Shown here: positions 1 to 64,000 of the stretch, one piece after another | Numbering within the stretch: position 1 is the stretch's first letter | How the letters are laid out: the number at the start of each line of letters is the position of its first letter | Assembly: GCA_017454745.1 (NCBI GenBank) | Contig: JAFTCL010000083.1 | Coordinates: 31,924 to 95,923, forward strand | Length of the DNA stretch: 64,000 nt | Source of the DNA: Kiritimatiellia bacterium | Lineage (GTDB): Bacteria; Verrucomicrobiota; Kiritimatiellia; RFP12; UBA1067 | Direction of reading: 5' to 3' | The notes under the pieces: generated by a model | What the model saw: the letters and a program-made list of their open reading frames with translations, nothing else | The model's database searches: none | Told to the model about the DNA's origin: nothing | Translations under genes and position numbers: made by a program

Positions 1-2
1 GT

Positions 3-740
3 TTTGATATCAAGGGTGCGGCGTCAATCGGCATTATCGGCGGTGCCGACGGCCCGACCGCGATTTGGCTGACCTCCAAGCTCGCTCCGGAATTGCTCGG
101 CGCGATTGCCGTGGCTGCCTATTCTTACATGGCTTTGGTTCCGATTATCCAGCCGCCGATCATGAAGCTGTTGGTTCCGGCCGAGCAGCGCAAGATCAAG
201 ATGAAGCAGCTGCGCCATGTGTCGAAGATGGAGAAAGTTTGCTTCCCGCTTACCGTTTTGCTGCTTTGCGCGTTGCTGTTGCCGAGCGCGGTGCCGTTGG
301 TCGGCGCGTTGATGCTGGGTAACCTCTGCCGCGAAGTCGGCCCGTCGGTGGCGCGTTTGGCGGACACCATGACCGGACCGCTTTGCAACATCGTCACCAT
401 TATGTTGGGGCTGGCGGTGGGTTCCAAGCTGGCTTGCGAAAAGTTTCTGACGCTCGACACAATCAAGATCCTGTGCTTGGGGTTGATTGCATTTGCGGTT
501 GGAACCGGTGCCGGATGCTTGATGGCCCGCTTAATGAACCTATTCCTTAAAGAGAAAATCAATCCCTTGATTGGTTCTGCCGGTGTGTCGGCGGTACCGA
601 TGGCGGCGCGCGTCTCCAATAAAGTCGGTTTGGAGTCCGACCCCACCAATTATCTGTTGATGCATGCGATGGGACCGAACGTCTCCGGCGTTATCGGTTC
701 TGCCGTTGTGGCGGGCGTGCTTTATACCCTTTGCAAGTAG
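3..740 (+). CDS. oadB: Na+-translocating decarboxylase beta subunit (5'-truncated by window edge)
   Basis: Frame open from nt 3: [15 protein letters not shown]...[41 protein letters not shown] and [18 protein letters not shown] are hallmark OadB/MmdB motifs. The substrate (oxaloacetate vs methylmalonyl-CoA) cannot be determined. Confidence 0.93.
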
Positions 741-766
741 GTTTGCGCTTCCTGCGGATAAAATTT

Positions 767-803
767 TCCGGGCGGGTTGGAATCGGACCCGCCCGGATTT
801 TTT
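767..803 (+). terminator. Intrinsic terminator, possibly bidirectional
   Basis: 11-bp perfect stem TCCGGGCGGGT/ACCCGCCCGGA followed by T6, between convergent genes. Confidence 0.85.
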
Positions 804-828
804 ATTGTCAAGTTGATAGGAAAATCGC

Positions 829-1956
829 CTAAGCCAGCGTAAACGTTCGTCCGATTTCACCGGCGTCGCCGGGATAAAAATCCACCGTAACCGACTGGTC
901 GGAAACGTTCATGCGGAAATGCCCCGCGCCGGGATTAAAGAAACACTCATGGAGGTAAGGGGTAAAGAACGCGATATCCTGTTCAAAACGCTTCAACCGT
1001 TCGGCGTTGGCCGGTTCCGCTCCCGCGCCATTGCGGTAAACCGAGCCGAAATCCTTGGCTTTGTCATAAACCGGTTCGGCGGTGGCCAGTTCGGGCTTGC
1101 ACCAAACGGAATTGGCGGTGAATTCAGCAAACGATCCCACGCCATCTTTTTTGAAAACCCGCCATTCGACCCTATGGGTATGACCGGAAAGCACAATCGC
1201 GTGGCGTTTCAACAACAATTCAAACAGGGTGGACCGGTCATTGGCGCACTTTTTGTTGTCGCCGCCGAGCCGCCACTGCCAACTGCCATTGTCACCGGGC
1301 GTGAACGGTCCGTGCGTAACCAAGAAGGTGTGGCGGACATTCGGGTTCGACTCGATTTCGCTGATGATTGGTTTGAGGTTACGGGTTTCGAAATCGCAAA
1401 ACACATACAGGTCGCCGCCGATGATTTGGGAAAACGCGGGGTATTTAACCTGTTTCCCGAGTTCTTTAGACATGAACGGCTCGCAAAATTCGTAGTAGGC
1501 CCGATGTCCGCCAATGCCCCGGTAGTCGTGGTTGCCCGCAACGGTCAGAAACGGCAGCGAGCCGGGGTAGGGGGAACGGAGCATCTTGATGCAGTCGTCG
1601 AGCATCTTTTGGTGGGTGGCGTAGTCATCGCAGTCGCCTTGGATAATGTCGCCCATTTGCAGAATGAAGCGCGTCCGCGATTGTGCCGCCCGTGCGCTGG
1701 CGGCCAGCAGGTTGCGGCAACGCTCGCGCCACATCTCGCCGTTGCGGGCGAATTCCTGGCGCTGGACCTTCCATAGCCATTCGGCTTTGCCCTCGTTTTT
1801 GTAGTGCGAGTGGTAAACCGAAGCCGGTTCGGTGTCAAAATGAGTGTCGCCCAGAATCGCCACGGAGTAACGTTCTCCGCCTTTGGACAGGTATGCGCAG
1901 CCGCCAAACGCGGGAAACGTTGCGGCGGACAGTTTTAGGAAATCGCGTCTTTTCAT
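829..1956 (-). CDS. Tat-exported calcineurin-like metallophosphoesterase
   Basis: N-terminal KRRDFLK twin-arginine signal; motifs GDTH, MGD, GNHD and SGHTH. Confidence 0.88.
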   Translation of the reverse strand: MKRRDFLKLSAATFPAFGGCAYLSKGGERYSVAILGDTHFDTEPASVYHSHYKNEGKAEWLWKVQRQEFARNGEMWRERCRNLLAASARAAQSRTRFILQMGDIIQGDCDDYATHQKMLDDCIKMLRSPYPGSLPFLTVAGNHDYRGIGGHRAYYEFCEPFMSKELGKQVKYPAFSQIIGGDLYVFCDFETRNLKPIISEIESNPNVRHTFLVTHGPFTPGDNGSWQWRLGGDNKKCANDRSTLFELLLKRHAIVLSGHTHRVEWRVFKKDGVGSFAEFTANSVWCKPELATAEPVYDKAKDFGSVYRNGAGAEPANAERLKRFEQDIAFFTPYLHECFFNPGAGHFRMNVSDQSVTVDFYPGDAGEIGRTFTLA

Positions 1957-1987
1957 TTTATTCCCCTAGATTCAACCGGATATGCGG

Positions 1988-2506
1988 TCAAACGAATTTG
2001 ATGATCAGCGAAAGAACAACCGCCGCGTATGCTGCGTCAACCACATCGTCCAGCAACACGCCGGAGGCGGTGTGGATGTTGCGGTCAATGTAGCGGGCGC
2101 CGGGCAGTTTGATGATGTCGAAAATCCGGAACAGGGCGAATCCCGCCAACGGGTGCCACCACAAGGTTTCCGGCAACGCCAGCAGCGGTACGCACAGATA
2201 GCCGACCACCTCGTCAAGCACGAAATGTCCGGGGTCGGGGTCGTTCCAATAGCGCTGCGCCCACGGGGTGAGCCGATAGTGGATGATGGAAAACAAAACG
2301 ATACCGGACAAACACCAAAGCCGGATAATCCAATCGTTCACCCCCAGATACCACGGCACGTAGTGCCAGGCCAAACCGACCAGAGCCCCGAAAGAACCGG
2401 GCATGATCGGCAACAAGCCTAATCCGAAAGCGCTGCCCAAGAAAACTTTTGATTTGTCAGATGCCACGAAAAACTCCTCTGCATTATGATCGGAAGATTC
2501 CGCCAA
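1988..2506 (-). CDS. pgpA: Phosphatidylglycerophosphatase A
   Basis: PGSFG, DPGHFVLDEVVG, FRIFDIIK and GVLLDDVV motifs; hydrophobic. Exact start uncertain. Confidence 0.88.
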   Translation of the reverse strand: MAESSDHNAEEFFVASDKSKVFLGSAFGLGLLPIMPGSFGALVGLAWHYVPWYLGVNDWIIRLWCLSGIVLFSIIHYRLTPWAQRYWNDPDPGHFVLDEVVGYLCVPLLALPETLWWHPLAGFALFRIFDIIKLPGARYIDRNIHTASGVLLDDVVDAAYAAVVLSLIIKFV

Positions 2507-2678
2507 AACAAAATACTACTGTTCAAGACAGTGATATGATGCCATTTCCTGCCACCGTTTAGCAAGAACAAAAGTCAATATTTGCCAAAACGGGAATGAA
2601 TATGGGCGGGATGATCCGGTATGGCGGATTATCTAATTCATTGCGTACCATAAATTATCGTCATTACGGTTTAACACA

Positions 2679-2707
2679 TTGCGTTTAGAGCCGATTTTTG
2701 GTATGAT
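2679..2707 (+). promoter_or_regulatory. Putative sigma70 promoter
   Basis: TTGCGT-N17-TATGAT with TG extended -10, upstream of the EEP gene. Confidence 0.5.
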
Positions 2708-2718
2708 ATTATTGTTTT

Positions 2719-3798
2719 TTGGGTGTTTTTTCGATTTTGGAGCTTGCGGTGGCGATCAGTCGGTTGTTTTTGGTTCTTGCTTTAACGGTGGCGGCCTGGG
2801 AAGTACAGTCCGGCACCGAGCCGTTGGTTATCGCCAGTTGGAATGTTGAGAATCTGTTTGACTATGAGGATGATCCCGACAATCCCGGCGATGACGGCTA
2901 TACGCCCCGCGGTTGGATGCGCTGGAGCGAGCGCCGCTACCGTACCAAGCTGGACCATCTGGCCGGGGTCATCCGGGAGATGAAACCCCAGGTTTTGTGT
3001 TTGGCTGAAGTGGAAAACCGCCGGGTATTGGAAGACTTGACGCAAGTGCTGAAAGAAAAGTACGATTATCCGATGACCGCCATCATCCATCGCGAAGGCA
3101 CGGATTTGCGCGGGATCGACGTTGCCATGTTGTCGGTGCGGAAACCGGAGAAGACAGAGTGGAAGACTCCGGTGTCCGGGCAGCGTGACGTGCTGGCCGC
3201 TTCCTTTGATTTCGACGGTCGCAAGATTACGGTGTTGGCCAACCATTGGAAATCGCAGTTGGGCAACAAACAGGAGAGCGGGGAATTGCGCCGCAAATGC
3301 GCCCAGGCGGCGCGGGGGTTGGTGGACAAGGCGTTGAAGGCCGATCCGTCGGCGGCGGTGGTGGTGACCGGAGATTTTAACGATGTGCCGGAGTCCGAGG
3401 TGCTGACCGGTACCGCCGGATTTGTGCTGGACGAGCAACTGTTTATGACCAACAGTACCGGGAGGTTGCTGTTCAACCTTAGCGCGACCGTGCCTGAATC
3501 CGAGCGGTTGACCTACTATTACGCCAGCGGTGACAAATGGAGCACGCTGGATATGTTCCACATTTCGCGCGGGATGTGGAACGGTGATGCGCCGTGGAAG
3601 GTGAAACGTGGATCGATGCGGGTGTTTAAAACCCCGCGCCAGTGTAACCGTAAAGGGGAACCGCTGCCGTTCAAGCGCCAACGCAACAAAACAGTGGGCG
3701 ATGTCTATTTAACCGGTTATTCCGACCATTTCCCGATTCTGATGGAACTTGAACCCGGAGCAAAGCCGAAGAGGGCGGATAAAGATGCTGGATTATGA
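2719..3798 (+). CDS. Endonuclease/exonuclease/phosphatase (EEP) family protein, probably exported
   Basis: SWNVENLFD, AEVEN, NHWKS, GDFND and SDHFP motifs; hydrophobic N-terminus. Confidence 0.88.
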   Translation: MGVFSILELAVAISRLFLVLALTVAAWEVQSGTEPLVIASWNVENLFDYEDDPDNPGDDGYTPRGWMRWSERRYRTKLDHLAGVIREMKPQVLCLAEVENRRVLEDLTQVLKEKYDYPMTAIIHREGTDLRGIDVAMLSVRKPEKTEWKTPVSGQRDVLAASFDFDGRKITVLANHWKSQLGNKQESGELRRKCAQAARGLVDKALKADPSAAVVVTGDFNDVPESEVLTGTAGFVLDEQLFMTNSTGRLLFNLSATVPESERLTYYYASGDKWSTLDMFHISRGMWNGDAPWKVKRGSMRVFKTPRQCNRKGEPLPFKRQRNKTVGDVYLTGYSDHFPILMELEPGAKPKRADKDAGL

Positions 3799-5734
3799 AA
3801 ATCTTTTGAACAATGAGCAGTTTGACGCTGTAACCGCCGAAGACGGACCGCTGCTGGTGTTGGCTGCCGCCGGCACCGGAAAAACGCGCACTTTGACCTA
3901 TCGCGTGGCTTATCTGGTGGAACACGGCGTTCCGGCGGAGAATCTGTTGTTGCTGACCTTTACCAACCGGGCGGCAAAAGAGATGCTGGAACGCGCCAAC
4001 GCATTGACCGGCAACGCGATATCCTCGCTGTGGGGCGGCACGTTTCATCATGTGTGCAACCGGATGTTGCGCAGGGCGGCAGACCGTATCGGCTTCCAGC
4101 GTGACTTTGTGATTCTGGACCGGGACGACTCTTGCAAACTTATCGAACAATGCATTAACAACATTACGCGCAACAAAAAAGACTTCCCTAAGAAAAACGT
4201 GATTGCCTCGATGATCGGCATGGCGGCAAACCGCGGTTGCGGTATCGAATCGGTGGTGGAAGGGCAGCTCGATTCATTAAAGGTCGATCCGGCGGAGATT
4301 GTGGCGGTTGCCCGGATGTATGCCGAACGGAAAAATGAGTTGGGGATGATGGATTTTGACGACCTGCTGATCAACGGTCTGAAGTTGTTGAAAGAACATC
4401 AGTTCGTTCGCGAGTTCTATCAGGAAAAGTTCCGCCACGTGCTGGTTGACGAATACCAGGACACCAACCGTATGCAGGCCGAGATGGTGGATATCCTGGC
4501 GGCGCGGAATCGAAGCGTGATGGCGGTAGGTGACGATTTCCAGTGCATCTACTCCTGGCGCGGGGCGAACTTCGCCAACATTATGGATTTCCCGACCCGC
4601 TGGCCTGACTGCCGAATCATTAAGCTGGAGCGCAATTACCGTAGTGCGCCGGAGATACTTGACGTGGCTAACGCCTCCATCCGCGGCAACGCGGAGCAGT
4701 TCCGGCGTTATCCCAAGGAATTGCGGGCTGTCCGTAATTCCCGCCGTAAACCCAGTTTTTATCTGTTGTATGATGGTGACGAGCAAGGGATTGCGGTGTC
4801 CGGTCTGATTAGGCGGTATCTTGAAGACGGTTACCAGCCTAAAGATATCGCGGTGCTGTACCGTGCTCATTTTCATGTGGTGGGGTTGGAGTTTCATCTG
4901 CGTAACATCGGGGTACCGTATGTGGTGACTTCCGGTGTCGGGGTGTTCGAGCTCGCCCATGTGAAAGACGTGATCAGTTTTCTTCGGATGTGTGAATTCC
5001 AAACCGACTACCTCTCCTTCAACCGGTTGCTGGGCCTGCTCAGCGGGGTAGGGGAAAAGACCATCGAGAAACTTTGGGCAAAACTCGGTGGCAAGTTCGA
5101 TGTGACCAGTGGGCAGGATCGCGAAACACTGCTGGGGTTGTTGCGTCCGGCGGCTCGCGAACAGTGGCAGCATATTGACCGGCTGATGGGCACTTACCAC
5201 CTGCCGAGCGGCGATACGATTTCCGGTCCGGATGTGCTGGACCGTTTTCTGGAGGTTTTTTACCGGGGCTATATGGCAAGGTCGTTTGACAATCCAGAAG
5301 ACCGGGAAGACGATTTGCGCGAACTAGCGAACCAGTTGCGCAAATCGGCGTCGGTGCGCGAGTTTTTACAGGAGGTGTCGTTGCTCACCAACGTCGATCA
5401 AGAGGCTATGGGCATCGACGGTGATAAAAACAACGCGGTTCGTTTGAGTACCGTCCATCAGGCGAAGGGACTTGAATGGCCGGTGGTGATTATCATTTGG
5501 GCGGTGGAAGGGATGTTCCCATCGAGCCGGTCGATGGCCGAAAACGACGATGACACCGAAGAGCGTCGGCTGTTTTACGTGGCGGTGACCCGCGCCAGAG
5601 ATGATTTGGTGTTGTGCGCCCCTTCGATGCGTTACACTCGCGACGGCGGAGCTTTCCAGTGTAAGCCCTCGCGGTTTATCAAAGAGTTGCCCAAGGGGTT
5701 GTTGTCGGAACGGTACGGTTTCCGCAGATACTGA
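3785..5734 (+). CDS. UvrD/PcrA-family ATP-dependent DNA helicase
   Basis: AAAGTGKT, LTFTNRAAKEM, VDEYQDTN, VGDDFQCIYSWRGA, NYRS, STVHQAKGLEW and EERRLFYVAVTRA. ATG 3785 overlaps the upstream gene's 3' end. Confidence 0.95.
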   Translation: MLDYENLLNNEQFDAVTAEDGPLLVLAAAGTGKTRTLTYRVAYLVEHGVPAENLLLLTFTNRAAKEMLERANALTGNAISSLWGGTFHHVCNRMLRRAADRIGFQRDFVILDRDDSCKLIEQCINNITRNKKDFPKKNVIASMIGMAANRGCGIESVVEGQLDSLKVDPAEIVAVARMYAERKNELGMMDFDDLLINGLKLLKEHQFVREFYQEKFRHVLVDEYQDTNRMQAEMVDILAARNRSVMAVGDDFQCIYSWRGANFANIMDFPTRWPDCRIIKLERNYRSAPEILDVANASIRGNAEQFRRYPKELRAVRNSRRKPSFYLLYDGDEQGIAVSGLIRRYLEDGYQPKDIAVLYRAHFHVVGLEFHLRNIGVPYVVTSGVGVFELAHVKDVISFLRMCEFQTDYLSFNRLLGLLSGVGEKTIEKLWAKLGGKFDVTSGQDRETLLGLLRPAAREQWQHIDRLMGTYHLPSGDTISGPDVLDRFLEVFYRGYMARSFDNPEDREDDLRELANQLRKSASVREFLQEVSLLTNVDQEAMGIDGDKNNAVRLSTVHQAKGLEWPVVIIIWAVEGMFPSSRSMAENDDDTEERRLFYVAVTRARDDLVLCAPSMRYTRDGGAFQCKPSRFIKELPKGLLSERYGFRRY

Positions 5735-5748
5735 TTGGAAGGGTGTTT

Positions 5749-6492
5749 ATGGGAGCGATAAGCGTTACATGGCGCCGAGAGGTGCGTGCCTTTGGCGGGG
5801 CTTATTCCTGCGCGATTCCGGTGGCGGCGTTTTTGGCGGTCTGTGGCTGGAGTTTTGTGGCGGCGTTGCGTCAGGCAGAGGGCAGCGTGTTGCAACTGCC
5901 AACTGTTTGGGGGTTGTCGGTATCGCTTTGGCTGCCGGTGTTGTGCGCGGTGCTTACTATGCGGCTCTTTGCCGAGGAGCGTTCTTCGGGTATGATCGAG
6001 CTGCTGCTTTCGTCGCCGATTATGGAACGGGATCTGGTGATGGGAAAATTCCTTTCGGCAATGACCGTGGTGGCGGTGTCCATCGGGCTGTCGCTTTTGG
6101 CTCCGCTGGCGGTGTTGCCGGCGGTTTCGCCGCCGTTGGCCGCCAGTTGCCGATTGCTCCCGTTCGCGCCGGCATTTTTGATTCTGCTGTTGCAGGCCGC
6201 TCTGTGGTGTTCGGCCGGACTGATGGTCTCCGTCTATTCGCGTACCCAGGCTTCGGCGGCGGTGAGTTCGCTGGTGTTGTGTTGCGGCTTGCCGGTGGCC
6301 TTGTACGTCGCGGTTTTATTCTGGGTGCCGTCGATCCGTTCCGAAACCTCGTCGATGCCCCAGCTGGTGCACGTGTACGATTTCTCAACCGGGTTGTATT
6401 CCGCAGCAACGGTAGCGGCGTACCTGTTCCCCAGCCTGTTTTTTCTCTTTGCCAGTTCTAAGCGGCTGGCGTGGATTCGTTTGAAAGGATGA
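5749..6492 (+). CDS. ABC-2 type permease, GldF-like
   Basis: LTMRLFAEERSSGMIELLLSSP...LVMGKF motif; about six hydrophobic segments. Confidence 0.82.
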   Translation: MGAISVTWRREVRAFGGAYSCAIPVAAFLAVCGWSFVAALRQAEGSVLQLPTVWGLSVSLWLPVLCAVLTMRLFAEERSSGMIELLLSSPIMERDLVMGKFLSAMTVVAVSIGLSLLAPLAVLPAVSPPLAASCRLLPFAPAFLILLLQAALWCSAGLMVSVYSRTQASAAVSSLVLCCGLPVALYVAVLFWVPSIRSETSSMPQLVHVYDFSTGLYSAATVAAYLFPSLFFLFASSKRLAWIRLKG

Positions 6493-6496
6493 CGCG

Positions 6497-8032
6497 ATGA
6501 AATCAGGAAAAACCGCCGCGCCGGGCGGTCAGAACTATGGAATGCTTCGCGCCTCCTCCGTTTTGGCGGTTATACTTGGTGCGGCGCTTACGGTGCTTTT
6601 GGTTACTGTGGCGTACCGGTTAAACTTCACTTGGGAGAACCCGGTCGATCATTTGCTCAGCGTGTCTGCCCGCACCAGCAGGATGCTTGCCGAAAGCCAA
6701 GGCAGTATCCGGGTGGTTTGTTTTATGGATCGCCGCCATCCGATGTTCCGCCCGGTCTCCAGATTGCTCCGCGGTTTGAGCGCGGCATCGCGCCGCGTCG
6801 CCGGTGCGGAGATTCGGGTGGAATACGTGGATCCGCATTGGGATCTCGCGCGGGCCAGCCAGCTGACTTCGCAGAATATCCCGGAAAATGCCCTGGTTTT
6901 CGAGCGCCAGCGCCGTCGGGTGGTGGTTACGCTGGATGATATGCTTACCGAAAAGTCGGCGTTGATGGGGCCGGGTAATTCTGACAATCCAGATAACCGA
7001 GATAACCGGATGCCGTGGGAAACCAAGCGCGCCGGACGCGATTTGGGAATTTTTCGCGGTGAAAGCGTTTGCGCTTCGGCGATTGCCCGTCTGGCGTTAC
7101 CCAACGAGCGAACTGTAGTGTATTGGCTGACCGGCCACGGCGAAGCGCGGATGGACGACTACGACTCCATTTACGGTTTCTCAACGGTAGCCCGCGAGGT
7201 TTCCCGTGACGGCTTCGAGTTGCGGGAACTTGCGTTGCCGGGGCACGATGCAGTGCCTGCCGATTGCAGCGTACTGGTGGCGGCCGGTCCGCGTAAAGCA
7301 TTCACGGCCAGAGAGTTGGACATTTTGTCGACTTATCTCCAGCGCGGCGGAAGGCTGTTGCTGTTGTTAAACCCCTCGGCGGAAAACAATTTCAAGCCGT
7401 TGCTGTCGCAATGGGGAGTGGAGCTTACCGATAAAATCGCGGTAAGCGGCAAGACGCTTACCGGTGACGAAGTGTATTGCACTCGTTTCGGCGATCACTA
7501 TGTAACCCGCGATTTGTCGGGCGTTTCGGTGGTTTTCGGTCATCCGCTTTGCGTTGCGGTGCGTCAGGAGGTTACCATCGGTCTGGATCGCCCCAAGGTT
7601 ACGCTGTTGACTTTGAGCGATGATGACGGCTGGGGGGAATCAGAACCCGAAGCCCGGCCGCGGGTGTTTGACCCGGCGCGCGATCTTCCCGGTCCGGTCG
7701 CGATGGCGGCTGCCGTGGAGTGGGGCGGCAACGTCGCCAGCGATGTGGCGTTCCGTCCAACCCGCATTTGCGTTTTTGGCGAACACGATTTTGTTATGAA
7801 CGGGATGTTGGCATCACGTGCCAACGCCAACCGTGATCTGTTTGTAAACGCTGTCGCGTGGTTGGCGGGGGTGGAGACCGGAACCGCGCCGTCTCTGGGC
7901 GGTGACGCTACCTTGTTCACCGGGATGTCTCGCCGGGAGTGGATGTCGTTAACGCTGGCGGCTTCGCTGTTTTTGCCCTTGGGGTTGCTCGGGGTTTTCT
8001 GGTTTTATTCATTAATTAGCAGGAGACGGTAA
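6497..8032 (+). CDS. GldG-family ABC transporter auxiliary component
   Basis: N- and C-terminal TM segments; VEYVDP, VYWLTGHGE, LVAAGPRK, YLQRGGRLLLL and NRDLFVNAVAWL. Confidence 0.85.
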   Translation: MKSGKTAAPGGQNYGMLRASSVLAVILGAALTVLLVTVAYRLNFTWENPVDHLLSVSARTSRMLAESQGSIRVVCFMDRRHPMFRPVSRLLRGLSAASRRVAGAEIRVEYVDPHWDLARASQLTSQNIPENALVFERQRRRVVVTLDDMLTEKSALMGPGNSDNPDNRDNRMPWETKRAGRDLGIFRGESVCASAIARLALPNERTVVYWLTGHGEARMDDYDSIYGFSTVAREVSRDGFELRELALPGHDAVPADCSVLVAAGPRKAFTARELDILSTYLQRGGRLLLLLNPSAENNFKPLLSQWGVELTDKIAVSGKTLTGDEVYCTRFGDHYVTRDLSGVSVVFGHPLCVAVRQEVTIGLDRPKVTLLTLSDDDGWGESEPEARPRVFDPARDLPGPVAMAAAVEWGGNVASDVAFRPTRICVFGEHDFVMNGMLASRANANRDLFVNAVAWLAGVETGTAPSLGGDATLFTGMSRREWMSLTLAASLFLPLGLLGVFWFYSLISRRR

Positions 8033-8035
8033 ACG

Positions 8036-9868
8036 ATGGGCAACCGGAGAATAATCATCCTGTTTTTAATCGGTATCGCGTTCTGTTTGGCCGTGTTGTG
8101 GTACACCCGCAAGGGGTTCCGGTGGCTGCCGGCCGAGAATGAAACCCGCGTGATGTTGGTGGATTCGCCTTTGGACAACGCGGACGGGTTGTCTGTCAGT
8201 CGCGGCACGGAAAGGTTCTCGCTGTTGCGGAGTGACGACGGCTGGGAGTTGCTTGAACCGTTCGTGGCGGCCGCCGACGGTTCGGTTGTCCGGCGGTTGT
8301 TGGATAGTTTTGAAGACGCAAAAGTGGAGGACGCACTGTTTTTTGACGAGTTACGCCGCCGCGGGCTTTCGCTGTTGGAGTTTGGTCTGGCACCGCCGAA
8401 AGCGAAGGTGACGATTAACGCCGACAAGACTTTGATGACGGTGGCTTTCGGAACTTTCACCCCTTCTAAATCCGGAGTGTACGCGCGACTTGGGGAACAT
8501 AACCAAGTGTTAATTCTTCCCGCCTCGCTTTTTAACGTGTTGCCGGTAACGGCGGATGATTTGCGTGTCCGCCGTTTGCTTAACCCGTTGGCGGGACGGA
8601 TTAAGTCGATTGAGATTCGTTCGCCAGGCCGCCCGTTCGTCAGTCTGCAGTGGGAAGGCAACCGTTGGATGTTGCGCCAACCGTCATCGGCGGTGGCAAT
8701 GGAAACGCGGGTGGCAATGATGCTGGAAGCTGTAGAAACCGCCCGCTCGGAAAGTTTTGTTTGGCCCGTTGCGACGGCCGAAACGGACGGAAAACAGCAG
8801 AATGCGACGTTGGAGACCCGGCGGGGACTGTACGGTTTGGACGAGGAGCGCGGAGTTTTTGTCCAAGTCCAGCAGGAACAGTCCGATAACCCGGTGCGTT
8901 GGGTGTTTGGCTCCGCTGCGGCGGACCGTCCGAATTGCACATACGTGTTGATGGACGGCGGGCGTTCAATCGGTGTGGTTTCCAACCGGGTCGCGGAGGT
9001 CTTTCAGGTTTCCCCGGACGAATTGCGGGATTGGTCGCTCTTTCCCGAACTCAAAAGCGGGTTGACCAAACTTCGCGTGACCATGGATGATACGGATTTC
9101 GCGCTGACCCAGACCGGCGGGGTTTGGCAGTTGGAATCGCCGTTGCCGGGCCGCGCCGATCAGTCCGCCGTACGTGAGGCGGTTTCCGGTCTGTTGAGCC
9201 TCAAGGCGTCCGGAACCTCTCCGCGCAATGAGGCGTCTCCCGACATCCCCGAAGAATTCGCCGCCAAACAGAAGGTGACTTTCAAGGTTGCCGATAACCA
9301 GCGCGAGTGGGATTTTACGGTGTCCAATGATACGGCCGAGCCGGACACGCTGTTGTTGGCTTTCGCCGGAAATCCGGTTTACTACCGTATCGCGCAAACC
9401 AATTTCCCGGCAGCGTTGCTGACTGTCGACGGACTTAATTCGCTTCACGACAAGCAGGTGCTGGCGTTGGATCCGGCCAGTTTGCGACGGATAATCCGCA
9501 GTTACGGCGATAGCGTTTCGGAGCAGGCGGAAAGAACGGATGCCAATTCACCGTGGAAACCGGCGACGGTCGAGAAGACGTTGGACCGTAAGAGTTTTGA
9601 CCGGTTCGCCGGTTTGTTGGCCAATCTCCGCGCCGTTCGGGTGGAAAAGCTGGGTGTCGCCGCCGATGATCTTGACCGGTACGGTTTGCGTCAGCCTTGG
9701 ATGACCGTCAGTGTGGATGTGGATGCCGAAGACGCGGTACGCAAGATATTGGCGTTGGGCGGCGAGACCTCGGACGGCGGACGTTTCGCGCTGCTGAGGG
9801 GACAGAATCTGGTTTTCGTTTTGGACACCGAAGCGGTTGGGGTGTTGTCCGCCGCCTTGTTTGAATAG
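8036..9868 (+). CDS. DUF4340-domain membrane-anchored protein
   Basis: N-terminal TM; repeated W-x-L-x-x-P...AD and YGLxxP modules; typical position after gldF/gldG. Confidence 0.75.
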
Positions 9869-9878
9869 GGGATGCGAA

Positions 9879-11081
9879 ATGAACAATGACGATAGTTTCG
9901 ATTCGGTAGAAGATTGCCTGGAAGAACTTCGCAAAGGCCGGATAATTTTGGTCACGGATGACAAAGATCGCGAAAACGAAGGCGACATGATTTGCGCCGC
10001 CGAATTCGCCACGCTGGAAAACATCAATTTCATGGCCACCCATGCCAAGGGGTTGATTTGTATGCCGATGACCGCGGAAATGACTCGACGGCTGGACTTG
10101 CGCCAAATGGTGGAGGAAAACACCGACAACCACAGCACCGCGTTCACGGTTTCAATCGACCACATTTCCACCCGCACCGGGATTTCCGCCGAGGAGCGTT
10201 CCATAACCGCGTTGAATTGCGTACGCGACGATGTGTCGCCGGATGAGTTCCGCCGTCCCGGCCACATGTTTCCGCTGGAGGCGCGGCCGGGCGGGGTGTT
10301 ACAGCGTGCCGGCCACACCGAAGCCACGGTTGATTTGATGCGTTTGGCGGGGCTAAAGCCTTGCGGATTGTGTTGCGAAATCATGAAGGACGATGGTCTG
10401 ATGGCCCGGTTGCCGGATGTGCGCAAAGTGGCGGACCGGTTCGGACTGAAACTATGCAGCATTGCGGATTTAATAGCGTACCGCCGTCGTAACGAACGGT
10501 TGATTTCAATGGTCGAAGAGGTGGATATGCCCACCGTTTACGGTCATTTCCGGTTGCGTATGTACCAATCGCAACCTGACGGTTTGCAACATCTGGCCCT
10601 GATTATGGGGGATTTGCGCGGCAATCCGCCGCCATTAGTGCGGGTCCACAGCGAATGCTTCACCGGCGATGTGTTTGGATCATGCCGTTGCGATTGCGGG
10701 AACCAGCTGCACGGGGCGATGTCGATGATTGCCAAAGAAGGGCGCGGGGTGTTGCTTTACATGCGTCAGGAAGGGCGCGGTATCGGGTTGGCCAATAAAC
10801 TGCATGCGTATAAACTGCAGGAACACGGCTTGGACACGGTAGAGGCCAACCTTAAGCTTGGGTTCGCCCCGGATTTGCGCGATTACGGCGTCGGGGCGCA
10901 GATACTGTCTGATTTGGGGTTGAGCGATATCCGGCTCATGACCAACAATCCGCGCAAGATTATCGGTTTGGTCGGTTACGGCTTGAATATCGCCGAGCGG
11001 GTGCCGATTGTTATTAAACCGAACCAGTTTGACCGCCACTATCTTGAAACCAAACGGGACAAGATGGGGCATCTGATTTAA
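9879..11081 (+). CDS. ribBA: Bifunctional DHBP synthase / GTP cyclohydrolase II
   Basis: [51 protein letters not shown] and TNNPRK. Confidence 0.97.
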
Positions 11082-11093
11082 CGCAAGGAGAGC

Positions 11094-12323
11094 ATGTCGA
11101 TGCGTCGCGTTGTGGTGACCGGTTACGGGTTGGTGAGTGCGTTGGGGTTGGATGTGGCTTCGGCTTTCAACCGTCTCAAAGTGCCTAAAAACATGGTGAG
11201 ATGTTCTGACGAATTGGCGCGGATCAAAGGTTTGCAGACGCAACTTTGCGCCCCGATCGATAATTTCGTCTATCCGGAACGTTATACCCGCAAGGTTATC
11301 CGTTCCATGGGCCGTGTTTCCGTGATGGCCCTTAACGCCACCGAACAGGCGTTGGAACAGGCCGGGCTGGCGGAGAGTCCTGAACTGCGGGGCGGTCGGC
11401 TTGGCGTGGCTTATGGCTCATCGTCCGGTAGCGTGGATGCGATAGCCGATTTCTTTACCGTGGTTACCGATGGCGAGGTGAAAAACGTCACCAGCAACAC
11501 CTACATCAAGATGATGCCGCAAACGGCGGCGGTGAACCTTTCCGTTCATTTTGGTACCACCGGGCGGTTGTTGCCCACCGGTACCGCCTGTACCTCCGGT
11601 AGTCTGGCGGTCGGGTTGTCATACGAGGCGATTAAGTTTGGGCTTCAGGAGATTATGATCGCCGGCGGCGGCGAAGAGTTCAGCCCCACCCAAGTTGCGG
11701 TGTTCGACACGCTATTTGCCACCAGCCGCTGCAATGATTTCCCGGAACTGACCCCGCGGGCCTTTGACCGCAACCGCGATGGTCTGGTAATCGGCGAAGG
11801 TGCCGCAACCTTGGTGCTTGAGGAGCGTGACCACGCTTTGGCGCGCGGCGCGGAAATTTTGGCGGAAGTGGTCGGTTTCGGTACCAACACTGACGGGCGG
11901 CACATAACCCAACCGAATCGGGAAACCATGGCCGCCGCGTTGCGGATGGCGTTGGACGATGCCGGGCTGGATGCTTCGGCGGTGGGTTACGTCAACGCCC
12001 ATGGTACCGCCACCGATCAGGGCGATATCGCAGAAGGCACCGCTACGGCGGCGGTGTACGGGGCGCATACCCCGGTCAGTACCATCAAGAATTATACCGG
12101 CCACACTTTGGGCGCTTGCGGTGCGCTGGAGGCGATTCTTTCGATCGAGATGATGCGTAACGACTGGTACGCGCCTAACCTAAATCTGACCGAACCTGAC
12201 GAGCGGTGCGGGGAGTTGGATTTCATTACCGGAGGCGGACGGAATTTCCAGTCCGGTTATGTGGCCACCAACAACTTCGCTTTTGGCGGAGTCAACACTT
12301 CATTGATTTTTAGGCGGGTTTAG
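11094..12323 (+). CDS. Beta-ketoacyl-ACP synthase (FabF-like, aryl-polyene ApeR-type)
   Basis: RRVVVTG, YTRKVIRSMGRVS, catalytic TAC, NAHGTAT, GHTLGACG and NNFAFGG. Confidence 0.9.
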   Translation: MSMRRVVVTGYGLVSALGLDVASAFNRLKVPKNMVRCSDELARIKGLQTQLCAPIDNFVYPERYTRKVIRSMGRVSVMALNATEQALEQAGLAESPELRGGRLGVAYGSSSGSVDAIADFFTVVTDGEVKNVTSNTYIKMMPQTAAVNLSVHFGTTGRLLPTGTACTSGSLAVGLSYEAIKFGLQEIMIAGGGEEFSPTQVAVFDTLFATSRCNDFPELTPRAFDRNRDGLVIGEGAATLVLEERDHALARGAEILAEVVGFGTNTDGRHITQPNRETMAAALRMALDDAGLDASAVGYVNAHGTATDQGDIAEGTATAAVYGAHTPVSTIKNYTGHTLGACGALEAILSIEMMRNDWYAPNLNLTEPDERCGELDFITGGGRNFQSGYVATNNFAFGGVNTSLIFRRV

Positions 12324-12324
12324 T

Positions 12325-12927
12325 ATGTCGGATCGTTTTTCGGTGGTTAGTTTTGCGCAATGGAAGCCCGGTGAAACGCCGGATGTTTCCTTTGTCCCGC
12401 CGTTAAACCGCCGTCGTCTTTCGCTGTTGCAGCGCGGGACTTTTGCCTTGGGCCATGCGTTGGGAGAGCCCGCCGCCAAGTTGCCGGTGTTCTTTTCCTC
12501 GCGGGATGGCGAGGATACCTTGACCCGCAAGCAGGTGGAGCTTTTTAACGCGACCGGCGAGGTGTCTCCCGGCAAATTCAGTTCGTCGGTTTACAACGCC
12601 GCGCCGGGATTGTTGTCGATTTCTACCGGGAATGTTGAGCCGTACACTGCGCTGGCGGCAGGCGAGGAAACCGTTGAGGCGGGGCTGTTGGACGCGTTGA
12701 TGTTCGGTGGTGAGTGCGTTTGGATTTACGCCGAGGAAACCGGCGGCGGTTACGGTTGCGCCGCGCATTTTGCTCCGGTTGGCCGGGGTGGCGCGGAGAT
12801 ACGCACCGATTTTTCTGGGCTTGGCGCGACCGGAGCGCCGTTGTATTATTCTGACGCGGTTGGCTTTTTCGCTGGTGAAAAACAAATTTTAAAAGGGCGG
12901 TATCTGACACTTAATCGTTGCGGCTGA
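12325..12927 (+). CDS. Beta-ketoacyl synthase chain-length factor (ApeC-like)
   Basis: PPLNRRRLS, FSSRDGE and VSPGKFSSSVYNAAPG; short, with no catalytic Cys motif. Confidence 0.8.
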   Translation: MSDRFSVVSFAQWKPGETPDVSFVPPLNRRRLSLLQRGTFALGHALGEPAAKLPVFFSSRDGEDTLTRKQVELFNATGEVSPGKFSSSVYNAAPGLLSISTGNVEPYTALAAGEETVEAGLLDALMFGGECVWIYAEETGGGYGCAAHFAPVGRGGAEIRTDFSGLGATGAPLYYSDAVGFFAGEKQILKGRYLTLNRCG

Positions 12928-12954
12928 AGCCGTGTGGGGTAATGGAGGACGGTT

Positions 12955-14040
12955 ATGGATAAAAATGCTTATGTGGTGATTTTGGCGGGCGGCAGTGGCG
13001 AGCGTTTCTGGCCGTTAAGCACTAAAGCGCGTCCCAAACAGTTTGTCACGCTTTTTGGCGGTAAGACGTTGCTTGCCCAGGCGGTGGAACGTGTGTCGCC
13101 GTTGATACCGCCCGAACGCATTTTCATTATCACCGCCGAACGTTTGGTGCCAGACACCATTGCGGCCGCGACGGGAGTTCCGCGTCACAACATTGTCGGG
13201 GAACCCTGCAAGCGCGACACCGCAGCGGCGATTGCCGTGGCTTGCGGTATGGTGCGTCAACAAAATCCTGACGGGATTGTTTGCATCCTGACCGCCGACC
13301 AGCTGATGGGTGAAGTGGAGATTTTCCGCCGGACGCTTGCCGACGCGGTGGCGGTAGCCGCCAGCCATGACACGATTGTCACAATTGGCATCAAACCGAC
13401 TTATCCTGCCACCACATTCGGATACATTGAGGCGGGCGACGCTGTTCCTGCCGATTTGCCCACCTGTTTCAACCGCGCTTTGCGTTTTGTGGAAAAGCCG
13501 GATGTCCGGGCCGCCGCCGGTTATGTGGCTTCGGGGAAATATTTCTGGAATGCGGGGATGTTCATTTGGAAAGCTTCGGTAATGCGGGCGGCATTGGCCG
13601 AGCATGCTCCGGATCTGGCCGCGCTTTCCGATCGGGTGGCGGAATTGGACGGGTTGGACCCAATTCCGGGTTTGCTTCGCGAGGCGTATCCGCCGTTGCG
13701 GGCCATCTCCATCGATTATGCGGTGATGGAACACGTGAAGAACATCATTATGGCCCGAGGGGAGTTCGGCTGGGACGATGTGGGGTCCTGGACGGCGGTT
13801 GCGGAACATTTCCCGGCCGACGGTAACGGCAACGTGGCGGTTGGCGAGTGCGTGCCGCTGGATTCCCGGAATAATATCGTGGTGTCGGAAGGCCGCCTGA
13901 CCGCATTGATTGGCGTTTCCGATCTGGTGGTGGTGAACACCGCGAATGCTACGCTGGTCTGCCCCCGTAACCAGCTGGGCCAGTTAAAGCAGCTAGTCCG
14001 GGAAATCTCTTCTCGCCCCGATGGCGAAAAGTTCGTTTAG
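12955..14040 (+). CDS. manC: Mannose-1-phosphate guanylyltransferase (no PMI domain)
   Basis: ILAGGSGERFWPLS, PKQF, FVEKP, WNAGMF, SIDYAVME and WDDVGSW. Confidence 0.93.
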   Translation: MDKNAYVVILAGGSGERFWPLSTKARPKQFVTLFGGKTLLAQAVERVSPLIPPERIFIITAERLVPDTIAAATGVPRHNIVGEPCKRDTAAAIAVACGMVRQQNPDGIVCILTADQLMGEVEIFRRTLADAVAVAASHDTIVTIGIKPTYPATTFGYIEAGDAVPADLPTCFNRALRFVEKPDVRAAAGYVASGKYFWNAGMFIWKASVMRAALAEHAPDLAALSDRVAELDGLDPIPGLLREAYPPLRAISIDYAVMEHVKNIIMARGEFGWDDVGSWTAVAEHFPADGNGNVAVGECVPLDSRNNIVVSEGRLTALIGVSDLVVVNTANATLVCPRNQLGQLKQLVREISSRPDGEKFV

Positions 14041-14123
14041 CGTTTAGGAATCCCTCGTGGATATTTCGGCTCATTTTCCGCCTTTTGTGTCATTCGCGAT
14101 CACCTCGACTGAAAATTGGCGGT

Positions 14124-14152
14124 TTGACTTGCGGGGGGATTTTTGGTAAATT
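14124..14152 (+). promoter_or_regulatory. Putative sigma70 promoter
   Basis: TTGACT-N17-TAAATT with TG extended -10. Confidence 0.55.
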
Positions 14153-14182
14153 GTTATGAAATTCAACCGAGGGAGACTGTTG

Positions 14183-15583
14183 ATGGAAAATCCGTTTATA
14201 GGTGTTTGTTTTGCTTTTACCGCTGCGGTGGCGTTTGCCGCACCGCCCAAGTATGTTTTTCTGTACATCGGCGACGGAATGTCCACGCCGCAGCGGATGG
14301 TGGCGGAGGAGTTCGCACGTAACGCCAACCATGGCGAGCTGGCCATGAATATGTTGCCGTACCACGCCACCACGCGGACCAGATCGCTAACTTCGCTGAT
14401 TACCGATTCGGCGGCTGCCGCCACCGCCATTGCCTGCGGGTCCAAAACCTACAACGGCGCTTTGGGTGTGGACGGAGACAACAACCGTATTGAATCCGTC
14501 GCCGAAGTTGCCCACCGTAACGGACAGAAAGTTGGTATCGTAACCACCGTAACGATTTGCCACGCCACCCCGGCGGGATTTTATGCGCACCGCAAAAATC
14601 GCGGTTTGTACTATCAGATCGGGTTGGATTTGATCGCGTCCGGCTTTGAATATTTCGCCGGCGGCGGCCTGGACGGAGCTTTTGACAAGAAGAAGGATCC
14701 GGAATACCGGGGCAATGTTTACGAGTTGGCGGCGCAAGCGGGTTACAAGATGGTTTGGGACAAGCCGGGTTTCACCGCGCTAAAACCCGGCGATGGCAAG
14801 GTGTGGGTACATTGTTGCGAGGGTGAGTTGCCTTATGACATCGACACCGATTTTTCAGTTTATCCCTCTTTGGCGGAATTGACCCAAAAAGGCATTGAGC
14901 TGCTGGACAATCCCAACGGCTTTTTCATGATGATCGAGGGCGGTACGCTTGACCATTCCGGACACTCAAATGACGCCGCCGCAAATTTGCGCGACGTTCT
15001 GGCGTTGGACAAGGCGGTTCAGGTGGGCTTAGCTTTCGCCAAGGCACACGCCGACGAAACCTTGCTCATTGTTACCGGCGACCACGAGACCGGCGGCATG
15101 GCGATGGGGTTCGCAGGCACCGGTTACGCATTCCACATGGATCGGTTAGTGCATCAGAAGTGTTCGTCCGACGAATTCGCCCGGATCCTGCGGAAGGCCA
15201 AAAAGGAAAAACCGGATTTTTCGTTTGAAGACGCGAAGCCGTTGCTTACCAAATATTTCGGTTTTGTGTTCGAGGCCAAGGAAGGCGGCACTGACGACAA
15301 GGCTGCTGGCGAGAAGTTCGCCAAAGCAAACGCCGGTACCAAAGGCAATCCGATGCTCTTGCGGCCGAACGAGATCGAACAGTTGAAGGCCGGTTTTAAC
15401 AAGGGTTCACTGCACCATGCCGCCCGCAAGCTGATCAGCGACAAATCGGGTGTGGGTTGGTCTTCGGGCTCGCATACCGCGTTGCCGGTTTTGACCACCA
15501 GCACCGGCAAGTACGCCGACCGTTTTATCGGTATGTACGAGAACACGGAAATCGCGAACCGGATCAAACAACTCTACCAATAG
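14183..15583 (+). CDS. phoA: Alkaline phosphatase (PhoA family), secreted
   Basis: Signal peptide; IGDGM, TDSAAAAT (catalytic Ser), HATPA, EGGTLDHSGH, TGDHETGG and SHT. ATG 14183 follows GGAG. Confidence 0.93.
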   Translation: MENPFIGVCFAFTAAVAFAAPPKYVFLYIGDGMSTPQRMVAEEFARNANHGELAMNMLPYHATTRTRSLTSLITDSAAAATAIACGSKTYNGALGVDGDNNRIESVAEVAHRNGQKVGIVTTVTICHATPAGFYAHRKNRGLYYQIGLDLIASGFEYFAGGGLDGAFDKKKDPEYRGNVYELAAQAGYKMVWDKPGFTALKPGDGKVWVHCCEGELPYDIDTDFSVYPSLAELTQKGIELLDNPNGFFMMIEGGTLDHSGHSNDAAANLRDVLALDKAVQVGLAFAKAHADETLLIVTGDHETGGMAMGFAGTGYAFHMDRLVHQKCSSDEFARILRKAKKEKPDFSFEDAKPLLTKYFGFVFEAKEGGTDDKAAGEKFAKANAGTKGNPMLLRPNEIEQLKAGFNKGSLHHAARKLISDKSGVGWSSGSHTALPVLTTSTGKYADRFIGMYENTEIANRIKQLYQ

Positions 15584-15590
15584 CCGTTTC

Positions 15591-16727
15591 ATGCGATTGT
15601 CAACCTGTAAGGCAAACCTGCTGGCGGTGGCGGTGATGTCGCTGTCGGTGGTGGCGATGTGGTTCATACCGGCACCGAAACAGCTGGCAAGCGACCACGG
15701 CGTTGCGGTGCGGGCCAAGGTGTTGTCAGTTGACAATTCCACGGTGCAGATGTTGGGTTTGCTGCGTTACGGTTCCCAGCATTTGACGGTTGAAATCCTT
15801 GAGGGCGCCGCAAAAGGCAGGACTTACCACGCGGTGAACGAAATCCGGGCGCAAATGGATCTTGACAAGGATTTCCATCCCGGCGACACTGCGGTGGTGG
15901 TGTTGCAAAGCGGCGACGCCGAACAGGATTCCGCCGCGCTGGTCGCCCGAGACCAGTACCGGATGGGTTGGGGCTGGATTTTGTTCGGCGGTTTTTGCGT
16001 ACTGCTTTGCGTTTTTGGCGGTTGGGTGGGGGCAAAGGCGTTATTCAGCTTTCTGTACAGCTGCATTGTGATATGGAAGGCCGTGATACCGCTGGCGCTG
16101 CACGGCTGGCCGGTGAGCTGGACGGTCTTTGCGGCGGTATGCTGGCTCACTGCTGTCATAATGTATCTGGTGGCGGGTCTGTCACGCAAGGGCGTGTCGG
16201 CTTTCCTAGGCGCGTCGGTGGGGGTTTTGGCCGGATTGGGCCTGGCACATACGTTTGGGCGGCTGATGAAAATCAACGGCGCCACCATGCCTTACGTACA
16301 GTCGCTGCTTTATTCGGGATTTGAATCGCTTAACTTGCAGGATGTGTTCATTGGGGCGATGGTGCTGGCCAGTTCGGGCGCGGTTATGGATCTGGCGATG
16401 GACATCGCTTCAGGCATTGACGAGGTGGCACGGCACAATCCGGAACTGTCCGGACGTGAACTCTGTCTTTCCGGGTTGCGTATTGGACGAAGCGTGGTTG
16501 GCACTATGACCACCACATTGCTGTTGGCGTACTCCGGTGGCTACATTACGTTGCTGATGGTATTCTGTACCCAGGGGACACGCCCTTTGGATTTTTTGAA
16601 CAACGCCCTGGTTGCGTCTGAAGTCGTGAAGACCCTGATAGGCAGTTTCTCGCTGATTTTTGTCGCCCCCAGCACCGCGTTGATTGCGGCGTGGATCTTC
16701 AGCATGAGAAAAAATTCGGTTAGGTAG
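15591..16727 (+). CDS. YibE/F family membrane protein
   Basis: Multi-TM; SGAVMDLAMDIAS and IGRSVVGTMTTTLLLAYSGG. Confidence 0.88.
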   Translation: MRLSTCKANLLAVAVMSLSVVAMWFIPAPKQLASDHGVAVRAKVLSVDNSTVQMLGLLRYGSQHLTVEILEGAAKGRTYHAVNEIRAQMDLDKDFHPGDTAVVVLQSGDAEQDSAALVARDQYRMGWGWILFGGFCVLLCVFGGWVGAKALFSFLYSCIVIWKAVIPLALHGWPVSWTVFAAVCWLTAVIMYLVAGLSRKGVSAFLGASVGVLAGLGLAHTFGRLMKINGATMPYVQSLLYSGFESLNLQDVFIGAMVLASSGAVMDLAMDIASGIDEVARHNPELSGRELCLSGLRIGRSVVGTMTTTLLLAYSGGYITLLMVFCTQGTRPLDFLNNALVASEVVKTLIGSFSLIFVAPSTALIAAWIFSMRKNSVR

Positions 16728-16757
16728 TTAGGTGGTGCGGTAGTTGGGTAGTTAGGT
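16718..16757. repeat. Degenerate 8-nt tandem repeat (GGTAGTTA-like) at the yibE/F stop
   Basis: ggtagtta ggtggtgc ggtagttg ggtagtta. Confidence 0.6.
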
Positions 16758-16855
16758 TTGTCCGCCCTCTTGACCTCCAAAGCGCGAAACGCGGCGGCGG
16801 TGGCCTTGGCGAATGCGGATGTTGCGTTGGCGGCGTTAAAATTGCCATTTTCGCC

Positions 16856-16884
16856 TTGAATAGACAAATTTTTTGTCGTAAAAT
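16856..16884 (+). promoter_or_regulatory. Putative sigma70 promoter with a palindrome in the spacer
   Basis: TTGAAT-N17-TAAAAT; the spacer contains GACAAA-TTT-TTTGTC. Confidence 0.6.
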
Positions 16885-16933
16885 ATGTTCCGTTTTGGGT
16901 GGTATTTAATTACAATTCATTAAGGAGCAGGTT

Positions 16934-19900
16934 ATGAAAATGCGAAAACTGGTGTTGTGCTTATTGGCCATGGTTGGTCTGTCCGCGTTTGGCGCGGTCA
17001 GCGTCCCTATGATCATTTCACATCGCGGCGAATCTTCCGACGCGCCGGAAAATACGATGGCGGCGTTTCGGTTGGCGGTGGAACGCGGGGTGGACGCGAT
17101 GGAGTGCGATGTGTACGTCACCGCCGACGGGGTTCCGGTGATCATGCACGACAAGTCGATGCGGCGCACCACCGGTGTAAATTCCAACATTACCGACCTT
17201 CCGGTTTCCACGGTTACCAACACTGCCGCCACCGCTTTCGGTTCATGGGCAAGCAGCGAGTATTCTGAAGAGAAGGTCCCGACCTTGGCGCAATATCTGG
17301 CGTTGTTGCGCGATTCCGAGATTAAGGCCGTGATTGAACTGAAGGAGGGCAACCCCAACAGCGACACTTTCATAAACGCTGTCGCGGCGGCGGTAGTCAG
17401 CGAGGCGGCGGCCACGCCGGAGCGAGTGGTCTTCATCTCCTTCGGGGCTGATCTGGTCTCCAAGATTCGCCAGGTGCTTCCCACCTATCCGGCGCTGTAT
17501 TTGGTCAGTGCCTGCCCCTCCGACGTCAATAACTTGATTGCCACGATGGCGGAGTGCCATGCGACCGGAGTCGACGCTTCTAGCGGGTTTAACGCCGATT
17601 ACGTGGCCGCAGTCCGCGGTGCCGGGTATTCTTTTGTAACTTGGACCGTGGATAGCACGGCAACCGCCTACAACCAAACCATGATGGGCGTGGACGGCAT
17701 CACCACCAACACCGGTAAGGTGCTCAAGGATTACATTACTGACAAGATTGACGAACTTAACGCCGAAGAGGCCGCGCGGATGGCTGTTTACGCTGAACTT
17801 ATCGAACGCAATGTCCCGGCTCGCGGCGGGTGGATGCGTGTCGATGCGGATTCTTACGCCGACGGGATGCTGATCAATTTTGACGGTATCCGCAACCAAG
17901 GTTTGAATCAACCGCACAACGCTTCAGCGGAAAGCTGGGTCAACCTTGGTTCGTTGGGTACGGGAATTAATCTCTCGTTCACCGGCGCGATTATCTGGGA
18001 GGACGACGGTTTCTACTTCAACCAGGCCACCCGCGCGGTCACGGCGGGGAATTGCGCGCTTCCGGCGGTCTTCTCGATGCAGTACGCGATGGACATCCCG
18101 GATATCGCCACCGCCACCCAAACCACCTTTCCGAACTACTTCTCCGTGGTCAAAAGCAAGCTGGACAATGGCGTGTTTACCCGCAACGACAACAAGCAGT
18201 GCCTGGAGATGAAACTCACCGAGTACGGGGTTTCGGAGAAACCCCGGCTGTTTGTCTACAACTGGGAAGGCCGGTACGCGACCTTTATTCTCGATACCGC
18301 CACGGTTTACGGTACCCAAACCACCAATCTCGATTATTCGGTGTCGCGCAGTTCCGCCAAGGCGACATCCTACCCGTGGATGTTCGGTTCTGGCAGCGGT
18401 GGCAAAACCGACGGGTCCGGTTTCGCCGACCGTTACGCGAGAGGGACCTACAAGTCCATCCGTTTCTATGACCATGTGTTGACCACCGATGAGATTTCAT
18501 GGAACCGGATGATTGATGAGATCCGTTTCCGTGGGGTTGATGATCCGATTATGGTTAAGGTCGCCAGCTCTGACCCGCGCTTTGAAGGTGTGGAGGGTAA
18601 CGGAGATTATCTGCTCACTTCCGCGCACACTTTCTCCGCGACCAATATGGTTTACAACGGCGATGTGTTTTCTCCGAGCGGTTACGTTTTGGAAACCTGG
18701 AACCCTTCCACCGAAAGTTGGGTGGCAGCGGATGCGGTGCCTGACACCAGCTATACCTACACTCCGGGCGTTTCGCCATCGCGGGTACGTCTGACTTGGC
18801 AGTGGACGGGTATTACCCGTATCAATGGCGTTTATGACCTTGCTACGGAGGCGGCTGAGGTTTCCGGAGATGTGCTGGTCGCCGACGGAGCAAAAATTGT
18901 TTCGTCCGCTTTCGACGAAGGGCAGACGGGGCTTACCGCCTCCGGCTCTTTTACGGTTCAGGGTGCGTTGACCTTCGACCTGAACGGTTTTTCCGGCGGT
19001 ACTTATACGCTGGTTTCCGCCGAAAATGTTGTTTTGGAAAATGGTGCCACCGTTGTCCTTTCCAATGTAGGCGAGCTGACGGGAATAAGGCGGACTTTGA
19101 CGTGCACGGACAACAGCATTGTCCTGACCGTGGAGCGCGATGGAAGTTTGGACGAATTCGTCTTTAATGGGGACTTCGCCATGAATGGCACGACGGTGGG
19201 GAATGAAAACACTGCTAATGCCGGAACCAACTGGTCGTACGCCTACAATCCGGGTTTTTCTATTCCCTGGTGGAAAACTAGTAACACTCAGTGCGGGTTG
19301 ACCGTAACCAATACCCCCTGGCTGGCAATCGGTCAGACCAACGGAGGAACGTATTCATACTTTGTTCAGAGCACAGAGTGTGAACTTTCACAGAACCTGG
19401 GGACGGTGCCTGCCGGCATCTATCGTTTCTCGTATAATATCGCAGCCAGGCCAAGCCATACCCAATCTCTAATGGATGTGACTGTAGGCAAAAACGGTAC
19501 AGCGATGTTTGAGTATCGCACCGAAGAGCTGACCAATACCCTTTTCGAGTGCTATGAATCCGTCATCGTGCTGACCGAGGCTGCGAACTACGGTTTGAGT
19601 TTCAAACATCTGGTTCCGAGCGGAGACAAGGCGATCATTCTTGACGATGTGTCTTTCCGGCGCGAGGAAACTTCCGGCTGGTCATTGTCCGGCGGCAGTG
19701 CGGTGATTGACGGTACCGGTCTTGGCGCGGCGGTTCCCGGCCGCAGTTTTGTGGATGGCGACGCGACGATTCGTTCCGGTTCACTGCTAACCTTTACTCC
19801 GGTTTACGGAACTGCCACGCTTAATGTCGGCGGCACTCTAGCCGTTGAAGGTTCGGTGGCGGTGAATATCAAAGGCCCGGATTCCCTGTTGTGCGGCGAA

Positions 19901-22900
19901 TATTCGCTCATCGAGGCTGGACAGTTGACAATGGCGAACGGTGCCGCGTTCTCGCTGACATCGTCCGTGGTCTTTGGCGAGAATCGCGCGGGGGTGTTGG
20001 AGTTGACCGATACCGGGTTGAAACTCCGGGTTTATCCAACCGGTAACCCGATTTACAAACGTAATAACACTTTGTCTGGCAACTACATTTTCTGGCAACC
20101 GCAGGGCAACCATTACTGGCAGACCAAGTCCAACTGGTCGTCCGGTGCCGTGCCGGGGTTTGATGCCAACCAGCGGATTATCTTCACCGTGGCGGATTCT
20201 GTGGAAATCAACGCATATTCGAAGTGGACCAGCGGCAACGCCTATCTGTGTTTCTACAATGGCACGAAGACTCCGGTGGAGTTCTCTGCCAGCAGCGGGG
20301 ATTTCGGTCTTGACACCACTTCGCAGGGCGCGTCCGGATGGGCAATTGTGCGCGGTTATGGCGTGGGCGGCTACTTGCGGGTAAACAACGGCACTTACAA
20401 CGTGTCTTACGTTTATCCCAACGGCAATTCGGACGAGAGCGAATTTTCCTATGCCCGTTTCGAATTGCTCGGCGGGTCATTAACCGGTACCAAATCGTTC
20501 CTGAATTGTAATTTCGATTTGTCGCGTTCCGACGTGTTGATCGATGGTTGTAACGTCAAGTTTACCAATGACTACAACTCAAATATCAATGCATTCACCA
20601 AACAAGTGTTCAGGTTGGTTTCCGGTTCGCTGTCGGTCAACAACTTCCAGTTGGGCGCGGGAAACTATAGTATGTTTGACGGCGAGATGTCGGGCGGCGA
20701 GCTTACTTGCGCAGGAAACTTCTCCTTTAACGGCGCTAATCCCGATGCGGCGAAATTTGTATTAAAGGGCGGTCGGCTGATCACTGACACTATCATGCGA
20801 TCCAACTCCAAGGCGGTGTTTCTGATTGACGGCGGTACGTTGTCGCCATACGGCAACGCCGACGGATGGCTCTATTCCGCGAACTTCCTTACCGTCACTA
20901 AAGGCGGCACGGTGTTAGCTGATACCGACGGCCACAATGTGAGGTGGATGGCTACGGTTGCCGATGACGAGGGCGGATATGATTTCAGTCTCAGCAAACG
21001 CGGGAACGGCACGCTTACCTTCAATGCCGACCAGTTGTTCACCGGTACTTTGGCGGTTGATTCAGGCACTCTGGCTACGGTACACTCGCTGTCTGCCGGA
21101 GAGATTACCGTGGCTTCCGGCGCATCGTTCTCGGTGGCTAATGCCGCTATTAATACGTTGACCCTTCCGTCCATCACATTGGCGCCCGGAGCGGTTTTGG
21201 AGTTTGACGTCAACCCTGATGGTTGCGATGTGCTTGCTTTCACGTCCATAGACATCACATCGGCCTCGGCGGAACATCCGGTGTATATCGACGTTTCGCT
21301 GTCCGGCATGGCGACCTTGGATGATGACACATCCTACACCTTGATTTCCCGCGGCGTGACCGATGCCTCTAAATTTGAGTTGCGCGGCGTGGCGGGATCG
21401 CTTTCGGTTAGGAACGGCGCGTTGATAATGACCAAGAGCGCCGCCACCTCCAACGAGTGGAGCGGATTGGCAAACGACGGCGGCAAGTGGTCTACCGGCG
21501 GCAACTGGCGTAACGGAGAGCCGCCTGTCAGCGGCGGCAGCGCGGTTTTCAATACTTCAGCAGGAACTACACTGTTTGATATTACGGGGCTGGCTTTGAG
21601 CGAAATGTTTTTCGGCGAGGATGCCGGCGCGTTTGTGCACACCGGAGATGATTCGCTTACGATTTATACCTCCATCACCAACCTTTCCAATTACGCGCAG
21701 GATATAAAAATGCCGGTGACGCTGGGAGTGGACGGGTTAGGGTTCTCGGTTTACTCCGCTGGAGACCTGATTATCACCAATACCATTACCCCGGCTTTAA
21801 AAACTCTAGTGAAAGACGGTGGCGGCACTTTGCTGATAAACGACAACGCCATTGCTTGCCTGTCCAGATTGGATATTAATTCCGGAACTGTGAAACTGAA
21901 TGGCCGCACCGGAACGGTTCTTTCAGCAAATGATGAGGGCGGGGAGATTCACATTGCCGACGGAGCAGGTCTGGACATCAACCACGCCCCGGCCGCCAGC
22001 GGCATCGCATTGGCGTCTGATGAGGTCACTCACGGCAAGGTGATATATTTCGAGGGCAATGGCCCAGACGGCAACGGAGCACTCTACAACTCCAACAACA
22101 ACACCACATGGACCGGCTATTTCAGCCATTTGGTCCTTACCGGCGATGCCAAGGTTGGCGGCGGGCACATGTCGTTGCGGACGGTTGCAAATTCCGCGTT
22201 GAACGACAATGTGATCGAAGGGCCTTATGCTTTGGACATAGCGAATCAAGTTGACGGGTTGGGCTTCACCCAGGTGGCGGTTAATTTTGATCTAAAGCGA
22301 GAGGATATCACCGGGAAGACCCAGTTGGAGGGTGCTCAGACCGGCGTCATTGATGAGGGTGTTCATGTGAAAAACGGCGGAAATGTGGTTCTCTACGGTA
22401 CCACGCTTCCGGCTGGCATTCCGGTAACGGTGGACGACAATGCCACCGGTGCGTTCTCGCTGGGCTCCGGAACCTCGTACATCCAGTCGGCGTTTACCGT
22501 AGGGGGTGATGCGACGGCGGCGTTCAGTGCCAACAACACCGCCTACTTGACGGGATCGGTTACAAACAATGGGTTGATCTCTTACACGGGAACAGGAAAC
22601 ATCTACTTTGATTGCGTTCCGGTTGTCGGCGGTACCTACAAGAACACCGCCGGTTCGCTTTGGTTCACCCCGGCGGTTGATTCGCCGGAAAGCCGGATTA
22701 CCGTAGACTCTTCTTCAACATTGGTGTTTGGCGCCAACAGCGGTTCGGGCGCGTTACCCCGGTTCGGCGCGATTTCGGCAACCGCATCGAAGAACGTTTA
22801 TTTCCGTCCGTGCGCTTCGGTGGCACTTGAGAATGATCTGTTCGACGATGTGGTCAACAAGTCCCGTTCGTCCAACGGTACGGTTTACATTCAGCATTCC

Positions 22901-25225
22901 AACCGCGGCGTTTGGATGACGCTCAACGATCGGGTTTGGGATATGTACAGCCTGTCGCTAGGCACTTCGAACATGTATGCCAACGTGCGCATCGGCGACG
23001 GTTCGTCAATCACGGTAAGCGGTTACCGTTTCACCATGGGCAGCGTCAATCCTAAACCGTTACCCACCCGCGTTGAAATAACCGATGGCGGCGAATTGAA
23101 CTTTACCGCCGCTACAAGGACAGGCGTGTTGATTGGTTTCTATGAAGGGGTTAGCGGTTACCGCCACGAGTTGGTGGTGGACGGCGGATCGTTCAATGTC
23201 CCCAACACTTCCGTTTATGTCGGGTACTGTTCGCAGTACGCATACCTGACCCTGAATGCCGGCCTGGTGTCCGCCAAAGGCGTTAACGCCAGATGCAATA
23301 TCGGCGAAAATGGCGGCGCGAACGGGACGTTCTCCACCGTCGCGCACGACGAGCGTTTTTCGCAGTATGGCGGGACACTGGAGTTGGGGGGGAGTGGATT
23401 CGGCACAACCCACGACAAACAGGGGATGCCGCATCTTGATCTGTCCAACGGCGTGTTGCGGGCAACGGCGGACTTTTCCAACACCTACGGGATGCTGACC
23501 GCGGCGTTTGGCGAGTCGCCGGCCGGAGGCGGTAAATACACCGTTGACCTCAATGGCCATGCGGTAAATTGGAACAACGCTTTGCTGGGCGCGGCGGATG
23601 TGTCCATCACCGGCGCGGGTTCGTTCAGCACCGACCCCAAGTTGCAGGGCATCCCTACCGGAAAGTGGGCGGTGGAGAATTCCGCGGCAAATGTTGACCT
23701 TTCCGGCGCGGCCGGATTCGCCGGAGGTTTGGAGCTTGGCGAGGATGTAAAGGCCCAGATTGATATCGGGACCACCAATCTGGTGGAATATGCGTTGTTT
23801 ACCTCCAAGACCTTCGCGACTTTGGATGATGCGTTGGCCTGTTCGAACTCTTATCCGTTGGTGGCCAGCTCGTTTAAGCAGTTGCACACTTACATGTCCG
23901 CCGGGACGATTGGCAAAGTTTATTTCTGCTACCGTGGCCAGTTCTACGTTCCGGAAAACAAAGCCGGCACATGGTACTTTGGCGGTACTTACGACAACCA
24001 GTTGGTGTTTGACATAGACGGCGTTAACCTGATTAAGACCACTACCTACAAAGAAATCGCCACCGCCAGCGTGCAACTCGCCGCCGGTTGGCACGATTTC
24101 CGGGTGATCGCATGGGATGACGGCGGCGGACAGGGAGCGCATCCGGATGCCGGCAATAGTTGGAGCGGTAATATGGCTTTGGGATATTCAACCGACGCTT
24201 GGTCGGAGGATAATGATCTGGCCACGGTTTATGCCCGTTTCGACACTGACACGTTGGCTATGCGCATTTCACCTGAAAGTGCTAGCCGGACTGGAGTCCG
24301 GATGAGGTTGAAAGGTGAATCCTCTATCGATACATACGCGTTGCCAACCGAGACGTATGTGTCGTATGACAACGAGACCAACTCGCTTGACGCGGTCCAC
24401 TTATTCAACACGTTCGATTTGTCCAAGAGTAATAACGTTCGTTTCGACGGTTGGTTTAAGGTGCCTGAAGAGAATGCCGGTGTATGGAACTTCACCGGAC
24501 AGTATGACGACCGCATCTGTTTGGAGATTGACGGGGTCGTCGTGTTGGCGACTACGGCCTACAATGCTTCGAAGTCCGGAAGTGCCACGCTTGACGCCGG
24601 ATGGCACCGTTTCGTGATATCGGTTTACGATGGCTCCGGCAGTTGGGGCGGCAAGCTGAAGGATGACAATAACTTGGTCTGCGCACTCAAGGTCAAAGCC
24701 GCAAACGCGGAGAAGACTCTGGCCTTCAACGGCGACAACTTCCGAATCGTGTTCTCGGCGGTTGACACCCAGAAAGACCATCTCGCCGGTTTGGATGGCG
24801 TCGTTACGCTAGCTGAAGGATCGAAGCTTACCAACAACGCTTTGGGGGCCTGCCCGATTCTTGGCACATTGACCGGCACGGGGGCGCTTGTCGGCAGGTT
24901 CGCATTCGTCGGATCTAACAGTTGCTGGCGTGTCCAGGGCAGTGGTGGAAGATTGGATGTTGCGGACTATGCCGGCGTTACCAATACTGACTTCGTAAAG
25001 CAACTTGCCAATGTCGATGTTGAGTTCCCGGACGGTGATGCGGCAATGGCGCGTTACACGCTTTGTTCCGCCGGTGATTTGACCGCGCCGGAAGCGGAAG
25101 CGATCAAGGTTACCGCCACCGGCAAGGACGGTGAGGAGTTGCCGGGGTGGAGTGCGGCGCTGGCGGGGGACAAACTTGTCCTCATCAACCCGCATCCGCA
25201 GGGAACACTGTTCATGCTTCATTAA
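16934..25225 (+). CDS. Giant secreted protein: GDPD domain + LamG-like + beta-strand repeats + two PA14-like domains
   Basis: RBS AAGGAG and signal peptide; GDPD motifs SHRGE, PENT, ECDV, MHD, IELK, WTVD and GVDGITTN; passenger-type repeats KRGNGTLTF and KDGGGTLLI; PA14-like YRGQFYVP..GTWYF..YDN and FDGWFKVP..GVWNF..YDD; ends PHPQGTLFMLH. Confidence 0.85.
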   Translation: MKMRKLVLCLLAMVGLSAFGAVSVPMIISHRGESSDAPENTMAAFRLAVERGVDAMECDVYVTADGVPVIMHDKSMRRTTGVNSNITDLPVSTVTNTAATAFGSWASSEYSEEKVPTLAQYLALLRDSEIKAVIELKEGNPNSDTFINAVAAAVVSEAAATPERVVFISFGADLVSKIRQVLPTYPALYLVSACPSDVNNLIATMAECHATGVDASSGFNADYVAAVRGAGYSFVTWTVDSTATAYNQTMMGVDGITTNTGKVLKDYITDKIDELNAEEAARMAVYAELIERNVPARGGWMRVDADSYADGMLINFDGIRNQGLNQPHNASAESWVNLGSLGTGINLSFTGAIIWEDDGFYFNQATRAVTAGNCALPAVFSMQYAMDIPDIATATQTTFPNYFSVVKSKLDNGVFTRNDNKQCLEMKLTEYGVSEKPRLFVYNWEGRYATFILDTATVYGTQTTNLDYSVSRSSAKATSYPWMFGSGSGGKTDGSGFADRYARGTYKSIRFYDHVLTTDEISWNRMIDEIRFRGVDDPIMVKVASSDPRFEGVEGNGDYLLTSAHTFSATNMVYNGDVFSPSGYVLETWNPSTESWVAADAVPDTSYTYTPGVSPSRVRLTWQWTGITRINGVYDLATEAAEVSGDVLVADGAKIVSSAFDEGQTGLTASGSFTVQGALTFDLNGFSGGTYTLVSAENVVLENGATVVLSNVGELTGIRRTLTCTDNSIVLTVERDGSLDEFVFNGDFAMNGTTVGNENTANAGTNWSYAYNPGFSIPWWKTSNTQCGLTVTNTPWLAIGQTNGGTYSYFVQSTECELSQNLGTVPAGIYRFSYNIAARPSHTQSLMDVTVGKNGTAMFEYRTEELTNTLFECYESVIVLTEAANYGLSFKHLVPSGDKAIILDDVSFRREETSGWSLSGGSAVIDGTGLGAAVPGRSFVDGDATIRSGSLLTFTPVYGTATLNVGGTLAVEGSVAVNIKGPDSLLCGEYSLIEAGQLTMANGAAFSLTSSVVFGENRAGVLELTDTGLKLRVYPTGNPIYKRNNTLSGNYIFWQPQGNHYWQTKSNWSSGAVPGFDANQRIIFTVADSVEINAYSKWTSGNAYLCFYNGTKTPVEFSASSGDFGLDTTSQGASGWAIVRGYGVGGYLRVNNGTYNVSYVYPNGNSDESEFSYARFELLGGSLTGTKSFLNCNFDLSRSDVLIDGCNVKFTNDYNSNINAFTKQVFRLVSGSLSVNNFQLGAGNYSMFDGEMSGGELTCAGNFSFNGANPDAAKFVLKGGRLITDTIMRSNSKAVFLIDGGTLSPYGNADGWLYSANFLTVTKGGTVLADTDGHNVRWMATVADDEGGYDFSLSKRGNGTLTFNADQLFTGTLAVDSGTLATVHSLSAGEITVASGASFSVANAAINTLTLPSITLAPGAVLEFDVNPDGCDVLAFTSIDITSASAEHPVYIDVSLSGMATLDDDTSYTLISRGVTDASKFELRGVAGSLSVRNGALIMTKSAATSNEWSGLANDGGKWSTGGNWRNGEPPVSGGSAVFNTSAGTTLFDITGLALSEMFFGEDAGAFVHTGDDSLTIYTSITNLSNYAQDIKMPVTLGVDGLGFSVYSAGDLIITNTITPALKTLVKDGGGTLLINDNAIACLSRLDINSGTVKLNGRTGTVLSANDEGGEIHIADGAGLDINHAPAASGIALASDEVTHGKVIYFEGNGPDGNGALYNSNNNTTWTGYFSHLVLTGDAKVGGGHMSLRTVANSALNDNVIEGPYALDIANQVDGLGFTQVAVNFDLKREDITGKTQLEGAQTGVIDEGVHVKNGGNVVLYGTTLPAGIPVTVDDNATGAFSLGSGTSYIQSAFTVGGDATAAFSANNTAYLTGSVTNNGLISYTGTGNIYFDCVPVVGGTYKNTAGSLWFTPAVDSPESRITVDSSSTLVFGANSGSGALPRFGAISATASKNVYFRPCASVALENDLFDDVVNKSRSSNGTVYIQHSNRGVWMTLNDRVWDMYSLSLGTSNMYANVRIGDGSSITVSGYRFTMGSVNPKPLPTRVEITDGGELNFTAATRTGVLIGFYEGVSGYRHELVVDGGSFNVPNTSVYVGYCSQYAYLTLNAGLVSAKGVNARCNIGENGGANGTFSTVAHDERFSQYGGTLELGGSGFGTTHDKQGMPHLDLSNGVLRATADFSNTYGMLTAAFGESPAGGGKYTVDLNGHAVNWNNALLGAADVSITGAGSFSTDPKLQGIPTGKWAVENSAANVDLSGAAGFAGGLELGEDVKAQIDIGTTNLVEYALFTSKTFATLDDALACSNSYPLVASSFKQLHTYMSAGTIGKVYFCYRGQFYVPENKAGTWYFGGTYDNQLVFDIDGVNLIKTTTYKEIATASVQLAAGWHDFRVIAWDDGGGQGAHPDAGNSWSGNMALGYSTDAWSEDNDLATVYARFDTDTLAMRISPESASRTGVRMRLKGESSIDTYALPTETYVSYDNETNSLDAVHLFNTFDLSKSNNVRFDGWFKVPEENAGVWNFTGQYDDRICLEIDGVVVLATTAYNASKSGSATLDAGWHRFVISVYDGSGSWGGKLKDDNNLVCALKVKAANAEKTLAFNGDNFRIVFSAVDTQKDHLAGLDGVVTLAEGSKLTNNALGACPILGTLTGTGALVGRFAFVGSNSCWRVQGSGGRLDVADYAGVTNTDFVKQLANVDVEFPDGDAAMARYTLCSAGDLTAPEAEAIKVTATGKDGEELPGWSAALAGDKLVLINPHPQGTLFMLH

Positions 25226-25238
25226 TTCCAAAAATGTT

Positions 25239-25267
25239 GGGAGAATCCGGGATGCCCGGATTCTCCC
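25239..25267 (+). terminator. Stem-loop (terminator or mRNA-stabilising hairpin)
   Basis: 13-bp perfect stem GGGAGAATCCGGG-atg-CCCGGATTCTCCC; no strong U-tract. Confidence 0.55.
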
Positions 25268-25280
25268 GAAGGTTGTCGGT

Positions 25281-25865
25281 GTGTTTAAAGATAATACGCG
25301 CTCAAAACCGGAGCATCGGCTGTTAACGTTGGCTTGGATCTTTTTTTACATTTCTTCGGTCACCCTGGGCGGGGGAATGGCGATGTTACCGGTTATGCAA
25401 AGGGAATTCGTCGAAAAGCGAGGTTGGCTGACCGACGATGAAATGGTTGACGTGGTGGCGGTGGTGCAATCGCTGCCGGGAACGATCGCGGTTAACATGG
25501 CGGTATTGCTGGGCTACCGGATTTGTGGTTTTCCCGGAGCGGTTGTGTCGGCGTTCGCATCGGTAGTGGTGCCGTTTGCGGCCATTGTGTTTCTGGCTGC
25601 CGGACGTTCGTTGTTGGCTGATTCGCCGACTCTCGACCATATTTTCCTTGGCGTTCGCGCAGGGGTGTCGGCGCTGATTCTGCTCTCTGCCGTCAAACTG
25701 TCTAAAAGCGTGTTAAAGAAGCCTTTGGCATGGTTTCTGGGCGCGGCCAGTTTTATCGCTTGCGTGATATTTGAAATCGATATGACGCTGGTGATTATGG
25801 CTGGGTTGGCGGTAGGGTTGGCGTTGCTGGCGGTAAATGCGTTCCGTCGGGGGGTGAAACAATGA
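25281..25865 (+). CDS. chrA: Short-chain chromate transporter, first subunit
   Basis: TLGGGMAMLP, KRGWLTDDE and QSLPGTIAVN; probable GTG start at 25281. Confidence 0.88.
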   Translation: MFKDNTRSKPEHRLLTLAWIFFYISSVTLGGGMAMLPVMQREFVEKRGWLTDDEMVDVVAVVQSLPGTIAVNMAVLLGYRICGFPGAVVSAFASVVVPFAAIVFLAAGRSLLADSPTLDHIFLGVRAGVSALILLSAVKLSKSVLKKPLAWFLGAASFIACVIFEIDMTLVIMAGLAVGLALLAVNAFRRGVKQ

Positions 25866-26446
25866 GTCTGTTGCAGTTGTATCTGCTGTTTGCGAAAGTG
25901 TCAACGCTGACCTTTGGCGGCGGTTATGCGATGATTCCGTTGTTTCAGGATGAGATTGTGGTAAAGCACGCATATATGGACGCGCCAGAATTCGCCAATC
26001 TGGTAGCACTGGCACAGGTCACACCGGGGCCGTTAGGGTTGAACGCCGCTACGTTTGTGGGGATGAATCAAGCCGGGATCCCCGGCGCGTTGTGCGCAAC
26101 GCTGGGGATGGTGACACCGTCATTTTTGTTTACTGTAGCCGCCGCAATTTTTTTGCGGCGAATGGCGAAATCGAAAAACCTTGGTACGGTGCTTTCCGGT
26201 ATCCGTCCTTGCGTACTGGGAATCATTGCGGCGGCAGTGGTGTTCTTTGCCGAGACCTCGGTGCTTACCTGCAAGTTACGGGAACTGCTGCATAACCCTG
26301 CCAGAGGTATCTGCTGGCAGGGTGCGGTTGTTTTCGCGGTGGTGCTGGCCGTACAGTTGCGGTGGAAGCGGCTCAACGTGGTGTGGCTGCTGGCAATCTC
26401 TGCCGTGCTGGGGTGGCTGCTGTTCCTTTGTTCGCGCAACTGCTAA
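25862..26446 (+). CDS. chrA: Short-chain chromate transporter, second subunit
   Basis: TFGGGYAMIP and AQVTPGPLGLNAATFVG; ATGA overlap with the upstream gene. Confidence 0.9.
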   Translation: MSLLQLYLLFAKVSTLTFGGGYAMIPLFQDEIVVKHAYMDAPEFANLVALAQVTPGPLGLNAATFVGMNQAGIPGALCATLGMVTPSFLFTVAAAIFLRRMAKSKNLGTVLSGIRPCVLGIIAAAVVFFAETSVLTCKLRELLHNPARGICWQGAVVFAVVLAVQLRWKRLNVVWLLAISAVLGWLLFLCSRNC

Positions 26447-27615
26447 AGATCGCGGGTCAGTTCCCAGGTTTTCACCAGCATCCGCGGAATGTGGAACGGA
26501 CCTTTGAAGAGGTTGCCCTTTGCGGGTTGCGCCACTGTGCCGTCCCGATGGAGGTAACCGTACCATTCGGGGTGTTTCAGGTCTTTGAAATGCGCCCACG
26601 TCCAATCGCTGACTAGCTGGTGCATCTTGCGGTATTTGGGCTTGCGGGTCAAGCGGTAGGCGTAAGCCGAAGCAATGATAGCCTCACAGTGCGGCCACCA
26701 GAATTTCATATCCTGCTCGTAGCACTGAGGCGGCAGATTCCGGCAATCCTTGAAGGAAACGATGCCGCCGAATTGTTTGTCCCAACCCCAAGCCCACGAC
26801 CAATCCAGTATTTGCAGCGCGGTGGAGAGTAGTTTCTGATCGTTGCGGGCCGTGGCCACCTCCATTAAAAACCAGGCGGTTTCAATGCAGTGGCCGGGAT
26901 TGATCACCCGTCCGGCGAGAGTGTCGATGAACTCGCCGTTCGGGCCGACCGTCTCCAGCAGTGCCTTGAATTCGGGATGGATGAAGTAACGGGTCAAGGA
27001 ATCGATGGACTCGTCAATCTGCCGATCCAACAACGGGTCGTCCGAAATCTGCTTGAGCACATTTGCCACGTTGATGAGAATCATTGTCAGCGAGTGCCCT
27101 TGGGCGGCAAATGCCGGTTCGTATTTTGCCGGCATCCATTTGTTAGGGTGCGCGGTGAATTTCCGGATTCGCTTGAACAGGTTGACGGCTTTTCTGCCCC
27201 ATTTACGGTCGCCGCTGGCCAACGAATATTCCGCATAGGCAAGCGCGGCGAAACACTCGGAAAAAACGTAACGGCGTTTTCTGAGGCCGATGCCGTCGGC
27301 GGTGACCTCGAAAAACGCGCGTCCGTCTTGGTCGAAACAATGTTCGTCAAGAAATTCGCAGCAACTGCGACTTGCGACCAAATATTCCGGATTCTTTTCC
27401 AGCCGGTTGTAGGCATATGCGCAAATCCAGCCGAACCGGCCTTGGAACCAAACGGATTTAGTAGTGTCCATTAACGATCCGTCGCGGTTTAGACAGGTAT
27501 AGACGCCACCGTGCGAACGATCCCATCCGTATTTCAGCCAGAACGGCATGACGTTGTCAAGAAACTCCGTCTTATAGACCAAATTCCATTTATGCCAATA
27601 GGGGGACTGTTTCAT
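26443..27615 (-). CDS. N-acylglucosamine 2-epimerase (AGE family; Bacteroides-type NanE)
   Basis: KSVWFQGR, INPGHCIE, MKFWWPHCE, EWYGYL and KGPFHIPR; downstream of nanA. Confidence 0.92.
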   Translation of the reverse strand: MKQSPYWHKWNLVYKTEFLDNVMPFWLKYGWDRSHGGVYTCLNRDGSLMDTTKSVWFQGRFGWICAYAYNRLEKNPEYLVASRSCCEFLDEHCFDQDGRAFFEVTADGIGLRKRRYVFSECFAALAYAEYSLASGDRKWGRKAVNLFKRIRKFTAHPNKWMPAKYEPAFAAQGHSLTMILINVANVLKQISDDPLLDRQIDESIDSLTRYFIHPEFKALLETVGPNGEFIDTLAGRVINPGHCIETAWFLMEVATARNDQKLLSTALQILDWSWAWGWDKQFGGIVSFKDCRNLPPQCYEQDMKFWWPHCEAIIASAYAYRLTRKPKYRKMHQLVSDWTWAHFKDLKHPEWYGYLHRDGTVAQPAKGNLFKGPFHIPRMLVKTWELTRDL

Positions 27616-27618
27616 TGT

Positions 27619-28515
27619 TTACCTATATCCGATTTTTTTCAGTCTGGAGACGCAATCTGCCTTGGCGGCTTCGGAAAGCGCGACGTTCGGGCGACGGACG
27701 TCGCCTAAGTCCAGATCCCAAACTTTCATCATCGCCTTACCTCCGGCGACACCGCCGTACTGCACCAGAATGTCCACAATGTCGCAAACCTTCTTCATGC
27801 CGGTCTGCGCCTTTTTAAGGTCACCCTTTTTGACCGCGTCCCAAATTTTGTAGTAAACCCCGGCGGCATAATTGTAGGTCGAGCCGATGGCAGATTGCGC
27901 CCCGCACGCCACCGCGCCGGCGAACCATTCATCGATGCCCCAGGTGATATCGTACTTCCCGCCGCAGGCGCGAAGGCAACGCTGATACATATAGAGGTCG
28001 GCGTAGTTGAATTTGATTCCGGCGAGATTGCCGATCTTGCCGTCCGCCTTTTCAAGGAACGCCTGCATATCGAAGTTAACCCCGGACATTCCGGTGTGGT
28101 AGTAGTAAAACGGCAGTTTTGTGCTGGTCTGCAACGCTTCGTTCAGGTAGTCAATCAGAGCATCGATAGAACCCGGCTTGAAGAAATTCGGCGGAACGAT
28201 GGAGGTGGCGTCCATGCCGCATTCTACCGCGTGGGCGCCGAGTTCCTGCACGTCCGGGATTGCTAACGCGCCGATGTGCGCTATCAGGTACAGTTTGCCT
28301 TTGGCGGCTGCCGTCCAGGCGTCGAACAGGGCCTTGCGTTCGGCTACGGAACAGCAGATGCCCTCTCCGGTGGTGCCGGAAATGTAAACGCCGGTAACAT
28401 TCTGCCGCACCAGCAGGTCGGCTTGCTTGGATACCAGCGCGAGATTGACGCTGCCGTCGGCGTTGAACGGCGTGTGGGCAGCCGCGATTAATCCCTTAAG
28501 TTTCTTGATGGCCAT
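27619..28515 (-). CDS. nanA: N-acetylneuraminate lyase (DHDPS family)
   Basis: GTTGEG, FYYYH, GIKF (Schiff-base Lys) and IGSTYNY; context with AGE epimerase and SSS transporter. Confidence 0.85.
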   Translation of the reverse strand: MAIKKLKGLIAAAHTPFNADGSVNLALVSKQADLLVRQNVTGVYISGTTGEGICCSVAERKALFDAWTAAAKGKLYLIAHIGALAIPDVQELGAHAVECGMDATSIVPPNFFKPGSIDALIDYLNEALQTSTKLPFYYYHTGMSGVNFDMQAFLEKADGKIGNLAGIKFNYADLYMYQRCLRACGGKYDITWGIDEWFAGAVACGAQSAIGSTYNYAAGVYYKIWDAVKKGDLKKAQTGMKKVCDIVDILVQYGGVAGGKAMMKVWDLDLGDVRRPNVALSEAAKADCVSRLKKIGYR

Positions 28516-31112
28516 TATTGCTCTCCGGATGGTGTTTGCGGTTTCAGGGTTTTAAGGGTAAGACCGTTCAGGTCATGCCCTTTTTCACGAAAGATGATAC
28601 TGGTGGTCCAGGCCACGGCCACGCATACCGCCAGCCCGATACCGCCCAGAAGGAACGGATGGAACTTGAGTCCGAACACGTTGCAGTGCAGAATTTCGCA
28701 GCTGAAACAGACGAAGTAGTTGGCCGCAAGGCCCAGAACCGCCGCGACACCCTTGATACGCGGCATGAATACGCCCATAAAGAAGAGTCCCGTCAAGCCT
28801 GCCGTCAACATGGCAATGTACTTGTTGAAGTTGTCGAAAAGCGCGCTCGACTCCATACGTGCGAGTGTGAGCGCCGCCATAACGCCCATAATGCCGACTA
28901 CATAGGTGCAGATCTGACCACAACGGATTTGCGTCTTTCCTGGGATGTCGGGTTTGAAGCGCTTGATGAAGTCCGTGACGAGTGCCGTAGAAGCGGAACT
29001 CAGGTTTGCGGACAAGGTCGAGATCGTCGCCGCGAAGACCGCCGCGATTACGAGTCCCGCGAGCCACGGCGGCATCTCCGTTGCCATAAAGGTCGGGAGA
29101 ATCGAATCGCCTTTCGGCATCGTCACGTCCATCGTTTCCGGGTGCGTGTGATAGAACGTAAAGAGGGCCATGCCGATTCCGTAGAACACCACTTGCGCGA
29201 ATACACTCATGCACCCGTTGAACCAGAGTGAACGTTTGGTGGCGTTTTCGTCCGGCGTCGCGATGTAGCGCTGAATAACGCACTGGTCGCTCGTGTAGGA
29301 AGAGAGATTGGAGATGAGGCCCTGAACCGCTACCACCCAGAAGACTGGTTGCGTGAAGAGAAGGCGGAAATCCCACATCGCGGTCTTGTTGTAGGTACTG
29401 GCCACGTTCCAGAAAGTCGAGAAATGCGTACCGTCCGAGCCGGTCTTCATGATTAGGAGTACCAGCACCGACACCGCTCCGCCCATAAGAACGATACCCT
29501 GGACGAAGTCGGACCAGATGACCGCCTCAAGCCCGCCGAGCGAGCAATAAATCATCGTGAGAACGCCACAGATGAGGATGCAGGCGTCGATGGATATTCC
29601 CGTCACGGCGTTGAGCGCGATTGCGGGGAGCAGCGTCACCACAGCGACGCGGCAGACCATGAAGACAACGAACGCAGCAGAACCGAAGAGCCGCACGCCG
29701 AGATTGAAGCGCTTTTCCAGGTATTCGTAAGCGCTCGTAATCCCAAGCCGGCAGAAGAACGGCAGATAAAAGTAGATCGCCACAGGTGCCATGCCAATGA
29801 TGAAGAACGCCATCACGAAGTACCGCCAATCCTGCAAATACGCCTGCGTCGGAATCGCGATGAAGGTGATCGAGGAGAGCATCGTCGCGAAAATACTCAT
29901 TCCTGCAACATACCACGGAATACGCTTTCCGCCGCGGAAGTAGTCGTTCACATCCTTCTTCTTGCGGATGAAGTACACCGCCATTGCGACCATAAGGAGC
30001 GCATAGACGCCGACGACCGCCCAGGCCGCCGCGCCGAACCGACCGGTTTTCTTGAAGCTCGCGACACTTACCGCATCAGTCCGCATTTTAGGCGCGACCT
30101 CGCCACCCGCGATGAGAATAGTGTATTGTTCGGGAGTTTTGCCGGGGCGAATCGCCGTCGCCGCTCCGCAGCGCGGTTTGTCGCCCGGCGCGATTTTACC
30201 GTATTCGCACCACGCATCCGTCACGCAGTTGTAGGCGAGTACTTTCCTCTGCCAACCGAGCTTCACGGGATTGGTTTCGGTTGAGCCGTTTATCGCGCGG
30301 TCAATCCACCCCTTCTCGCCAAATCCGCCGACCAAGAGGATGTGTTGGTGCCCGCTCGGCAGAAACGCCGCGCCGATCGATGTGGTGTGCTCTGGGAGCG
30401 GCGAAATGGCTTTCTTTTTACCCGACGAAATGGTAATGGCGTAGCCATCGGCAAGCGGCAGCTTTGTCTTTACGTCATATCCGCCATATACGACAAGCAG
30501 TTTTTCCTTCTGGTCGCCGTTTTGGATGGCGGCAACCATCTGCTCGCGTGCCGGGTCGGCGATTTCGCTGACAAGCACCCACTCCCCATGCTTTCGAATC
30601 GCCGGATCGGGGTCTAACGCCTTGAGCATTTCGAGAGACCACACCTTCTTCGACGCAACGACATAGACCTTCTCGCCGTCGGCCGCCGCCGCACCCATCG
30701 ACAGCGGCATGTGAAGAGACGGAAGACTTGAGACGCGAGGAGTGCCGTTATCTATAGTAAGCAGAAACGCCTCTGTAAAAACCGTCTTTCCGTCCGTTCC
30801 CCCCGCGCAGAAGATACCCTTTGGTGTCTCGCAACAGACTCCTTCGGCGACGGGATACGGAAGCTCACCGATTTTCTTCCACGTCCCGTCCGGTTCACGG
30901 ACAGTTATTTCCGAGTTATACACCTTCTTCCCGTCAACGAAATCGCTGCCACCAGCGACGACGAACCTCCCGTCCGGCAGAAAACCGTGGAACGGGCGGG
31001 CGACGGTGGCTGGCATAGTCTCCGTCGCTTTCCATTCAATGCGTACCGGAGCCGGAAAAACCGGCCATGACATCGCCACGGCAAAAAAACAGCCTAAAAG
31101 AAATTTTCCCAT
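28515..31112 (-). CDS. Kelch (NanM-like mutarotase) - sodium:solute symporter (SiaT-like) fusion
   Basis: Signal peptide, Kelch repeats (VAGG, CAGG, VYGG, LVGG, IAGGE), then SSS motifs YFRGGKRIPWY, SIFATMLSSITF, SAYEYLEKRF, GGLEAVIWSD and DQCVIQRY. ATG 31112 follows GAGGG. Confidence 0.9.
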   Translation of the reverse strand: MGKFLLGCFFAVAMSWPVFPAPVRIEWKATETMPATVARPFHGFLPDGRFVVAGGSDFVDGKKVYNSEITVREPDGTWKKIGELPYPVAEGVCCETPKGIFCAGGTDGKTVFTEAFLLTIDNGTPRVSSLPSLHMPLSMGAAAADGEKVYVVASKKVWSLEMLKALDPDPAIRKHGEWVLVSEIADPAREQMVAAIQNGDQKEKLLVVYGGYDVKTKLPLADGYAITISSGKKKAISPLPEHTTSIGAAFLPSGHQHILLVGGFGEKGWIDRAINGSTETNPVKLGWQRKVLAYNCVTDAWCEYGKIAPGDKPRCGAATAIRPGKTPEQYTILIAGGEVAPKMRTDAVSVASFKKTGRFGAAAWAVVGVYALLMVAMAVYFIRKKKDVNDYFRGGKRIPWYVAGMSIFATMLSSITFIAIPTQAYLQDWRYFVMAFFIIGMAPVAIYFYLPFFCRLGITSAYEYLEKRFNLGVRLFGSAAFVVFMVCRVAVVTLLPAIALNAVTGISIDACILICGVLTMIYCSLGGLEAVIWSDFVQGIVLMGGAVSVLVLLIMKTGSDGTHFSTFWNVASTYNKTAMWDFRLLFTQPVFWVVAVQGLISNLSSYTSDQCVIQRYIATPDENATKRSLWFNGCMSVFAQVVFYGIGMALFTFYHTHPETMDVTMPKGDSILPTFMATEMPPWLAGLVIAAVFAATISTLSANLSSASTALVTDFIKRFKPDIPGKTQIRCGQICTYVVGIMGVMAALTLARMESSALFDNFNKYIAMLTAGLTGLFFMGVFMPRIKGVAAVLGLAANYFVCFSCEILHCNVFGLKFHPFLLGGIGLAVCVAVAWTTSIIFREKGHDLNGLTLKTLKPQTPSGEQ

Positions 31113-31160
31113 TCCGTTCCCTCGGAGAAACCAAAAACAAACCAACATTTACTATTTACA

Positions 31161-31188
31161 ATTATACCTGATATTTTGCCGATGTCAA
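31161..31188 (-). promoter_or_regulatory. Consensus sigma70 promoter of the nan operon
   Basis: The minus strand reads TTGACA-N16-TATAAT. Confidence 0.75.
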
Positions 31189-31196
31189 GGCGTAGC

Positions 31197-31228
31197 CGTA
31201 AGGTCGCAAAGGCGTAAAGGCGCAAAGT
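31197..31228. repeat. 8-nt tandem repeat (CGYAAAGG) between divergent promoters
   Basis: cgtaaggt cgcaaagg cgtaaagg cgcaaagt. Confidence 0.65.
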
Positions 31229-31235
31229 TTTCGTG

Positions 31236-31264
31236 TTGACGCGTGAATGTCAAAATGTTATCCT
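31236..31264 (+). promoter_or_regulatory. Putative promoter of the ybjQ operon with overlapping TTGAC-N8-GTCAA palindrome
   Basis: TTGACG-N17-TATCCT with TG extended -10. Confidence 0.5.
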
Positions 31265-31346
31265 TGTTTCCGGTTATGAGTTTTGGGTTTCGTCTTGCCG
31301 CCGTTGTGGCGGAAGGCCGCGTTAAAAAGCTTTGGAGGTTACAGCC

Positions 31347-31670
31347 ATGTTTGTTGTCAATACCGATTCCATCCCTGGGTTCCGGATTGTTGAGATTAAG
31401 GGACTGGTTCAAGGGAACACCGTTCGCGCCAAGCATATCGGGCGGGATCTTGCCGCCGGAATTAAAAACATTGTTGGCGGCGAGCTGAAGGGATACACCG
31501 AGTTGCTTACCGAATCCCGGCGCGAGGCAACCGTGAGAATGATGGAACAGGCCAAGCAACTTGGCGCGAACGCGATTCTTAACGTCCGCTTCTCCACCAG
31601 TGCGATCACCGCCGGTGCCTCCGAGATTATGGCTTACGGAACCGCCGCGACCGTCGCCCCGTTAAACTGA
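31347..31670 (+). CDS. YbjQ (UPF0145) family protein
   Basis: GLVQGNTVRAKHIGRDLAAGIKNIVGGELKGYTELL and GANAILNVRF; RBS GGAGG. Confidence 0.93.
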   Translation: MFVVNTDSIPGFRIVEIKGLVQGNTVRAKHIGRDLAAGIKNIVGGELKGYTELLTESRREATVRMMEQAKQLGANAILNVRFSTSAITAGASEIMAYGTAATVAPLN

Positions 31671-31709
31671 CCTTGATTACGAGCAAGTTAAAAAGAAAGG
31701 CGGTTTCGC

Positions 31710-32237
31710 GTGATACAAACTGATTCTGAAGCCACCACTGCTCTTATCATCACATTTCTGCAGATTGGTCTTCCGATTCTTTTGCTCTTTATTTGGTGGA
31801 GCGTGGGCATGGTGATTGAGAAGAAGCACCTTAAGAGCCTTCTCGCCCGGGAATCGAAGATCGGCGATATCCAGCTGACTAACCTTAAGGGGTTCTCTGC
31901 GTCCGTCAATCCCGCTCATCCGGTGGCGTTGGTCTGTGGCGAGGTCGCTATTGCCAGCGACGCATTCAAACGTTTCGTTTTCGGTTTTCGGAACATATTT
32001 GGCGGCGAATCGGCCTACTACTGCCGGTTGTTTGCCCGTGCCCGGCGGGAGGCGCTGTTACGGATGATCGATCAGGCCAAATCGTTGGGGTATGACGCTA
32101 TCTGCAACATCCGGTTTGATTCTTCTGACATTGGCGGCAACGCGGCTGGCGCTGGGAAGAAAAAGAACATGGATATGGCGGTCTGCATGGTCTCGGGTAC
32201 GGCGTACTTTCGCGCCAGAAATGAGGAAAATGCTTGA
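31710..32237 (+). CDS. Membrane-anchored YbjQ-family protein
   Basis: N-terminal TM; FRNIFGGE, RARREALLRM and DAICNIRFD. Confidence 0.85.
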   Translation: MIQTDSEATTALIITFLQIGLPILLLFIWWSVGMVIEKKHLKSLLARESKIGDIQLTNLKGFSASVNPAHPVALVCGEVAIASDAFKRFVFGFRNIFGGESAYYCRLFARARREALLRMIDQAKSLGYDAICNIRFDSSDIGGNAAGAGKKKNMDMAVCMVSGTAYFRARNEENA

Positions 32238-32939
32238 TTCGTTCACCAGCCCGAGAGATGTCGCTGAAGAGCCGGCGCTTGCCGGTTCGTCGGGGGAGAC
32301 GTCGTTCGATGCCGACACAGTATCGGCGGTGAACCGGCCCTGGCGGAAAACGCGCTTGCCCAAGCGGCACTAAAGGACCACGCCGTAAAGATCGCCGAGC
32401 AGTGGCGGCAGTCCGAATCCGTGCCGCAAGCGGCACTAATCTTCAAGATGTTGTGCTGTTCGGGGCTTTTGGCCATACTTTGCGCTTTTTTCGGCGAGAT
32501 TCGCAATTCGTCGTCGCTGGTTTTCTTTTCGACGGTTCTCATTGCCCCGACGGTGGAGGAATTCGGCAAGATTCTGATTCCTCTGATGACTCTGGAAAAA
32601 CGCCCTTGGCGGTTTTCCAGTGACAACGCCATTATGGCGGTATGCCTGATGTCGGGGTTCACCTTTGCCTTTATCGAGAACCTGCTATATTTATTAATTT
32701 ATATCCCTAAAGACCAGCTTACCGCCGGGATCGTCGCTTTTCGGTTGACGGCCTGCACCGCGCTGCACATGGCCGGTACTGCAATATCGGGGTACGGGTT
32801 GTCCCGTTGCTGGCGGCGTGCGCATGACGCGCAAACCGAGGCCGATTTAGTCCCGGCGATGCGCTGGATTATCGCCGCCGTGGTTTTACATGGAATTTTC
32901 AACGCCGGTGCGATAGTTTACTCAATTATAAAACATTGA
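32230..32939 (+). pseudogene. PrsW-family glutamic intramembrane protease with apparent -1 frameshift near 32292-32318 (or an intact gene with a sequencing indel)
   Basis: The C-terminal frame has EEFGK, FAFIEN, ALH and LHGIFN. The RBS-preceded ATG 32230 is in a different frame. An EPALA motif occurs once in each frame. Confidence 0.7.
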
Positions 32940-33102
32940 GCCAGTTGCAAAACCCCTCTGATTCCGCAAGGTCATGGTTTGCTTTCGCTGCTGGGAGAAA
33001 AGGAGTCTTGGAGTTTCGGAGATTTTTTGAAGTTTTCTCCAGATCTCCAAAACTCCTAGCCTCCAAGTAGCGAAAGCAAGAAGAAGTTTTGCAATTGCTT
33101 CA
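32937..33102. mobile_element. MITE/REP-like nested inverted-repeat element
   Basis: Three nested IR pairs: 32942-32953/33086-33097, 32979-32996/33062-33079 and 33001-33022/33036-33057. Confidence 0.6.
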
Positions 33103-33117
33103 TTTTTTTATTTGGCC

Positions 33118-33147
33118 TTGACAATCCCAGCACAATCGGTATACCAT
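33118..33147 (+). promoter_or_regulatory. Putative sigma70 promoter
   Basis: TTGACA-N18-TACCAT upstream of the large CDS. Confidence 0.5.
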
Positions 33148-33179
33148 TTAACATAATGAGTAATTAAGTAAGAGTGTCT

Positions 33180-36100
33180 ATGAAAAATGTGGTTAGGTTT
33201 TGTTTTTGTGTGGTTTTATTTACAGTTGCGCCGGCGGCATTTGCATCGGCGCAGTCGCTTGACGGCTTTATAGAATCCTTCCGCGCCGCGCAGGTGTCGG
33301 CGCCCATGGTGCGCGACGGCGCCAGGCTCACCGTGCCCGCCGGGGTCGTCCGCGCCGACGTGGGCGACGGCTCTTGGCCGCAGGACGCCCTCTCCATTCC
33401 CGCCGTGAGGCTCCCCGACGGCACCGCCGCCCGACGGTTTCTGGTCTGGCAGGACCCGGGGACCGGCGCGGTCATGATGTCCGGCGGCGACGGCGCGACC
33501 CCCTTCGCCATCGCCGACGCGGGGATCGGGCAGGCCGACCTTCTGGCCGCCCGCTACGGTACCTCCGACCCGTCGCGCCTCCGGTCGCTGGCCGCCCGCT
33601 GCGCCGGCAGGCTGTCGCCGTCGCGAGTGGTTTGGTCGGGCTTTATCTCCGGCGAGTATCCCGCCCCGCTTCGTTCACCCCAGAACCCTTTGGGCGACCC
33701 GCGGAGCCTGCCCTACGACACCGTGCCGGGCGGATTGGCGACACCGGACGGCTTTGAGTCCGCGCTGGTGCTGGCCGACACGGCCGGCGGCTTCCGGCAG
33801 TTCAAGTTCCCGTCAGGCGCATCTCTCCCCCAGATTGTCAGGCTCCCGTATTTCACCGTTTTCGTGGGGCTGGAAGGTCCCGGGCGCGTGTCCGGCTTCG
33901 GGCACGACCCGGACTGTTTCGACCCCTGCTGCGAGCCGGACGGCAATCCGCGGTTCGGCTGGATTTCCGCCCCTTCCAAGCCCGTCGGGGTTATCAAGGC
34001 CGCCGCAAGCGCCGGCAGCACGGTTTACCTGCTGGGTTCCAACGGCAGAGTCACCCAGTGGGGCGGACGGTTGGAGGCCGACGAGATGGGGACGCTCCCG
34101 TCAATGACCGGGGTGGTCGACGTTGTCGCCGGCTGCGGTTACGGGGCGGCTCTGCTGGACACCGGCCGGGTGCGGGCGTGGAGCGGCTCGCTCGACGGAT
34201 TCAACGGCACGCCGTCCGGTGTCACGGGCGCAACCGCCATAGCGGGCGGCGAGGACTTCTGCGTCGCGCTAACCTCCTCCGGGACCGCGAAATGCTGGGG
34301 GCCGTTCACCGCGCCGCCGTCCGCCACCGGCCTGGTCGCCGTGGCCGCCGGCTATTACGCGGTCGGGCTGCGCCAGAACGGCTCGGTCATGGCGTGGGAC
34401 CCGTGGGATGGGACCGCTATGCCGGTCCCCGGTATAACCGGTGCCTCGGTAATCGGTTGTGGCGGCGGAACCGGGGCCGCGCTCACGCCCGACGGTGTGG
34501 CGTTGTGGGACATTGCGACGGGCGTGGCACTTGACGTGCCGAGCGGGACCCGCGGCTTCGCCGCCGACCGGTCCGGCGTTTGGCTGTTCATGGGGGACGG
34601 CTCCGTGAGGCTTTACGGGGAAGACGTGCCGTATCTCGGCGCGATGCCGCAGTGGACGGCCGCCGACGGCTGCCGGGCCCTGGCCGCCTCCGAAATGTGG
34701 GGGGAGGGCGCTGTATACACGGTGACCGTGCTGGCCCTGCGCGGCGCGGCGGGCACAATCAACTCCGACGCCGACTGCGACGGCGCGCCGCTGGCCTCGG
34801 AACGGCTCGCGGGTTCCGACCCGGCCGACCCGGACACCGACGGTGACGGGATTCCAGACGGCGTGGAGATGGGGATGGCCCCGACACCGCTGTTCTGGCG
34901 CGGCGGGACGTCGTCGTTCCTGCCCGGCTTCCCGCCGGCGGTGTCGGCCCGCTCGACCGCCGGGCTGTCCGGGGCGGCGCTCTGCGGCGGCGGGGTGTGG
35001 CTGTGCGGCTCTTCCGGGCTGGAGGAGCTGCTGCCGCCCCCGTCGGTTACCGGCCTGGCCGCCACTGCCACCGGGACGCTCGGCGGCCTGGCCGCTGACG
35101 GCGGGTTTCTGGCGTGGCGGGCCGACGGCGCGTCGGCCCTGCTGCCGGGCCTCGGCCTGGCGGCGGTCTCCGGCGGCTACCGCCACTTCCTCGGGATCAA
35201 CGGCTCCGGGCGGCTCCTGTGCCTGGAGGAGACCCCGGGACAGGCGGTGCTGACCAACCGCACTGGCTCAACATTCGTCAGCTCCCTGTCTTCGTCGGTG
35301 AGCGCCGTGGCGGTGTCCGCCGGCGACGGGATCGACGCGGCGTTCCTCTCTGACGGCAAACTCAGGCTCGGCAGCGCGCTCGCCGCAAGCCAGTACTCCG
35401 ACCGCTCTGTGTGCGCCACGCAGATGCTGGACCAGGTCATCGCCGGGCCGGCGAGGTCCGCCGCGCTGCTCAAGACCAACGGTGCATATACGGTTTACCG
35501 CCGATCGTCCGACACCTCGACATCCTTCACCCCGCAAGCCTCCTCCGGTCCGCGTGGCGCGTTTTTAGGGCTACTCGGCGGCAGGGTCGCCGTCGTCCTG
35601 ACCAACGGGGTGGTGAAATCGTGCGCGAACGGGTCGACATCATGGTCCACGGCCTTCACCAACGCCGCGCTAACGTCGGCCCTGGCCGTGGACTGGACCT
35701 CCAACGCGGTCGCGGCGGTCAGCGCGAGCGGCGGCGTGTCCGCGGTTTGGGGAGCCGCGGCCATCCCGGCGGTCCCGTGGTGGTGGTCGTGGCGGGACGT
35801 GTCGCTCGACCCCGCCGACCCCTCGTCCGGCGCGGCGCTGCTCGCGGTGTCCACCAGCCCGACCGACCCGGACAGCGACGGCGACGGCTTCCCGGACGGC
35901 TGGGAGCTCGCAAACGGCTTTGACCCGCTAGACCCCGATTCCGCCCTGCCGGACTCTGACTCGGACGGCATACCAGACGAGTGGGAGGCCTTTTACGGCC
36001 TAGACCCCTCCAGCGCTGCGGACGCCGCCCTCGACCCTGACGCCGACGGGCTGACCAATTCCCAGGAATTCATCAATGGCACTAATCCAATTGACAGGGA

Positions 36101-38867
36101 TACGGATGTCGACGGTTACTCGGACGGCTGGGAGCTGGCAAACGGTTTTGACCCGCTAGACCCCGATTCCGCCCTGCCGGACTCCGACTCGGACGGCATG
36201 CCGGACGAGTGGGAGGTCTTTTACGGGTTCAATCCTGCCGACCCGTTGGACGCGGCTTTAGATCCGGATGAAGACGGCCTTTGCAATGCCGATGAGTACG
36301 ATGCTAATACAAATCCCTTTAACTCCGATACTGACGGAGATGGAATACCGGATGGCTGGGAATGTCTAAATGGTCTGAACCCGATTGACTGGTCAGATGT
36401 TTGCGGCGATCCGGATGGAGACGGGATACCAAATGTCTATGAGTGGTTTTACGACCGAAATCCGCTGGTAGCCGATGCGGAAAGTGTCAATAAAATTTGT
36501 GTCGGGGGAACGAATGCGGTGCAAACTCTTGAGGCGGCCTTGAGAGCGAGCAGCGCGTATTCTGTAATCGAAATCGCACCCGGTGTGTACTCCGGTAACG
36601 GGTGGTCAATGCAATGGCTTCCGTCGCATCCGGTGTTGATTACCACTCAGGACGGTGGGCGCGACCGCCGCGTTATAATCCGTCTCGGACAAAATTGCTT
36701 TGCCGGCATATTGCTTGACGAAAGGCAGACGGTTCACACCGTTATTCAGGGGCTTTGCATGGAGTTGTGCGCAACCAATGGGGTGCAGTCAGCGTTCTTT
36801 TGCGGGGGCAACGCGCCAACTACGGGACAGCCGGCATCAGGCATGTTCCGCAACATTTATGTCAAAATGAAGAATCCAAATGTGTATTATTACGGATGGC
36901 ATTTCCGCCATTTTGAGACAAATGAAGTGGTTATAGCGGGTTGCGTGATAGACGCTGGGGGCACCACAATAGCGCGGGGCATTCGCGCTGTTGACGGCCC
37001 CCCGATGAGTGTGGAAAATTGCACCTTCGTCAATTTCCCCCCGGACGCAAACGGAAACAGCGTGGGCATCCAATACGAATCGACTTCCCAAAACTATGGC
37101 GGGGCGCCAGACCCGATACCGCTTGAAGTGGTCAACTGTATTTTCGATGAATCATTCGCCAACGCCTACGCGATTGCGCCGTGCACCAACGGAGTGGCGT
37201 ATGATGTCACAGTACTGAATTGCATTGTCCCCTCTGAAAGCAGCATTTACGCCGGCTCGGTGAGCGGGTTGCTGGTTACCAACGCTTGCGTGTCGGCGTC
37301 CGGACACCTGCCGATCGACTCTCCGGCCAGAGGGATGGGTGTCCCGAGCCTGTTTTCACCGCTGGACATTGACGGCCAGTTGCGCGGGGATTCGCTCGAT
37401 ATCGGCGCAGACCGGTATTCCGCGGAACCGAAAGATACGGACGGAGACGGAGTCTCCGACTCCGACGAGGATTGGCTATACGGCAGCAACCCATTTTTCC
37501 CGGACACTGACGGTGACAACATGCCAGATGGAACAGAAATCCAGGACGGGACAAATCCTTCCGATTCTTCAAGCTACTGTTACAACTTGTCGGCAGAAGT
37601 TACAAGCTCGTTCAATTTGTTCCCGGAACTCGCCGTTGCTGTGTTTAACCAGTCATACAGCACGAACTCACCTATATCAACCGTCTTTCGCCCGGAACTA
37701 ACCGCCACCAACGTCTTTTACCCGAAACCAACCGCCACCAATTTCAATTTCGGGCATATCGTGCACTTGTCCTCAACAACGCCGCACGGCATCTGCCTAT
37801 GGTTGGACGCAAACACTAACGGTCTTTGCGATGTCGGGGAGTCCGCTCTTTGGGAGACAATAAAGCCAAAGGAACACGCAACCTCATTTAGTCTAAAAGT
37901 GCCAATGGTTTGGGAGGATGCGGACAGAGACAAGATTCTTGATCGCTGGGAACTTGCCAACGGTTTATGCCCGACAAACGCCGCCGACGCCTGGCAGGAC
38001 TGGGACGGCGACGGTCTCATCAACTTACACGAGTTTTGGACGAAGTGCAATCCTTCGGTTTACGACGGCACCAACTATGTACTTTCCGCTTTCGCCAAAT
38101 CGATTGACTCTAGAATTGCCGGCACGCAAACTGCCAACGCTTGGTACCGTTTTGTAAATTACCCCGACACAGAGCTGAACACAAACTGTTGGGCGTACGG
38201 CGCCGATTTTTCTTCGACCAGCGTTAAACAAAACTCTGCCGATCCGCATGCCTTTAATGTGACAGCCGTAAGTAAGCGCCATGTTCTCGGGGCAACGCAT
38301 TATAACTATCATGCAAGCTTGGGGACCGTTTATTACTTCTTGGGGACAAACAATGTGGTGTACACGCGTACCCTTGTTGCCACGAACTACATACCAAATG
38401 TGGATGTTATGGTAGGGCTCCTCGACGAAGATTTGCCCGACAGCGTTGTGCCGGCAAAGATTTTGCCCGAAAACTGGTATGAGTATATTGGGCCAGGATA
38501 CGGTTTGCCTACGGTGGTGTTTAACAAGTTTAGGCAGGCCGTCATAATGGATTTAAATTATTTGCCGCAGGAAAAAACGGTTTGTGCAAAAGGATTATTC
38601 CCTCAAAATGCCGACCGATTGTTTTACGCTGCGAGATTTATTGATGGTGATTCCAGCAATCCCCGATATTTGCTTTCGGGGAATGAGACGGTTTTGTTGC
38701 ATTTAATGTGGAGAGGCGAAGGCGGAGAAGGAACTTTTTTAACATTGCTAAAAAATGATATTCAGGCGCACATGAATCTCCTAATGCCGGGATATCAGTT
38801 GGAGGAATTTGACCTTTCGGCATGGGACAAACTGCCGGAATTTTGCGAACCGGACACAGGAGAATAA
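33180..38867 (+). CDS. Large secreted protein: RCC1/BLIP-II-like repeats, TSP3-like Ca-binding repeats, beta-helix, C-terminal trypsin-like protease
   Basis: Signal peptide; IAGGEDFCVALTSSGTAKCWG-type repeats; many DxDxDGxPDxWE repeats; DIDGQLRG..DIGAD motif; RHVLGATH, DVMVGLLD and DGDSSNP triad motifs. Confidence 0.8.
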   Translation: MKNVVRFCFCVVLFTVAPAAFASAQSLDGFIESFRAAQVSAPMVRDGARLTVPAGVVRADVGDGSWPQDALSIPAVRLPDGTAARRFLVWQDPGTGAVMMSGGDGATPFAIADAGIGQADLLAARYGTSDPSRLRSLAARCAGRLSPSRVVWSGFISGEYPAPLRSPQNPLGDPRSLPYDTVPGGLATPDGFESALVLADTAGGFRQFKFPSGASLPQIVRLPYFTVFVGLEGPGRVSGFGHDPDCFDPCCEPDGNPRFGWISAPSKPVGVIKAAASAGSTVYLLGSNGRVTQWGGRLEADEMGTLPSMTGVVDVVAGCGYGAALLDTGRVRAWSGSLDGFNGTPSGVTGATAIAGGEDFCVALTSSGTAKCWGPFTAPPSATGLVAVAAGYYAVGLRQNGSVMAWDPWDGTAMPVPGITGASVIGCGGGTGAALTPDGVALWDIATGVALDVPSGTRGFAADRSGVWLFMGDGSVRLYGEDVPYLGAMPQWTAADGCRALAASEMWGEGAVYTVTVLALRGAAGTINSDADCDGAPLASERLAGSDPADPDTDGDGIPDGVEMGMAPTPLFWRGGTSSFLPGFPPAVSARSTAGLSGAALCGGGVWLCGSSGLEELLPPPSVTGLAATATGTLGGLAADGGFLAWRADGASALLPGLGLAAVSGGYRHFLGINGSGRLLCLEETPGQAVLTNRTGSTFVSSLSSSVSAVAVSAGDGIDAAFLSDGKLRLGSALAASQYSDRSVCATQMLDQVIAGPARSAALLKTNGAYTVYRRSSDTSTSFTPQASSGPRGAFLGLLGGRVAVVLTNGVVKSCANGSTSWSTAFTNAALTSALAVDWTSNAVAAVSASGGVSAVWGAAAIPAVPWWWSWRDVSLDPADPSSGAALLAVSTSPTDPDSDGDGFPDGWELANGFDPLDPDSALPDSDSDGIPDEWEAFYGLDPSSAADAALDPDADGLTNSQEFINGTNPIDRDTDVDGYSDGWELANGFDPLDPDSALPDSDSDGMPDEWEVFYGFNPADPLDAALDPDEDGLCNADEYDANTNPFNSDTDGDGIPDGWECLNGLNPIDWSDVCGDPDGDGIPNVYEWFYDRNPLVADAESVNKICVGGTNAVQTLEAALRASSAYSVIEIAPGVYSGNGWSMQWLPSHPVLITTQDGGRDRRVIIRLGQNCFAGILLDERQTVHTVIQGLCMELCATNGVQSAFFCGGNAPTTGQPASGMFRNIYVKMKNPNVYYYGWHFRHFETNEVVIAGCVIDAGGTTIARGIRAVDGPPMSVENCTFVNFPPDANGNSVGIQYESTSQNYGGAPDPIPLEVVNCIFDESFANAYAIAPCTNGVAYDVTVLNCIVPSESSIYAGSVSGLLVTNACVSASGHLPIDSPARGMGVPSLFSPLDIDGQLRGDSLDIGADRYSAEPKDTDGDGVSDSDEDWLYGSNPFFPDTDGDNMPDGTEIQDGTNPSDSSSYCYNLSAEVTSSFNLFPELAVAVFNQSYSTNSPISTVFRPELTATNVFYPKPTATNFNFGHIVHLSSTTPHGICLWLDANTNGLCDVGESALWETIKPKEHATSFSLKVPMVWEDADRDKILDRWELANGLCPTNAADAWQDWDGDGLINLHEFWTKCNPSVYDGTNYVLSAFAKSIDSRIAGTQTANAWYRFVNYPDTELNTNCWAYGADFSSTSVKQNSADPHAFNVTAVSKRHVLGATHYNYHASLGTVYYFLGTNNVVYTRTLVATNYIPNVDVMVGLLDEDLPDSVVPAKILPENWYEYIGPGYGLPTVVFNKFRQAVIMDLNYLPQEKTVCAKGLFPQNADRLFYAARFIDGDSSNPRYLLSGNETVLLHLMWRGEGGEGTFLTLLKNDIQAHMNLLMPGYQLEEFDLSAWDKLPEFCEPDTGE
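35893..36226 (+). repeat. Intragenic 106-bp direct repeat (35893-35998 and 36121-36226)
   Basis: Copies are 228 bp apart with about 6 mismatches by eye; both encode DGWELANGFDPLDPDSALPDSDSDGxPDEWExFYG. Confidence 0.9.
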
Positions 38868-38880
38868 GGAGAAAAAGGAA

Positions 38881-39540
38881 ATGAAAAGATTATGCTTGAC
38901 GCTTGTGTTTCTATCGTTGTCAGTTATCGGTGCCAACGCAACATCTGTACTATGGGATGCTTTTGGCATTACTTATGTAGATGGAGAAACTACAACTATT
39001 GGCTACCATAACGGTAGTTTGGGGAGGGGAATCTGGCCGGAAGTGGGGTTGACGGTTGACAAAAGTAAGGTTAATATTACAATATCCCCCAATGATGTTG
39101 TCGTTGCCAACGCATCTTGCAATTGGCTTGTCGCTTCCGTTGGCGATGTCGTTTCGGAATCGACCACCAGACACCTCGACCCCAGCCAATATTTTCTGCA
39201 TATCACACTTGATGATGATTTTACAGACATGCACGCATATGACGGGTGGTTTATCACTGGTGATCCCATAACAGTAAGGCGGAACAGCATTTTTTACCTT
39301 ATGTTAGCCGCAGGGGATGTACACAGTATCTATGCTGATGAGAAGCAGAATGTGTATTATGGATGGGTGGAGGTTACGGTTTCGCCAATGGGGGAAATTG
39401 GCGTCGGCTCGTCCTGCATCAATCTGGACGGCGATCCTATAATCGTGGGGTATGATCTTGTCCCCGAGCCGGGGGTAACTGGCCTGTTGCTGTTCGGCCT
39501 TGCCGCGTTGGTTTTCCCCAGAAGGAAAATATTGCGCTGA
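38881..39540 (+). CDS. PEP-CTERM sorting-domain protein
   Basis: Signal peptide MKRLCLTLVFLSLSVIGANA; C-terminus VPEP-GVTGLLLFGLAALVF-PRRKILR; 13 nt after the large gene. Confidence 0.88.
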   Translation: MKRLCLTLVFLSLSVIGANATSVLWDAFGITYVDGETTTIGYHNGSLGRGIWPEVGLTVDKSKVNITISPNDVVVANASCNWLVASVGDVVSESTTRHLDPSQYFLHITLDDDFTDMHAYDGWFITGDPITVRRNSIFYLMLAAGDVHSIYADEKQNVYYGWVEVTVSPMGEIGVGSSCINLDGDPIIVGYDLVPEPGVTGLLLFGLAALVFPRRKILR

Positions 39541-39604
39541 CCCAATGGTTCCCGTCGAGTTATGGCGGATTTACCTCGGTTTGGCAGTTTGACCTGTCAA
39601 GTCC

Positions 39605-39721
39605 CCTGTAGCCGGTCGTTTCGCACACCCCGTCGAGAATCCGCCCGCGCTTGCCGGGACTCGATTCCGCATACATACTGCGTCTTGCCCCAACGTATTG
39701 ATTTGTTGCCATTCGTGACAT
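39605..39721 (-). pseudogene. Truncated transposase N-terminus
   Basis: AGGAGG RBS 7 nt before the ATG. MSRMATNQYVGARRSMYAESSPGKRGRILDGVCETTGYR resembles the KxRILDExxxxTGYxRKYAxRLL N-terminus of integrase-core (rve) transposases; similarity stops after GYR. Confidence 0.65.
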
Positions 39722-39853
39722 GTTCATGCCTCCTATGATACCATAAGTGTCCAATATTTGACGAACGGGTACGCCAAAATTCTACCGCCGCTATCAGAAG
39801 AGTGTCCATTATTACGACAAACTGCTGTTTCCTGTATTATGTTTTTTTCGCAT

Positions 39854-39882
39854 TTGACCGGGGTTGGCGGATGTGGTAAAAT
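39854..39882 (+). promoter_or_regulatory. Putative sigma70 promoter of gnd
   Basis: TTGACC-N17-TAAAAT with TG extended -10. Confidence 0.65.
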
Positions 39883-39941
39883 ATTGCCCGATTTTTTTAG
39901 GACACCTTATTGGTTTTGGTTCTGTTTTTGGAGCAAATGAA

Positions 39942-41408
39942 ATGGCAAAGCAGGTTAAGAAAGCGGATATCGGGTTGATCGGTTTGGCGGTCATGGGCGA
40001 GAATCTGATTCTCAACATGGAGAGCAAGGGGTACACCGTGGCGTGTTTCAACCGCACGGTGGAGAAAGTCGATGCTTTCGTCAACGGTCGCGGTGCCGGC
40101 AAGCGGCTGATCGGGTGCCATTCGGTGCGCGAACTTGCCGATGCGTTAAAGAAACCCCGTCGGGTGATGATGATGGTCAAAGCCGGAACTGCGGTTGACC
40201 AGACCATCGAGTCGTTGTTGCCGGTGCTGGGAAAGGGTGATATCATTATCGATGGCGGCAACAGCCATTTCCCCGACACCATCCGCCGCACGAAATATCT
40301 GGCCGAAAAAGGAATCCGTTTCGTCGGCACCGGAGTCTCCGGCGGTGAGGAGGGGGCGCTTAAAGGTCCGGCGATTATGCCTGGCGGCGACCCTAAGGCG
40401 TGGAAATACGTACAGCCGATTTTTCAGGACATTTCGGCAAAAGTTGACGACGGCACCCCGTGTTGCGCTTGGATTGGCAGTGACGGGGCCGGGCATTTCG
40501 TCAAGATGGTCCACAACGGCATCGAGTACGGCGATATGCAGCTGATGTGCGAAGCCTACGATTTGATGGCGCGCGGGTTGGGCATGACCGCCAAGGAGAT
40601 GAACAAAGTATTCGCGAAATGGAATAAGGGCGATTTGGACAGTTACCTTGTCGAAATCTCCGCTGATATCCTCAGCCAGTATGATGAAGAGACCGGCAAG
40701 CCGATGGTTGACGTGATACTTGATACCGCCGGGCAAAAGGGCACCGGAAAGTGGACGTCTCAAGCGGGGCTGGATTTGGGCGTCGCGATCCCGCAAATCG
40801 CCGAAGCGGTCTTTTCGCGCTGCCTGTCGGCGATCAAGGAAGAGCGGGTTGCCGCATCCAAGATTCTTTCCGGTCCGCGTTCCAAGGTTAAGGTTGACCG
40901 CCGGCTGTTCCTGCGGCAGCTGGAGCAGGCGGTTTACGCCGCGAAGATTTGCTCATACGCCCAAGGGTATCAGCTGATGCGCCAGGCGGCCAAAGATTAC
41001 GGATGGAAGCTCAACTATGGCGAGATCGCTTTAGTGTGGCGGCAGGGGTGCATTATTCGCGCCCGGTTCCTCGGCAAGATCAAAGAGGCGTTCGACGCCA
41101 ATCCGGATTTGCCGAACCTGCTGCTGGATCCGTATTTCAGCGGTGTTATCGCCAAGGCGCAGAGCGCGTGGCGGAACGTGGTCAAGACCGCCATTGATCT
41201 GGGGATCCCGGTGCCGGCGATGGGCACGGCGCTGAATTACTTCGACGGATACCGCAGCGCCCGGCTGCCCGCCAACCTCCTGCAGGCGCAGCGCGATTAT
41301 TTCGGGGCCCACACTTACGAGCGCACCGACAAACCGCGCGGCGAGTTTTACCATCACATTTGGACGGAAAGCGGCGGAAACACCGCCGCCTCTACTTACA
41401 CGGTTTAA
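39942..41408 (+). CDS. gnd: 6-phosphogluconate dehydrogenase, decarboxylating (NADP)
   Basis: [40 protein letters not shown] and [11 protein letters not shown]. Confidence 0.97.
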
Positions 41409-41432
41409 ACCAAACACGAAAGGAATGATGAA

Positions 41433-42242
41433 ATGGCTATGAAAAAAGGTGTGAGAATCGCCGTAACGGCAGTGACGGTCATCGCGGTGGCGTTGGTGGT
41501 GTTGTTGGTGACGCTTCCGCTGACCATTTGCCCGATTGTCAAGGGCGCCGCACTGGCGGGTGAAAAAGTTGTCGGAGTGCCGATCAAGGTCGGCAACGTC
41601 AGCATGAACCCGTTTAACGGGTCGTTTTCGATGTCCAAGGTCAGCGTGGGCAACCCGCAAGGGTACTCCACCAATGCCTGTTTCGCGGTTGACCACATGT
41701 CGGTGAAGATGAAAATGGCTTCGCTGTTTTCCGACACCATCGTGATAGATGACATCACGATTAAAGATCCGTTGATCCGGTATGAGTCAAAGGGCGGGAA
41801 GTCGAATTTTGACGCGTTTACCAGCGGCAGCAAGCCGAAAACGACGACGGACGAGACGGGTAAGGAAACCCCGAAGAGCGACGAATCCGGCAAGAAGGTG
41901 GTAATTAACCACTTCAAGCTGTCCGGGGCGCAGGTGCAGTTCTCTTCGCCGTTGACGATGGGCGCGGCGGTGCCGGTGCCAACTCCGGATATCGAATTGA
42001 ACGGTATCGGCGCCAAGAACGGCGGCATTACCGCGGTCGAGGCGATTAAGGAAATCGTTTCCAGCGTGGTGGTGGGCATTGTAAAAGCCTCCGCCAACGT
42101 GGTTGGCGGCGCCACCGATCTCGTGGGCAGCGGTGCCAAGGATATCGGTGCCGGTGTCAAAAAGATGGCCACCGGCGCGGTTGAAGGCTTTAAGAATCTG
42201 TTAAAATCCGCAGACAAGCCGCCGGCCGGCAACGAGAAGTAG
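41433..42242 (+). CDS. AsmA-like membrane-anchored protein
   Basis: N-terminal TM; VGNPQGY, SLFSDTIVIDDITI and SNFD; a beta-rich AsmA N-terminal-like pattern. Confidence 0.6.
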   Translation: MAMKKGVRIAVTAVTVIAVALVVLLVTLPLTICPIVKGAALAGEKVVGVPIKVGNVSMNPFNGSFSMSKVSVGNPQGYSTNACFAVDHMSVKMKMASLFSDTIVIDDITIKDPLIRYESKGGKSNFDAFTSGSKPKTTTDETGKETPKSDESGKKVVINHFKLSGAQVQFSSPLTMGAAVPVPTPDIELNGIGAKNGGITAVEAIKEIVSSVVVGIVKASANVVGGATDLVGSGAKDIGAGVKKMATGAVEGFKNLLKSADKPPAGNEK

Positions 42243-42245
42243 CCG

Positions 42246-43133
42246 ATGAGCGTTGATTGCGCGATGCTGCGGGGTTTTGCCCCGCAGCACGATTGTTTTG
42301 TGGGAATCGACTCCGATGGATGCGTGTTTGACACGATGGCGGTCAAACAGCGCGAACATTTTCATCCGTTGATCATCAAGCACTGGCATTTGGAGCGTTG
42401 CGCCGACGCTTTGATCGCGTGCGCGGATTTTTCGAATCTGATTTCCTGTTACCGCGGGTCGAACCGGTTCCCGGCCTTGCTGCGCACTTTTACCTGGTTC
42501 CGCAACTATCCGGGTGTCGCCGAATCCGGGGTGGAGTTGCCCAAACTTGACGCTTTGCGGTCGTACGTCCAATCTGGCTTGACTTTGGGCAACCCGTCAT
42601 TGCAGACCGAAGTGGAGCGGACCGGGGATCCTGAGTTGCGCCGCCTTCTGGAGTGGAGTCTGGAAGTGAGCGCCAGCATCGACGGCAATATGCGTCCAGT
42701 GCCTCCTTTCCCTGAAGCGGTGGCGACTATGGAGCTGATGCGAGAGGCTGCGGATTTGATGGTGGTTTCGCAAACGCCGGAAGCCGCATTGCGGCGCGAG
42801 TGGAAATTGCACCGGATTGACGGGCTGGTGGAAATTATTTGTGGTCAGGAAGCGGGGACCAAGGCCGAGATGCTGACCGCCGCCGCCGAAGGAAAATATG
42901 CCTCCGGGAAGGTACTGATGGTGGGGGACGCCCAGGGCGATCTTCGTTCGGCCCGCGAGTCAGGATCGTTGTTCTTCCCCATTACTCCCGGCGACGAAAA
43001 CAACGCTTGGCGGCGGCTTCGGGAGGAGGGTTTCCCGCGTCTGATGAACGGGACGTTCGCCGGTGATTATGAAACGGAGCTGGAACGCGAGTTCCTGGGA
43101 ACGCTGCCCAGCATGCCGCCGTGGGAAGAGTGA
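42246..43133 (+). CDS. HAD-family hydrolase
   Basis: GIDSDGCVFD (motif I), VVS, K and MVGDAQGD (motif IV). Confidence 0.88.
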   Translation: MSVDCAMLRGFAPQHDCFVGIDSDGCVFDTMAVKQREHFHPLIIKHWHLERCADALIACADFSNLISCYRGSNRFPALLRTFTWFRNYPGVAESGVELPKLDALRSYVQSGLTLGNPSLQTEVERTGDPELRRLLEWSLEVSASIDGNMRPVPPFPEAVATMELMREAADLMVVSQTPEAALRREWKLHRIDGLVEIICGQEAGTKAEMLTAAAEGKYASGKVLMVGDAQGDLRSARESGSLFFPITPGDENNAWRRLREEGFPRLMNGTFAGDYETELEREFLGTLPSMPPWEE

Positions 43134-43220
43134 CGAGGTAAGAGTGACGAGATAAGAGTTACGAGTGACGAGTAAACTTTGAATTAAGAATGAAGAATTT
43201 TAAATGATGAATAATGAGTG
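43128..43220. repeat. Two adjacent degenerate heptamer arrays
   Basis: gagtgac gaggtaa gagtgac gagataa gagttac gagtgac gagtaaa; then gaattaa gaatgaa gaatttt aaatgat gaataat. Confidence 0.75.
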
Positions 43221-43269
43221 GGCGTTTGGATGGCAATGAAAATTATTTCAATAAAATCATATTTCGTTA

Positions 43270-43298
43270 TTGACTATACCTCCCAACTATTTTAAAGT
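43270..43298 (+). promoter_or_regulatory. Putative sigma70 promoter of the pot operon
   Basis: TTGACT-N17-TAAAGT preceded by an AT-rich tract. Confidence 0.6.
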
Positions 43299-43383
43299 TA
43301 TTGCCCTCAACCCGAATTGGGGCGAGAGGCGCCGATACCTGTAACAGGCAATTTGCAACTTGGATAGTGCGAGGTGTTGTGAA

Positions 43384-44547
43384 GTGTCCGATTTTCTGGT
43401 GTTCGAAAACGTTACCAAGCGTTTTGGCCCGTTGACTGCGGTCAACAATGTCTCATTAGGCATTAAAAAGGGCGAGTTTTTCTCTTTGTTGGGGCCGAGC
43501 GGTTGCGGTAAGACTACGTTACTGCGTATGCTCGGGGGCTTTGAGATGCCGGATTCCGGACGGATATTTCTTGACGGTAAGGACATTACCGACCTTTCGC
43601 CAAACCAACGCCGCGTCCACACCGTTTTCCAGAATTACGCGCTCTTCCCCACGATGACCATCTGGGACAACATTGCGTTCTCCCTCAAGCTGTCCAAGTT
43701 GCCGAAGCGCGAGATCGAGGAGAAGGTGGATGCAATTCTCGACATGATCCAGATGCGCGAACATGCTTGGAAGTACCCAAACCAGCTTTCGGGCGGCCAG
43801 AAACAGCGCGTAGCCATCGCGCGGGCTTTGGTGGACAGACCGCAAGTGCTTCTGCTTGACGAGCCGTTGGCCGCGCTGGATCTAAAACTCCGCCAGCACA
43901 TGCTGATGGAATTGGACCTTATCCATGATCAGGTTGGCATTACCTTTATTTATGTGACCCATGACCAAGGGGAGGCGATGAGCCTTTCCGACCGTATCGC
44001 CGTTATGAACCGGGGAAAGGTGGAGCAGCTTGACCAGCCGGCGCAGATTTACGAGGCTCCGGTCTCCAGTTTCGTCGCGGCGTTCATCGGAGACACCAAC
44101 TTTTTTGCCGGCGAGATTGTCGCCGCCGAGGGCGACTACTGCACCATCCGGTGCGAAGGGCTGGGCGATATACAGGCTTTCAACGACCGCAAATTGGCGG
44201 TAGGGCAGAACGTACACCTTTCTGTGCGCCCGGAAAAGATTCATATCACGCTTAACGCGCCCCAGCCGGAGAACGGGGTGGGGGTAAACGTTTTCCAGAG
44301 TACGGTCACGGATGTGATTTATCAAGGCGTTTACACGAAATATTGGATTATGTGCGGTGACCGCAGCGTCTCCGCGCTCAAGCCGCATTCCAGGTTCCTG
44401 CTTGACCAGGCTCCGATCACCTGGAATGACAAGGTGTATATGTGGTGGCATCCGGATGACGGTTACATGATTGAAAACTTCTCTGAATCCGATGCCGGAT
44501 TAGTGCAGACTCCGCCTGACGCGCCCAAGGAGTTCCCCGGAAAATGA
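43384..44547 (+). CDS. potA: Polyamine ABC transporter ATPase
   Basis: [32 protein letters not shown] and VTHDQ, plus a C-terminal TOBE-like region; GTG start. Confidence 0.93.
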
Positions 44548-45533
44548 AAAACCGCAAAGGATTTTTCTCGGAAGGATTACTTACCGCGCCATCGTTTTTG
44601 TGGCTGGCCCTGTTTTTCGCGATACCGACACTGATTGTGGTATCCTTCACCTTCCACGGCCACACTCCCAACGGGGGGGTGGCGGAACCTTACAGTCTTG
44701 AGACGTGGCGCGCGCTTGCCGACCCGGACTATCCGTCAATCATTTGGCGGACGTTGCGCATCTCGGTTAAAGTTACGCTCTGGTGCATTCTGCTTTCCCT
44801 TCCCTGCGCCTACGCGATTGCGCGGATGGACAAACGTCTGCGGGCGATCGTGGCGGGGGCGATCATGCTGCCGTTTTGGACCAGCTTTGTGGTGCGGGTC
44901 TTCGCATGGCGCACCATGCTGCATCCGGACGGCTGGTTGCAGGCTTGCTATCTTTCCTATTTGCGTTTCGGCGAATGGCTTTTCCAGTGCATGCCCGCTT
45001 TTGTGCAGCATACGTTGACGGGTTTGGGCTTGGCAACTTCGGGTTCGCTTGATCCGGCGATGGCTACGATGCTGGATTCTGAGGTGGCAGTGGTGTTGGT
45101 TTCGGTCTATTCCTTTCTCCCGTTTTCCATCATGCCGATTTATTCGGCGGCGGAGAAGTTTGACTTTTCGCTGATGGAGGCGGCGCTGGATTTGGGAGCG
45201 AACAGTTTCTACGCTTTCCGCAAGATTTTTATTCCCTGCATACGCCAAGGGATAATTTCGGCGGTGCTGATGGTATTCATTCCGGCCATCGGCTCATACG
45301 TGATTCCCCAGATGTTGGGTGGCACCAACTGCGTGCTGATCGGCAACAAAATTTTCATGCGCGCGATCCAGAACCGCAACATTCCACACGCCTCGGCGTT
45401 GGCCACGCTTATGGCGGTGTCGGTGTTGGTGCCGATGGCGATGACCGTTTGGTGGCGGGCGCGCCAGAAAGCGCGGGATTTGAAAAAGGCCGACACTGGG
45501 TTGGCAGCGCATATTCCGGGGGCAAAGGCATGA
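44544..45533 (+). CDS. potB: Polyamine ABC transporter permease
   Basis: LPFWTSFVVRVFAW and EAALDLGA. Confidence 0.9.
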   Translation: MKNRKGFFSEGLLTAPSFLWLALFFAIPTLIVVSFTFHGHTPNGGVAEPYSLETWRALADPDYPSIIWRTLRISVKVTLWCILLSLPCAYAIARMDKRLRAIVAGAIMLPFWTSFVVRVFAWRTMLHPDGWLQACYLSYLRFGEWLFQCMPAFVQHTLTGLGLATSGSLDPAMATMLDSEVAVVLVSVYSFLPFSIMPIYSAAEKFDFSLMEAALDLGANSFYAFRKIFIPCIRQGIISAVLMVFIPAIGSYVIPQMLGGTNCVLIGNKIFMRAIQNRNIPHASALATLMAVSVLVPMAMTVWWRARQKARDLKKADTGLAAHIPGAKA

Positions 45534-46339
45534 AAAAATCATTCTTCGCCCCGACGGTGCTGGCACTGGTGCTGCTTTTCCTTTACATTCCGATTTTGCT
45601 GGTTATCGCCTACGGTTTCAGCCCGGACGGGATTTCCCTGCGGTTTTTTGACGCGGACGGCAATTTTCTGGGGTTTACCGTTAAATGGTACCGGCAGCTG
45701 TTCACCGGGGTTTATTCGGTGCGTAGCCTGTTGGACAGTTTTTGGCTGTCGCTTGAGATTGCCGGGCTGGCCACGCTTTTTTCGTGCGTGATCGGCACGA
45801 CTGCGGCGCTTGCGCTCAACCGCTGGAAAAGCCGGTTGCAGTCCGTACACTACGCGCTGGTTTACACGCCGCTGGTCATGCCGGACATCTTGATCGGTAT
45901 TTCGCTGCTGATGCTGTTTGTCGCCTGCCGAGTGGAGTGCGGGTTCTGGACCATCCTGATCGCGCACATCACGTTTTGCGTCTCTTACGTGGTTATGACC
46001 GTGCTTGCCCGTCTTCAGGATTTTGACCGGTCGATTGTCGAAGCCGCATACGACTTGGGGGCGGGACCGTTATACACCTTCTTCAAAGTGGAACTACCCA
46101 TTCTTATGCCCGGCATCATCGCGGGCGGTCTGCTTGCCTTCACGCTTTCGATTGACGATGTCGTCATAACGGCGTTTGTCAATGGCGCCGGAACCAACAC
46201 ATTCCCCACTTACGTGTCGTCGATGGTAAAGCATTCCAAGAACCTGCCGGCGGTTTTCGCACTCTCCACGGTGATGCTTATCGCCACCTGTCTGCTGGCG
46301 GGGCTTTCCCGCACGATCTCAAAGCGGCACGGGACGTGA
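45530..46339 (+). CDS. potC: Polyamine ABC transporter permease
   Basis: FLYIPI, LIAHITF, EAAYDLGA and FTLSIDD. Confidence 0.9.
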   Translation: MKKSFFAPTVLALVLLFLYIPILLVIAYGFSPDGISLRFFDADGNFLGFTVKWYRQLFTGVYSVRSLLDSFWLSLEIAGLATLFSCVIGTTAALALNRWKSRLQSVHYALVYTPLVMPDILIGISLLMLFVACRVECGFWTILIAHITFCVSYVVMTVLARLQDFDRSIVEAAYDLGAGPLYTFFKVELPILMPGIIAGGLLAFTLSIDDVVITAFVNGAGTNTFPTYVSSMVKHSKNLPAVFALSTVMLIATCLLAGLSRTISKRHGT

Positions 46340-46413
46340 CGCATGGTTGCCGGAAGAATTTGTCCGCCCCGCTGGGGGCCGGTTGTTAACCCAAAAAAGA
46401 AAGGAACAAAGCA

Positions 46414-47508
46414 ATGAAGTCCATTAACCTCCTGGCGGGCGTTGCGCTCGTACTCGGTGTCGTCGCGGGTTGCAACCCGCAGAAGAACGAGAATGACGGC
46501 GCGAAAAAGCCGGAATTGCACATCTACACTTGGTCCGACTACATTGCGCCGGACGTGATTCAGGCGTTTGAAAAAAAGCATTCCTGCAAAGTGGTTATCG
46601 ATACGTTCGATTCCAACGAGACCATGTACGCCAAGCTTAAAGCCGGCGCGACCGGATACGATATCATCATGCCTTCCTCCTACCAGATTAAAACGATGGT
46701 GGACGAGGGGATGATCCAGAAACTCGACCACGGAAAAATTCCCAATGTCCGCAAAAACTTTGCCAAACAGTTCCTGCCGCAGATTATTGACCCTTCGTTC
46801 ACTTATAACGTCCCGTACGCGGTCACCTACACGGGGTTCGCCTACTTGAAGGACAAGATGCCGGCCGGTGCGGATGTCAATACTTGGCAGATTCTCGCCA
46901 ATCCCGCGTTGCGCGGCAAGATTTCCCTGTTGGACGACCAGCGCGAGGTTATTGGCGCCGGTTTGATGAGCTTAGGGTATTCGATCAACACCACCTCGGC
47001 TGAGGAGCTTGACAAGGCTGTTGCCGAAGTTTTGAAGTGGAAGGAGAACATCCGCAAGTTTGACTCGGAAAGTTACAAGACCGAGGTTGCTTCCGGGGCG
47101 ATTCTGCTCGGACATGGGTATTCCACCGATGTCACCCAATTGATCGTCGGCGACGAGGATGAAGACGTAAAACCCCGTCCTGATGTCGGTTTCGCCTTGC
47201 CGAAAGAGGGTTTTTCCGTGGCTTTCGACGAAATGGTGCTTGCCAAGGACGCCAAGCAAATCGATCTGGCTTATGCGTTCATCAACACGATCTACGAGCC
47301 GGAAGTCGCCAAGGAGAATATGGAGTACATTTGCGGTCCGAACCCGGTCGGCCCCGCCATCGAGATGCTGGACGAAGATTATCGCAAAATGATTATCTTG
47401 GACGAAGAGACCCTGAAAAGAGGTCAAGTCATCCGCGGTTTTGACGGTCATCCGGAGGTTATCGAGCTGTACAACAAGGCTTGGGACAAGATTAAAGCTT
47501 CCCGTTAG
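46414..47508 (+). CDS. potD: Polyamine-binding lipoprotein
   Basis: Lipobox VAGC; YTWSDYI, FDSNETMYAKL, GYDIIMPS and PKEG. Confidence 0.9.
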   Translation: MKSINLLAGVALVLGVVAGCNPQKNENDGAKKPELHIYTWSDYIAPDVIQAFEKKHSCKVVIDTFDSNETMYAKLKAGATGYDIIMPSSYQIKTMVDEGMIQKLDHGKIPNVRKNFAKQFLPQIIDPSFTYNVPYAVTYTGFAYLKDKMPAGADVNTWQILANPALRGKISLLDDQREVIGAGLMSLGYSINTTSAEELDKAVAEVLKWKENIRKFDSESYKTEVASGAILLGHGYSTDVTQLIVGDEDEDVKPRPDVGFALPKEGFSVAFDEMVLAKDAKQIDLAYAFINTIYEPEVAKENMEYICGPNPVGPAIEMLDEDYRKMIILDEETLKRGQVIRGFDGHPEVIELYNKAWDKIKASR

Positions 47509-47530
47509 TCCCGATACCTGTTTCGCTTGT

Positions 47531-47571
47531 AAAAAATGCGTTCCCGGTTCTTGTCCGGGAACGCATTTTTT
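47531..47571 (+). terminator. Intrinsic terminator
   Basis: AAAAAATGCGTTCCCGG-loop-CCGGGAACGCATTTTTT. Confidence 0.9.
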
Positions 47572-47652
47572 GTTAGGCGGTTTGCGAATTGTGTGGAAGG
47601 CGGGATTGCCGGAGGCCCTTTAATATAAGATTCTAATTTTGATAATTGCGGC

Positions 47653-47681
47653 TTGATTTATCCTTCAGCCAGGAGTAATAT
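47653..47681 (+). promoter_or_regulatory. Putative sigma70 promoter
   Basis: TTGATT-N17-TAATAT. Confidence 0.55.
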
Positions 47682-47732
47682 ATTCGTGTTGTTTTAACCG
47701 TTGTATTCACTCGCATTGAGAGTTTAACTGCT

Positions 47733-48650
47733 ATGAAGAATTCATTTTTGTCATCGATGTTGTCGGTCGCTTGTGTGGTGTCATTGGCGTTTTCCGCTTT
47801 CGCGCAGGGGAATCTCCGTTACAGCATAACGGTAACCAAGTTTGAAAACAAGGCCAACTGGCGCGGGCAGTGGGATTTGGGCGACGCATGGGGAACGATC
47901 TTGACCGACCAACTTACCCAATCGGGCAAGTTCATAGTTCTGGGCGAGAAGGATATGCGCGCTGAGGCGATGAATGAGCAGGACATGGCGGCATCGGGCC
48001 GGATGGCGGGCGGCAAGAAAGCCCCGGCCACCGGACAGATGACCCCGGCCCAATTACTGGTGAAAGGTGCGATTACCCACGTGCAGGAAACCAAAGGCGC
48101 CGGCACCGGGCTTGGATTCAAGGGTATTCGCGTGGGCTTGGGCGGCGGAAGCGCCGAAATTAACATCACGATTTACGTTGTCGATTCCCGCACCGGTCAG
48201 GTCAAAGCGTCCAAGAGTGTGGTCGGAAAGTCCGGCAAGAAGGGGTTGTCCCTTGGTTACCACGGTAGCGCGCTGGGCGGTCTTACCGGCGACATGGGCG
48301 GTTTCCTGAAGGATAACATGGGATTGGCGGCGACCGATGCGGTCAACCAGGCGATGGAGTTCCTGATTGCCCAGTTGGATTCGCTGCCGTGGGAAGGCAC
48401 GGTGGTTCTGGCGACGGAAGAGAAGGTGATTATCAATCGCGGCGAACGCGAGGGAGTGGCGGTAGGCCAGATTTTCGATGTCGGCAAAGAGACCGAAATC
48501 GCTGATCCCGACACTGGGGAGGTGCTGGACCGCGAACTGACCAAGGTCGCCAAGATCAAGGTCGTGTCCGTGAAAGAGAAGGTCGCCACCTGTACCGTCA
48601 TCGAAGGCAAAGGGGTCGAAAAAGGCATGGGAGTGCATCCCGCCAAGTAA
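47733..48650 (+). CDS. CsgG/HfaB-family protein with FlgT-C-like C-terminal domain
   Basis: Signal peptide; VTKFENK, LTQSGKFIVL, LVKGAIT, VVDSRTGQV and VIINRGEREGV...DPDTGEVL. Confidence 0.75.
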   Translation: MKNSFLSSMLSVACVVSLAFSAFAQGNLRYSITVTKFENKANWRGQWDLGDAWGTILTDQLTQSGKFIVLGEKDMRAEAMNEQDMAASGRMAGGKKAPATGQMTPAQLLVKGAITHVQETKGAGTGLGFKGIRVGLGGGSAEINITIYVVDSRTGQVKASKSVVGKSGKKGLSLGYHGSALGGLTGDMGGFLKDNMGLAATDAVNQAMEFLIAQLDSLPWEGTVVLATEEKVIINRGEREGVAVGQIFDVGKETEIADPDTGEVLDRELTKVAKIKVVSVKEKVATCTVIEGKGVEKGMGVHPAK

Positions 48651-48653
48651 AAG

Positions 48654-50108
48654 ATGCGTGTCGCCATCGCTTATCCGCCGTTGCCGTCTGAACTGGGGGT
48701 TCCGCTGTTAGGGCAGAACCGCCAGTTTCAGTGGTTTAACCGTCCCACGTTCATTTATCCGGTGGTTCCGGCGTTGGCGGCGACCATGGCAAAGCGGTCG
48801 GGGCACGAGGTGGCGTGGCTCGACGGAATCGCCTCCGGTTGGACTCCCGAAGAGTTTGACCGGAGATTGACCGCCTTCGAGCCGGATGTGGTGATGATCG
48901 AGACCAAAACTCCGGTGGTCAAACGCCACTGGAAGATCGTCACCGCATTAAAGGCGAAACATCCGGCACTTACGGTGGTGATGGTGGGAGACCACGTTAC
49001 CGCGCTACCGGCGGAGACGATGGAAAACTGTCCGGTGGATTTTATCCTGACCGGGGGCGATTACGATTTCCTACTGCTTGAATTGTTGGGGCAGCTGGCG
49101 GGGGGCGGTCACGATTATCCGCCGGGCGTGTGGTATCGTAATGCTGCCGGAGAGGTTGGGAATACTGGTCGTTTCCAGTTGAATCATGACCTTAGGACGC
49201 TTCCGTGGATCGACAGGGATTTGACTTGCTGGAAACTTTATGCCGAACGAAACGGCAACTACCGCAAGACTCCTGGCACTTACATCATGTCCGGGCGCGA
49301 CTGTTGGCACGGCAAGTGTACTTTTTGCTCTTGGACTACGCTTTACCCAAACTACCGAACCCGCGACCCGATTGATGTGGCGGATGAAATCGGCGATTTA
49401 ATCGATCGTTACGGCGTTCGCGAGATAATGGACGACACCGGCAGCTTTCCGGTGGGCGAGTGGCTGAAGATTTTCTGTAATGAAATGATTCGACGAGGCT
49501 ATCCCAAGAAGTTGCGCATCGACTGCAATATGCGGTTCGGTAAGTTGGATTTTGAGACGTACCAATTGATGCGCAAGGCGGGGTTCCGTCTGGTGTTGTT
49601 CGGATTGGAGTCGGCCAACCAAACTACGCTTGACCGGCTGGTAAAGGCGCTTAAGGTCGAGGAGATCGAGCGGGGGGCAAAAGAGGCGTCAAAAGCCGGA
49701 TTGGATGTGCACGTCACGGTGATGCTGGGATATCCTTGGGAGGGGGAGCGCGAGATCGCCAATACGGTATGTCTGGCCCGTCGTCTGCTCCGCAAAGGTT
49801 ACGCTTATACGTTGCAGGTCACACAGGTGGTCCCTTATCCCGGCACTCCGCTTTTTCGCGAGGTGCGGGAGAACGGTCAGTTGCTGACCGAGGATTGGGA
49901 TGATTTCGACATGCGCCGGCAGGTGATGCGATCCGGGGTTCCGGAAGAGCAGATCAAGGCGGCAATCCGAGAGGTTTACCGTGCGTTTATGCACCCGGAG
50001 ACGGTATTGCGCCGGTTGTGTTCAACGAAATCTCCGGTAGAGGACATGAAATTTTATTGGAGAGGTTTTCGGTCGCTTTTGGGGCATTTGCGCGATTTCA
50101 AGTCTTAA
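48654..50108 (+). CDS. Cobalamin-binding radical SAM protein
   Basis: N-terminal B12-like domain (VMVGDHVT); GRDCWHGKCTFC, FGLESANQ and PYPGTPL. Confidence 0.88.
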   Translation: MRVAIAYPPLPSELGVPLLGQNRQFQWFNRPTFIYPVVPALAATMAKRSGHEVAWLDGIASGWTPEEFDRRLTAFEPDVVMIETKTPVVKRHWKIVTALKAKHPALTVVMVGDHVTALPAETMENCPVDFILTGGDYDFLLLELLGQLAGGGHDYPPGVWYRNAAGEVGNTGRFQLNHDLRTLPWIDRDLTCWKLYAERNGNYRKTPGTYIMSGRDCWHGKCTFCSWTTLYPNYRTRDPIDVADEIGDLIDRYGVREIMDDTGSFPVGEWLKIFCNEMIRRGYPKKLRIDCNMRFGKLDFETYQLMRKAGFRLVLFGLESANQTTLDRLVKALKVEEIERGAKEASKAGLDVHVTVMLGYPWEGEREIANTVCLARRLLRKGYAYTLQVTQVVPYPGTPLFREVRENGQLLTEDWDDFDMRRQVMRSGVPEEQIKAAIREVYRAFMHPETVLRRLCSTKSPVEDMKFYWRGFRSLLGHLRDFKS

Positions 50109-50155
50109 AATGCCGCTGGCAATGGTTGGCGGCGAATAAACAAAGGGAGAGAGTT

Positions 50156-52903
50156 ATGAAAAGCATTCTGTTTTGGGTGTGTGTGTTGCCCGCCGTATGG
50201 GGAATGTCGGAGACGATTTATGTTTCACCGCGTGGCAACGACGCGTGGAGCGGCTCGTTGAAGCTGCCGACAAAAGCGCTTAACGACGGTCCTTTGGCAA
50301 CGTTTGAGGGAGCCCGCAACCGTGCCCGTGCGTTGCGCAGGTCGGGGCAGATCGCGTTTGACGCGCCGGTGGAGGTCGAGGTGCTTTCCGGTTGGTACTC
50401 CATTGACCGTCCGCTGGAGTTCACTTTTTCCGATTCGCACCTTCATTTCAAGGCGGCAAAAAACGCTTCGGTGGTGGTGTCCGGCGGGTGTACGCTTTAC
50501 AAGTTTGAGCAGCAAGTCCACGGAATGTGGCAGTCCGATTTGCCGGAAGGCATGACATTTGAGCAGCTTTACATCAATGGCCGCCGTGCCCAGCGGGCAA
50601 AGTCGCCGAACGAGTTTTATTATTACATGCGCAAACCGGTGCCGTTCGGTACCGATCCGGTGACCGGTAAACCGGACGCGGATCTGTCGCGGCGGGCGTT
50701 TATGGCGTATCCGGAAGACTTGGAGAATGTGGCCAGAAAGCGCCCCGACACTTTGTCGGAGGTGGTGGTCAGGGTTTTCCATTCCTGGGAAGCCAGTCAG
50801 GCGAGACTGCAGCATGTGGATGGCAAGACTGGGCTTGTGGTGGGTACGGCATCCACACCGTGGCCTTATTTCAATTGGGGCGGGAGCGAACCCCGCTATG
50901 TGCTTGAGAATTACCGCGAGGCCTTGGATTGTCCGGGCGAATGGTATGCCGATTATGCGTCCGGTCGTTTGTGTTATTTGCCGCTCAAGGGCGAGTCGGT
51001 GGATCTGACCATGGCCATCGCTCCGGTTACGGACGCTTTTGTAAAGATTTACGGTGAAAACACGACCTCAAATCTGGTCCGTGACATCGCTTTTGATGGA
51101 ATAAGTTTCCGCTATGCCGGATATTGGTTGCCTGAAAACGGGCAAGGCGATTCTCAGGCTGCGGTGAACCAACCGGCGGCGATTGAGGTCCGTTCCGCCC
51201 ATGACGTGGTTTTCCGTAATTGCGAAATCGCCCACGTTGGCAGTCATGGCATCCGTTTTAGCGAGGGTTGCCGCCGCATTCTGGTCGAACAGTGCGAAAT
51301 CCACGATTTGGGCGGTGGGGCGGTTTATGTTGGCGACACTACGGTCGGACCGGATACGCCTTCCTCGCAGTTGACCGGTGATGTCCAAATTTACAATTGC
51401 ATTTTGCACGATGGCGGCAATCTGTTTCCCGGCGCGGTTGGCGTGTGGATTGGAAAAGCCTTCGGGGTCAGTGTTACCCACTGCGACATTTCCGACTTCT
51501 ATTACACCGGGATCTCAATGGGATGGACTTGGGGCTATGCCCCGACCATTACCCGCAACAACGAGATTTCCTACAACCACATTCACCACCTCGGCAAAGA
51601 GGTGCTGTGCGATATGGGCGCCATTTACACTTTGGGCGACCAGACCGGATCGGTAGTGTCGCACAACCATATCCACGACATTTGGTCAAGCCGCTATCCG
51701 CGTGGCGGCTGGGGGCTTTACACCGATGAGGGAACCGCCAATCTGGTGTTCGAGAAAAATTTGGTGCACGATGTGGCAACCGGCTGTATTCATCAGCATT
51801 ACGGCAAGAATAACCTTTTCCGCAACAACATTTTGGCGTTCAGTGCCGACGGTCAGATTCAGCGCAGCCGGATTGAGAACCATCCGACACTGTGTCTAAC
51901 CAACAACATCATTTATTGGGATAACGAATCTCCGGCGATTACCCGCGGTTGGAAAGGGTCTGCCGGAAGTGTGGACGACTTGCGTTTCGGCAAGAACATT
52001 TATTGGAATCCCAACGGTTTCCCCGATAAAGCTTTTCTTGGCCGTGACTGGGGTGGATGGCAGAATGAGTCGCAGGATGTGGGTTCGGTGGCGATGGATC
52101 CGGGATTCAAAAACGCCGCCCGTCGCGATTTCCGCTTAGGTAAGAAATCGCCGGCGGTGTTGGCCGGATTTGAGCCGTTTGATTACGGCGAAATCGGTCC
52201 GGTCGGCAAAGCTTGGCGCAAAAAGGCGGACGGAATTTCGCATCGGCCGTTCCGGCGTCCTCCGGCTCCGCGTTCTATTAATATTTTGCCGGTCAACTGT
52301 GATTTTGAAGACATTCCGGTTGGGAAGGCGCTGTTCGAGGCGAAAGTCCATGCCGAGGGCAAGGGCGATTCCGTCGGGGTGGTGGAAGGCGTGTCTTATC
52401 GCGGCAAGCGGTCGCTCAAGTTCCAGGACGCCCAAGGGCTTAAGGGGCGTTTCAACCCGCATATCTTCCTGCCCTGTAACTTGACCCAAGGAGTATATGA
52501 AAACCGTTTCGCCTTCCGTACCGAAGCCAACCAGGATTGGTTTTATGAGTGGCGCGATTATTCGATCAAGGGGAAGGAGTATGTGGTTGGTTTTGGAATC
52601 TATGCCAAAGACAACAAGCTGTTGATTAAATCCGGCGGCGACGACCAGGATTCGCGTTTTGATAAGATTGACATTCAGCCAGACACCTGGATGTTTATAA
52701 CTGTTCGCATGGAGTTTCCTAAGAAAGGGACGCCGGTATGGTCGGTTAAGATTGAGCGTCAGGGCCAGCCTGCCGCAGAGTACAAACAGCTTGCTTCCGT
52801 CAATCCTGGCTTCACCGCGATGCAGTGGCTCGGTATGGGATCTTTGGCGGATGCCGCCACAGCATTCTACATCGATGACTTTTTCTTCGGCGAGATGCCT
52901 TGA
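50156..52903 (+). CDS. Secreted right-handed beta-helix protein (GH141-like glycosidase)
   Basis: IYVSPRGND..GPLAT, ALDCPGEWY, YTGISMGW, DMGAIYTLG and GLYTDEG; ATG 50156 follows GGGAG. Confidence 0.78.
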   Translation: MKSILFWVCVLPAVWGMSETIYVSPRGNDAWSGSLKLPTKALNDGPLATFEGARNRARALRRSGQIAFDAPVEVEVLSGWYSIDRPLEFTFSDSHLHFKAAKNASVVVSGGCTLYKFEQQVHGMWQSDLPEGMTFEQLYINGRRAQRAKSPNEFYYYMRKPVPFGTDPVTGKPDADLSRRAFMAYPEDLENVARKRPDTLSEVVVRVFHSWEASQARLQHVDGKTGLVVGTASTPWPYFNWGGSEPRYVLENYREALDCPGEWYADYASGRLCYLPLKGESVDLTMAIAPVTDAFVKIYGENTTSNLVRDIAFDGISFRYAGYWLPENGQGDSQAAVNQPAAIEVRSAHDVVFRNCEIAHVGSHGIRFSEGCRRILVEQCEIHDLGGGAVYVGDTTVGPDTPSSQLTGDVQIYNCILHDGGNLFPGAVGVWIGKAFGVSVTHCDISDFYYTGISMGWTWGYAPTITRNNEISYNHIHHLGKEVLCDMGAIYTLGDQTGSVVSHNHIHDIWSSRYPRGGWGLYTDEGTANLVFEKNLVHDVATGCIHQHYGKNNLFRNNILAFSADGQIQRSRIENHPTLCLTNNIIYWDNESPAITRGWKGSAGSVDDLRFGKNIYWNPNGFPDKAFLGRDWGGWQNESQDVGSVAMDPGFKNAARRDFRLGKKSPAVLAGFEPFDYGEIGPVGKAWRKKADGISHRPFRRPPAPRSINILPVNCDFEDIPVGKALFEAKVHAEGKGDSVGVVEGVSYRGKRSLKFQDAQGLKGRFNPHIFLPCNLTQGVYENRFAFRTEANQDWFYEWRDYSIKGKEYVVGFGIYAKDNKLLIKSGGDDQDSRFDKIDIQPDTWMFITVRMEFPKKGTPVWSVKIERQGQPAAEYKQLASVNPGFTAMQWLGMGSLADAATAFYIDDFFFGEMP

Positions 52904-52906
52904 CCG

Positions 52907-54238
52907 TTAACTTTTTTTCTTAGTGGCCTTTCGGAATATCTCCAGACGTTTCGAGATGGTGTCTTCATAACCTTGATTGGTGGGGTTGTAGTATCTTTTC
53001 TCAACCGGAAGATATTCCTGTTCCACCAGATGGCCGCTAAAGTCGTGCGGATATTTGTATCCGGTTTCTAAGCCTTCAACCCCGATGGCTTTGACATGAA
53101 CGTTTTTCAAGTGTTCCGGAACAGCGAGCATTCTTCCGGCGCGAACATCCGCTATTGCCGCGTCCACCGCCAGATAGGAGGCGTTGCTTTTGGGTGCAGT
53201 GGCCAGATAGGTGGTGGCCTGGGCCAATGAAATCCGGGCTTCCGGCATACCGATGAACTCTACCGCCTGCATGGCGGATACCGCTACCGTAAGACCACGC
53301 GGGTCGGCGTTACCAATGTCTTCCGAGGCCAGAATAATCAGCCGCCGTGCGATAAAACGCGGGTCTTCACCGGCCTCAAGCATTTTCGCCAACCAATAAA
53401 TGGCGGCGTCAGGATCGGATCCGCGCACGGATTTAATGAAGGCGGAGATGGTGTCGTAATGTCCGTCTTCATCTTTGTCGTAAAGAACCATCTTTCGCTG
53501 CACGCAATCCTCAATTACCGCCGTGGTGATGTTTACCACGCCGTTTTCATCCGGCGCGGTGGAGCGTACCGCGACTTCAAGCGCGGTCAGCGCCCGTCTC
53601 GCATCGCCATCGCAAATCTCCGCAAGAAAATTCTTGGCGGCATCGTCCATGCGGGTTTTAATGGTGCCCAAACCGCGTTGATCGTCGGCCAATGCGCGTT
53701 CCACCAGTTTAATCACCGCGTCCGGAGCCAAGGCATGAAGCTCAAAAACCAGTGAACGGGAAGTGAGCGGCGAGTTGACGAAAATGTTGGGGTTGTGCGT
53801 GGTCGCGCCGATCAGTGTCACGGTACCATTTTCAACATACGGCAAGAGCACATCCTGCTGCGATTTGTTGAAACGGTGGATTTCGTCCACGAACAGCACC
53901 GTGCCCGGGCCGTTTCGGAACAGTTTTGCGTTCTCGCAGATGTTGCGCAGCGTGGCCACGTTGGACAGTACCCCGCTGGTACGTTCGAAGCGCCTTCTGG
54001 TGACTTTTGCAATCACCTCGGCCAAAGTGGTTTTCCCGCATCCGGGCGGACCGTAAAAAATCAGATTGGTCAACCGGTCTGCTTCGATGACCCGGCGCAG
54101 CAACTTGCCGGGGCCGAGGATGTGGTCTTGCCCCAATACCTCTTCAATGGTAACCGGGCGCATCCGCGCCGCCAATGGCGGCGGCGTGTTGCCGATTTCA
54201 ACATGTTCCTCGGTTTCGTTAAAGAGATCGTCGTCCAT
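52907..54238 (-). CDS. rarA: Replication-associated recombination protein A (MgsA)
   Basis: PLAARMRP, GPPGCGKTT, VDEIHRFNKSQQD, SAFIKSVRGSD and SEDIGNADP. Confidence 0.96.
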   Translation of the reverse strand: MDDDLFNETEEHVEIGNTPPPLAARMRPVTIEEVLGQDHILGPGKLLRRVIEADRLTNLIFYGPPGCGKTTLAEVIAKVTRRRFERTSGVLSNVATLRNICENAKLFRNGPGTVLFVDEIHRFNKSQQDVLLPYVENGTVTLIGATTHNPNIFVNSPLTSRSLVFELHALAPDAVIKLVERALADDQRGLGTIKTRMDDAAKNFLAEICDGDARRALTALEVAVRSTAPDENGVVNITTAVIEDCVQRKMVLYDKDEDGHYDTISAFIKSVRGSDPDAAIYWLAKMLEAGEDPRFIARRLIILASEDIGNADPRGLTVAVSAMQAVEFIGMPEARISLAQATTYLATAPKSNASYLAVDAAIADVRAGRMLAVPEHLKNVHVKAIGVEGLETGYKYPHDFSGHLVEQEYLPVEKRYYNPTNQGYEDTISKRLEIFRKATKKKS

Positions 54239-54247
54239 GGTAAAGAA

Positions 54248-55297
54248 TCACTGGCGTTTGGCTTCTTGGATCATTTCTTCAATCGTCGGCGGCTTTACGC
54301 CGTCCGGCAAGGCTTTTGCAAAGCGCGTGTGGCATTCGCGGACAATGTCTTCCCGTTCGTTTTCCCGTGCCATCGCAGCGATTTTTGCCAGATATTGCAG
54401 GTAAACCGATCGCATGGTTCGAGAAGGGAATTTTTCGAAGGTTTCTGTAAAGAAATCGGTGGTGGAGGGAACCAGCTTAAGCCGGTCGGCAACCGAATGT
54501 GCGGCAGATGGGTTGGTGATAATAATCAGCAGCAGCGACTGGTAAACCAAACGGCGGCACATCAACTCTTCCAGTCCGCCATCGGGAAACTGCAACCCCA
54601 GCCAAGCCCAATACAAGGAATGGGCTTCGGGCAACCGCCAGTCAACCGGACCGAAATGTTTTTCGATTTCAAGCATCTTGTCGGCATCCATCCGGTGTTC
54701 CGTGAGTACGGCCCGGCATTCCGGACTGTCGGCAAGCTTACCATTGGCGTTAACGCACGGAGCCATGCGGTCGGCCAGCGTTTTCTGGTAAGTCGCATGG
54801 GCTTCATCTAACGTTCCGCCCACTTTGTTCATGTACATCCAAGCAAGTTCCCGGTATAATCTCGGCTCCTTGGGGTTCATGCGGATCCCGTCATCGCGCA
54901 ACAACCGGATGCCGTTCTGTACCCAGCGCAAACGGTCTTCGTGGCGAATCATCATCACGCTGACGTTGTAGGCCAGATTCCAGGCGTTGTAAACCCAAGC
55001 CTCGGCGGCGTGGGGATCGAGCATGGTCAGCCAGTCCGCTAACTGCACCAGTTCAAGATAACGTGACTCTTCCTGAAGTCGCTCGGCGCGAAACCACAGC
55101 ACCTCGGAGACAATACCGCGGAATCCGCCCAGTCCGGCCATGACGAATGTCAATGCCGGCGGCGGGTCGGCCGTGTAGCCCGGATACGCTTCGGGCATCC
55201 CGGATTGGCGGATTGCGGCCAGCCGCCGGCTTTGAACCGCCGCCAGCGCCACCGCTGCGGCTAAAACAATCCAAGGTGTTATTCTCCGTATTTGCAT
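54248..55297 (-). CDS. Conserved hypothetical membrane-anchored helical protein
   Basis: N-terminal hydrophobic segment; LGGFRG..LW, LDPH..WVYNAWNLAYNVS and DWRLPEAHSLYWA; tightly packed between GH95 and rarA. Confidence 0.75.
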   Translation of the reverse strand: MQIRRITPWIVLAAAVALAAVQSRRLAAIRQSGMPEAYPGYTADPPPALTFVMAGLGGFRGIVSEVLWFRAERLQEESRYLELVQLADWLTMLDPHAAEAWVYNAWNLAYNVSVMMIRHEDRLRWVQNGIRLLRDDGIRMNPKEPRLYRELAWMYMNKVGGTLDEAHATYQKTLADRMAPCVNANGKLADSPECRAVLTEHRMDADKMLEIEKHFGPVDWRLPEAHSLYWAWLGLQFPDGGLEELMCRRLVYQSLLLIIITNPSAAHSVADRLKLVPSTTDFFTETFEKFPSRTMRSVYLQYLAKIAAMARENEREDIVRECHTRFAKALPDGVKPPTIEEMIQEAKRQ

Positions 55298-55303
55298 AAA
55301 ACG

Positions 55304-57364
55304 TCAATCCTGTTTTACCATTTTTGGCGGCTCCGAATTGTTTGCTGGAATAAGTTCGTGAGTGATTTCACCATTCGGTGTGCGACGGGCACTGACGCGA
55401 TGACCGCCGGGAAGCCGCAGATTGCGGAACCGGACCTCTTTCCCGTCCCATGCCTTTGGAAGCGCCGGAAAAAGTGAATAGGTGTTTTTCGCCGGATCGA
55501 ACGAAAGCAGCATTTCCTGAATGCCGCGCGCATAACCGAAATTCCCTTCAAGCGTAAACGGGCGGTAGGTGAACCGGGAAAGCCCGCACTTCAGTTGGTC
55601 GCCGTTCAAGTGGAAGCCGTTGCGCGAAACAAACGCGCGTTGGAAATCCTTGAGATAACGGTATGCCCGGTCGCCCCGTCCGAGCCTAGCTTCGAAACAT
55701 CCGGCCCAGGCGAACGAGTATCCGGTCCACCAATCCGACCCGAGGTTCTCCCAGTGTTCTACCGATTTTAGCGAGTCCACGCCGGGTTCGCTCGTAACAT
55801 TTGTTAACGGGAACACCTGCATTAAGTGGGACGCGTGACGGTGTGAGACTTTCAGCGGATTTCCGGCGGATATCTCCAACGCGCCGTCCTTATCAACATT
55901 TGGCGGGCCGAATGTTCCCACATAGCTTTTCCATTTAGCGGATTCATCTTTTTCCCCGGTGGCGTTGGCCAATCGCGAAAGCCAGGTGTAAAAACTGTTC
56001 AATATCGCCCGCTCGTAACTGGAGTTTGCGTTGAGAAAACAGCCATGCTCGTTGTTGCCGATTTCCGGCGAGCAAGAGATGTCCAGTTTTCTAACCCCGT
56101 CTACGACTTTCCATGAGTGTTCAAGCCCGGCGGCGAGTTCGCGTCCGAATGCTAGATATCTTCGCGCTTTTTCCGGGGTGGGGTCGTAGTCCCAGGCGTC
56201 ACACATGGTATCGAACACCCAAATGCCGTGTATCGGCGGGACCATGTAGGCGGTCCAGCCGGCGATCGGTTGGGCGGCAAGCCCCATTGTCGGCGGAATC
56301 ACCGCGCCGTCGCCGCCATTAAAGATTTTACGGCAGAATGCGCGGCATTCCGGCAACCGCTCGATATAGAAGTCGGCGAATGCCTCTAGTGCTTCAATAT
56401 GTCCGGCGGGGCCGGCCGCCCAATATGTCATCTCGGTGTTGAGGTCGTTATGGTAGTCGCCGTTCCACGGGGGTAAAGCGCCGTTGTCCGCAGTCCACAG
56501 CCCTTGTAGAGCGAGCGGCGGGTTTCCTGCCCTCGCGCCGGCTCCGTAAAGGTAGATTGTCAAATCATAGAGTCGCTGCATCTCCGGGTCGGGGATGGAC
56601 ACGGAACTCTCGGCGTTGAACTTGTCCCAGAACTTGGAATTCGGATTTACCGTTGGTTTGCGGAAACGTACTCCGGTTTCAAAGTCTTTATCGAAACGGT
56701 TGTTTGCACCGTTCCGGCGGCGACGGCGATATACGGTTTTGGTTTCGTCGATAACGATTTCCGGTTCCGGATAACCGGTAAGTTTTTCGAAAGACGGGTT
56801 TTTAATGAACTCCCGTCCGCTGAACGACACTCCGTCGGGAACGCGAATCGAAAGGAGTTTGTCTCCGTCATCGAACCAGAGCGCGATGTCTTTGTCACCC
56901 TGTGCGGTAGCCACGGTCACGGATGCGACCGCAGTCATGCCATCCAGCCTAAACCGTTTTAGCGTTTGCCCCGGGGCGAGTTTCAGCACAAGCCGCACGC
57001 CGGGAAGTTTTGTCGCGGAGTTGCCGCCGTTGAACACCTTTGCCCGTCTCGCATCGTCTTTTCTAGCGACCACGTCGATTAACGTCTCCCAATTGAATTC
57101 GGGAGTCTGGTAACAGGATACATCGGTATTGTGCCAAAAGTCGGCCCGGTCCAGAGTGACGTTTAGCGTGTCGCCGCCGCCCCACAAAAGCGCGCCCGCG
57201 CCGCCGTTGCCAAGCGGTATGCCGTCTTCCCACCTAGTGACCGGTGCCTCAAGGTCAAGCATCGACCGGTGTTGATCGGCCTCCGCGCCGGAAGCGGTTA
57301 GGCGCACGAATACCGAAATCGCCAACAATGCCAATGAGGCAAGGCGGATCGCCATTTTTCCCAT
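55304..57364 (-). CDS. GH95-like glycoside hydrolase (alpha-L-fucosidase/galactosidase-like)
   Basis: WEDGIPLGNG, LQGLW, DYHNDLNTEMTYW, SPE, HRHASHL, EGNFG..GIQEMLL and LFPALP; signal peptide. Confidence 0.85.
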   Translation of the reverse strand: MGKMAIRLASLALLAISVFVRLTASGAEADQHRSMLDLEAPVTRWEDGIPLGNGGAGALLWGGGDTLNVTLDRADFWHNTDVSCYQTPEFNWETLIDVVARKDDARRAKVFNGGNSATKLPGVRLVLKLAPGQTLKRFRLDGMTAVASVTVATAQGDKDIALWFDDGDKLLSIRVPDGVSFSGREFIKNPSFEKLTGYPEPEIVIDETKTVYRRRRRNGANNRFDKDFETGVRFRKPTVNPNSKFWDKFNAESSVSIPDPEMQRLYDLTIYLYGAGARAGNPPLALQGLWTADNGALPPWNGDYHNDLNTEMTYWAAGPAGHIEALEAFADFYIERLPECRAFCRKIFNGGDGAVIPPTMGLAAQPIAGWTAYMVPPIHGIWVFDTMCDAWDYDPTPEKARRYLAFGRELAAGLEHSWKVVDGVRKLDISCSPEIGNNEHGCFLNANSSYERAILNSFYTWLSRLANATGEKDESAKWKSYVGTFGPPNVDKDGALEISAGNPLKVSHRHASHLMQVFPLTNVTSEPGVDSLKSVEHWENLGSDWWTGYSFAWAGCFEARLGRGDRAYRYLKDFQRAFVSRNGFHLNGDQLKCGLSRFTYRPFTLEGNFGYARGIQEMLLSFDPAKNTYSLFPALPKAWDGKEVRFRNLRLPGGHRVSARRTPNGEITHELIPANNSEPPKMVKQD

Positions 57365-57590
57365 AGTAATAACTTTCCCAAACCAACGGCGGCATCTGCT
57401 TGCGCATTTGCTACCGTAACATAAACGCATTCCCAACGTATGCAGTCAACGGAAACAACCTACTAAACGCGTTTATTATCTCATATTGCCCTATTTTGGG
57501 CAAGGGTAAAAGTGGTGAAATCGGCCTAACTGTTTTTATGCCAGAAAGTGATTGAATCGCGTGGTGATTTTTGTTAGTGTATTAACAGTT

Positions 57591-58604
57591 ATGAACATTA
57601 AGCAAATTTATTTTGGCGTGTTGTTGTCGCTCGCTGCCGCCGGGGCGGTGCTGGCGGATTTCCATAATCCGGTAATCGCGAAAGATTGGCCGGATCCTAC
57701 GGTGTGGTACGCTGGCGGCAAGTTTTACAGTGTCGCGACCGGTTTGCGCACATTGATGACCAGCAGTGACCTGATTTCCTGGACTGACACAGGTAATAGT
57801 CCGATCTCTACTGACGCTAGGGGTAAACTGGAGTCGATCTCGCGGAATATTTGGGCCCCATGCGTGACTCGTATCGGCAATAATTGGGTATTGTACATCT
57901 CGCTTTTCATCAGCGACGACGATTGCAAAATCGCCGCCCTCACGTCAACCCGTCCTTCCGGGCCGTTTGAGTTTAAGGGTGTGGTTGTTGACACGCGAAG
58001 GGAAGGTATTCTTAACGCGATTGATCCGTTTGTGTTAACCGTCGACGGGACAACGATGATGTTTTTCGGCAGTCTGGCTGACGGGGTACACGTAGTGGAC
58101 CTCGCTTCCGATGGTTTGTCCATTGCGTCCGGCGCGAAACCGCTCCATGTGGCGGGCATCCGCAAGCCGGAATCGAAGATGATTGGCGCGTATGAAGGCT
58201 CATACGTGATGCACCGAAACGGATGGTGGTATCTGTTTGTCTCCGGCGGACACTACGCCAACCACACTTACTATTTGACCGTGGGCCGCTCCAAATCGGT
58301 CAAAGGACCTTACTTCGACCGGGAGGGCAATAATCTGACGGCCGGCAAAGCCAAGCCGATTTTGTCCTCGTCCGCCGATGATTGGTTTTACGGTCCCGGC
58401 CATAACGGTGATGTTTTCACCGCCCAAGACGGCCGCACGATGATTTTTTACCATTCGCATTGCAAAGGTTACGATACCAAAGAACGCCCGACGCTGTTGC
58501 AGGAAATGAAGTGGGATGCCGACGGTTGGCCTTACTTTGTGAACGGTAAGCCGGCCAAGGCGGAACGCGAGTTCAAAGTGCGGCTTCAAGAGCTGGTCAA
58601 GTGA
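57591..58604 (+). CDS. GH43 family glycoside hydrolase
   Basis: NPVIAKDWPDP, WAP, AIDP, YEGS and GPGHN; signal peptide. Confidence 0.92.
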   Translation: MNIKQIYFGVLLSLAAAGAVLADFHNPVIAKDWPDPTVWYAGGKFYSVATGLRTLMTSSDLISWTDTGNSPISTDARGKLESISRNIWAPCVTRIGNNWVLYISLFISDDDCKIAALTSTRPSGPFEFKGVVVDTRREGILNAIDPFVLTVDGTTMMFFGSLADGVHVVDLASDGLSIASGAKPLHVAGIRKPESKMIGAYEGSYVMHRNGWWYLFVSGGHYANHTYYLTVGRSKSVKGPYFDREGNNLTAGKAKPILSSSADDWFYGPGHNGDVFTAQDGRTMIFYHSHCKGYDTKERPTLLQEMKWDADGWPYFVNGKPAKAEREFKVRLQELVK

Positions 58605-58724
58605 ACTTGTCGGCATCCGCAAAATTTCGTCCCGATGGCGTTTTGGGGTTGTCTTGGCGTTCGGTTTGGTGATAAAATGAACGCACCATTTGAGTTTTGG
58701 ATTAACTGTTAATCGGATGATGTT

Positions 58725-59489
58725 ATGAGTAAACCTGTTGTGATTATGCCGTGCCTGGATATGCGCCAGGGTAGGGTGGTTAAAGGCGTGAATTTTGTGG
58801 ATATCCGCGATGCGGGCGATCCCGTGGAATGCTGCAAGGCGTATTGCGCCGCCGGCGCGGACGAGTTGGCGATGCTGGACATCACCGCCACGGTGGAAAA
58901 CCGCGCCACGATGCTTGAGGTGGTGCGCAAGGTGGCGGACGCCGTAACGGTGCCGTTTACGATGGGCGGGGGAATTAACTCCGTCGCCGCCGCCGAAGCG
59001 GTGCTGAAGTGCGGCGCGGACAAAATTTCCACCAACAGCGCGGTGTTCCGCAATCCGGATATGATCGGCGAGATGGTTAAAGAGTTCGGCGCCGACCGCG
59101 TGACCGTGGCAATCGACGTGATGCAGAATCCGGCTATGCCGTCTGGTTACGAGGTCTTCATCAACGGCGGTAATACCGCCACCGGCACTGATGCCGTGGA
59201 GTGGGCAAAACGGGTGGACGGCTACGGGGTTAAGACTTTGTTGCCGACTAGCAAGTCCACTGACGGCGTGCGCACCGGTTACGATCTGCCGCTGATCCGC
59301 GCGATCCACGCCGCCTGTTCGGCGGACGTGGTGGCTTCCGGCGGCGCCGGAACGATGGAACATTTCGCCGAGGCGGCTGAAGCTGGCGCGACGGTGCTTC
59401 TGGCAGCGTCCGTGTTCCATTTCAACATCATCAGCATTCCGGCGCTCAAGGATTACCTTGCCGGCCGCGGGATTTGCGTACGCCGTTAA
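58725..59489 (+). CDS. hisF: Imidazole glycerol phosphate synthase cyclase subunit
   Basis: PCLDMRQGRVVKGVNF, GADELAMLDI, GGGI, DG..GYD, ASGGAG and ASVFH. Confidence 0.96.
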   Translation: MSKPVVIMPCLDMRQGRVVKGVNFVDIRDAGDPVECCKAYCAAGADELAMLDITATVENRATMLEVVRKVADAVTVPFTMGGGINSVAAAEAVLKCGADKISTNSAVFRNPDMIGEMVKEFGADRVTVAIDVMQNPAMPSGYEVFINGGNTATGTDAVEWAKRVDGYGVKTLLPTSKSTDGVRTGYDLPLIRAIHAACSADVVASGGAGTMEHFAEAAEAGATVLLAASVFHFNIISIPALKDYLAGRGICVRR

Positions 59490-59508
59490 TTGAAAGTGGG
59501 GTGCCGTA

Positions 59509-59988
59509 ATGTCCCGTTCCGCCGATGAGTTGCAGGGAATCTCCTTGTTGGGAAACCGCAAGACCGCCCGCCCGGACGATTACGATCCCGGCGTGTTGGA
59601 AACTTTTGCCAACAAGCATCCGGAACGGGATTATTGGGTAACCTTCAACTGCCCGGAGTTTACTTCGCTTTGCCCGGTGACCGGTCAGCCCGATTTCGCC
59701 AAGATCGTCATCCGCTACATTCCCGACAAGCGGATGGTGGAGAGCAAATCCCTTAAGTTGTATCTGTTCAGCTTCCGTAACCACGGCGATTTTCACGAGG
59801 ATTGCGTCAACATTATCCTCAACGATCTTGTCGCATTAATGGATCCCAAGTACATTGAGGTTATCGGCGAATTTGTGCCGCGGGGCGGGATTTCGATTTG
59901 GCCGTACGCAAATCGGGGACGGCCGGGGACGGAGTATGAGGAACTGGCGAAATTCCGGTTCCGTTCACACGGGTTGAAGGGCGAATAA
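59509..59988 (+). CDS. queF: NADPH-dependent preQ0 reductase (unimodular)
   Basis: [26 protein letters not shown] and PRGGI. Confidence 0.96.
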
Positions 59989-60030
59989 GCCGTTCGATGG
60001 TTTAAGCCGTTATTTCCGGGAATTCGGGCT

Positions 60031-61116
60031 ATGGTGGTGAAGTTTAACAACGCGATGAACGCCGATGAGGTGTCTGCCCTATGGACCCGGACAGTTGCGG
60101 AAGCGGCCGCATCGCAGTCTGGCGCGACACTGACGCTGGACGCTTCGGACTGCGCGACCCTGGGCGGCGCGGCGTCGGCGTTGGCGGTGGAATTGCGGCG
60201 CATCGCCAACGAACGCGGACTGAAGTTGGAGCTTCGCGATTCCCACGGTTCGCTTGACACGGTCTTCCGCGTTTTCCCTGCAGAAAAATTTGCCAAAATC
60301 GAACCCGGAATGTCCGGCCGCAGCCCTTCGCTGGCGGCGCAAGTCGGTGAGTCCACGATGCGCATCTGGCGCGATTTTGTGGAACAGCTCGCCTTCTTGG
60401 GTGAGATGGTGCTGGGTTCGTTTCGGTTACTGTTCCATCCCGGCCGTCTGCGTTGGCGGGAAACGCTGGTGTGCTTTGAGCGGGCCGGGATTGACGCGCT
60501 GCCGATTACGCTGTTGATCGGATTCCTTATCGGTTTGATTCTGGCCTTCATGTCGGCCGCCTCGCTGCGCCAGTTCGGGGTTGAGGTGTATGTCGCCGAC
60601 TTAATCGCCATCGGCCTTTTCCGCGAATTGGGGCCAATCATCACCTCGATTATTTTGGCGGGACGTTCCGGTTCCGCGTTTGCCGCCGAAATCGGCACGA
60701 TGAAGGTTAACGAAGAGTTGGACGCGCTCGTCACTTTCGGCATCCGCCCCGCAATGTTTTTGGCGATGCCCAGGGTAGTGGCTGCCACCTTGGTGATGCC
60801 GGTGCTGACCATCTTCGCGGTGACGGCGGGACTGGTCGGCGGGGCGATGGTGTTGGTTTCAATGCAGGTTCCGCCGGTTACCTATCTCAACCATGTGACG
60901 AACTCCATCACTTTGTCAAACGTGCTGTTCGGGCTGGGAAAGTCGGCGGTGTTCGGCACGTTGGTGGGACTGGTGGGCTGCTCCCACGGGTTGCAAACCG
61001 GGCGCACCGCCGATGCGGTCGGCCGGGCGGCTACCGCCGCAGTGGTGGGGTCGCTGGTGCTGATTACGGTTTTTGACGGCGCGTTCGCCGTGGCGGCGTA
61101 TTTTGCCGGGGTATAG
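60031..61116 (+). CDS. mlaE: MlaE-family permease with N-terminal STAS-like domain
   Basis: RELGPIITSIILAGRSGSAFAAEIGTMKVNEELDAL. Confidence 0.9.
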   Translation: MVVKFNNAMNADEVSALWTRTVAEAAASQSGATLTLDASDCATLGGAASALAVELRRIANERGLKLELRDSHGSLDTVFRVFPAEKFAKIEPGMSGRSPSLAAQVGESTMRIWRDFVEQLAFLGEMVLGSFRLLFHPGRLRWRETLVCFERAGIDALPITLLIGFLIGLILAFMSAASLRQFGVEVYVADLIAIGLFRELGPIITSIILAGRSGSAFAAEIGTMKVNEELDALVTFGIRPAMFLAMPRVVAATLVMPVLTIFAVTAGLVGGAMVLVSMQVPPVTYLNHVTNSITLSNVLFGLGKSAVFGTLVGLVGCSHGLQTGRTADAVGRAATAAVVGSLVLITVFDGAFAVAAYFAGV

Positions 61117-61118
61117 CA

Positions 61119-61880
61119 ATGGAGCGCAAAACGGTAATCGAAGTTAGCCATGTTGACGCCGGGTATGACCATCCGGTGCTGCGAGATGTTGACTTTAAGG
61201 TGTTCCAAGGCGAGGTCTTTGTGGTTTTGGGCGGTTCCGGTTGCGGTAAAAGCACCATGCTTAAACACATGATCGGGTTGAATCCGCCACTGGCCGGCAC
61301 GGTGCGGCTTATCGGCGATGACATTTGGAGCGGCGACGCCGCCGAGCGGACGCGGGCGTTGCGCCATTTCGGGGTGTCCTATCAGAGCGGGGCGCTGTTC
61401 GGCTCGATGACGCTTTTGGAGAACGTTCTGCTGCCGCTGGAGTATTTCACTTCGCTGCCGCCTTCGGCGCGGCGGCTGCTGGCTTTGATGCGGCTGGAAC
61501 AGGTCGGTCTGCGCGACTACGCCGGTTTTTACCCGGCCGATATCAGCGGCGGGATGAAAAAACGCGCTGCGATCGCGCGGGCGCTGGCGCTGGAACCGGA
61601 GATTTTGTTTTTGGACGAACCGTCGGCGGGTTTGGATCCGGTAACTTCGGCGGGCCTGGACCGGCTGTTGCTGGAATTGCGTGACCGTCACGGCATGACG
61701 ATGGTGATGGTCACCCATGAGTTGCCGAGTATTTTTGCGGTGGCGGACCGTTGCGTTATGCTTGACCGCGCCGCGCAGGGAATGATTGCCCAAGGGAAAC
61801 CTGCCGAACTCAGGGATTACCCGCCAAACGATACGGTTAGGAGATTTTTCAACCGCCAGGCGGAAGGAGATAAATCGTGA
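61119..61880 (+). CDS. mlaF: MlaF-family ABC ATPase
   Basis: GGSGCGKST, QSGALFGSMT, ISGGMKKR, DEPSAGLDP and VTHE. Confidence 0.9.
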   Translation: MERKTVIEVSHVDAGYDHPVLRDVDFKVFQGEVFVVLGGSGCGKSTMLKHMIGLNPPLAGTVRLIGDDIWSGDAAERTRALRHFGVSYQSGALFGSMTLLENVLLPLEYFTSLPPSARRLLALMRLEQVGLRDYAGFYPADISGGMKKRAAIARALALEPEILFLDEPSAGLDPVTSAGLDRLLLELRDRHGMTMVMVTHELPSIFAVADRCVMLDRAAQGMIAQGKPAELRDYPPNDTVRRFFNRQAEGDKS

Positions 61881-62437
61881 AAATTGAAGCGACTGCATTG
61901 CCGGGGGTGATGATATGCGAGCCGGAGGTTTTCAAGGACAGCCGGGGTTTCTTCTTGGAGACCTACCATGCCCGCAAATATTTTGACATCGGGGTAAAAA
62001 CGGTTTTTGTGCAGGACAACCGTTCGCGTTCCACCCGCAGCGTGTTGCGCGGTCTACACTTCCAACTCCACCATCCGCAGGCTAAGCTTCTCTCTTGCAT
62101 CCGCGGCGAGATCTACGATGTAGCGGTGGATATCCGCCGCGGGTCGCCGACTTTCGGTAAATGGGTCGGGGCGACATTAAGCGAGGATAATTTCAAGCAG
62201 ATTTTCATTCCCGCCGGGTTCGCCCACGGTTTTTGCGTAATGAGCGACATCGCGGAAATAAATTACAAATGCTCCGAGTTTTATGACCATAAGGATGACC
62301 GCGGGATACGTTGGAACGATCCCGAATTGGGAGTGGAGTGGCCGGTAACCGATCCGATTCTTTCGGAGAAAGACCGCCGGCAGCCGTTCCTCTGCGAGGC
62401 GGAGCTGCCGCTTTATAATAACACCGGAGGCGAGTGA
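61877..62437 (+). CDS. rmlC: dTDP-4-dehydrorhamnose 3,5-epimerase
   Basis: DSRGFF, VQDN, LRGLHFQ, DVAVDIRRGSPTFG, GFAHGF and LSEKD. Confidence 0.96.
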   Translation: MKIEATALPGVMICEPEVFKDSRGFFLETYHARKYFDIGVKTVFVQDNRSRSTRSVLRGLHFQLHHPQAKLLSCIRGEIYDVAVDIRRGSPTFGKWVGATLSEDNFKQIFIPAGFAHGFCVMSDIAEINYKCSEFYDHKDDRGIRWNDPELGVEWPVTDPILSEKDRRQPFLCEAELPLYNNTGGE

Positions 62438-63441
62438 TGCGGTGGTTTCGCGGAGTGTTGACGCTTTTTGGAGTGGCGGCAGCCGCCATCAGCGCGTCCG
62501 GTTTCGAGAATCCGGTTTGGCCGCGCAATTGGCCCGACCCAACAGTGTGGCGGGCGGATGACGGTTATTACTATAGCTTTGCCACGCCGGGCCCTGGGCG
62601 GCACGGGCTTATCCGCAGCCGCGATTTCTTTAAATGGGAATCTTCGGGCAAAGATCCGTTCACGCCCGACACATGGCGCAAACTGCATGACGGCTGGCGA
62701 AACATTTGGGCGCCGGATGTCGCCAAAATCGGCGGCAAGTGGCTGATGTACGTTACGGTTTACAATTCGGCGGAAGATTGCGCCGTCGCGGTGTTGAGTT
62801 CGTTTAAACCCGCCGGGCCTTTTGAGTATCGCGGTATTGTTACCAAGAGCCGCGACACGAAAATCCGCGACACCATCGACCCGGAGGCGGTGGTAGATCC
62901 GGGTACCGGAAAGGTGTGGCTTTTTTTTGGCAGCGTGGGAAAAATTCATCGGGTAGAACTGGCCCGCGACGGTTTGGCATTGGCCCCGGGTGCCAAATAT
63001 GTGCATGTGGCGGGATTGACCGATCGGGAAAATCCGTCTCGTGAAAAGGTGTTTGAAGGTTCATACCTTTACCGCCACAACGGTTACTGGTATCTATTCG
63101 CCAGCGCGGGACGGTTTTCTGACGAAAGTTACCGCATTGTGGTGGGGCGCAGCCGTACCTTGGACGGTGAGTTCATCGATAAACACGGTAATCCCATGAC
63201 CAGAGGCTTTGCGGAGCCGTTATTGTGGTCGGAGCGGGGGGACGCTTTTTACGGGCCGGGACACAACGGCGAAATTTTTACCCTCAACAACGGGCGCAGC
63301 TATCTGGTTTACCACTGCCACTGGCGGGAGAAAGACCGTCCGGGCAGCAGGCCGCGCGTGATGATGGTTCAGGAAATCCGTTGGGACAAATCCGGTTGGC
63401 CGTACATTGAGGGCAACCATCCGGCGGCGGTCGTTAAGTAG
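62434..63441 (+). CDS. GH43 family glycoside hydrolase (paralog of 57591-58604)
   Basis: NPVWPRNWPDP, WAP, TIDP, FEGS and GPGHN; signal peptide. Confidence 0.92.
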   Translation: MMRWFRGVLTLFGVAAAAISASGFENPVWPRNWPDPTVWRADDGYYYSFATPGPGRHGLIRSRDFFKWESSGKDPFTPDTWRKLHDGWRNIWAPDVAKIGGKWLMYVTVYNSAEDCAVAVLSSFKPAGPFEYRGIVTKSRDTKIRDTIDPEAVVDPGTGKVWLFFGSVGKIHRVELARDGLALAPGAKYVHVAGLTDRENPSREKVFEGSYLYRHNGYWYLFASAGRFSDESYRIVVGRSRTLDGEFIDKHGNPMTRGFAEPLLWSERGDAFYGPGHNGEIFTLNNGRSYLVYHCHWREKDRPGSRPRVMMVQEIRWDKSGWPYIEGNHPAAVVK

Positions 63442-63453
63442 GGAGGTCGGCTT

Positions 63454-64000
63454 ATGCGTTGCGCTATTTGCTTTTTATTGTTGGTTTCGGCCTTGCGAAT
63501 CGGCGCGGTGACGGTGATGGTGGAGGCGGAGTCGTTCGCCGACAAAGGCGGTTGGGTAGTGGACCAGCAGTTTATGGATCAGATGGGTTCGCCGTTTTTG
63601 TTGGCGCATGGGTTGGGTAGCCCGGTCACCGCCGCCAAGACTACAGTCCGCATCGCCGAAGCTGGACGCTACCGGGTGTTGGCGCGAACTCGGAATTGGG
63701 CGGCGCACTGGAGCAAAAACGGTGCTCCGGGACGATTCTCCGTGGCGGTAAACGATACCGTTCTGCCCAAGATTATGGGCGTTAACGGCGTGGCGTGGGC
63801 TTGGCACGAGGCCGGACAGGTTGAATTGTCAGTCGGCGAAGTTTCTTTAGAACTGCGGGATTTGACCGGATTCGACGGACGTTGCGATGCAGTGGCGTTG
63901 ACTACCGACGCTACAGATCCGCCCAATACCCCGGACGAATTGGAGCGGTACCGCCGCAATTGCGGGTTGCTTCGCCGGGCCGCCGACGATGTAAAGGCGG
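63454..64000 (+). CDS. Probable FAD-dependent oxidoreductase, N-terminal part (runs off the window)
   Basis: Not in the ORF track because it has no stop. RBS GGAGG, then MRCAICF...VEAESFADKGGWVVDQQFMDQMGSPFLLAHGLG...DLTGFDGRCDA, the N-terminal domain I recall preceding FAD_oxidored domains. Confidence 0.72.
   Translation, partial: MRCAICFLLLVSALRIGAVTVMVEAESFADKGGWVVDQQFMDQMGSPFLLAHGLGSPVTAAKTTVRIAEAGRYRVLARTRNWAAHWSKNGAPGRFSVAVNDTVLPKIMGVNGVAWAWHEAGQVELSVGEVSLELRDLTGFDGRCDAVALTTDATDPPNTPDELERYRRNCGLLRRAADDVKA

Follow-up and report, generated by a model that had tools for sequence, protein, structure and literature searches.

A predicted secreted serine protease of a Kiritimatiellia bacterium and its recurrent PEP-CTERM neighbour: a candidate surface-docking pair

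Polymorphic toxin-immunity cassettes were reportedly described in 2012 by Zhang, Aravind and colleagues, and to our knowledge the function of PEP-CTERM cargo has been largely open since 2006. Umbrella toxins offer a precedent in the passages used here (Zhao et al., 2024; PMC11062931): the cleft of a trypsin-like domain receives the N-terminus of a partner encoded by another gene, and the two dock. The UmbA domain is catalytically inactive. The median PEP-CTERM ORF count stated in the part of Haft et al. (2006; PMC1569441) used here is 8, equal to the number found in the genome studied here. Among the titles and abstracts listed in literature searches, none describes a pairing of such a protease with a PEP-CTERM protein. 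Such a pair of genes was analysed in a window of 64,000 nucleotides (the whole stretch of DNA considered) from a Kiritimatiellia bacterium. Its features are listed in Table 1.

Table 1. Positions in the window of the features of the protease-partner locus
Feature	Position	Strand	Details
Nested inverted repeat upstream	32928..33111	.	Outer arms 32928-32953 / 33086-33111; inner 44-nt arms 32979-33022 / 33036-33079
5' leader accompanying the head module	33100..33173	+	blastn to four G001 (sister species) loci starts at 33100-33107
Mosaic secreted protein gene	33174..38867	+	1,897 aa from GTG; likely start ATG 33180, giving 1,895 aa
Head module, residues 1-562: putative signal peptide and RCC1-like propeller	33174..34858	+	Its end coincides with the first TSP3 motif
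Second high-GC repeat region, residues 563-899	34859..35870	+	Weak RCC1-like signal
Main TSP3 block, residues ~900-1089	35871..36440	+	228-nt tandem duplication; GC3 break; two population joints (36133, 36338)
Beta-helix-like module, residues 1110-1413	36501..37412	+	Not part of the short form
TSP3 repeats, residues 1414-1464 and 1578-1625, around the unassigned module 1465-1577	37413..38048	+	TSP3_bac 7.6e-06; joints 37515, 37964
Predicted C-terminal S1-fold serine-protease domain, residues 1626-1897	38049..38864	+	His 38298-38300, Asp 38403-38405, Ser 38652-38654
13-nt spacer	38868..38880	+	Purine-rich ribosome-binding stretch overlaps the stop codon
Partner, 219 aa	38881..39540	+	Putative signal peptide, conserved mature N-terminus with invariant Trp, YGW core, putative PEP-CTERM tail 39460-39537
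Multi-copy repeat, ~220 nt	39608..39829	.	Copies at contig ends C1:1-161 (91%), C16:1-112 (89%)

The length of about 1,895 aa given to the large protein in a preliminary description of this DNA was recovered from the likely ATG, and the reading frame is open across the whole gene. A signal peptide had been claimed, and by inspection the N-terminus reads as one of the Sec type, whose A-x-A site falls at about residues 24-26. A sigma-70-like site (33118-33147; 10/12 promoter match, a consensus match only) lies inside the 5' leader. The DxDxDG repeat blocks noted earlier correspond to 12 D.D.DG motifs (residue 554, residues 900-1079, residues 1421 and 1609) and to TSP3_bac repeats (Pfam, E 4e-29). 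RCC1-like repeats were also retrieved, as a weak RCC1_2 match over the cut-off (24.8 vs 22 bits) when the N-terminal segment was scanned alone. The beta-helix claim was not confirmed: residues ~1110-1413 gave no Pfam match at E<=10, and their language-model neighbours, which are beta-helix families, are a lead only. A homologous module is found in the protease-bearing ORFs of relatives. The low GC described for the tip and the partner is real (0.43-0.47), but in the tip it is mostly an amino-acid effect, because GC2 is low (0.32) and GC3 keeps to 0.56-0.67 throughout the part of the protein that follows residue ~1000. The true compositional break lies near residue 950, where GC3 passes from 0.83-0.94 to ~0.58; GC3 of the head module is very high.

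The pair is surrounded by housekeeping and sialic-acid catabolism genes. The upstream MITE-like element reported earlier was found as an inverted repeat whose 44-nt arms are 80% complementary; it recurs once, in part, elsewhere in the genome (C46:17315-17421). The downstream 'transposase remnant' was not supported. It is a repeat with two contig-end copies that matches no Pfam or NCBIfam model and no transposase family, and 69 nt of it are also present in the sister species (G001 L098).

The C-terminal 272 aa of the large protein were modelled by AF2 with a 77-sequence alignment as a trypsin fold of two beta-barrels (pLDDT 93.4, pTM 0.91); without an alignment, pLDDT was 31.7. This fold agrees with the trypsin-like tip of the preliminary description, and the check for a tip of another kind returned trypsin as the predicted fold. 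A conserved helical N-terminal extension is present in the model. In a structural search with it (Foldseek), Umb1 chains were matched at rank 18 (E 1.1e-8). The protease motifs align to chymotrypsinogen C; the protease profile reached only E 0.18 against PDB sequences, and a PDB sequence search (phmmer) with the tip gave chance-level matches only, e.g. adenovirus fibre and S100. The domain matched no Pfam family at E<=10 and no NCBIfam family at E<=0.01.

The predicted triad is H1709, D1744 and S1827, in the order His, Asp, Ser and with a GDSG-type nucleophile motif. The three codons named in the preliminary description are exact, and they fall on conserved columns of the family (His in 142/143 representatives, Asp in 149/149, Ser in 148/149). 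A complete H-D-S set is kept in 141/143 representatives and the residue before the catalytic Ser is D in 148/149. The family comprises 1,845 representatives at E<=1e-3, its size of about 1,800 being that of representatives at 50% clustering. The domain ends at most 30 aa from the C-terminus in 143/149 members, TSP3_bac was found in 41/53 long members, and a PEP-CTERM-like tail of their own was found in 0/150. Judged on these alignments, the protease family is large, without annotation and almost invariant in its triad, and its members are predicted enzymes. In the related-locus search, a 15-residue match of a single protein to a Flavobacteriaceae MAG was discarded as spurious.

The spacing and the length of the downstream gene are those given earlier (Table 1). 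Since the gap is 13 nt and no terminator-like site was found in it, the two genes are probably co-transcribed. A few 151-nt contigs of the X20 RNA library fall on the tip or downstream of it (e.g. 38394-38544, with 0 differences); DNA carry-over is possible for these. By inspection, the partner has a hydrophobic N-terminus with an A-N-A site, and its C-terminus appears to combine a PEP motif with a transmembrane helix and a basic cluster. Its assignment as a PEP-CTERM protein, also made in the preliminary description, holds narrowly with TIGR02595 (16.5 bits, cut-off 16) and misses with Pfam PF07589 (17.9 bits, cut-off 20.7). An EpsH-type exosortase is encoded in the genome (PF09721, 167.3 bits; G000:C31:62641-63405). 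A sequence search with the partner returned a single 99%-identical fragment, and its status as an orphan was overturned by an HMM built from neighbours of the protease: the partner, although left out of the building of this HMM, scored 56.0 bits on it, compared with 14.7-24.1 bits for the seven remaining PEP-CTERM ORFs of the genome. Among protease-linked partners, the mature N-terminus is the best-conserved feature of the N-terminal half (Ala in 25/28, Trp in 27/28). A likeness to chagasin-type inhibitors (I42) was rejected at a structural TM of 0.34, below the bar. The complex of the protease domain with partner residues 22-193, a start that may be cut one residue past the true mature N-terminus, was modelled twice without controls and scored 0.00 both times, a result that counts neither for nor against binding.

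In 26 of the 37 loci with at least 500 nt of downstream sequence (27/39 with at least 390 nt), the protease domain is directly followed, on the same strand, by a partner-family gene; these loci come from related genomes and are not independent samples. The upstream side, taken as a control, carries such a gene in 1/14 loci. The spacing in positive loci is 0-150 nt, the tally covers 13 genera and 6 families, and partners often occur in 2-3 tandem copies after the protease domain. The comparison supports the downstream PEP-CTERM gene as a recurrent, homologous partner of the protease domain. Of the 11/37 loci that lack a partner, four are short forms that stand alone, two belong to a single genus and five come from families further away. 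The core, including the beta-helix-like module, is conserved at 36-48% identity across families. The variable tip on a conserved stalk that had been proposed is reversed by these data: TSP3 repeats, beta-helix-like module, protease and partner form the core conserved in many relatives, and the high-GC N-terminal head is the variable, compositionally deviant part.

Specificity of the partner for the protease was weakened as a proposal by other occurrences of its family. Full-length partner-family genes are found without a nearby protease in three genomes (G266, G032 and G033, the last with two copies), and others follow unrelated enzymes, namely an amylase, a phosphoesterase and polysaccharide lyases. 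In the genome studied here, small PEP-CTERM genes follow ORFs of at least 1,482 aa in 4/7 assessable cases, and only 4 of the 120 ORFs of at least 1,200 aa have a PEP-CTERM gene downstream. The other giants that precede small PEP-CTERM genes lack the protease. Two of them (C6g and C13g) are 46% identical over their C-terminal ~600 aa, and their partners show 62% identity to each other; partners of other types go with giants whose C-termini differ. The partner type thus tracks the C-terminal type of the giant in this genome. A mature N-terminal motif ending in Trp is common to all 8 partners. Since partner-family genes follow unrelated enzymes and similar partners follow protease-less giants, the data point to a general docking or anchoring role more than to a protease-specific immunity.

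The reading that we prefer, with a probability of roughly 0.45, is that the protease is secreted and that the small protein, sorted by exosortase, is its cognate docking partner and would bind it. The large protein is a mosaic with a predicted Sec export signal. Its lineage-specific high-GC head, with two RCC1-like propeller regions, is connected by way of calcium-binding TSP3 repeats with a conserved core made of TSP3 repeats, a beta-helix-like module, further TSP3 repeats and the predicted C-terminal S1-fold serine protease. The exosortase of the genome would deliver the small protein to the cell surface or the matrix. There it would be the cognate receptor that docks or anchors the C-terminal domain of the large protein, a protein that itself lacks a sorting tail. 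The producer would in this way keep on its surface an active protease equipped with modules that bind carbohydrate or protein. In the animal gut it could plausibly be used to forage on host glycoproteins, and the same docking logic appears to fit the other pairs of a giant and a small PEP-CTERM protein in the genome. A role of the domain as docking site only is opposed by the near-invariant triad, which argues for a cleft used for catalysis and not for passive docking as in UmbA.

A bolder form of this docking model, which we consider improbable, makes each small PEP-CTERM protein the surface receptor of the secreted C-terminus encoded upstream. The Trp-ended N-terminus would enter the S1 cleft or activation pocket, the protease would be tethered and switched on only at the producer's own surface, and TSP3 repeats would provide the splice points. 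If true, this would amount to plug-and-play surface display in gut Verrucomicrobiota-like bacteria.

Among the alternatives, an antagonistic effector with a surface-displayed immunity protein fares best and is still unlikely. The protease would attack the envelopes of competitors, the PEP-CTERM protein would block it or act as a decoy, and cassettes of tip and immunity gene would move between scaffolds. Several observations fit: tip and partner are found as a unit on different N-terminal scaffolds, the partners form the tandem arrays mentioned above, one locus (L103) has an orphan-like C-terminal protease fragment followed by a partner, and the protease is patchily distributed (39/301 genomes of the order), being absent from the same-genus sister species G001, in which the cassette is deleted. 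This last genome also provides a second context for the head. Residues 1-562 and the leader are 96.9% identical over 1,754 nt to a non-syntenic G001 locus, where the head (97% identical, residues 2-567) is fused after a TSP3 motif to an unrelated 67-aa low-GC tail, followed by other small genes of unknown kind. The test proposed in the preliminary description, in which C-termini and downstream genes vary among N-terminal homologs, thus gave a positive outcome in one case, and close N-terminal homologs with different C-termini, as expected for polymorphic toxins, are represented by this single case. Co-variation of the downstream gene with the C-terminal domain does not, by itself, show immunity. 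Against such a role, the Pfam and NCBIfam scans of the large protein detected only TSP3 and weak RCC1 repeats and no N-terminal trafficking or pre-toxin domain of polymorphic toxins, the only export signal being of the Sec type. Moreover, the core is not hypervariable across families, the neighbouring genes are of housekeeping and sialic-acid catabolism, and similar small partners accompany protease-less giants here and non-toxin enzymes elsewhere.

We find it somewhat harder still to favour an enzyme paired with its substrate or cofactor, in which the protease would mature a PEP-CTERM matrix or fibre subunit, or the N-terminus of the partner would activate the protease as in chymotrypsin-type zymogens. 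The conserved triad, the Asp before the catalytic Ser and the conserved mature N-terminus of the partner would all suit this scheme, and diverged tandem partners could be alternative substrates or subunits. The same N-terminal motif is, however, present in partners of protease-less giants and so is not protease-specific. The activation pocket of chymotrypsin-type enzymes is typically filled by Ile or Val, from which the first mature residues of the partners (Ala, Thr or Ser) differ.

Doubtful to a similar degree is a simple neighbourhood of co-regulated genes, whose products would be exported envelope or matrix components sharing an operon without direct interaction. Partner-family genes beside unrelated genes and the protease loci without a partner would be expected under this scheme. 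It accounts poorly for a gene order kept at 0-150 nt in 13 genera and nearly confined to the downstream side, for the scarcity of PEP-CTERM ORFs (8 in a 3.86-Mb genome) and for the co-variation of partner type with giant C-terminal type.

The exchangeable, modular nature of the protein claimed earlier was borne out by the G001 head on its different tail and by in-frame joints in TSP3 repeats. In an independent metagenome (run X2), contigs join 36133 to 37964, with a skip of 1,830 nt and 3 letters at the joint, and 36338 to 37515, with a skip of 1,176 nt. The two skips are multiples of three, and each joint falls inside TSP3 motifs. An X2 contig skips the beta-helix-like module; the long form is present in X6. 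The 36133/37964 junction was also recovered in the G001 remnant. TSP3 motifs act as in-frame recombination joints, through which heads and internal modules are gained, lost or swapped between strains and species. At the G001 syntenic locus, the first ~380 nt of the head stand beside the same upstream gene, core scraps (36028-36136 and 37964-38096) have kept their order and orientation, and the partner's 3' end adjoins the same downstream gene. Since all independent metagenome contigs break at the TSP3 repeat at ~35866-35909, the evidence that the head is continuous with the core comes from this assembly and from the remnant in the sister species. A misjoining, in this metagenome-assembled contig, of two TSP3-containing genes (a high-GC head and a lower-GC core) is suggested by contigs of three independent runs that end or diverge at the TSP3 repeat ~35866-35909, the site of the GC3 shift, and by 1-kb windows (C63:65501-67001, about 33578-36077) that include the genome-wide GC maximum and most of the top-ranking GC values, but it is very improbable given the collinear sister remnant, the contiguous propeller-to-TSP3 ORFs of relatives (e.g. 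in G569, 46% identity over query 4-364) and the frame open throughout.

A large serine-protease family with a near-invariant catalytic triad and no Pfam or NCBIfam model is thus defined, and TSP3 repeats are documented to the base as in-frame joints that swap modules in natural animal-gut populations. Together, the protease and the partner family give a first concrete hypothesis for the roles of small PEP-CTERM proteins in these bacteria. If docking is true, a two-component principle of surface display would be open to simple binding and localization assays; if immunity is true, a secreted protease would be countered by a protein displayed on the surface, which would be a new form of protection.

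Among described systems, the TSP3 surface adhesins CglD and MtsD of myxobacteria are like the large protein described here in being exported and in having calcium-binding TSP3 repeats. Membership was rejected, as the scores are far under the equivalog cut-offs and cover the repeats only (NF033765, 71.3 vs 400 bits; NF047639, 89.9 vs 800 bits); the large protein belongs to neither family. Polymorphic toxins resemble the locus in several respects: the exported protein is large and modular, the gene directly downstream is small and tracks the C-terminal domain, modules are exchanged, partner copies occur in tandem and the distribution is patchy. The locus differs from them by the lack of a known trafficking, pre-toxin or toxin domain, by a predicted surface-sorted partner, by a variable head with a conserved C-terminus and by similar partners that accompany non-toxin enzymes. 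The umbrella toxin pair UmbA-UmbB, as presented in the passages used (Zhao et al., 2024; PMC11062931), is alike in its trypsin-fold domain, which is part of a secreted multi-protein assembly, and in its partner, which has a gene of its own and an N-terminal segment that matters for function. UmbA has no catalysis, whereas the family described here keeps its triad; the ALF-repeat UmbC and the lectin fusion are missing here, and the hosts are Streptomyces on one side and a Gram-negative-type gut bacterium on the other. By inspection, the partner resembles PEP-CTERM/exosortase cargo (Haft et al., 2006; PMC1569441) in its putative signal peptide, PEP motif, helix and basic cluster. The proteins found here are uniform in size (~160-220 aa) and paired with an upstream secreted protein, a pairing absent from the passages of that paper used for the comparison. 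Finally, the chymotrypsin fold is common to the protease domain and to clan PA family S1 peptidases (MEROPS; V8/Esp glutamyl endopeptidases, thrombin). Unlike these, the family described here has no Pfam or NCBIfam match, carries a conserved helical N-terminal extension and is nearly always found at the C-terminus, usually behind TSP3 repeats.

The large gene and the small gene that follows it (the partner) are listed in the table with the other features of the window and of related loci. The open frame and the ATG start assigned to the large gene in the preliminary description were both recovered. Bacterial TSP3 repeats were detected in the 1,897-aa protein with Pfam (E 4e-29), and the main TSP3 block contains a 228-nt tandem duplication. 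RCC1-type repeats were weak (24.8 bits for a cut-off of 22 when the N-terminal segment was scanned alone), and the beta-helix module is a language-model lead only. Signal peptides were assigned by eye. The large protein is a Sec-type exported mosaic that ends in an S1 domain and has no sorting tail of its own. Atlas neighbours give Verrucomicrobiota as a tentative phylum.

Features of the window and of related loci (window positions unless a locus is named)
Feature	Position	Strand	Description
Large mosaic gene	33174..38867	+	Open frame; 1,897 aa from GTG, 1,895 aa from ATG 33180
Partner gene	38881..39540	+	219 aa; starts 13 nt after the stop of the large gene
Second giant ORF	16934-25225	+	2,763 aa; N-terminal GDPD (glycerophosphodiester phosphodiesterase), 143 bits; weak PATR autotransporter-type repeat
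Chromate-transporter pair	25131-25865, 25862-26446		Split pair downstream of the GDPD giant; no PEP-CTERM gene there
Sialic-acid utilisation cluster	26443-31148	-	GlcNAc 2-epimerase-like gene, DHDPS/NanA-like lyase, 877-aa NanM-like mutarotase–sodium:solute symporter fusion
Small low-GC ORFs	L098:8929-10960 (G001:C36)		232, 125, 156 and 101 aa; first lipoprotein-like; no Pfam family
Repeat of a few hundred bases	L099:6193-6433, L100:~5951, L101:~5904		Beside each 5' head-module copy in G001
Gene after protease-domain ORF	L041:~2514-3280 (G261:C122)		255 aa, directly downstream; distant relative

The C-terminal 272 residues (the tip) had no match in Pfam at E ≤ 10 or in NCBIfam at E ≤ 0.01. An exhaustive profile-free search recovered 1,845 representatives at E ≤ 1e-3, 814 at ≤ 1e-10 and 57 at ≤ 1e-30. 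The His, Asp and Ser codons first proposed as catalytic were exact and matched conserved family columns. Among the best 150 of the 1,845 representatives, His was conserved in 142/143, Asp in 149/149 and Ser in 148/149, and the complete H-D-S set was found in 141 of the 143 covering all three columns. Against solved S1 proteases the family profile reached an E of only 0.18 by sequence, with the His and GDSG motifs aligned correctly. The tip is a predicted trypsin-fold protease within a large unannotated family, and its S1 domain looks catalytically intact. In 143 of 149 proteins no more than 30 residues follow the domain, and none of the 150 best representatives carried a PEP-CTERM-like tail of its own. 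TSP3 repeats were present in 41 of 53 long family members and were the sole Pfam feature in 39.

The C-terminus of the partner has a PEP motif, hydrophobic helix and basic cluster. This tail passed TIGR02595 narrowly (16.5 versus 16 bits) and fell below the Pfam cut-off (17.9 versus 20.7 bits); an exosortase is encoded in the source genome (167 bits). No terminator-like site was seen in the 13-nt gap between the two genes. A word-indexed search with the partner returned one near-identical fragment only; the idea of an orphan was rejected, as relatives' loci carry a PEP-CTERM-tailed gene of about 200 aa directly 3' of the protease domain. An HMM was built from 11 such downstream neighbours, the source partner being left out. 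With this model the partner scored 56.0 bits, aligned along almost the full length, and the other seven PEP-CTERM-tailed ORFs of the source genome 14.7-24.1 bits.

Loci were then sampled more densely and all of them scored. A same-strand partner-family gene lay immediately downstream of the protease in 26 of the 37 loci whose downstream sequence was 500 nt or longer, and in 27 of 39 at a 390-nt threshold (24 full-length matches and three partial, L115, L123 and L126). Four loci were left out because the contig edge was too near (L120, L124, the second gene in L008, and L049). On the upstream side, used as a control, such a gene was found in 1/14, the single case being the preceding gene's partner in a tandem array. 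The positive loci span 13 genera and six families by a tally of the locus tables, related genomes not being independent samples. Of the 11 negative loci, four hold a short protease that stands alone (276-311 aa), two belong to a single genus and five to families further removed. The linkage of the protease and partner families is conserved. Tandem duplication of the partner, in two or three copies, was seen in several loci. Short protease-domain genes (363-377 aa) alternate with one to three partner genes in L008, L046 and L047 (contigs C320, C398 and C352 of the related genome G031), and in L103 (G359) a 209-aa C-terminal protease fragment is followed by its own partner as an orphan-like module. 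By eye, the N-terminus of the 255-aa gene of L041 recalls phage tail-fibre proteins. Among 28 protease-linked partners, the predicted mature N-terminus was the best-conserved feature of the N-terminal half (Ala in 25/28, Trp four residues on in 27/28), followed by a YGW core and the PEP tail.

PEP-CTERM-like tails were found in only eight ORFs of the source genome, all of 158-219 aa (contigs including C6, C13, C66, C7, C58 and C15) and all with a signal peptide, assigned by eye, and a Trp that closes a motif at the mature N-terminus. Of the seven that could be assessed, four sit 4-62 nt 3' of ORFs 1,482 aa or longer: the giants of C6, C13 (3,107 aa stop to stop) and C66 (at least 3,324 aa), and the large gene of the window. 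Giants abound in the genome, with 120 stop-to-stop ORFs of at least 1,200 aa, a number that may include spurious antisense frames; only four had a PEP-CTERM gene downstream. The C6 and C13 giants share 46% identity across the last ~600 residues, and the partners of these two are 62% identical. For the C66 giant and the large protein of the window, both the C-terminus and the type of partner differ. The kind of partner thus follows the C-terminal region of the giant encoded upstream. In other genomes, partner-family genes follow alpha-amylase, metallophosphoesterase and polysaccharide-lyase/CBM proteins. In L086 and L087 (G171:C3 and G174:C17), a polysaccharide-lyase/CBM6/F5_F8-type-C protein of ~1,300 aa precedes a PEP-CTERM gene that matches the C-terminal half of the partner family; in G174 the arrangement is found twice in tandem.

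The tip had been proposed as the variable, low-GC part of a polymorphic tip-plus-partner cassette. GC3 and genome windows reversed this: the deviant part is the high-GC head, the N-terminal RCC1-like propeller region. GC3 was 0.83-0.94 over residues 1-900, 0.56-0.67 from ~1000 to the end and 0.50 in the partner; the low overall GC of the tip is mainly due to second codon positions (0.32). With a genome mean of 57.1% GC (1-kb windows, sd 4.4%, 99.9th percentile 69.5%), the head region held four windows at 0.705-0.734, including the genome maximum of 0.734, and one window alone (C27, 0.718) reached this range elsewhere. With residues 701-1200 as the query, protease-bearing ORFs of 875-1,485 aa from relatives (G357, G417, G343, G359, G029 with two copies, G477 and G360) showed 36-48% identity across the TSP3-to-beta-helix junction, and so conservation of the beta-helix-protease body; the conserved core therefore runs from TSP3 through the beta-helix and the protease to the partner. 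The head, with its two propellers, is a lineage-specific addition.

No protease domain was found in the same-genus genome G001. Residues 2-567 of the large protein occur there at 97% identity within a 629-aa ORF at a different locus; at the DNA level the match begins 67 nt before the start and reaches 34858 (96.9% over 1,754 nt), stopping precisely where the first TSP3 motif ends. Beyond this point G001 has DNA of 42-45% GC with a 67-aa tail and four small ORFs, for which no family was found; the small ORFs could be an unrelated tip-plus-partner set. Two more G001 loci reuse just the leader and the first ~65-100 codons. One copy of the head-adjacent repeat, which may be a mobile or recombination-associated element, lies inside a deletion scar at the syntenic locus. 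There, both flanks are kept (92-95% identity), but of the cassette only the first ~380 nt of the gene, two TSP3 scraps (36028-36136 and 37964-38096) and a 3' stretch of ~170 nt of the partner that covers the sorting tail; the cassette is therefore ancestral to the genus and dispensable. Four metagenome runs were compared along the cassette, and tip and partner were nearly unchanged in independent animal-gut metagenomes. In run X2, one contig joins 36133 to 37964 (1,830 nt skipped, three letters between, frame kept), a junction identical to that of the G001 remnant, and a second joins 36338 to 37515 (1,176 nt skipped, a multiple of three); the long form is present in run X6. All three module junctions fell within TSP3 motifs. 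TSP3 motifs act as in-frame sites of module exchange, and the 228-nt duplication fits recombination at TSP3 repeats.

With a probability of about 0.45, the partner would be a cognate, exosortase-sorted docking or anchoring receptor, whose putative binding would keep the protease, once secreted, at the surface or matrix of the producing cell. The sialic-acid cluster fits a host-glycan-foraging lifestyle; with these catabolism genes just upstream and the cassette present in animal-gut metagenomes, foraging on host glycoproteins is a plausible, if speculative, role. An antagonistic effector with a surface immunity protein is unlikely. An enzyme with its substrate or cofactor appears a poor prospect, and co-regulation of neighbours, with nothing more between them, is equally doubtful. 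Contigs of independent runs break at the TSP3 repeat ~35866-35909, the site of the GC3 shift, so the evidence that head and core are continuous comes from this assembly, from the G001 remnant, which keeps both cassette ends in order, and from contiguous propeller-to-TSP3 ORFs in relatives; an assembly chimera is very improbable.

None of the trypsin fold, the sorting signal or the repeats is new. In the parts of the literature consulted (including PMC1569441), there appears to be no description of the protease family as such, its pairing with a specific small PEP-CTERM family, the giant-then-small-PEP-CTERM pattern with co-variation, or TSP3 motifs as in-frame module joints in natural populations. 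A precedent is found in umbrella toxins, in which a trypsin-like domain docks a separately encoded partner whose N-terminus inserts into the cleft (PMC11062931). That domain is described there as catalytically dead, whereas the tip family keeps its triad.
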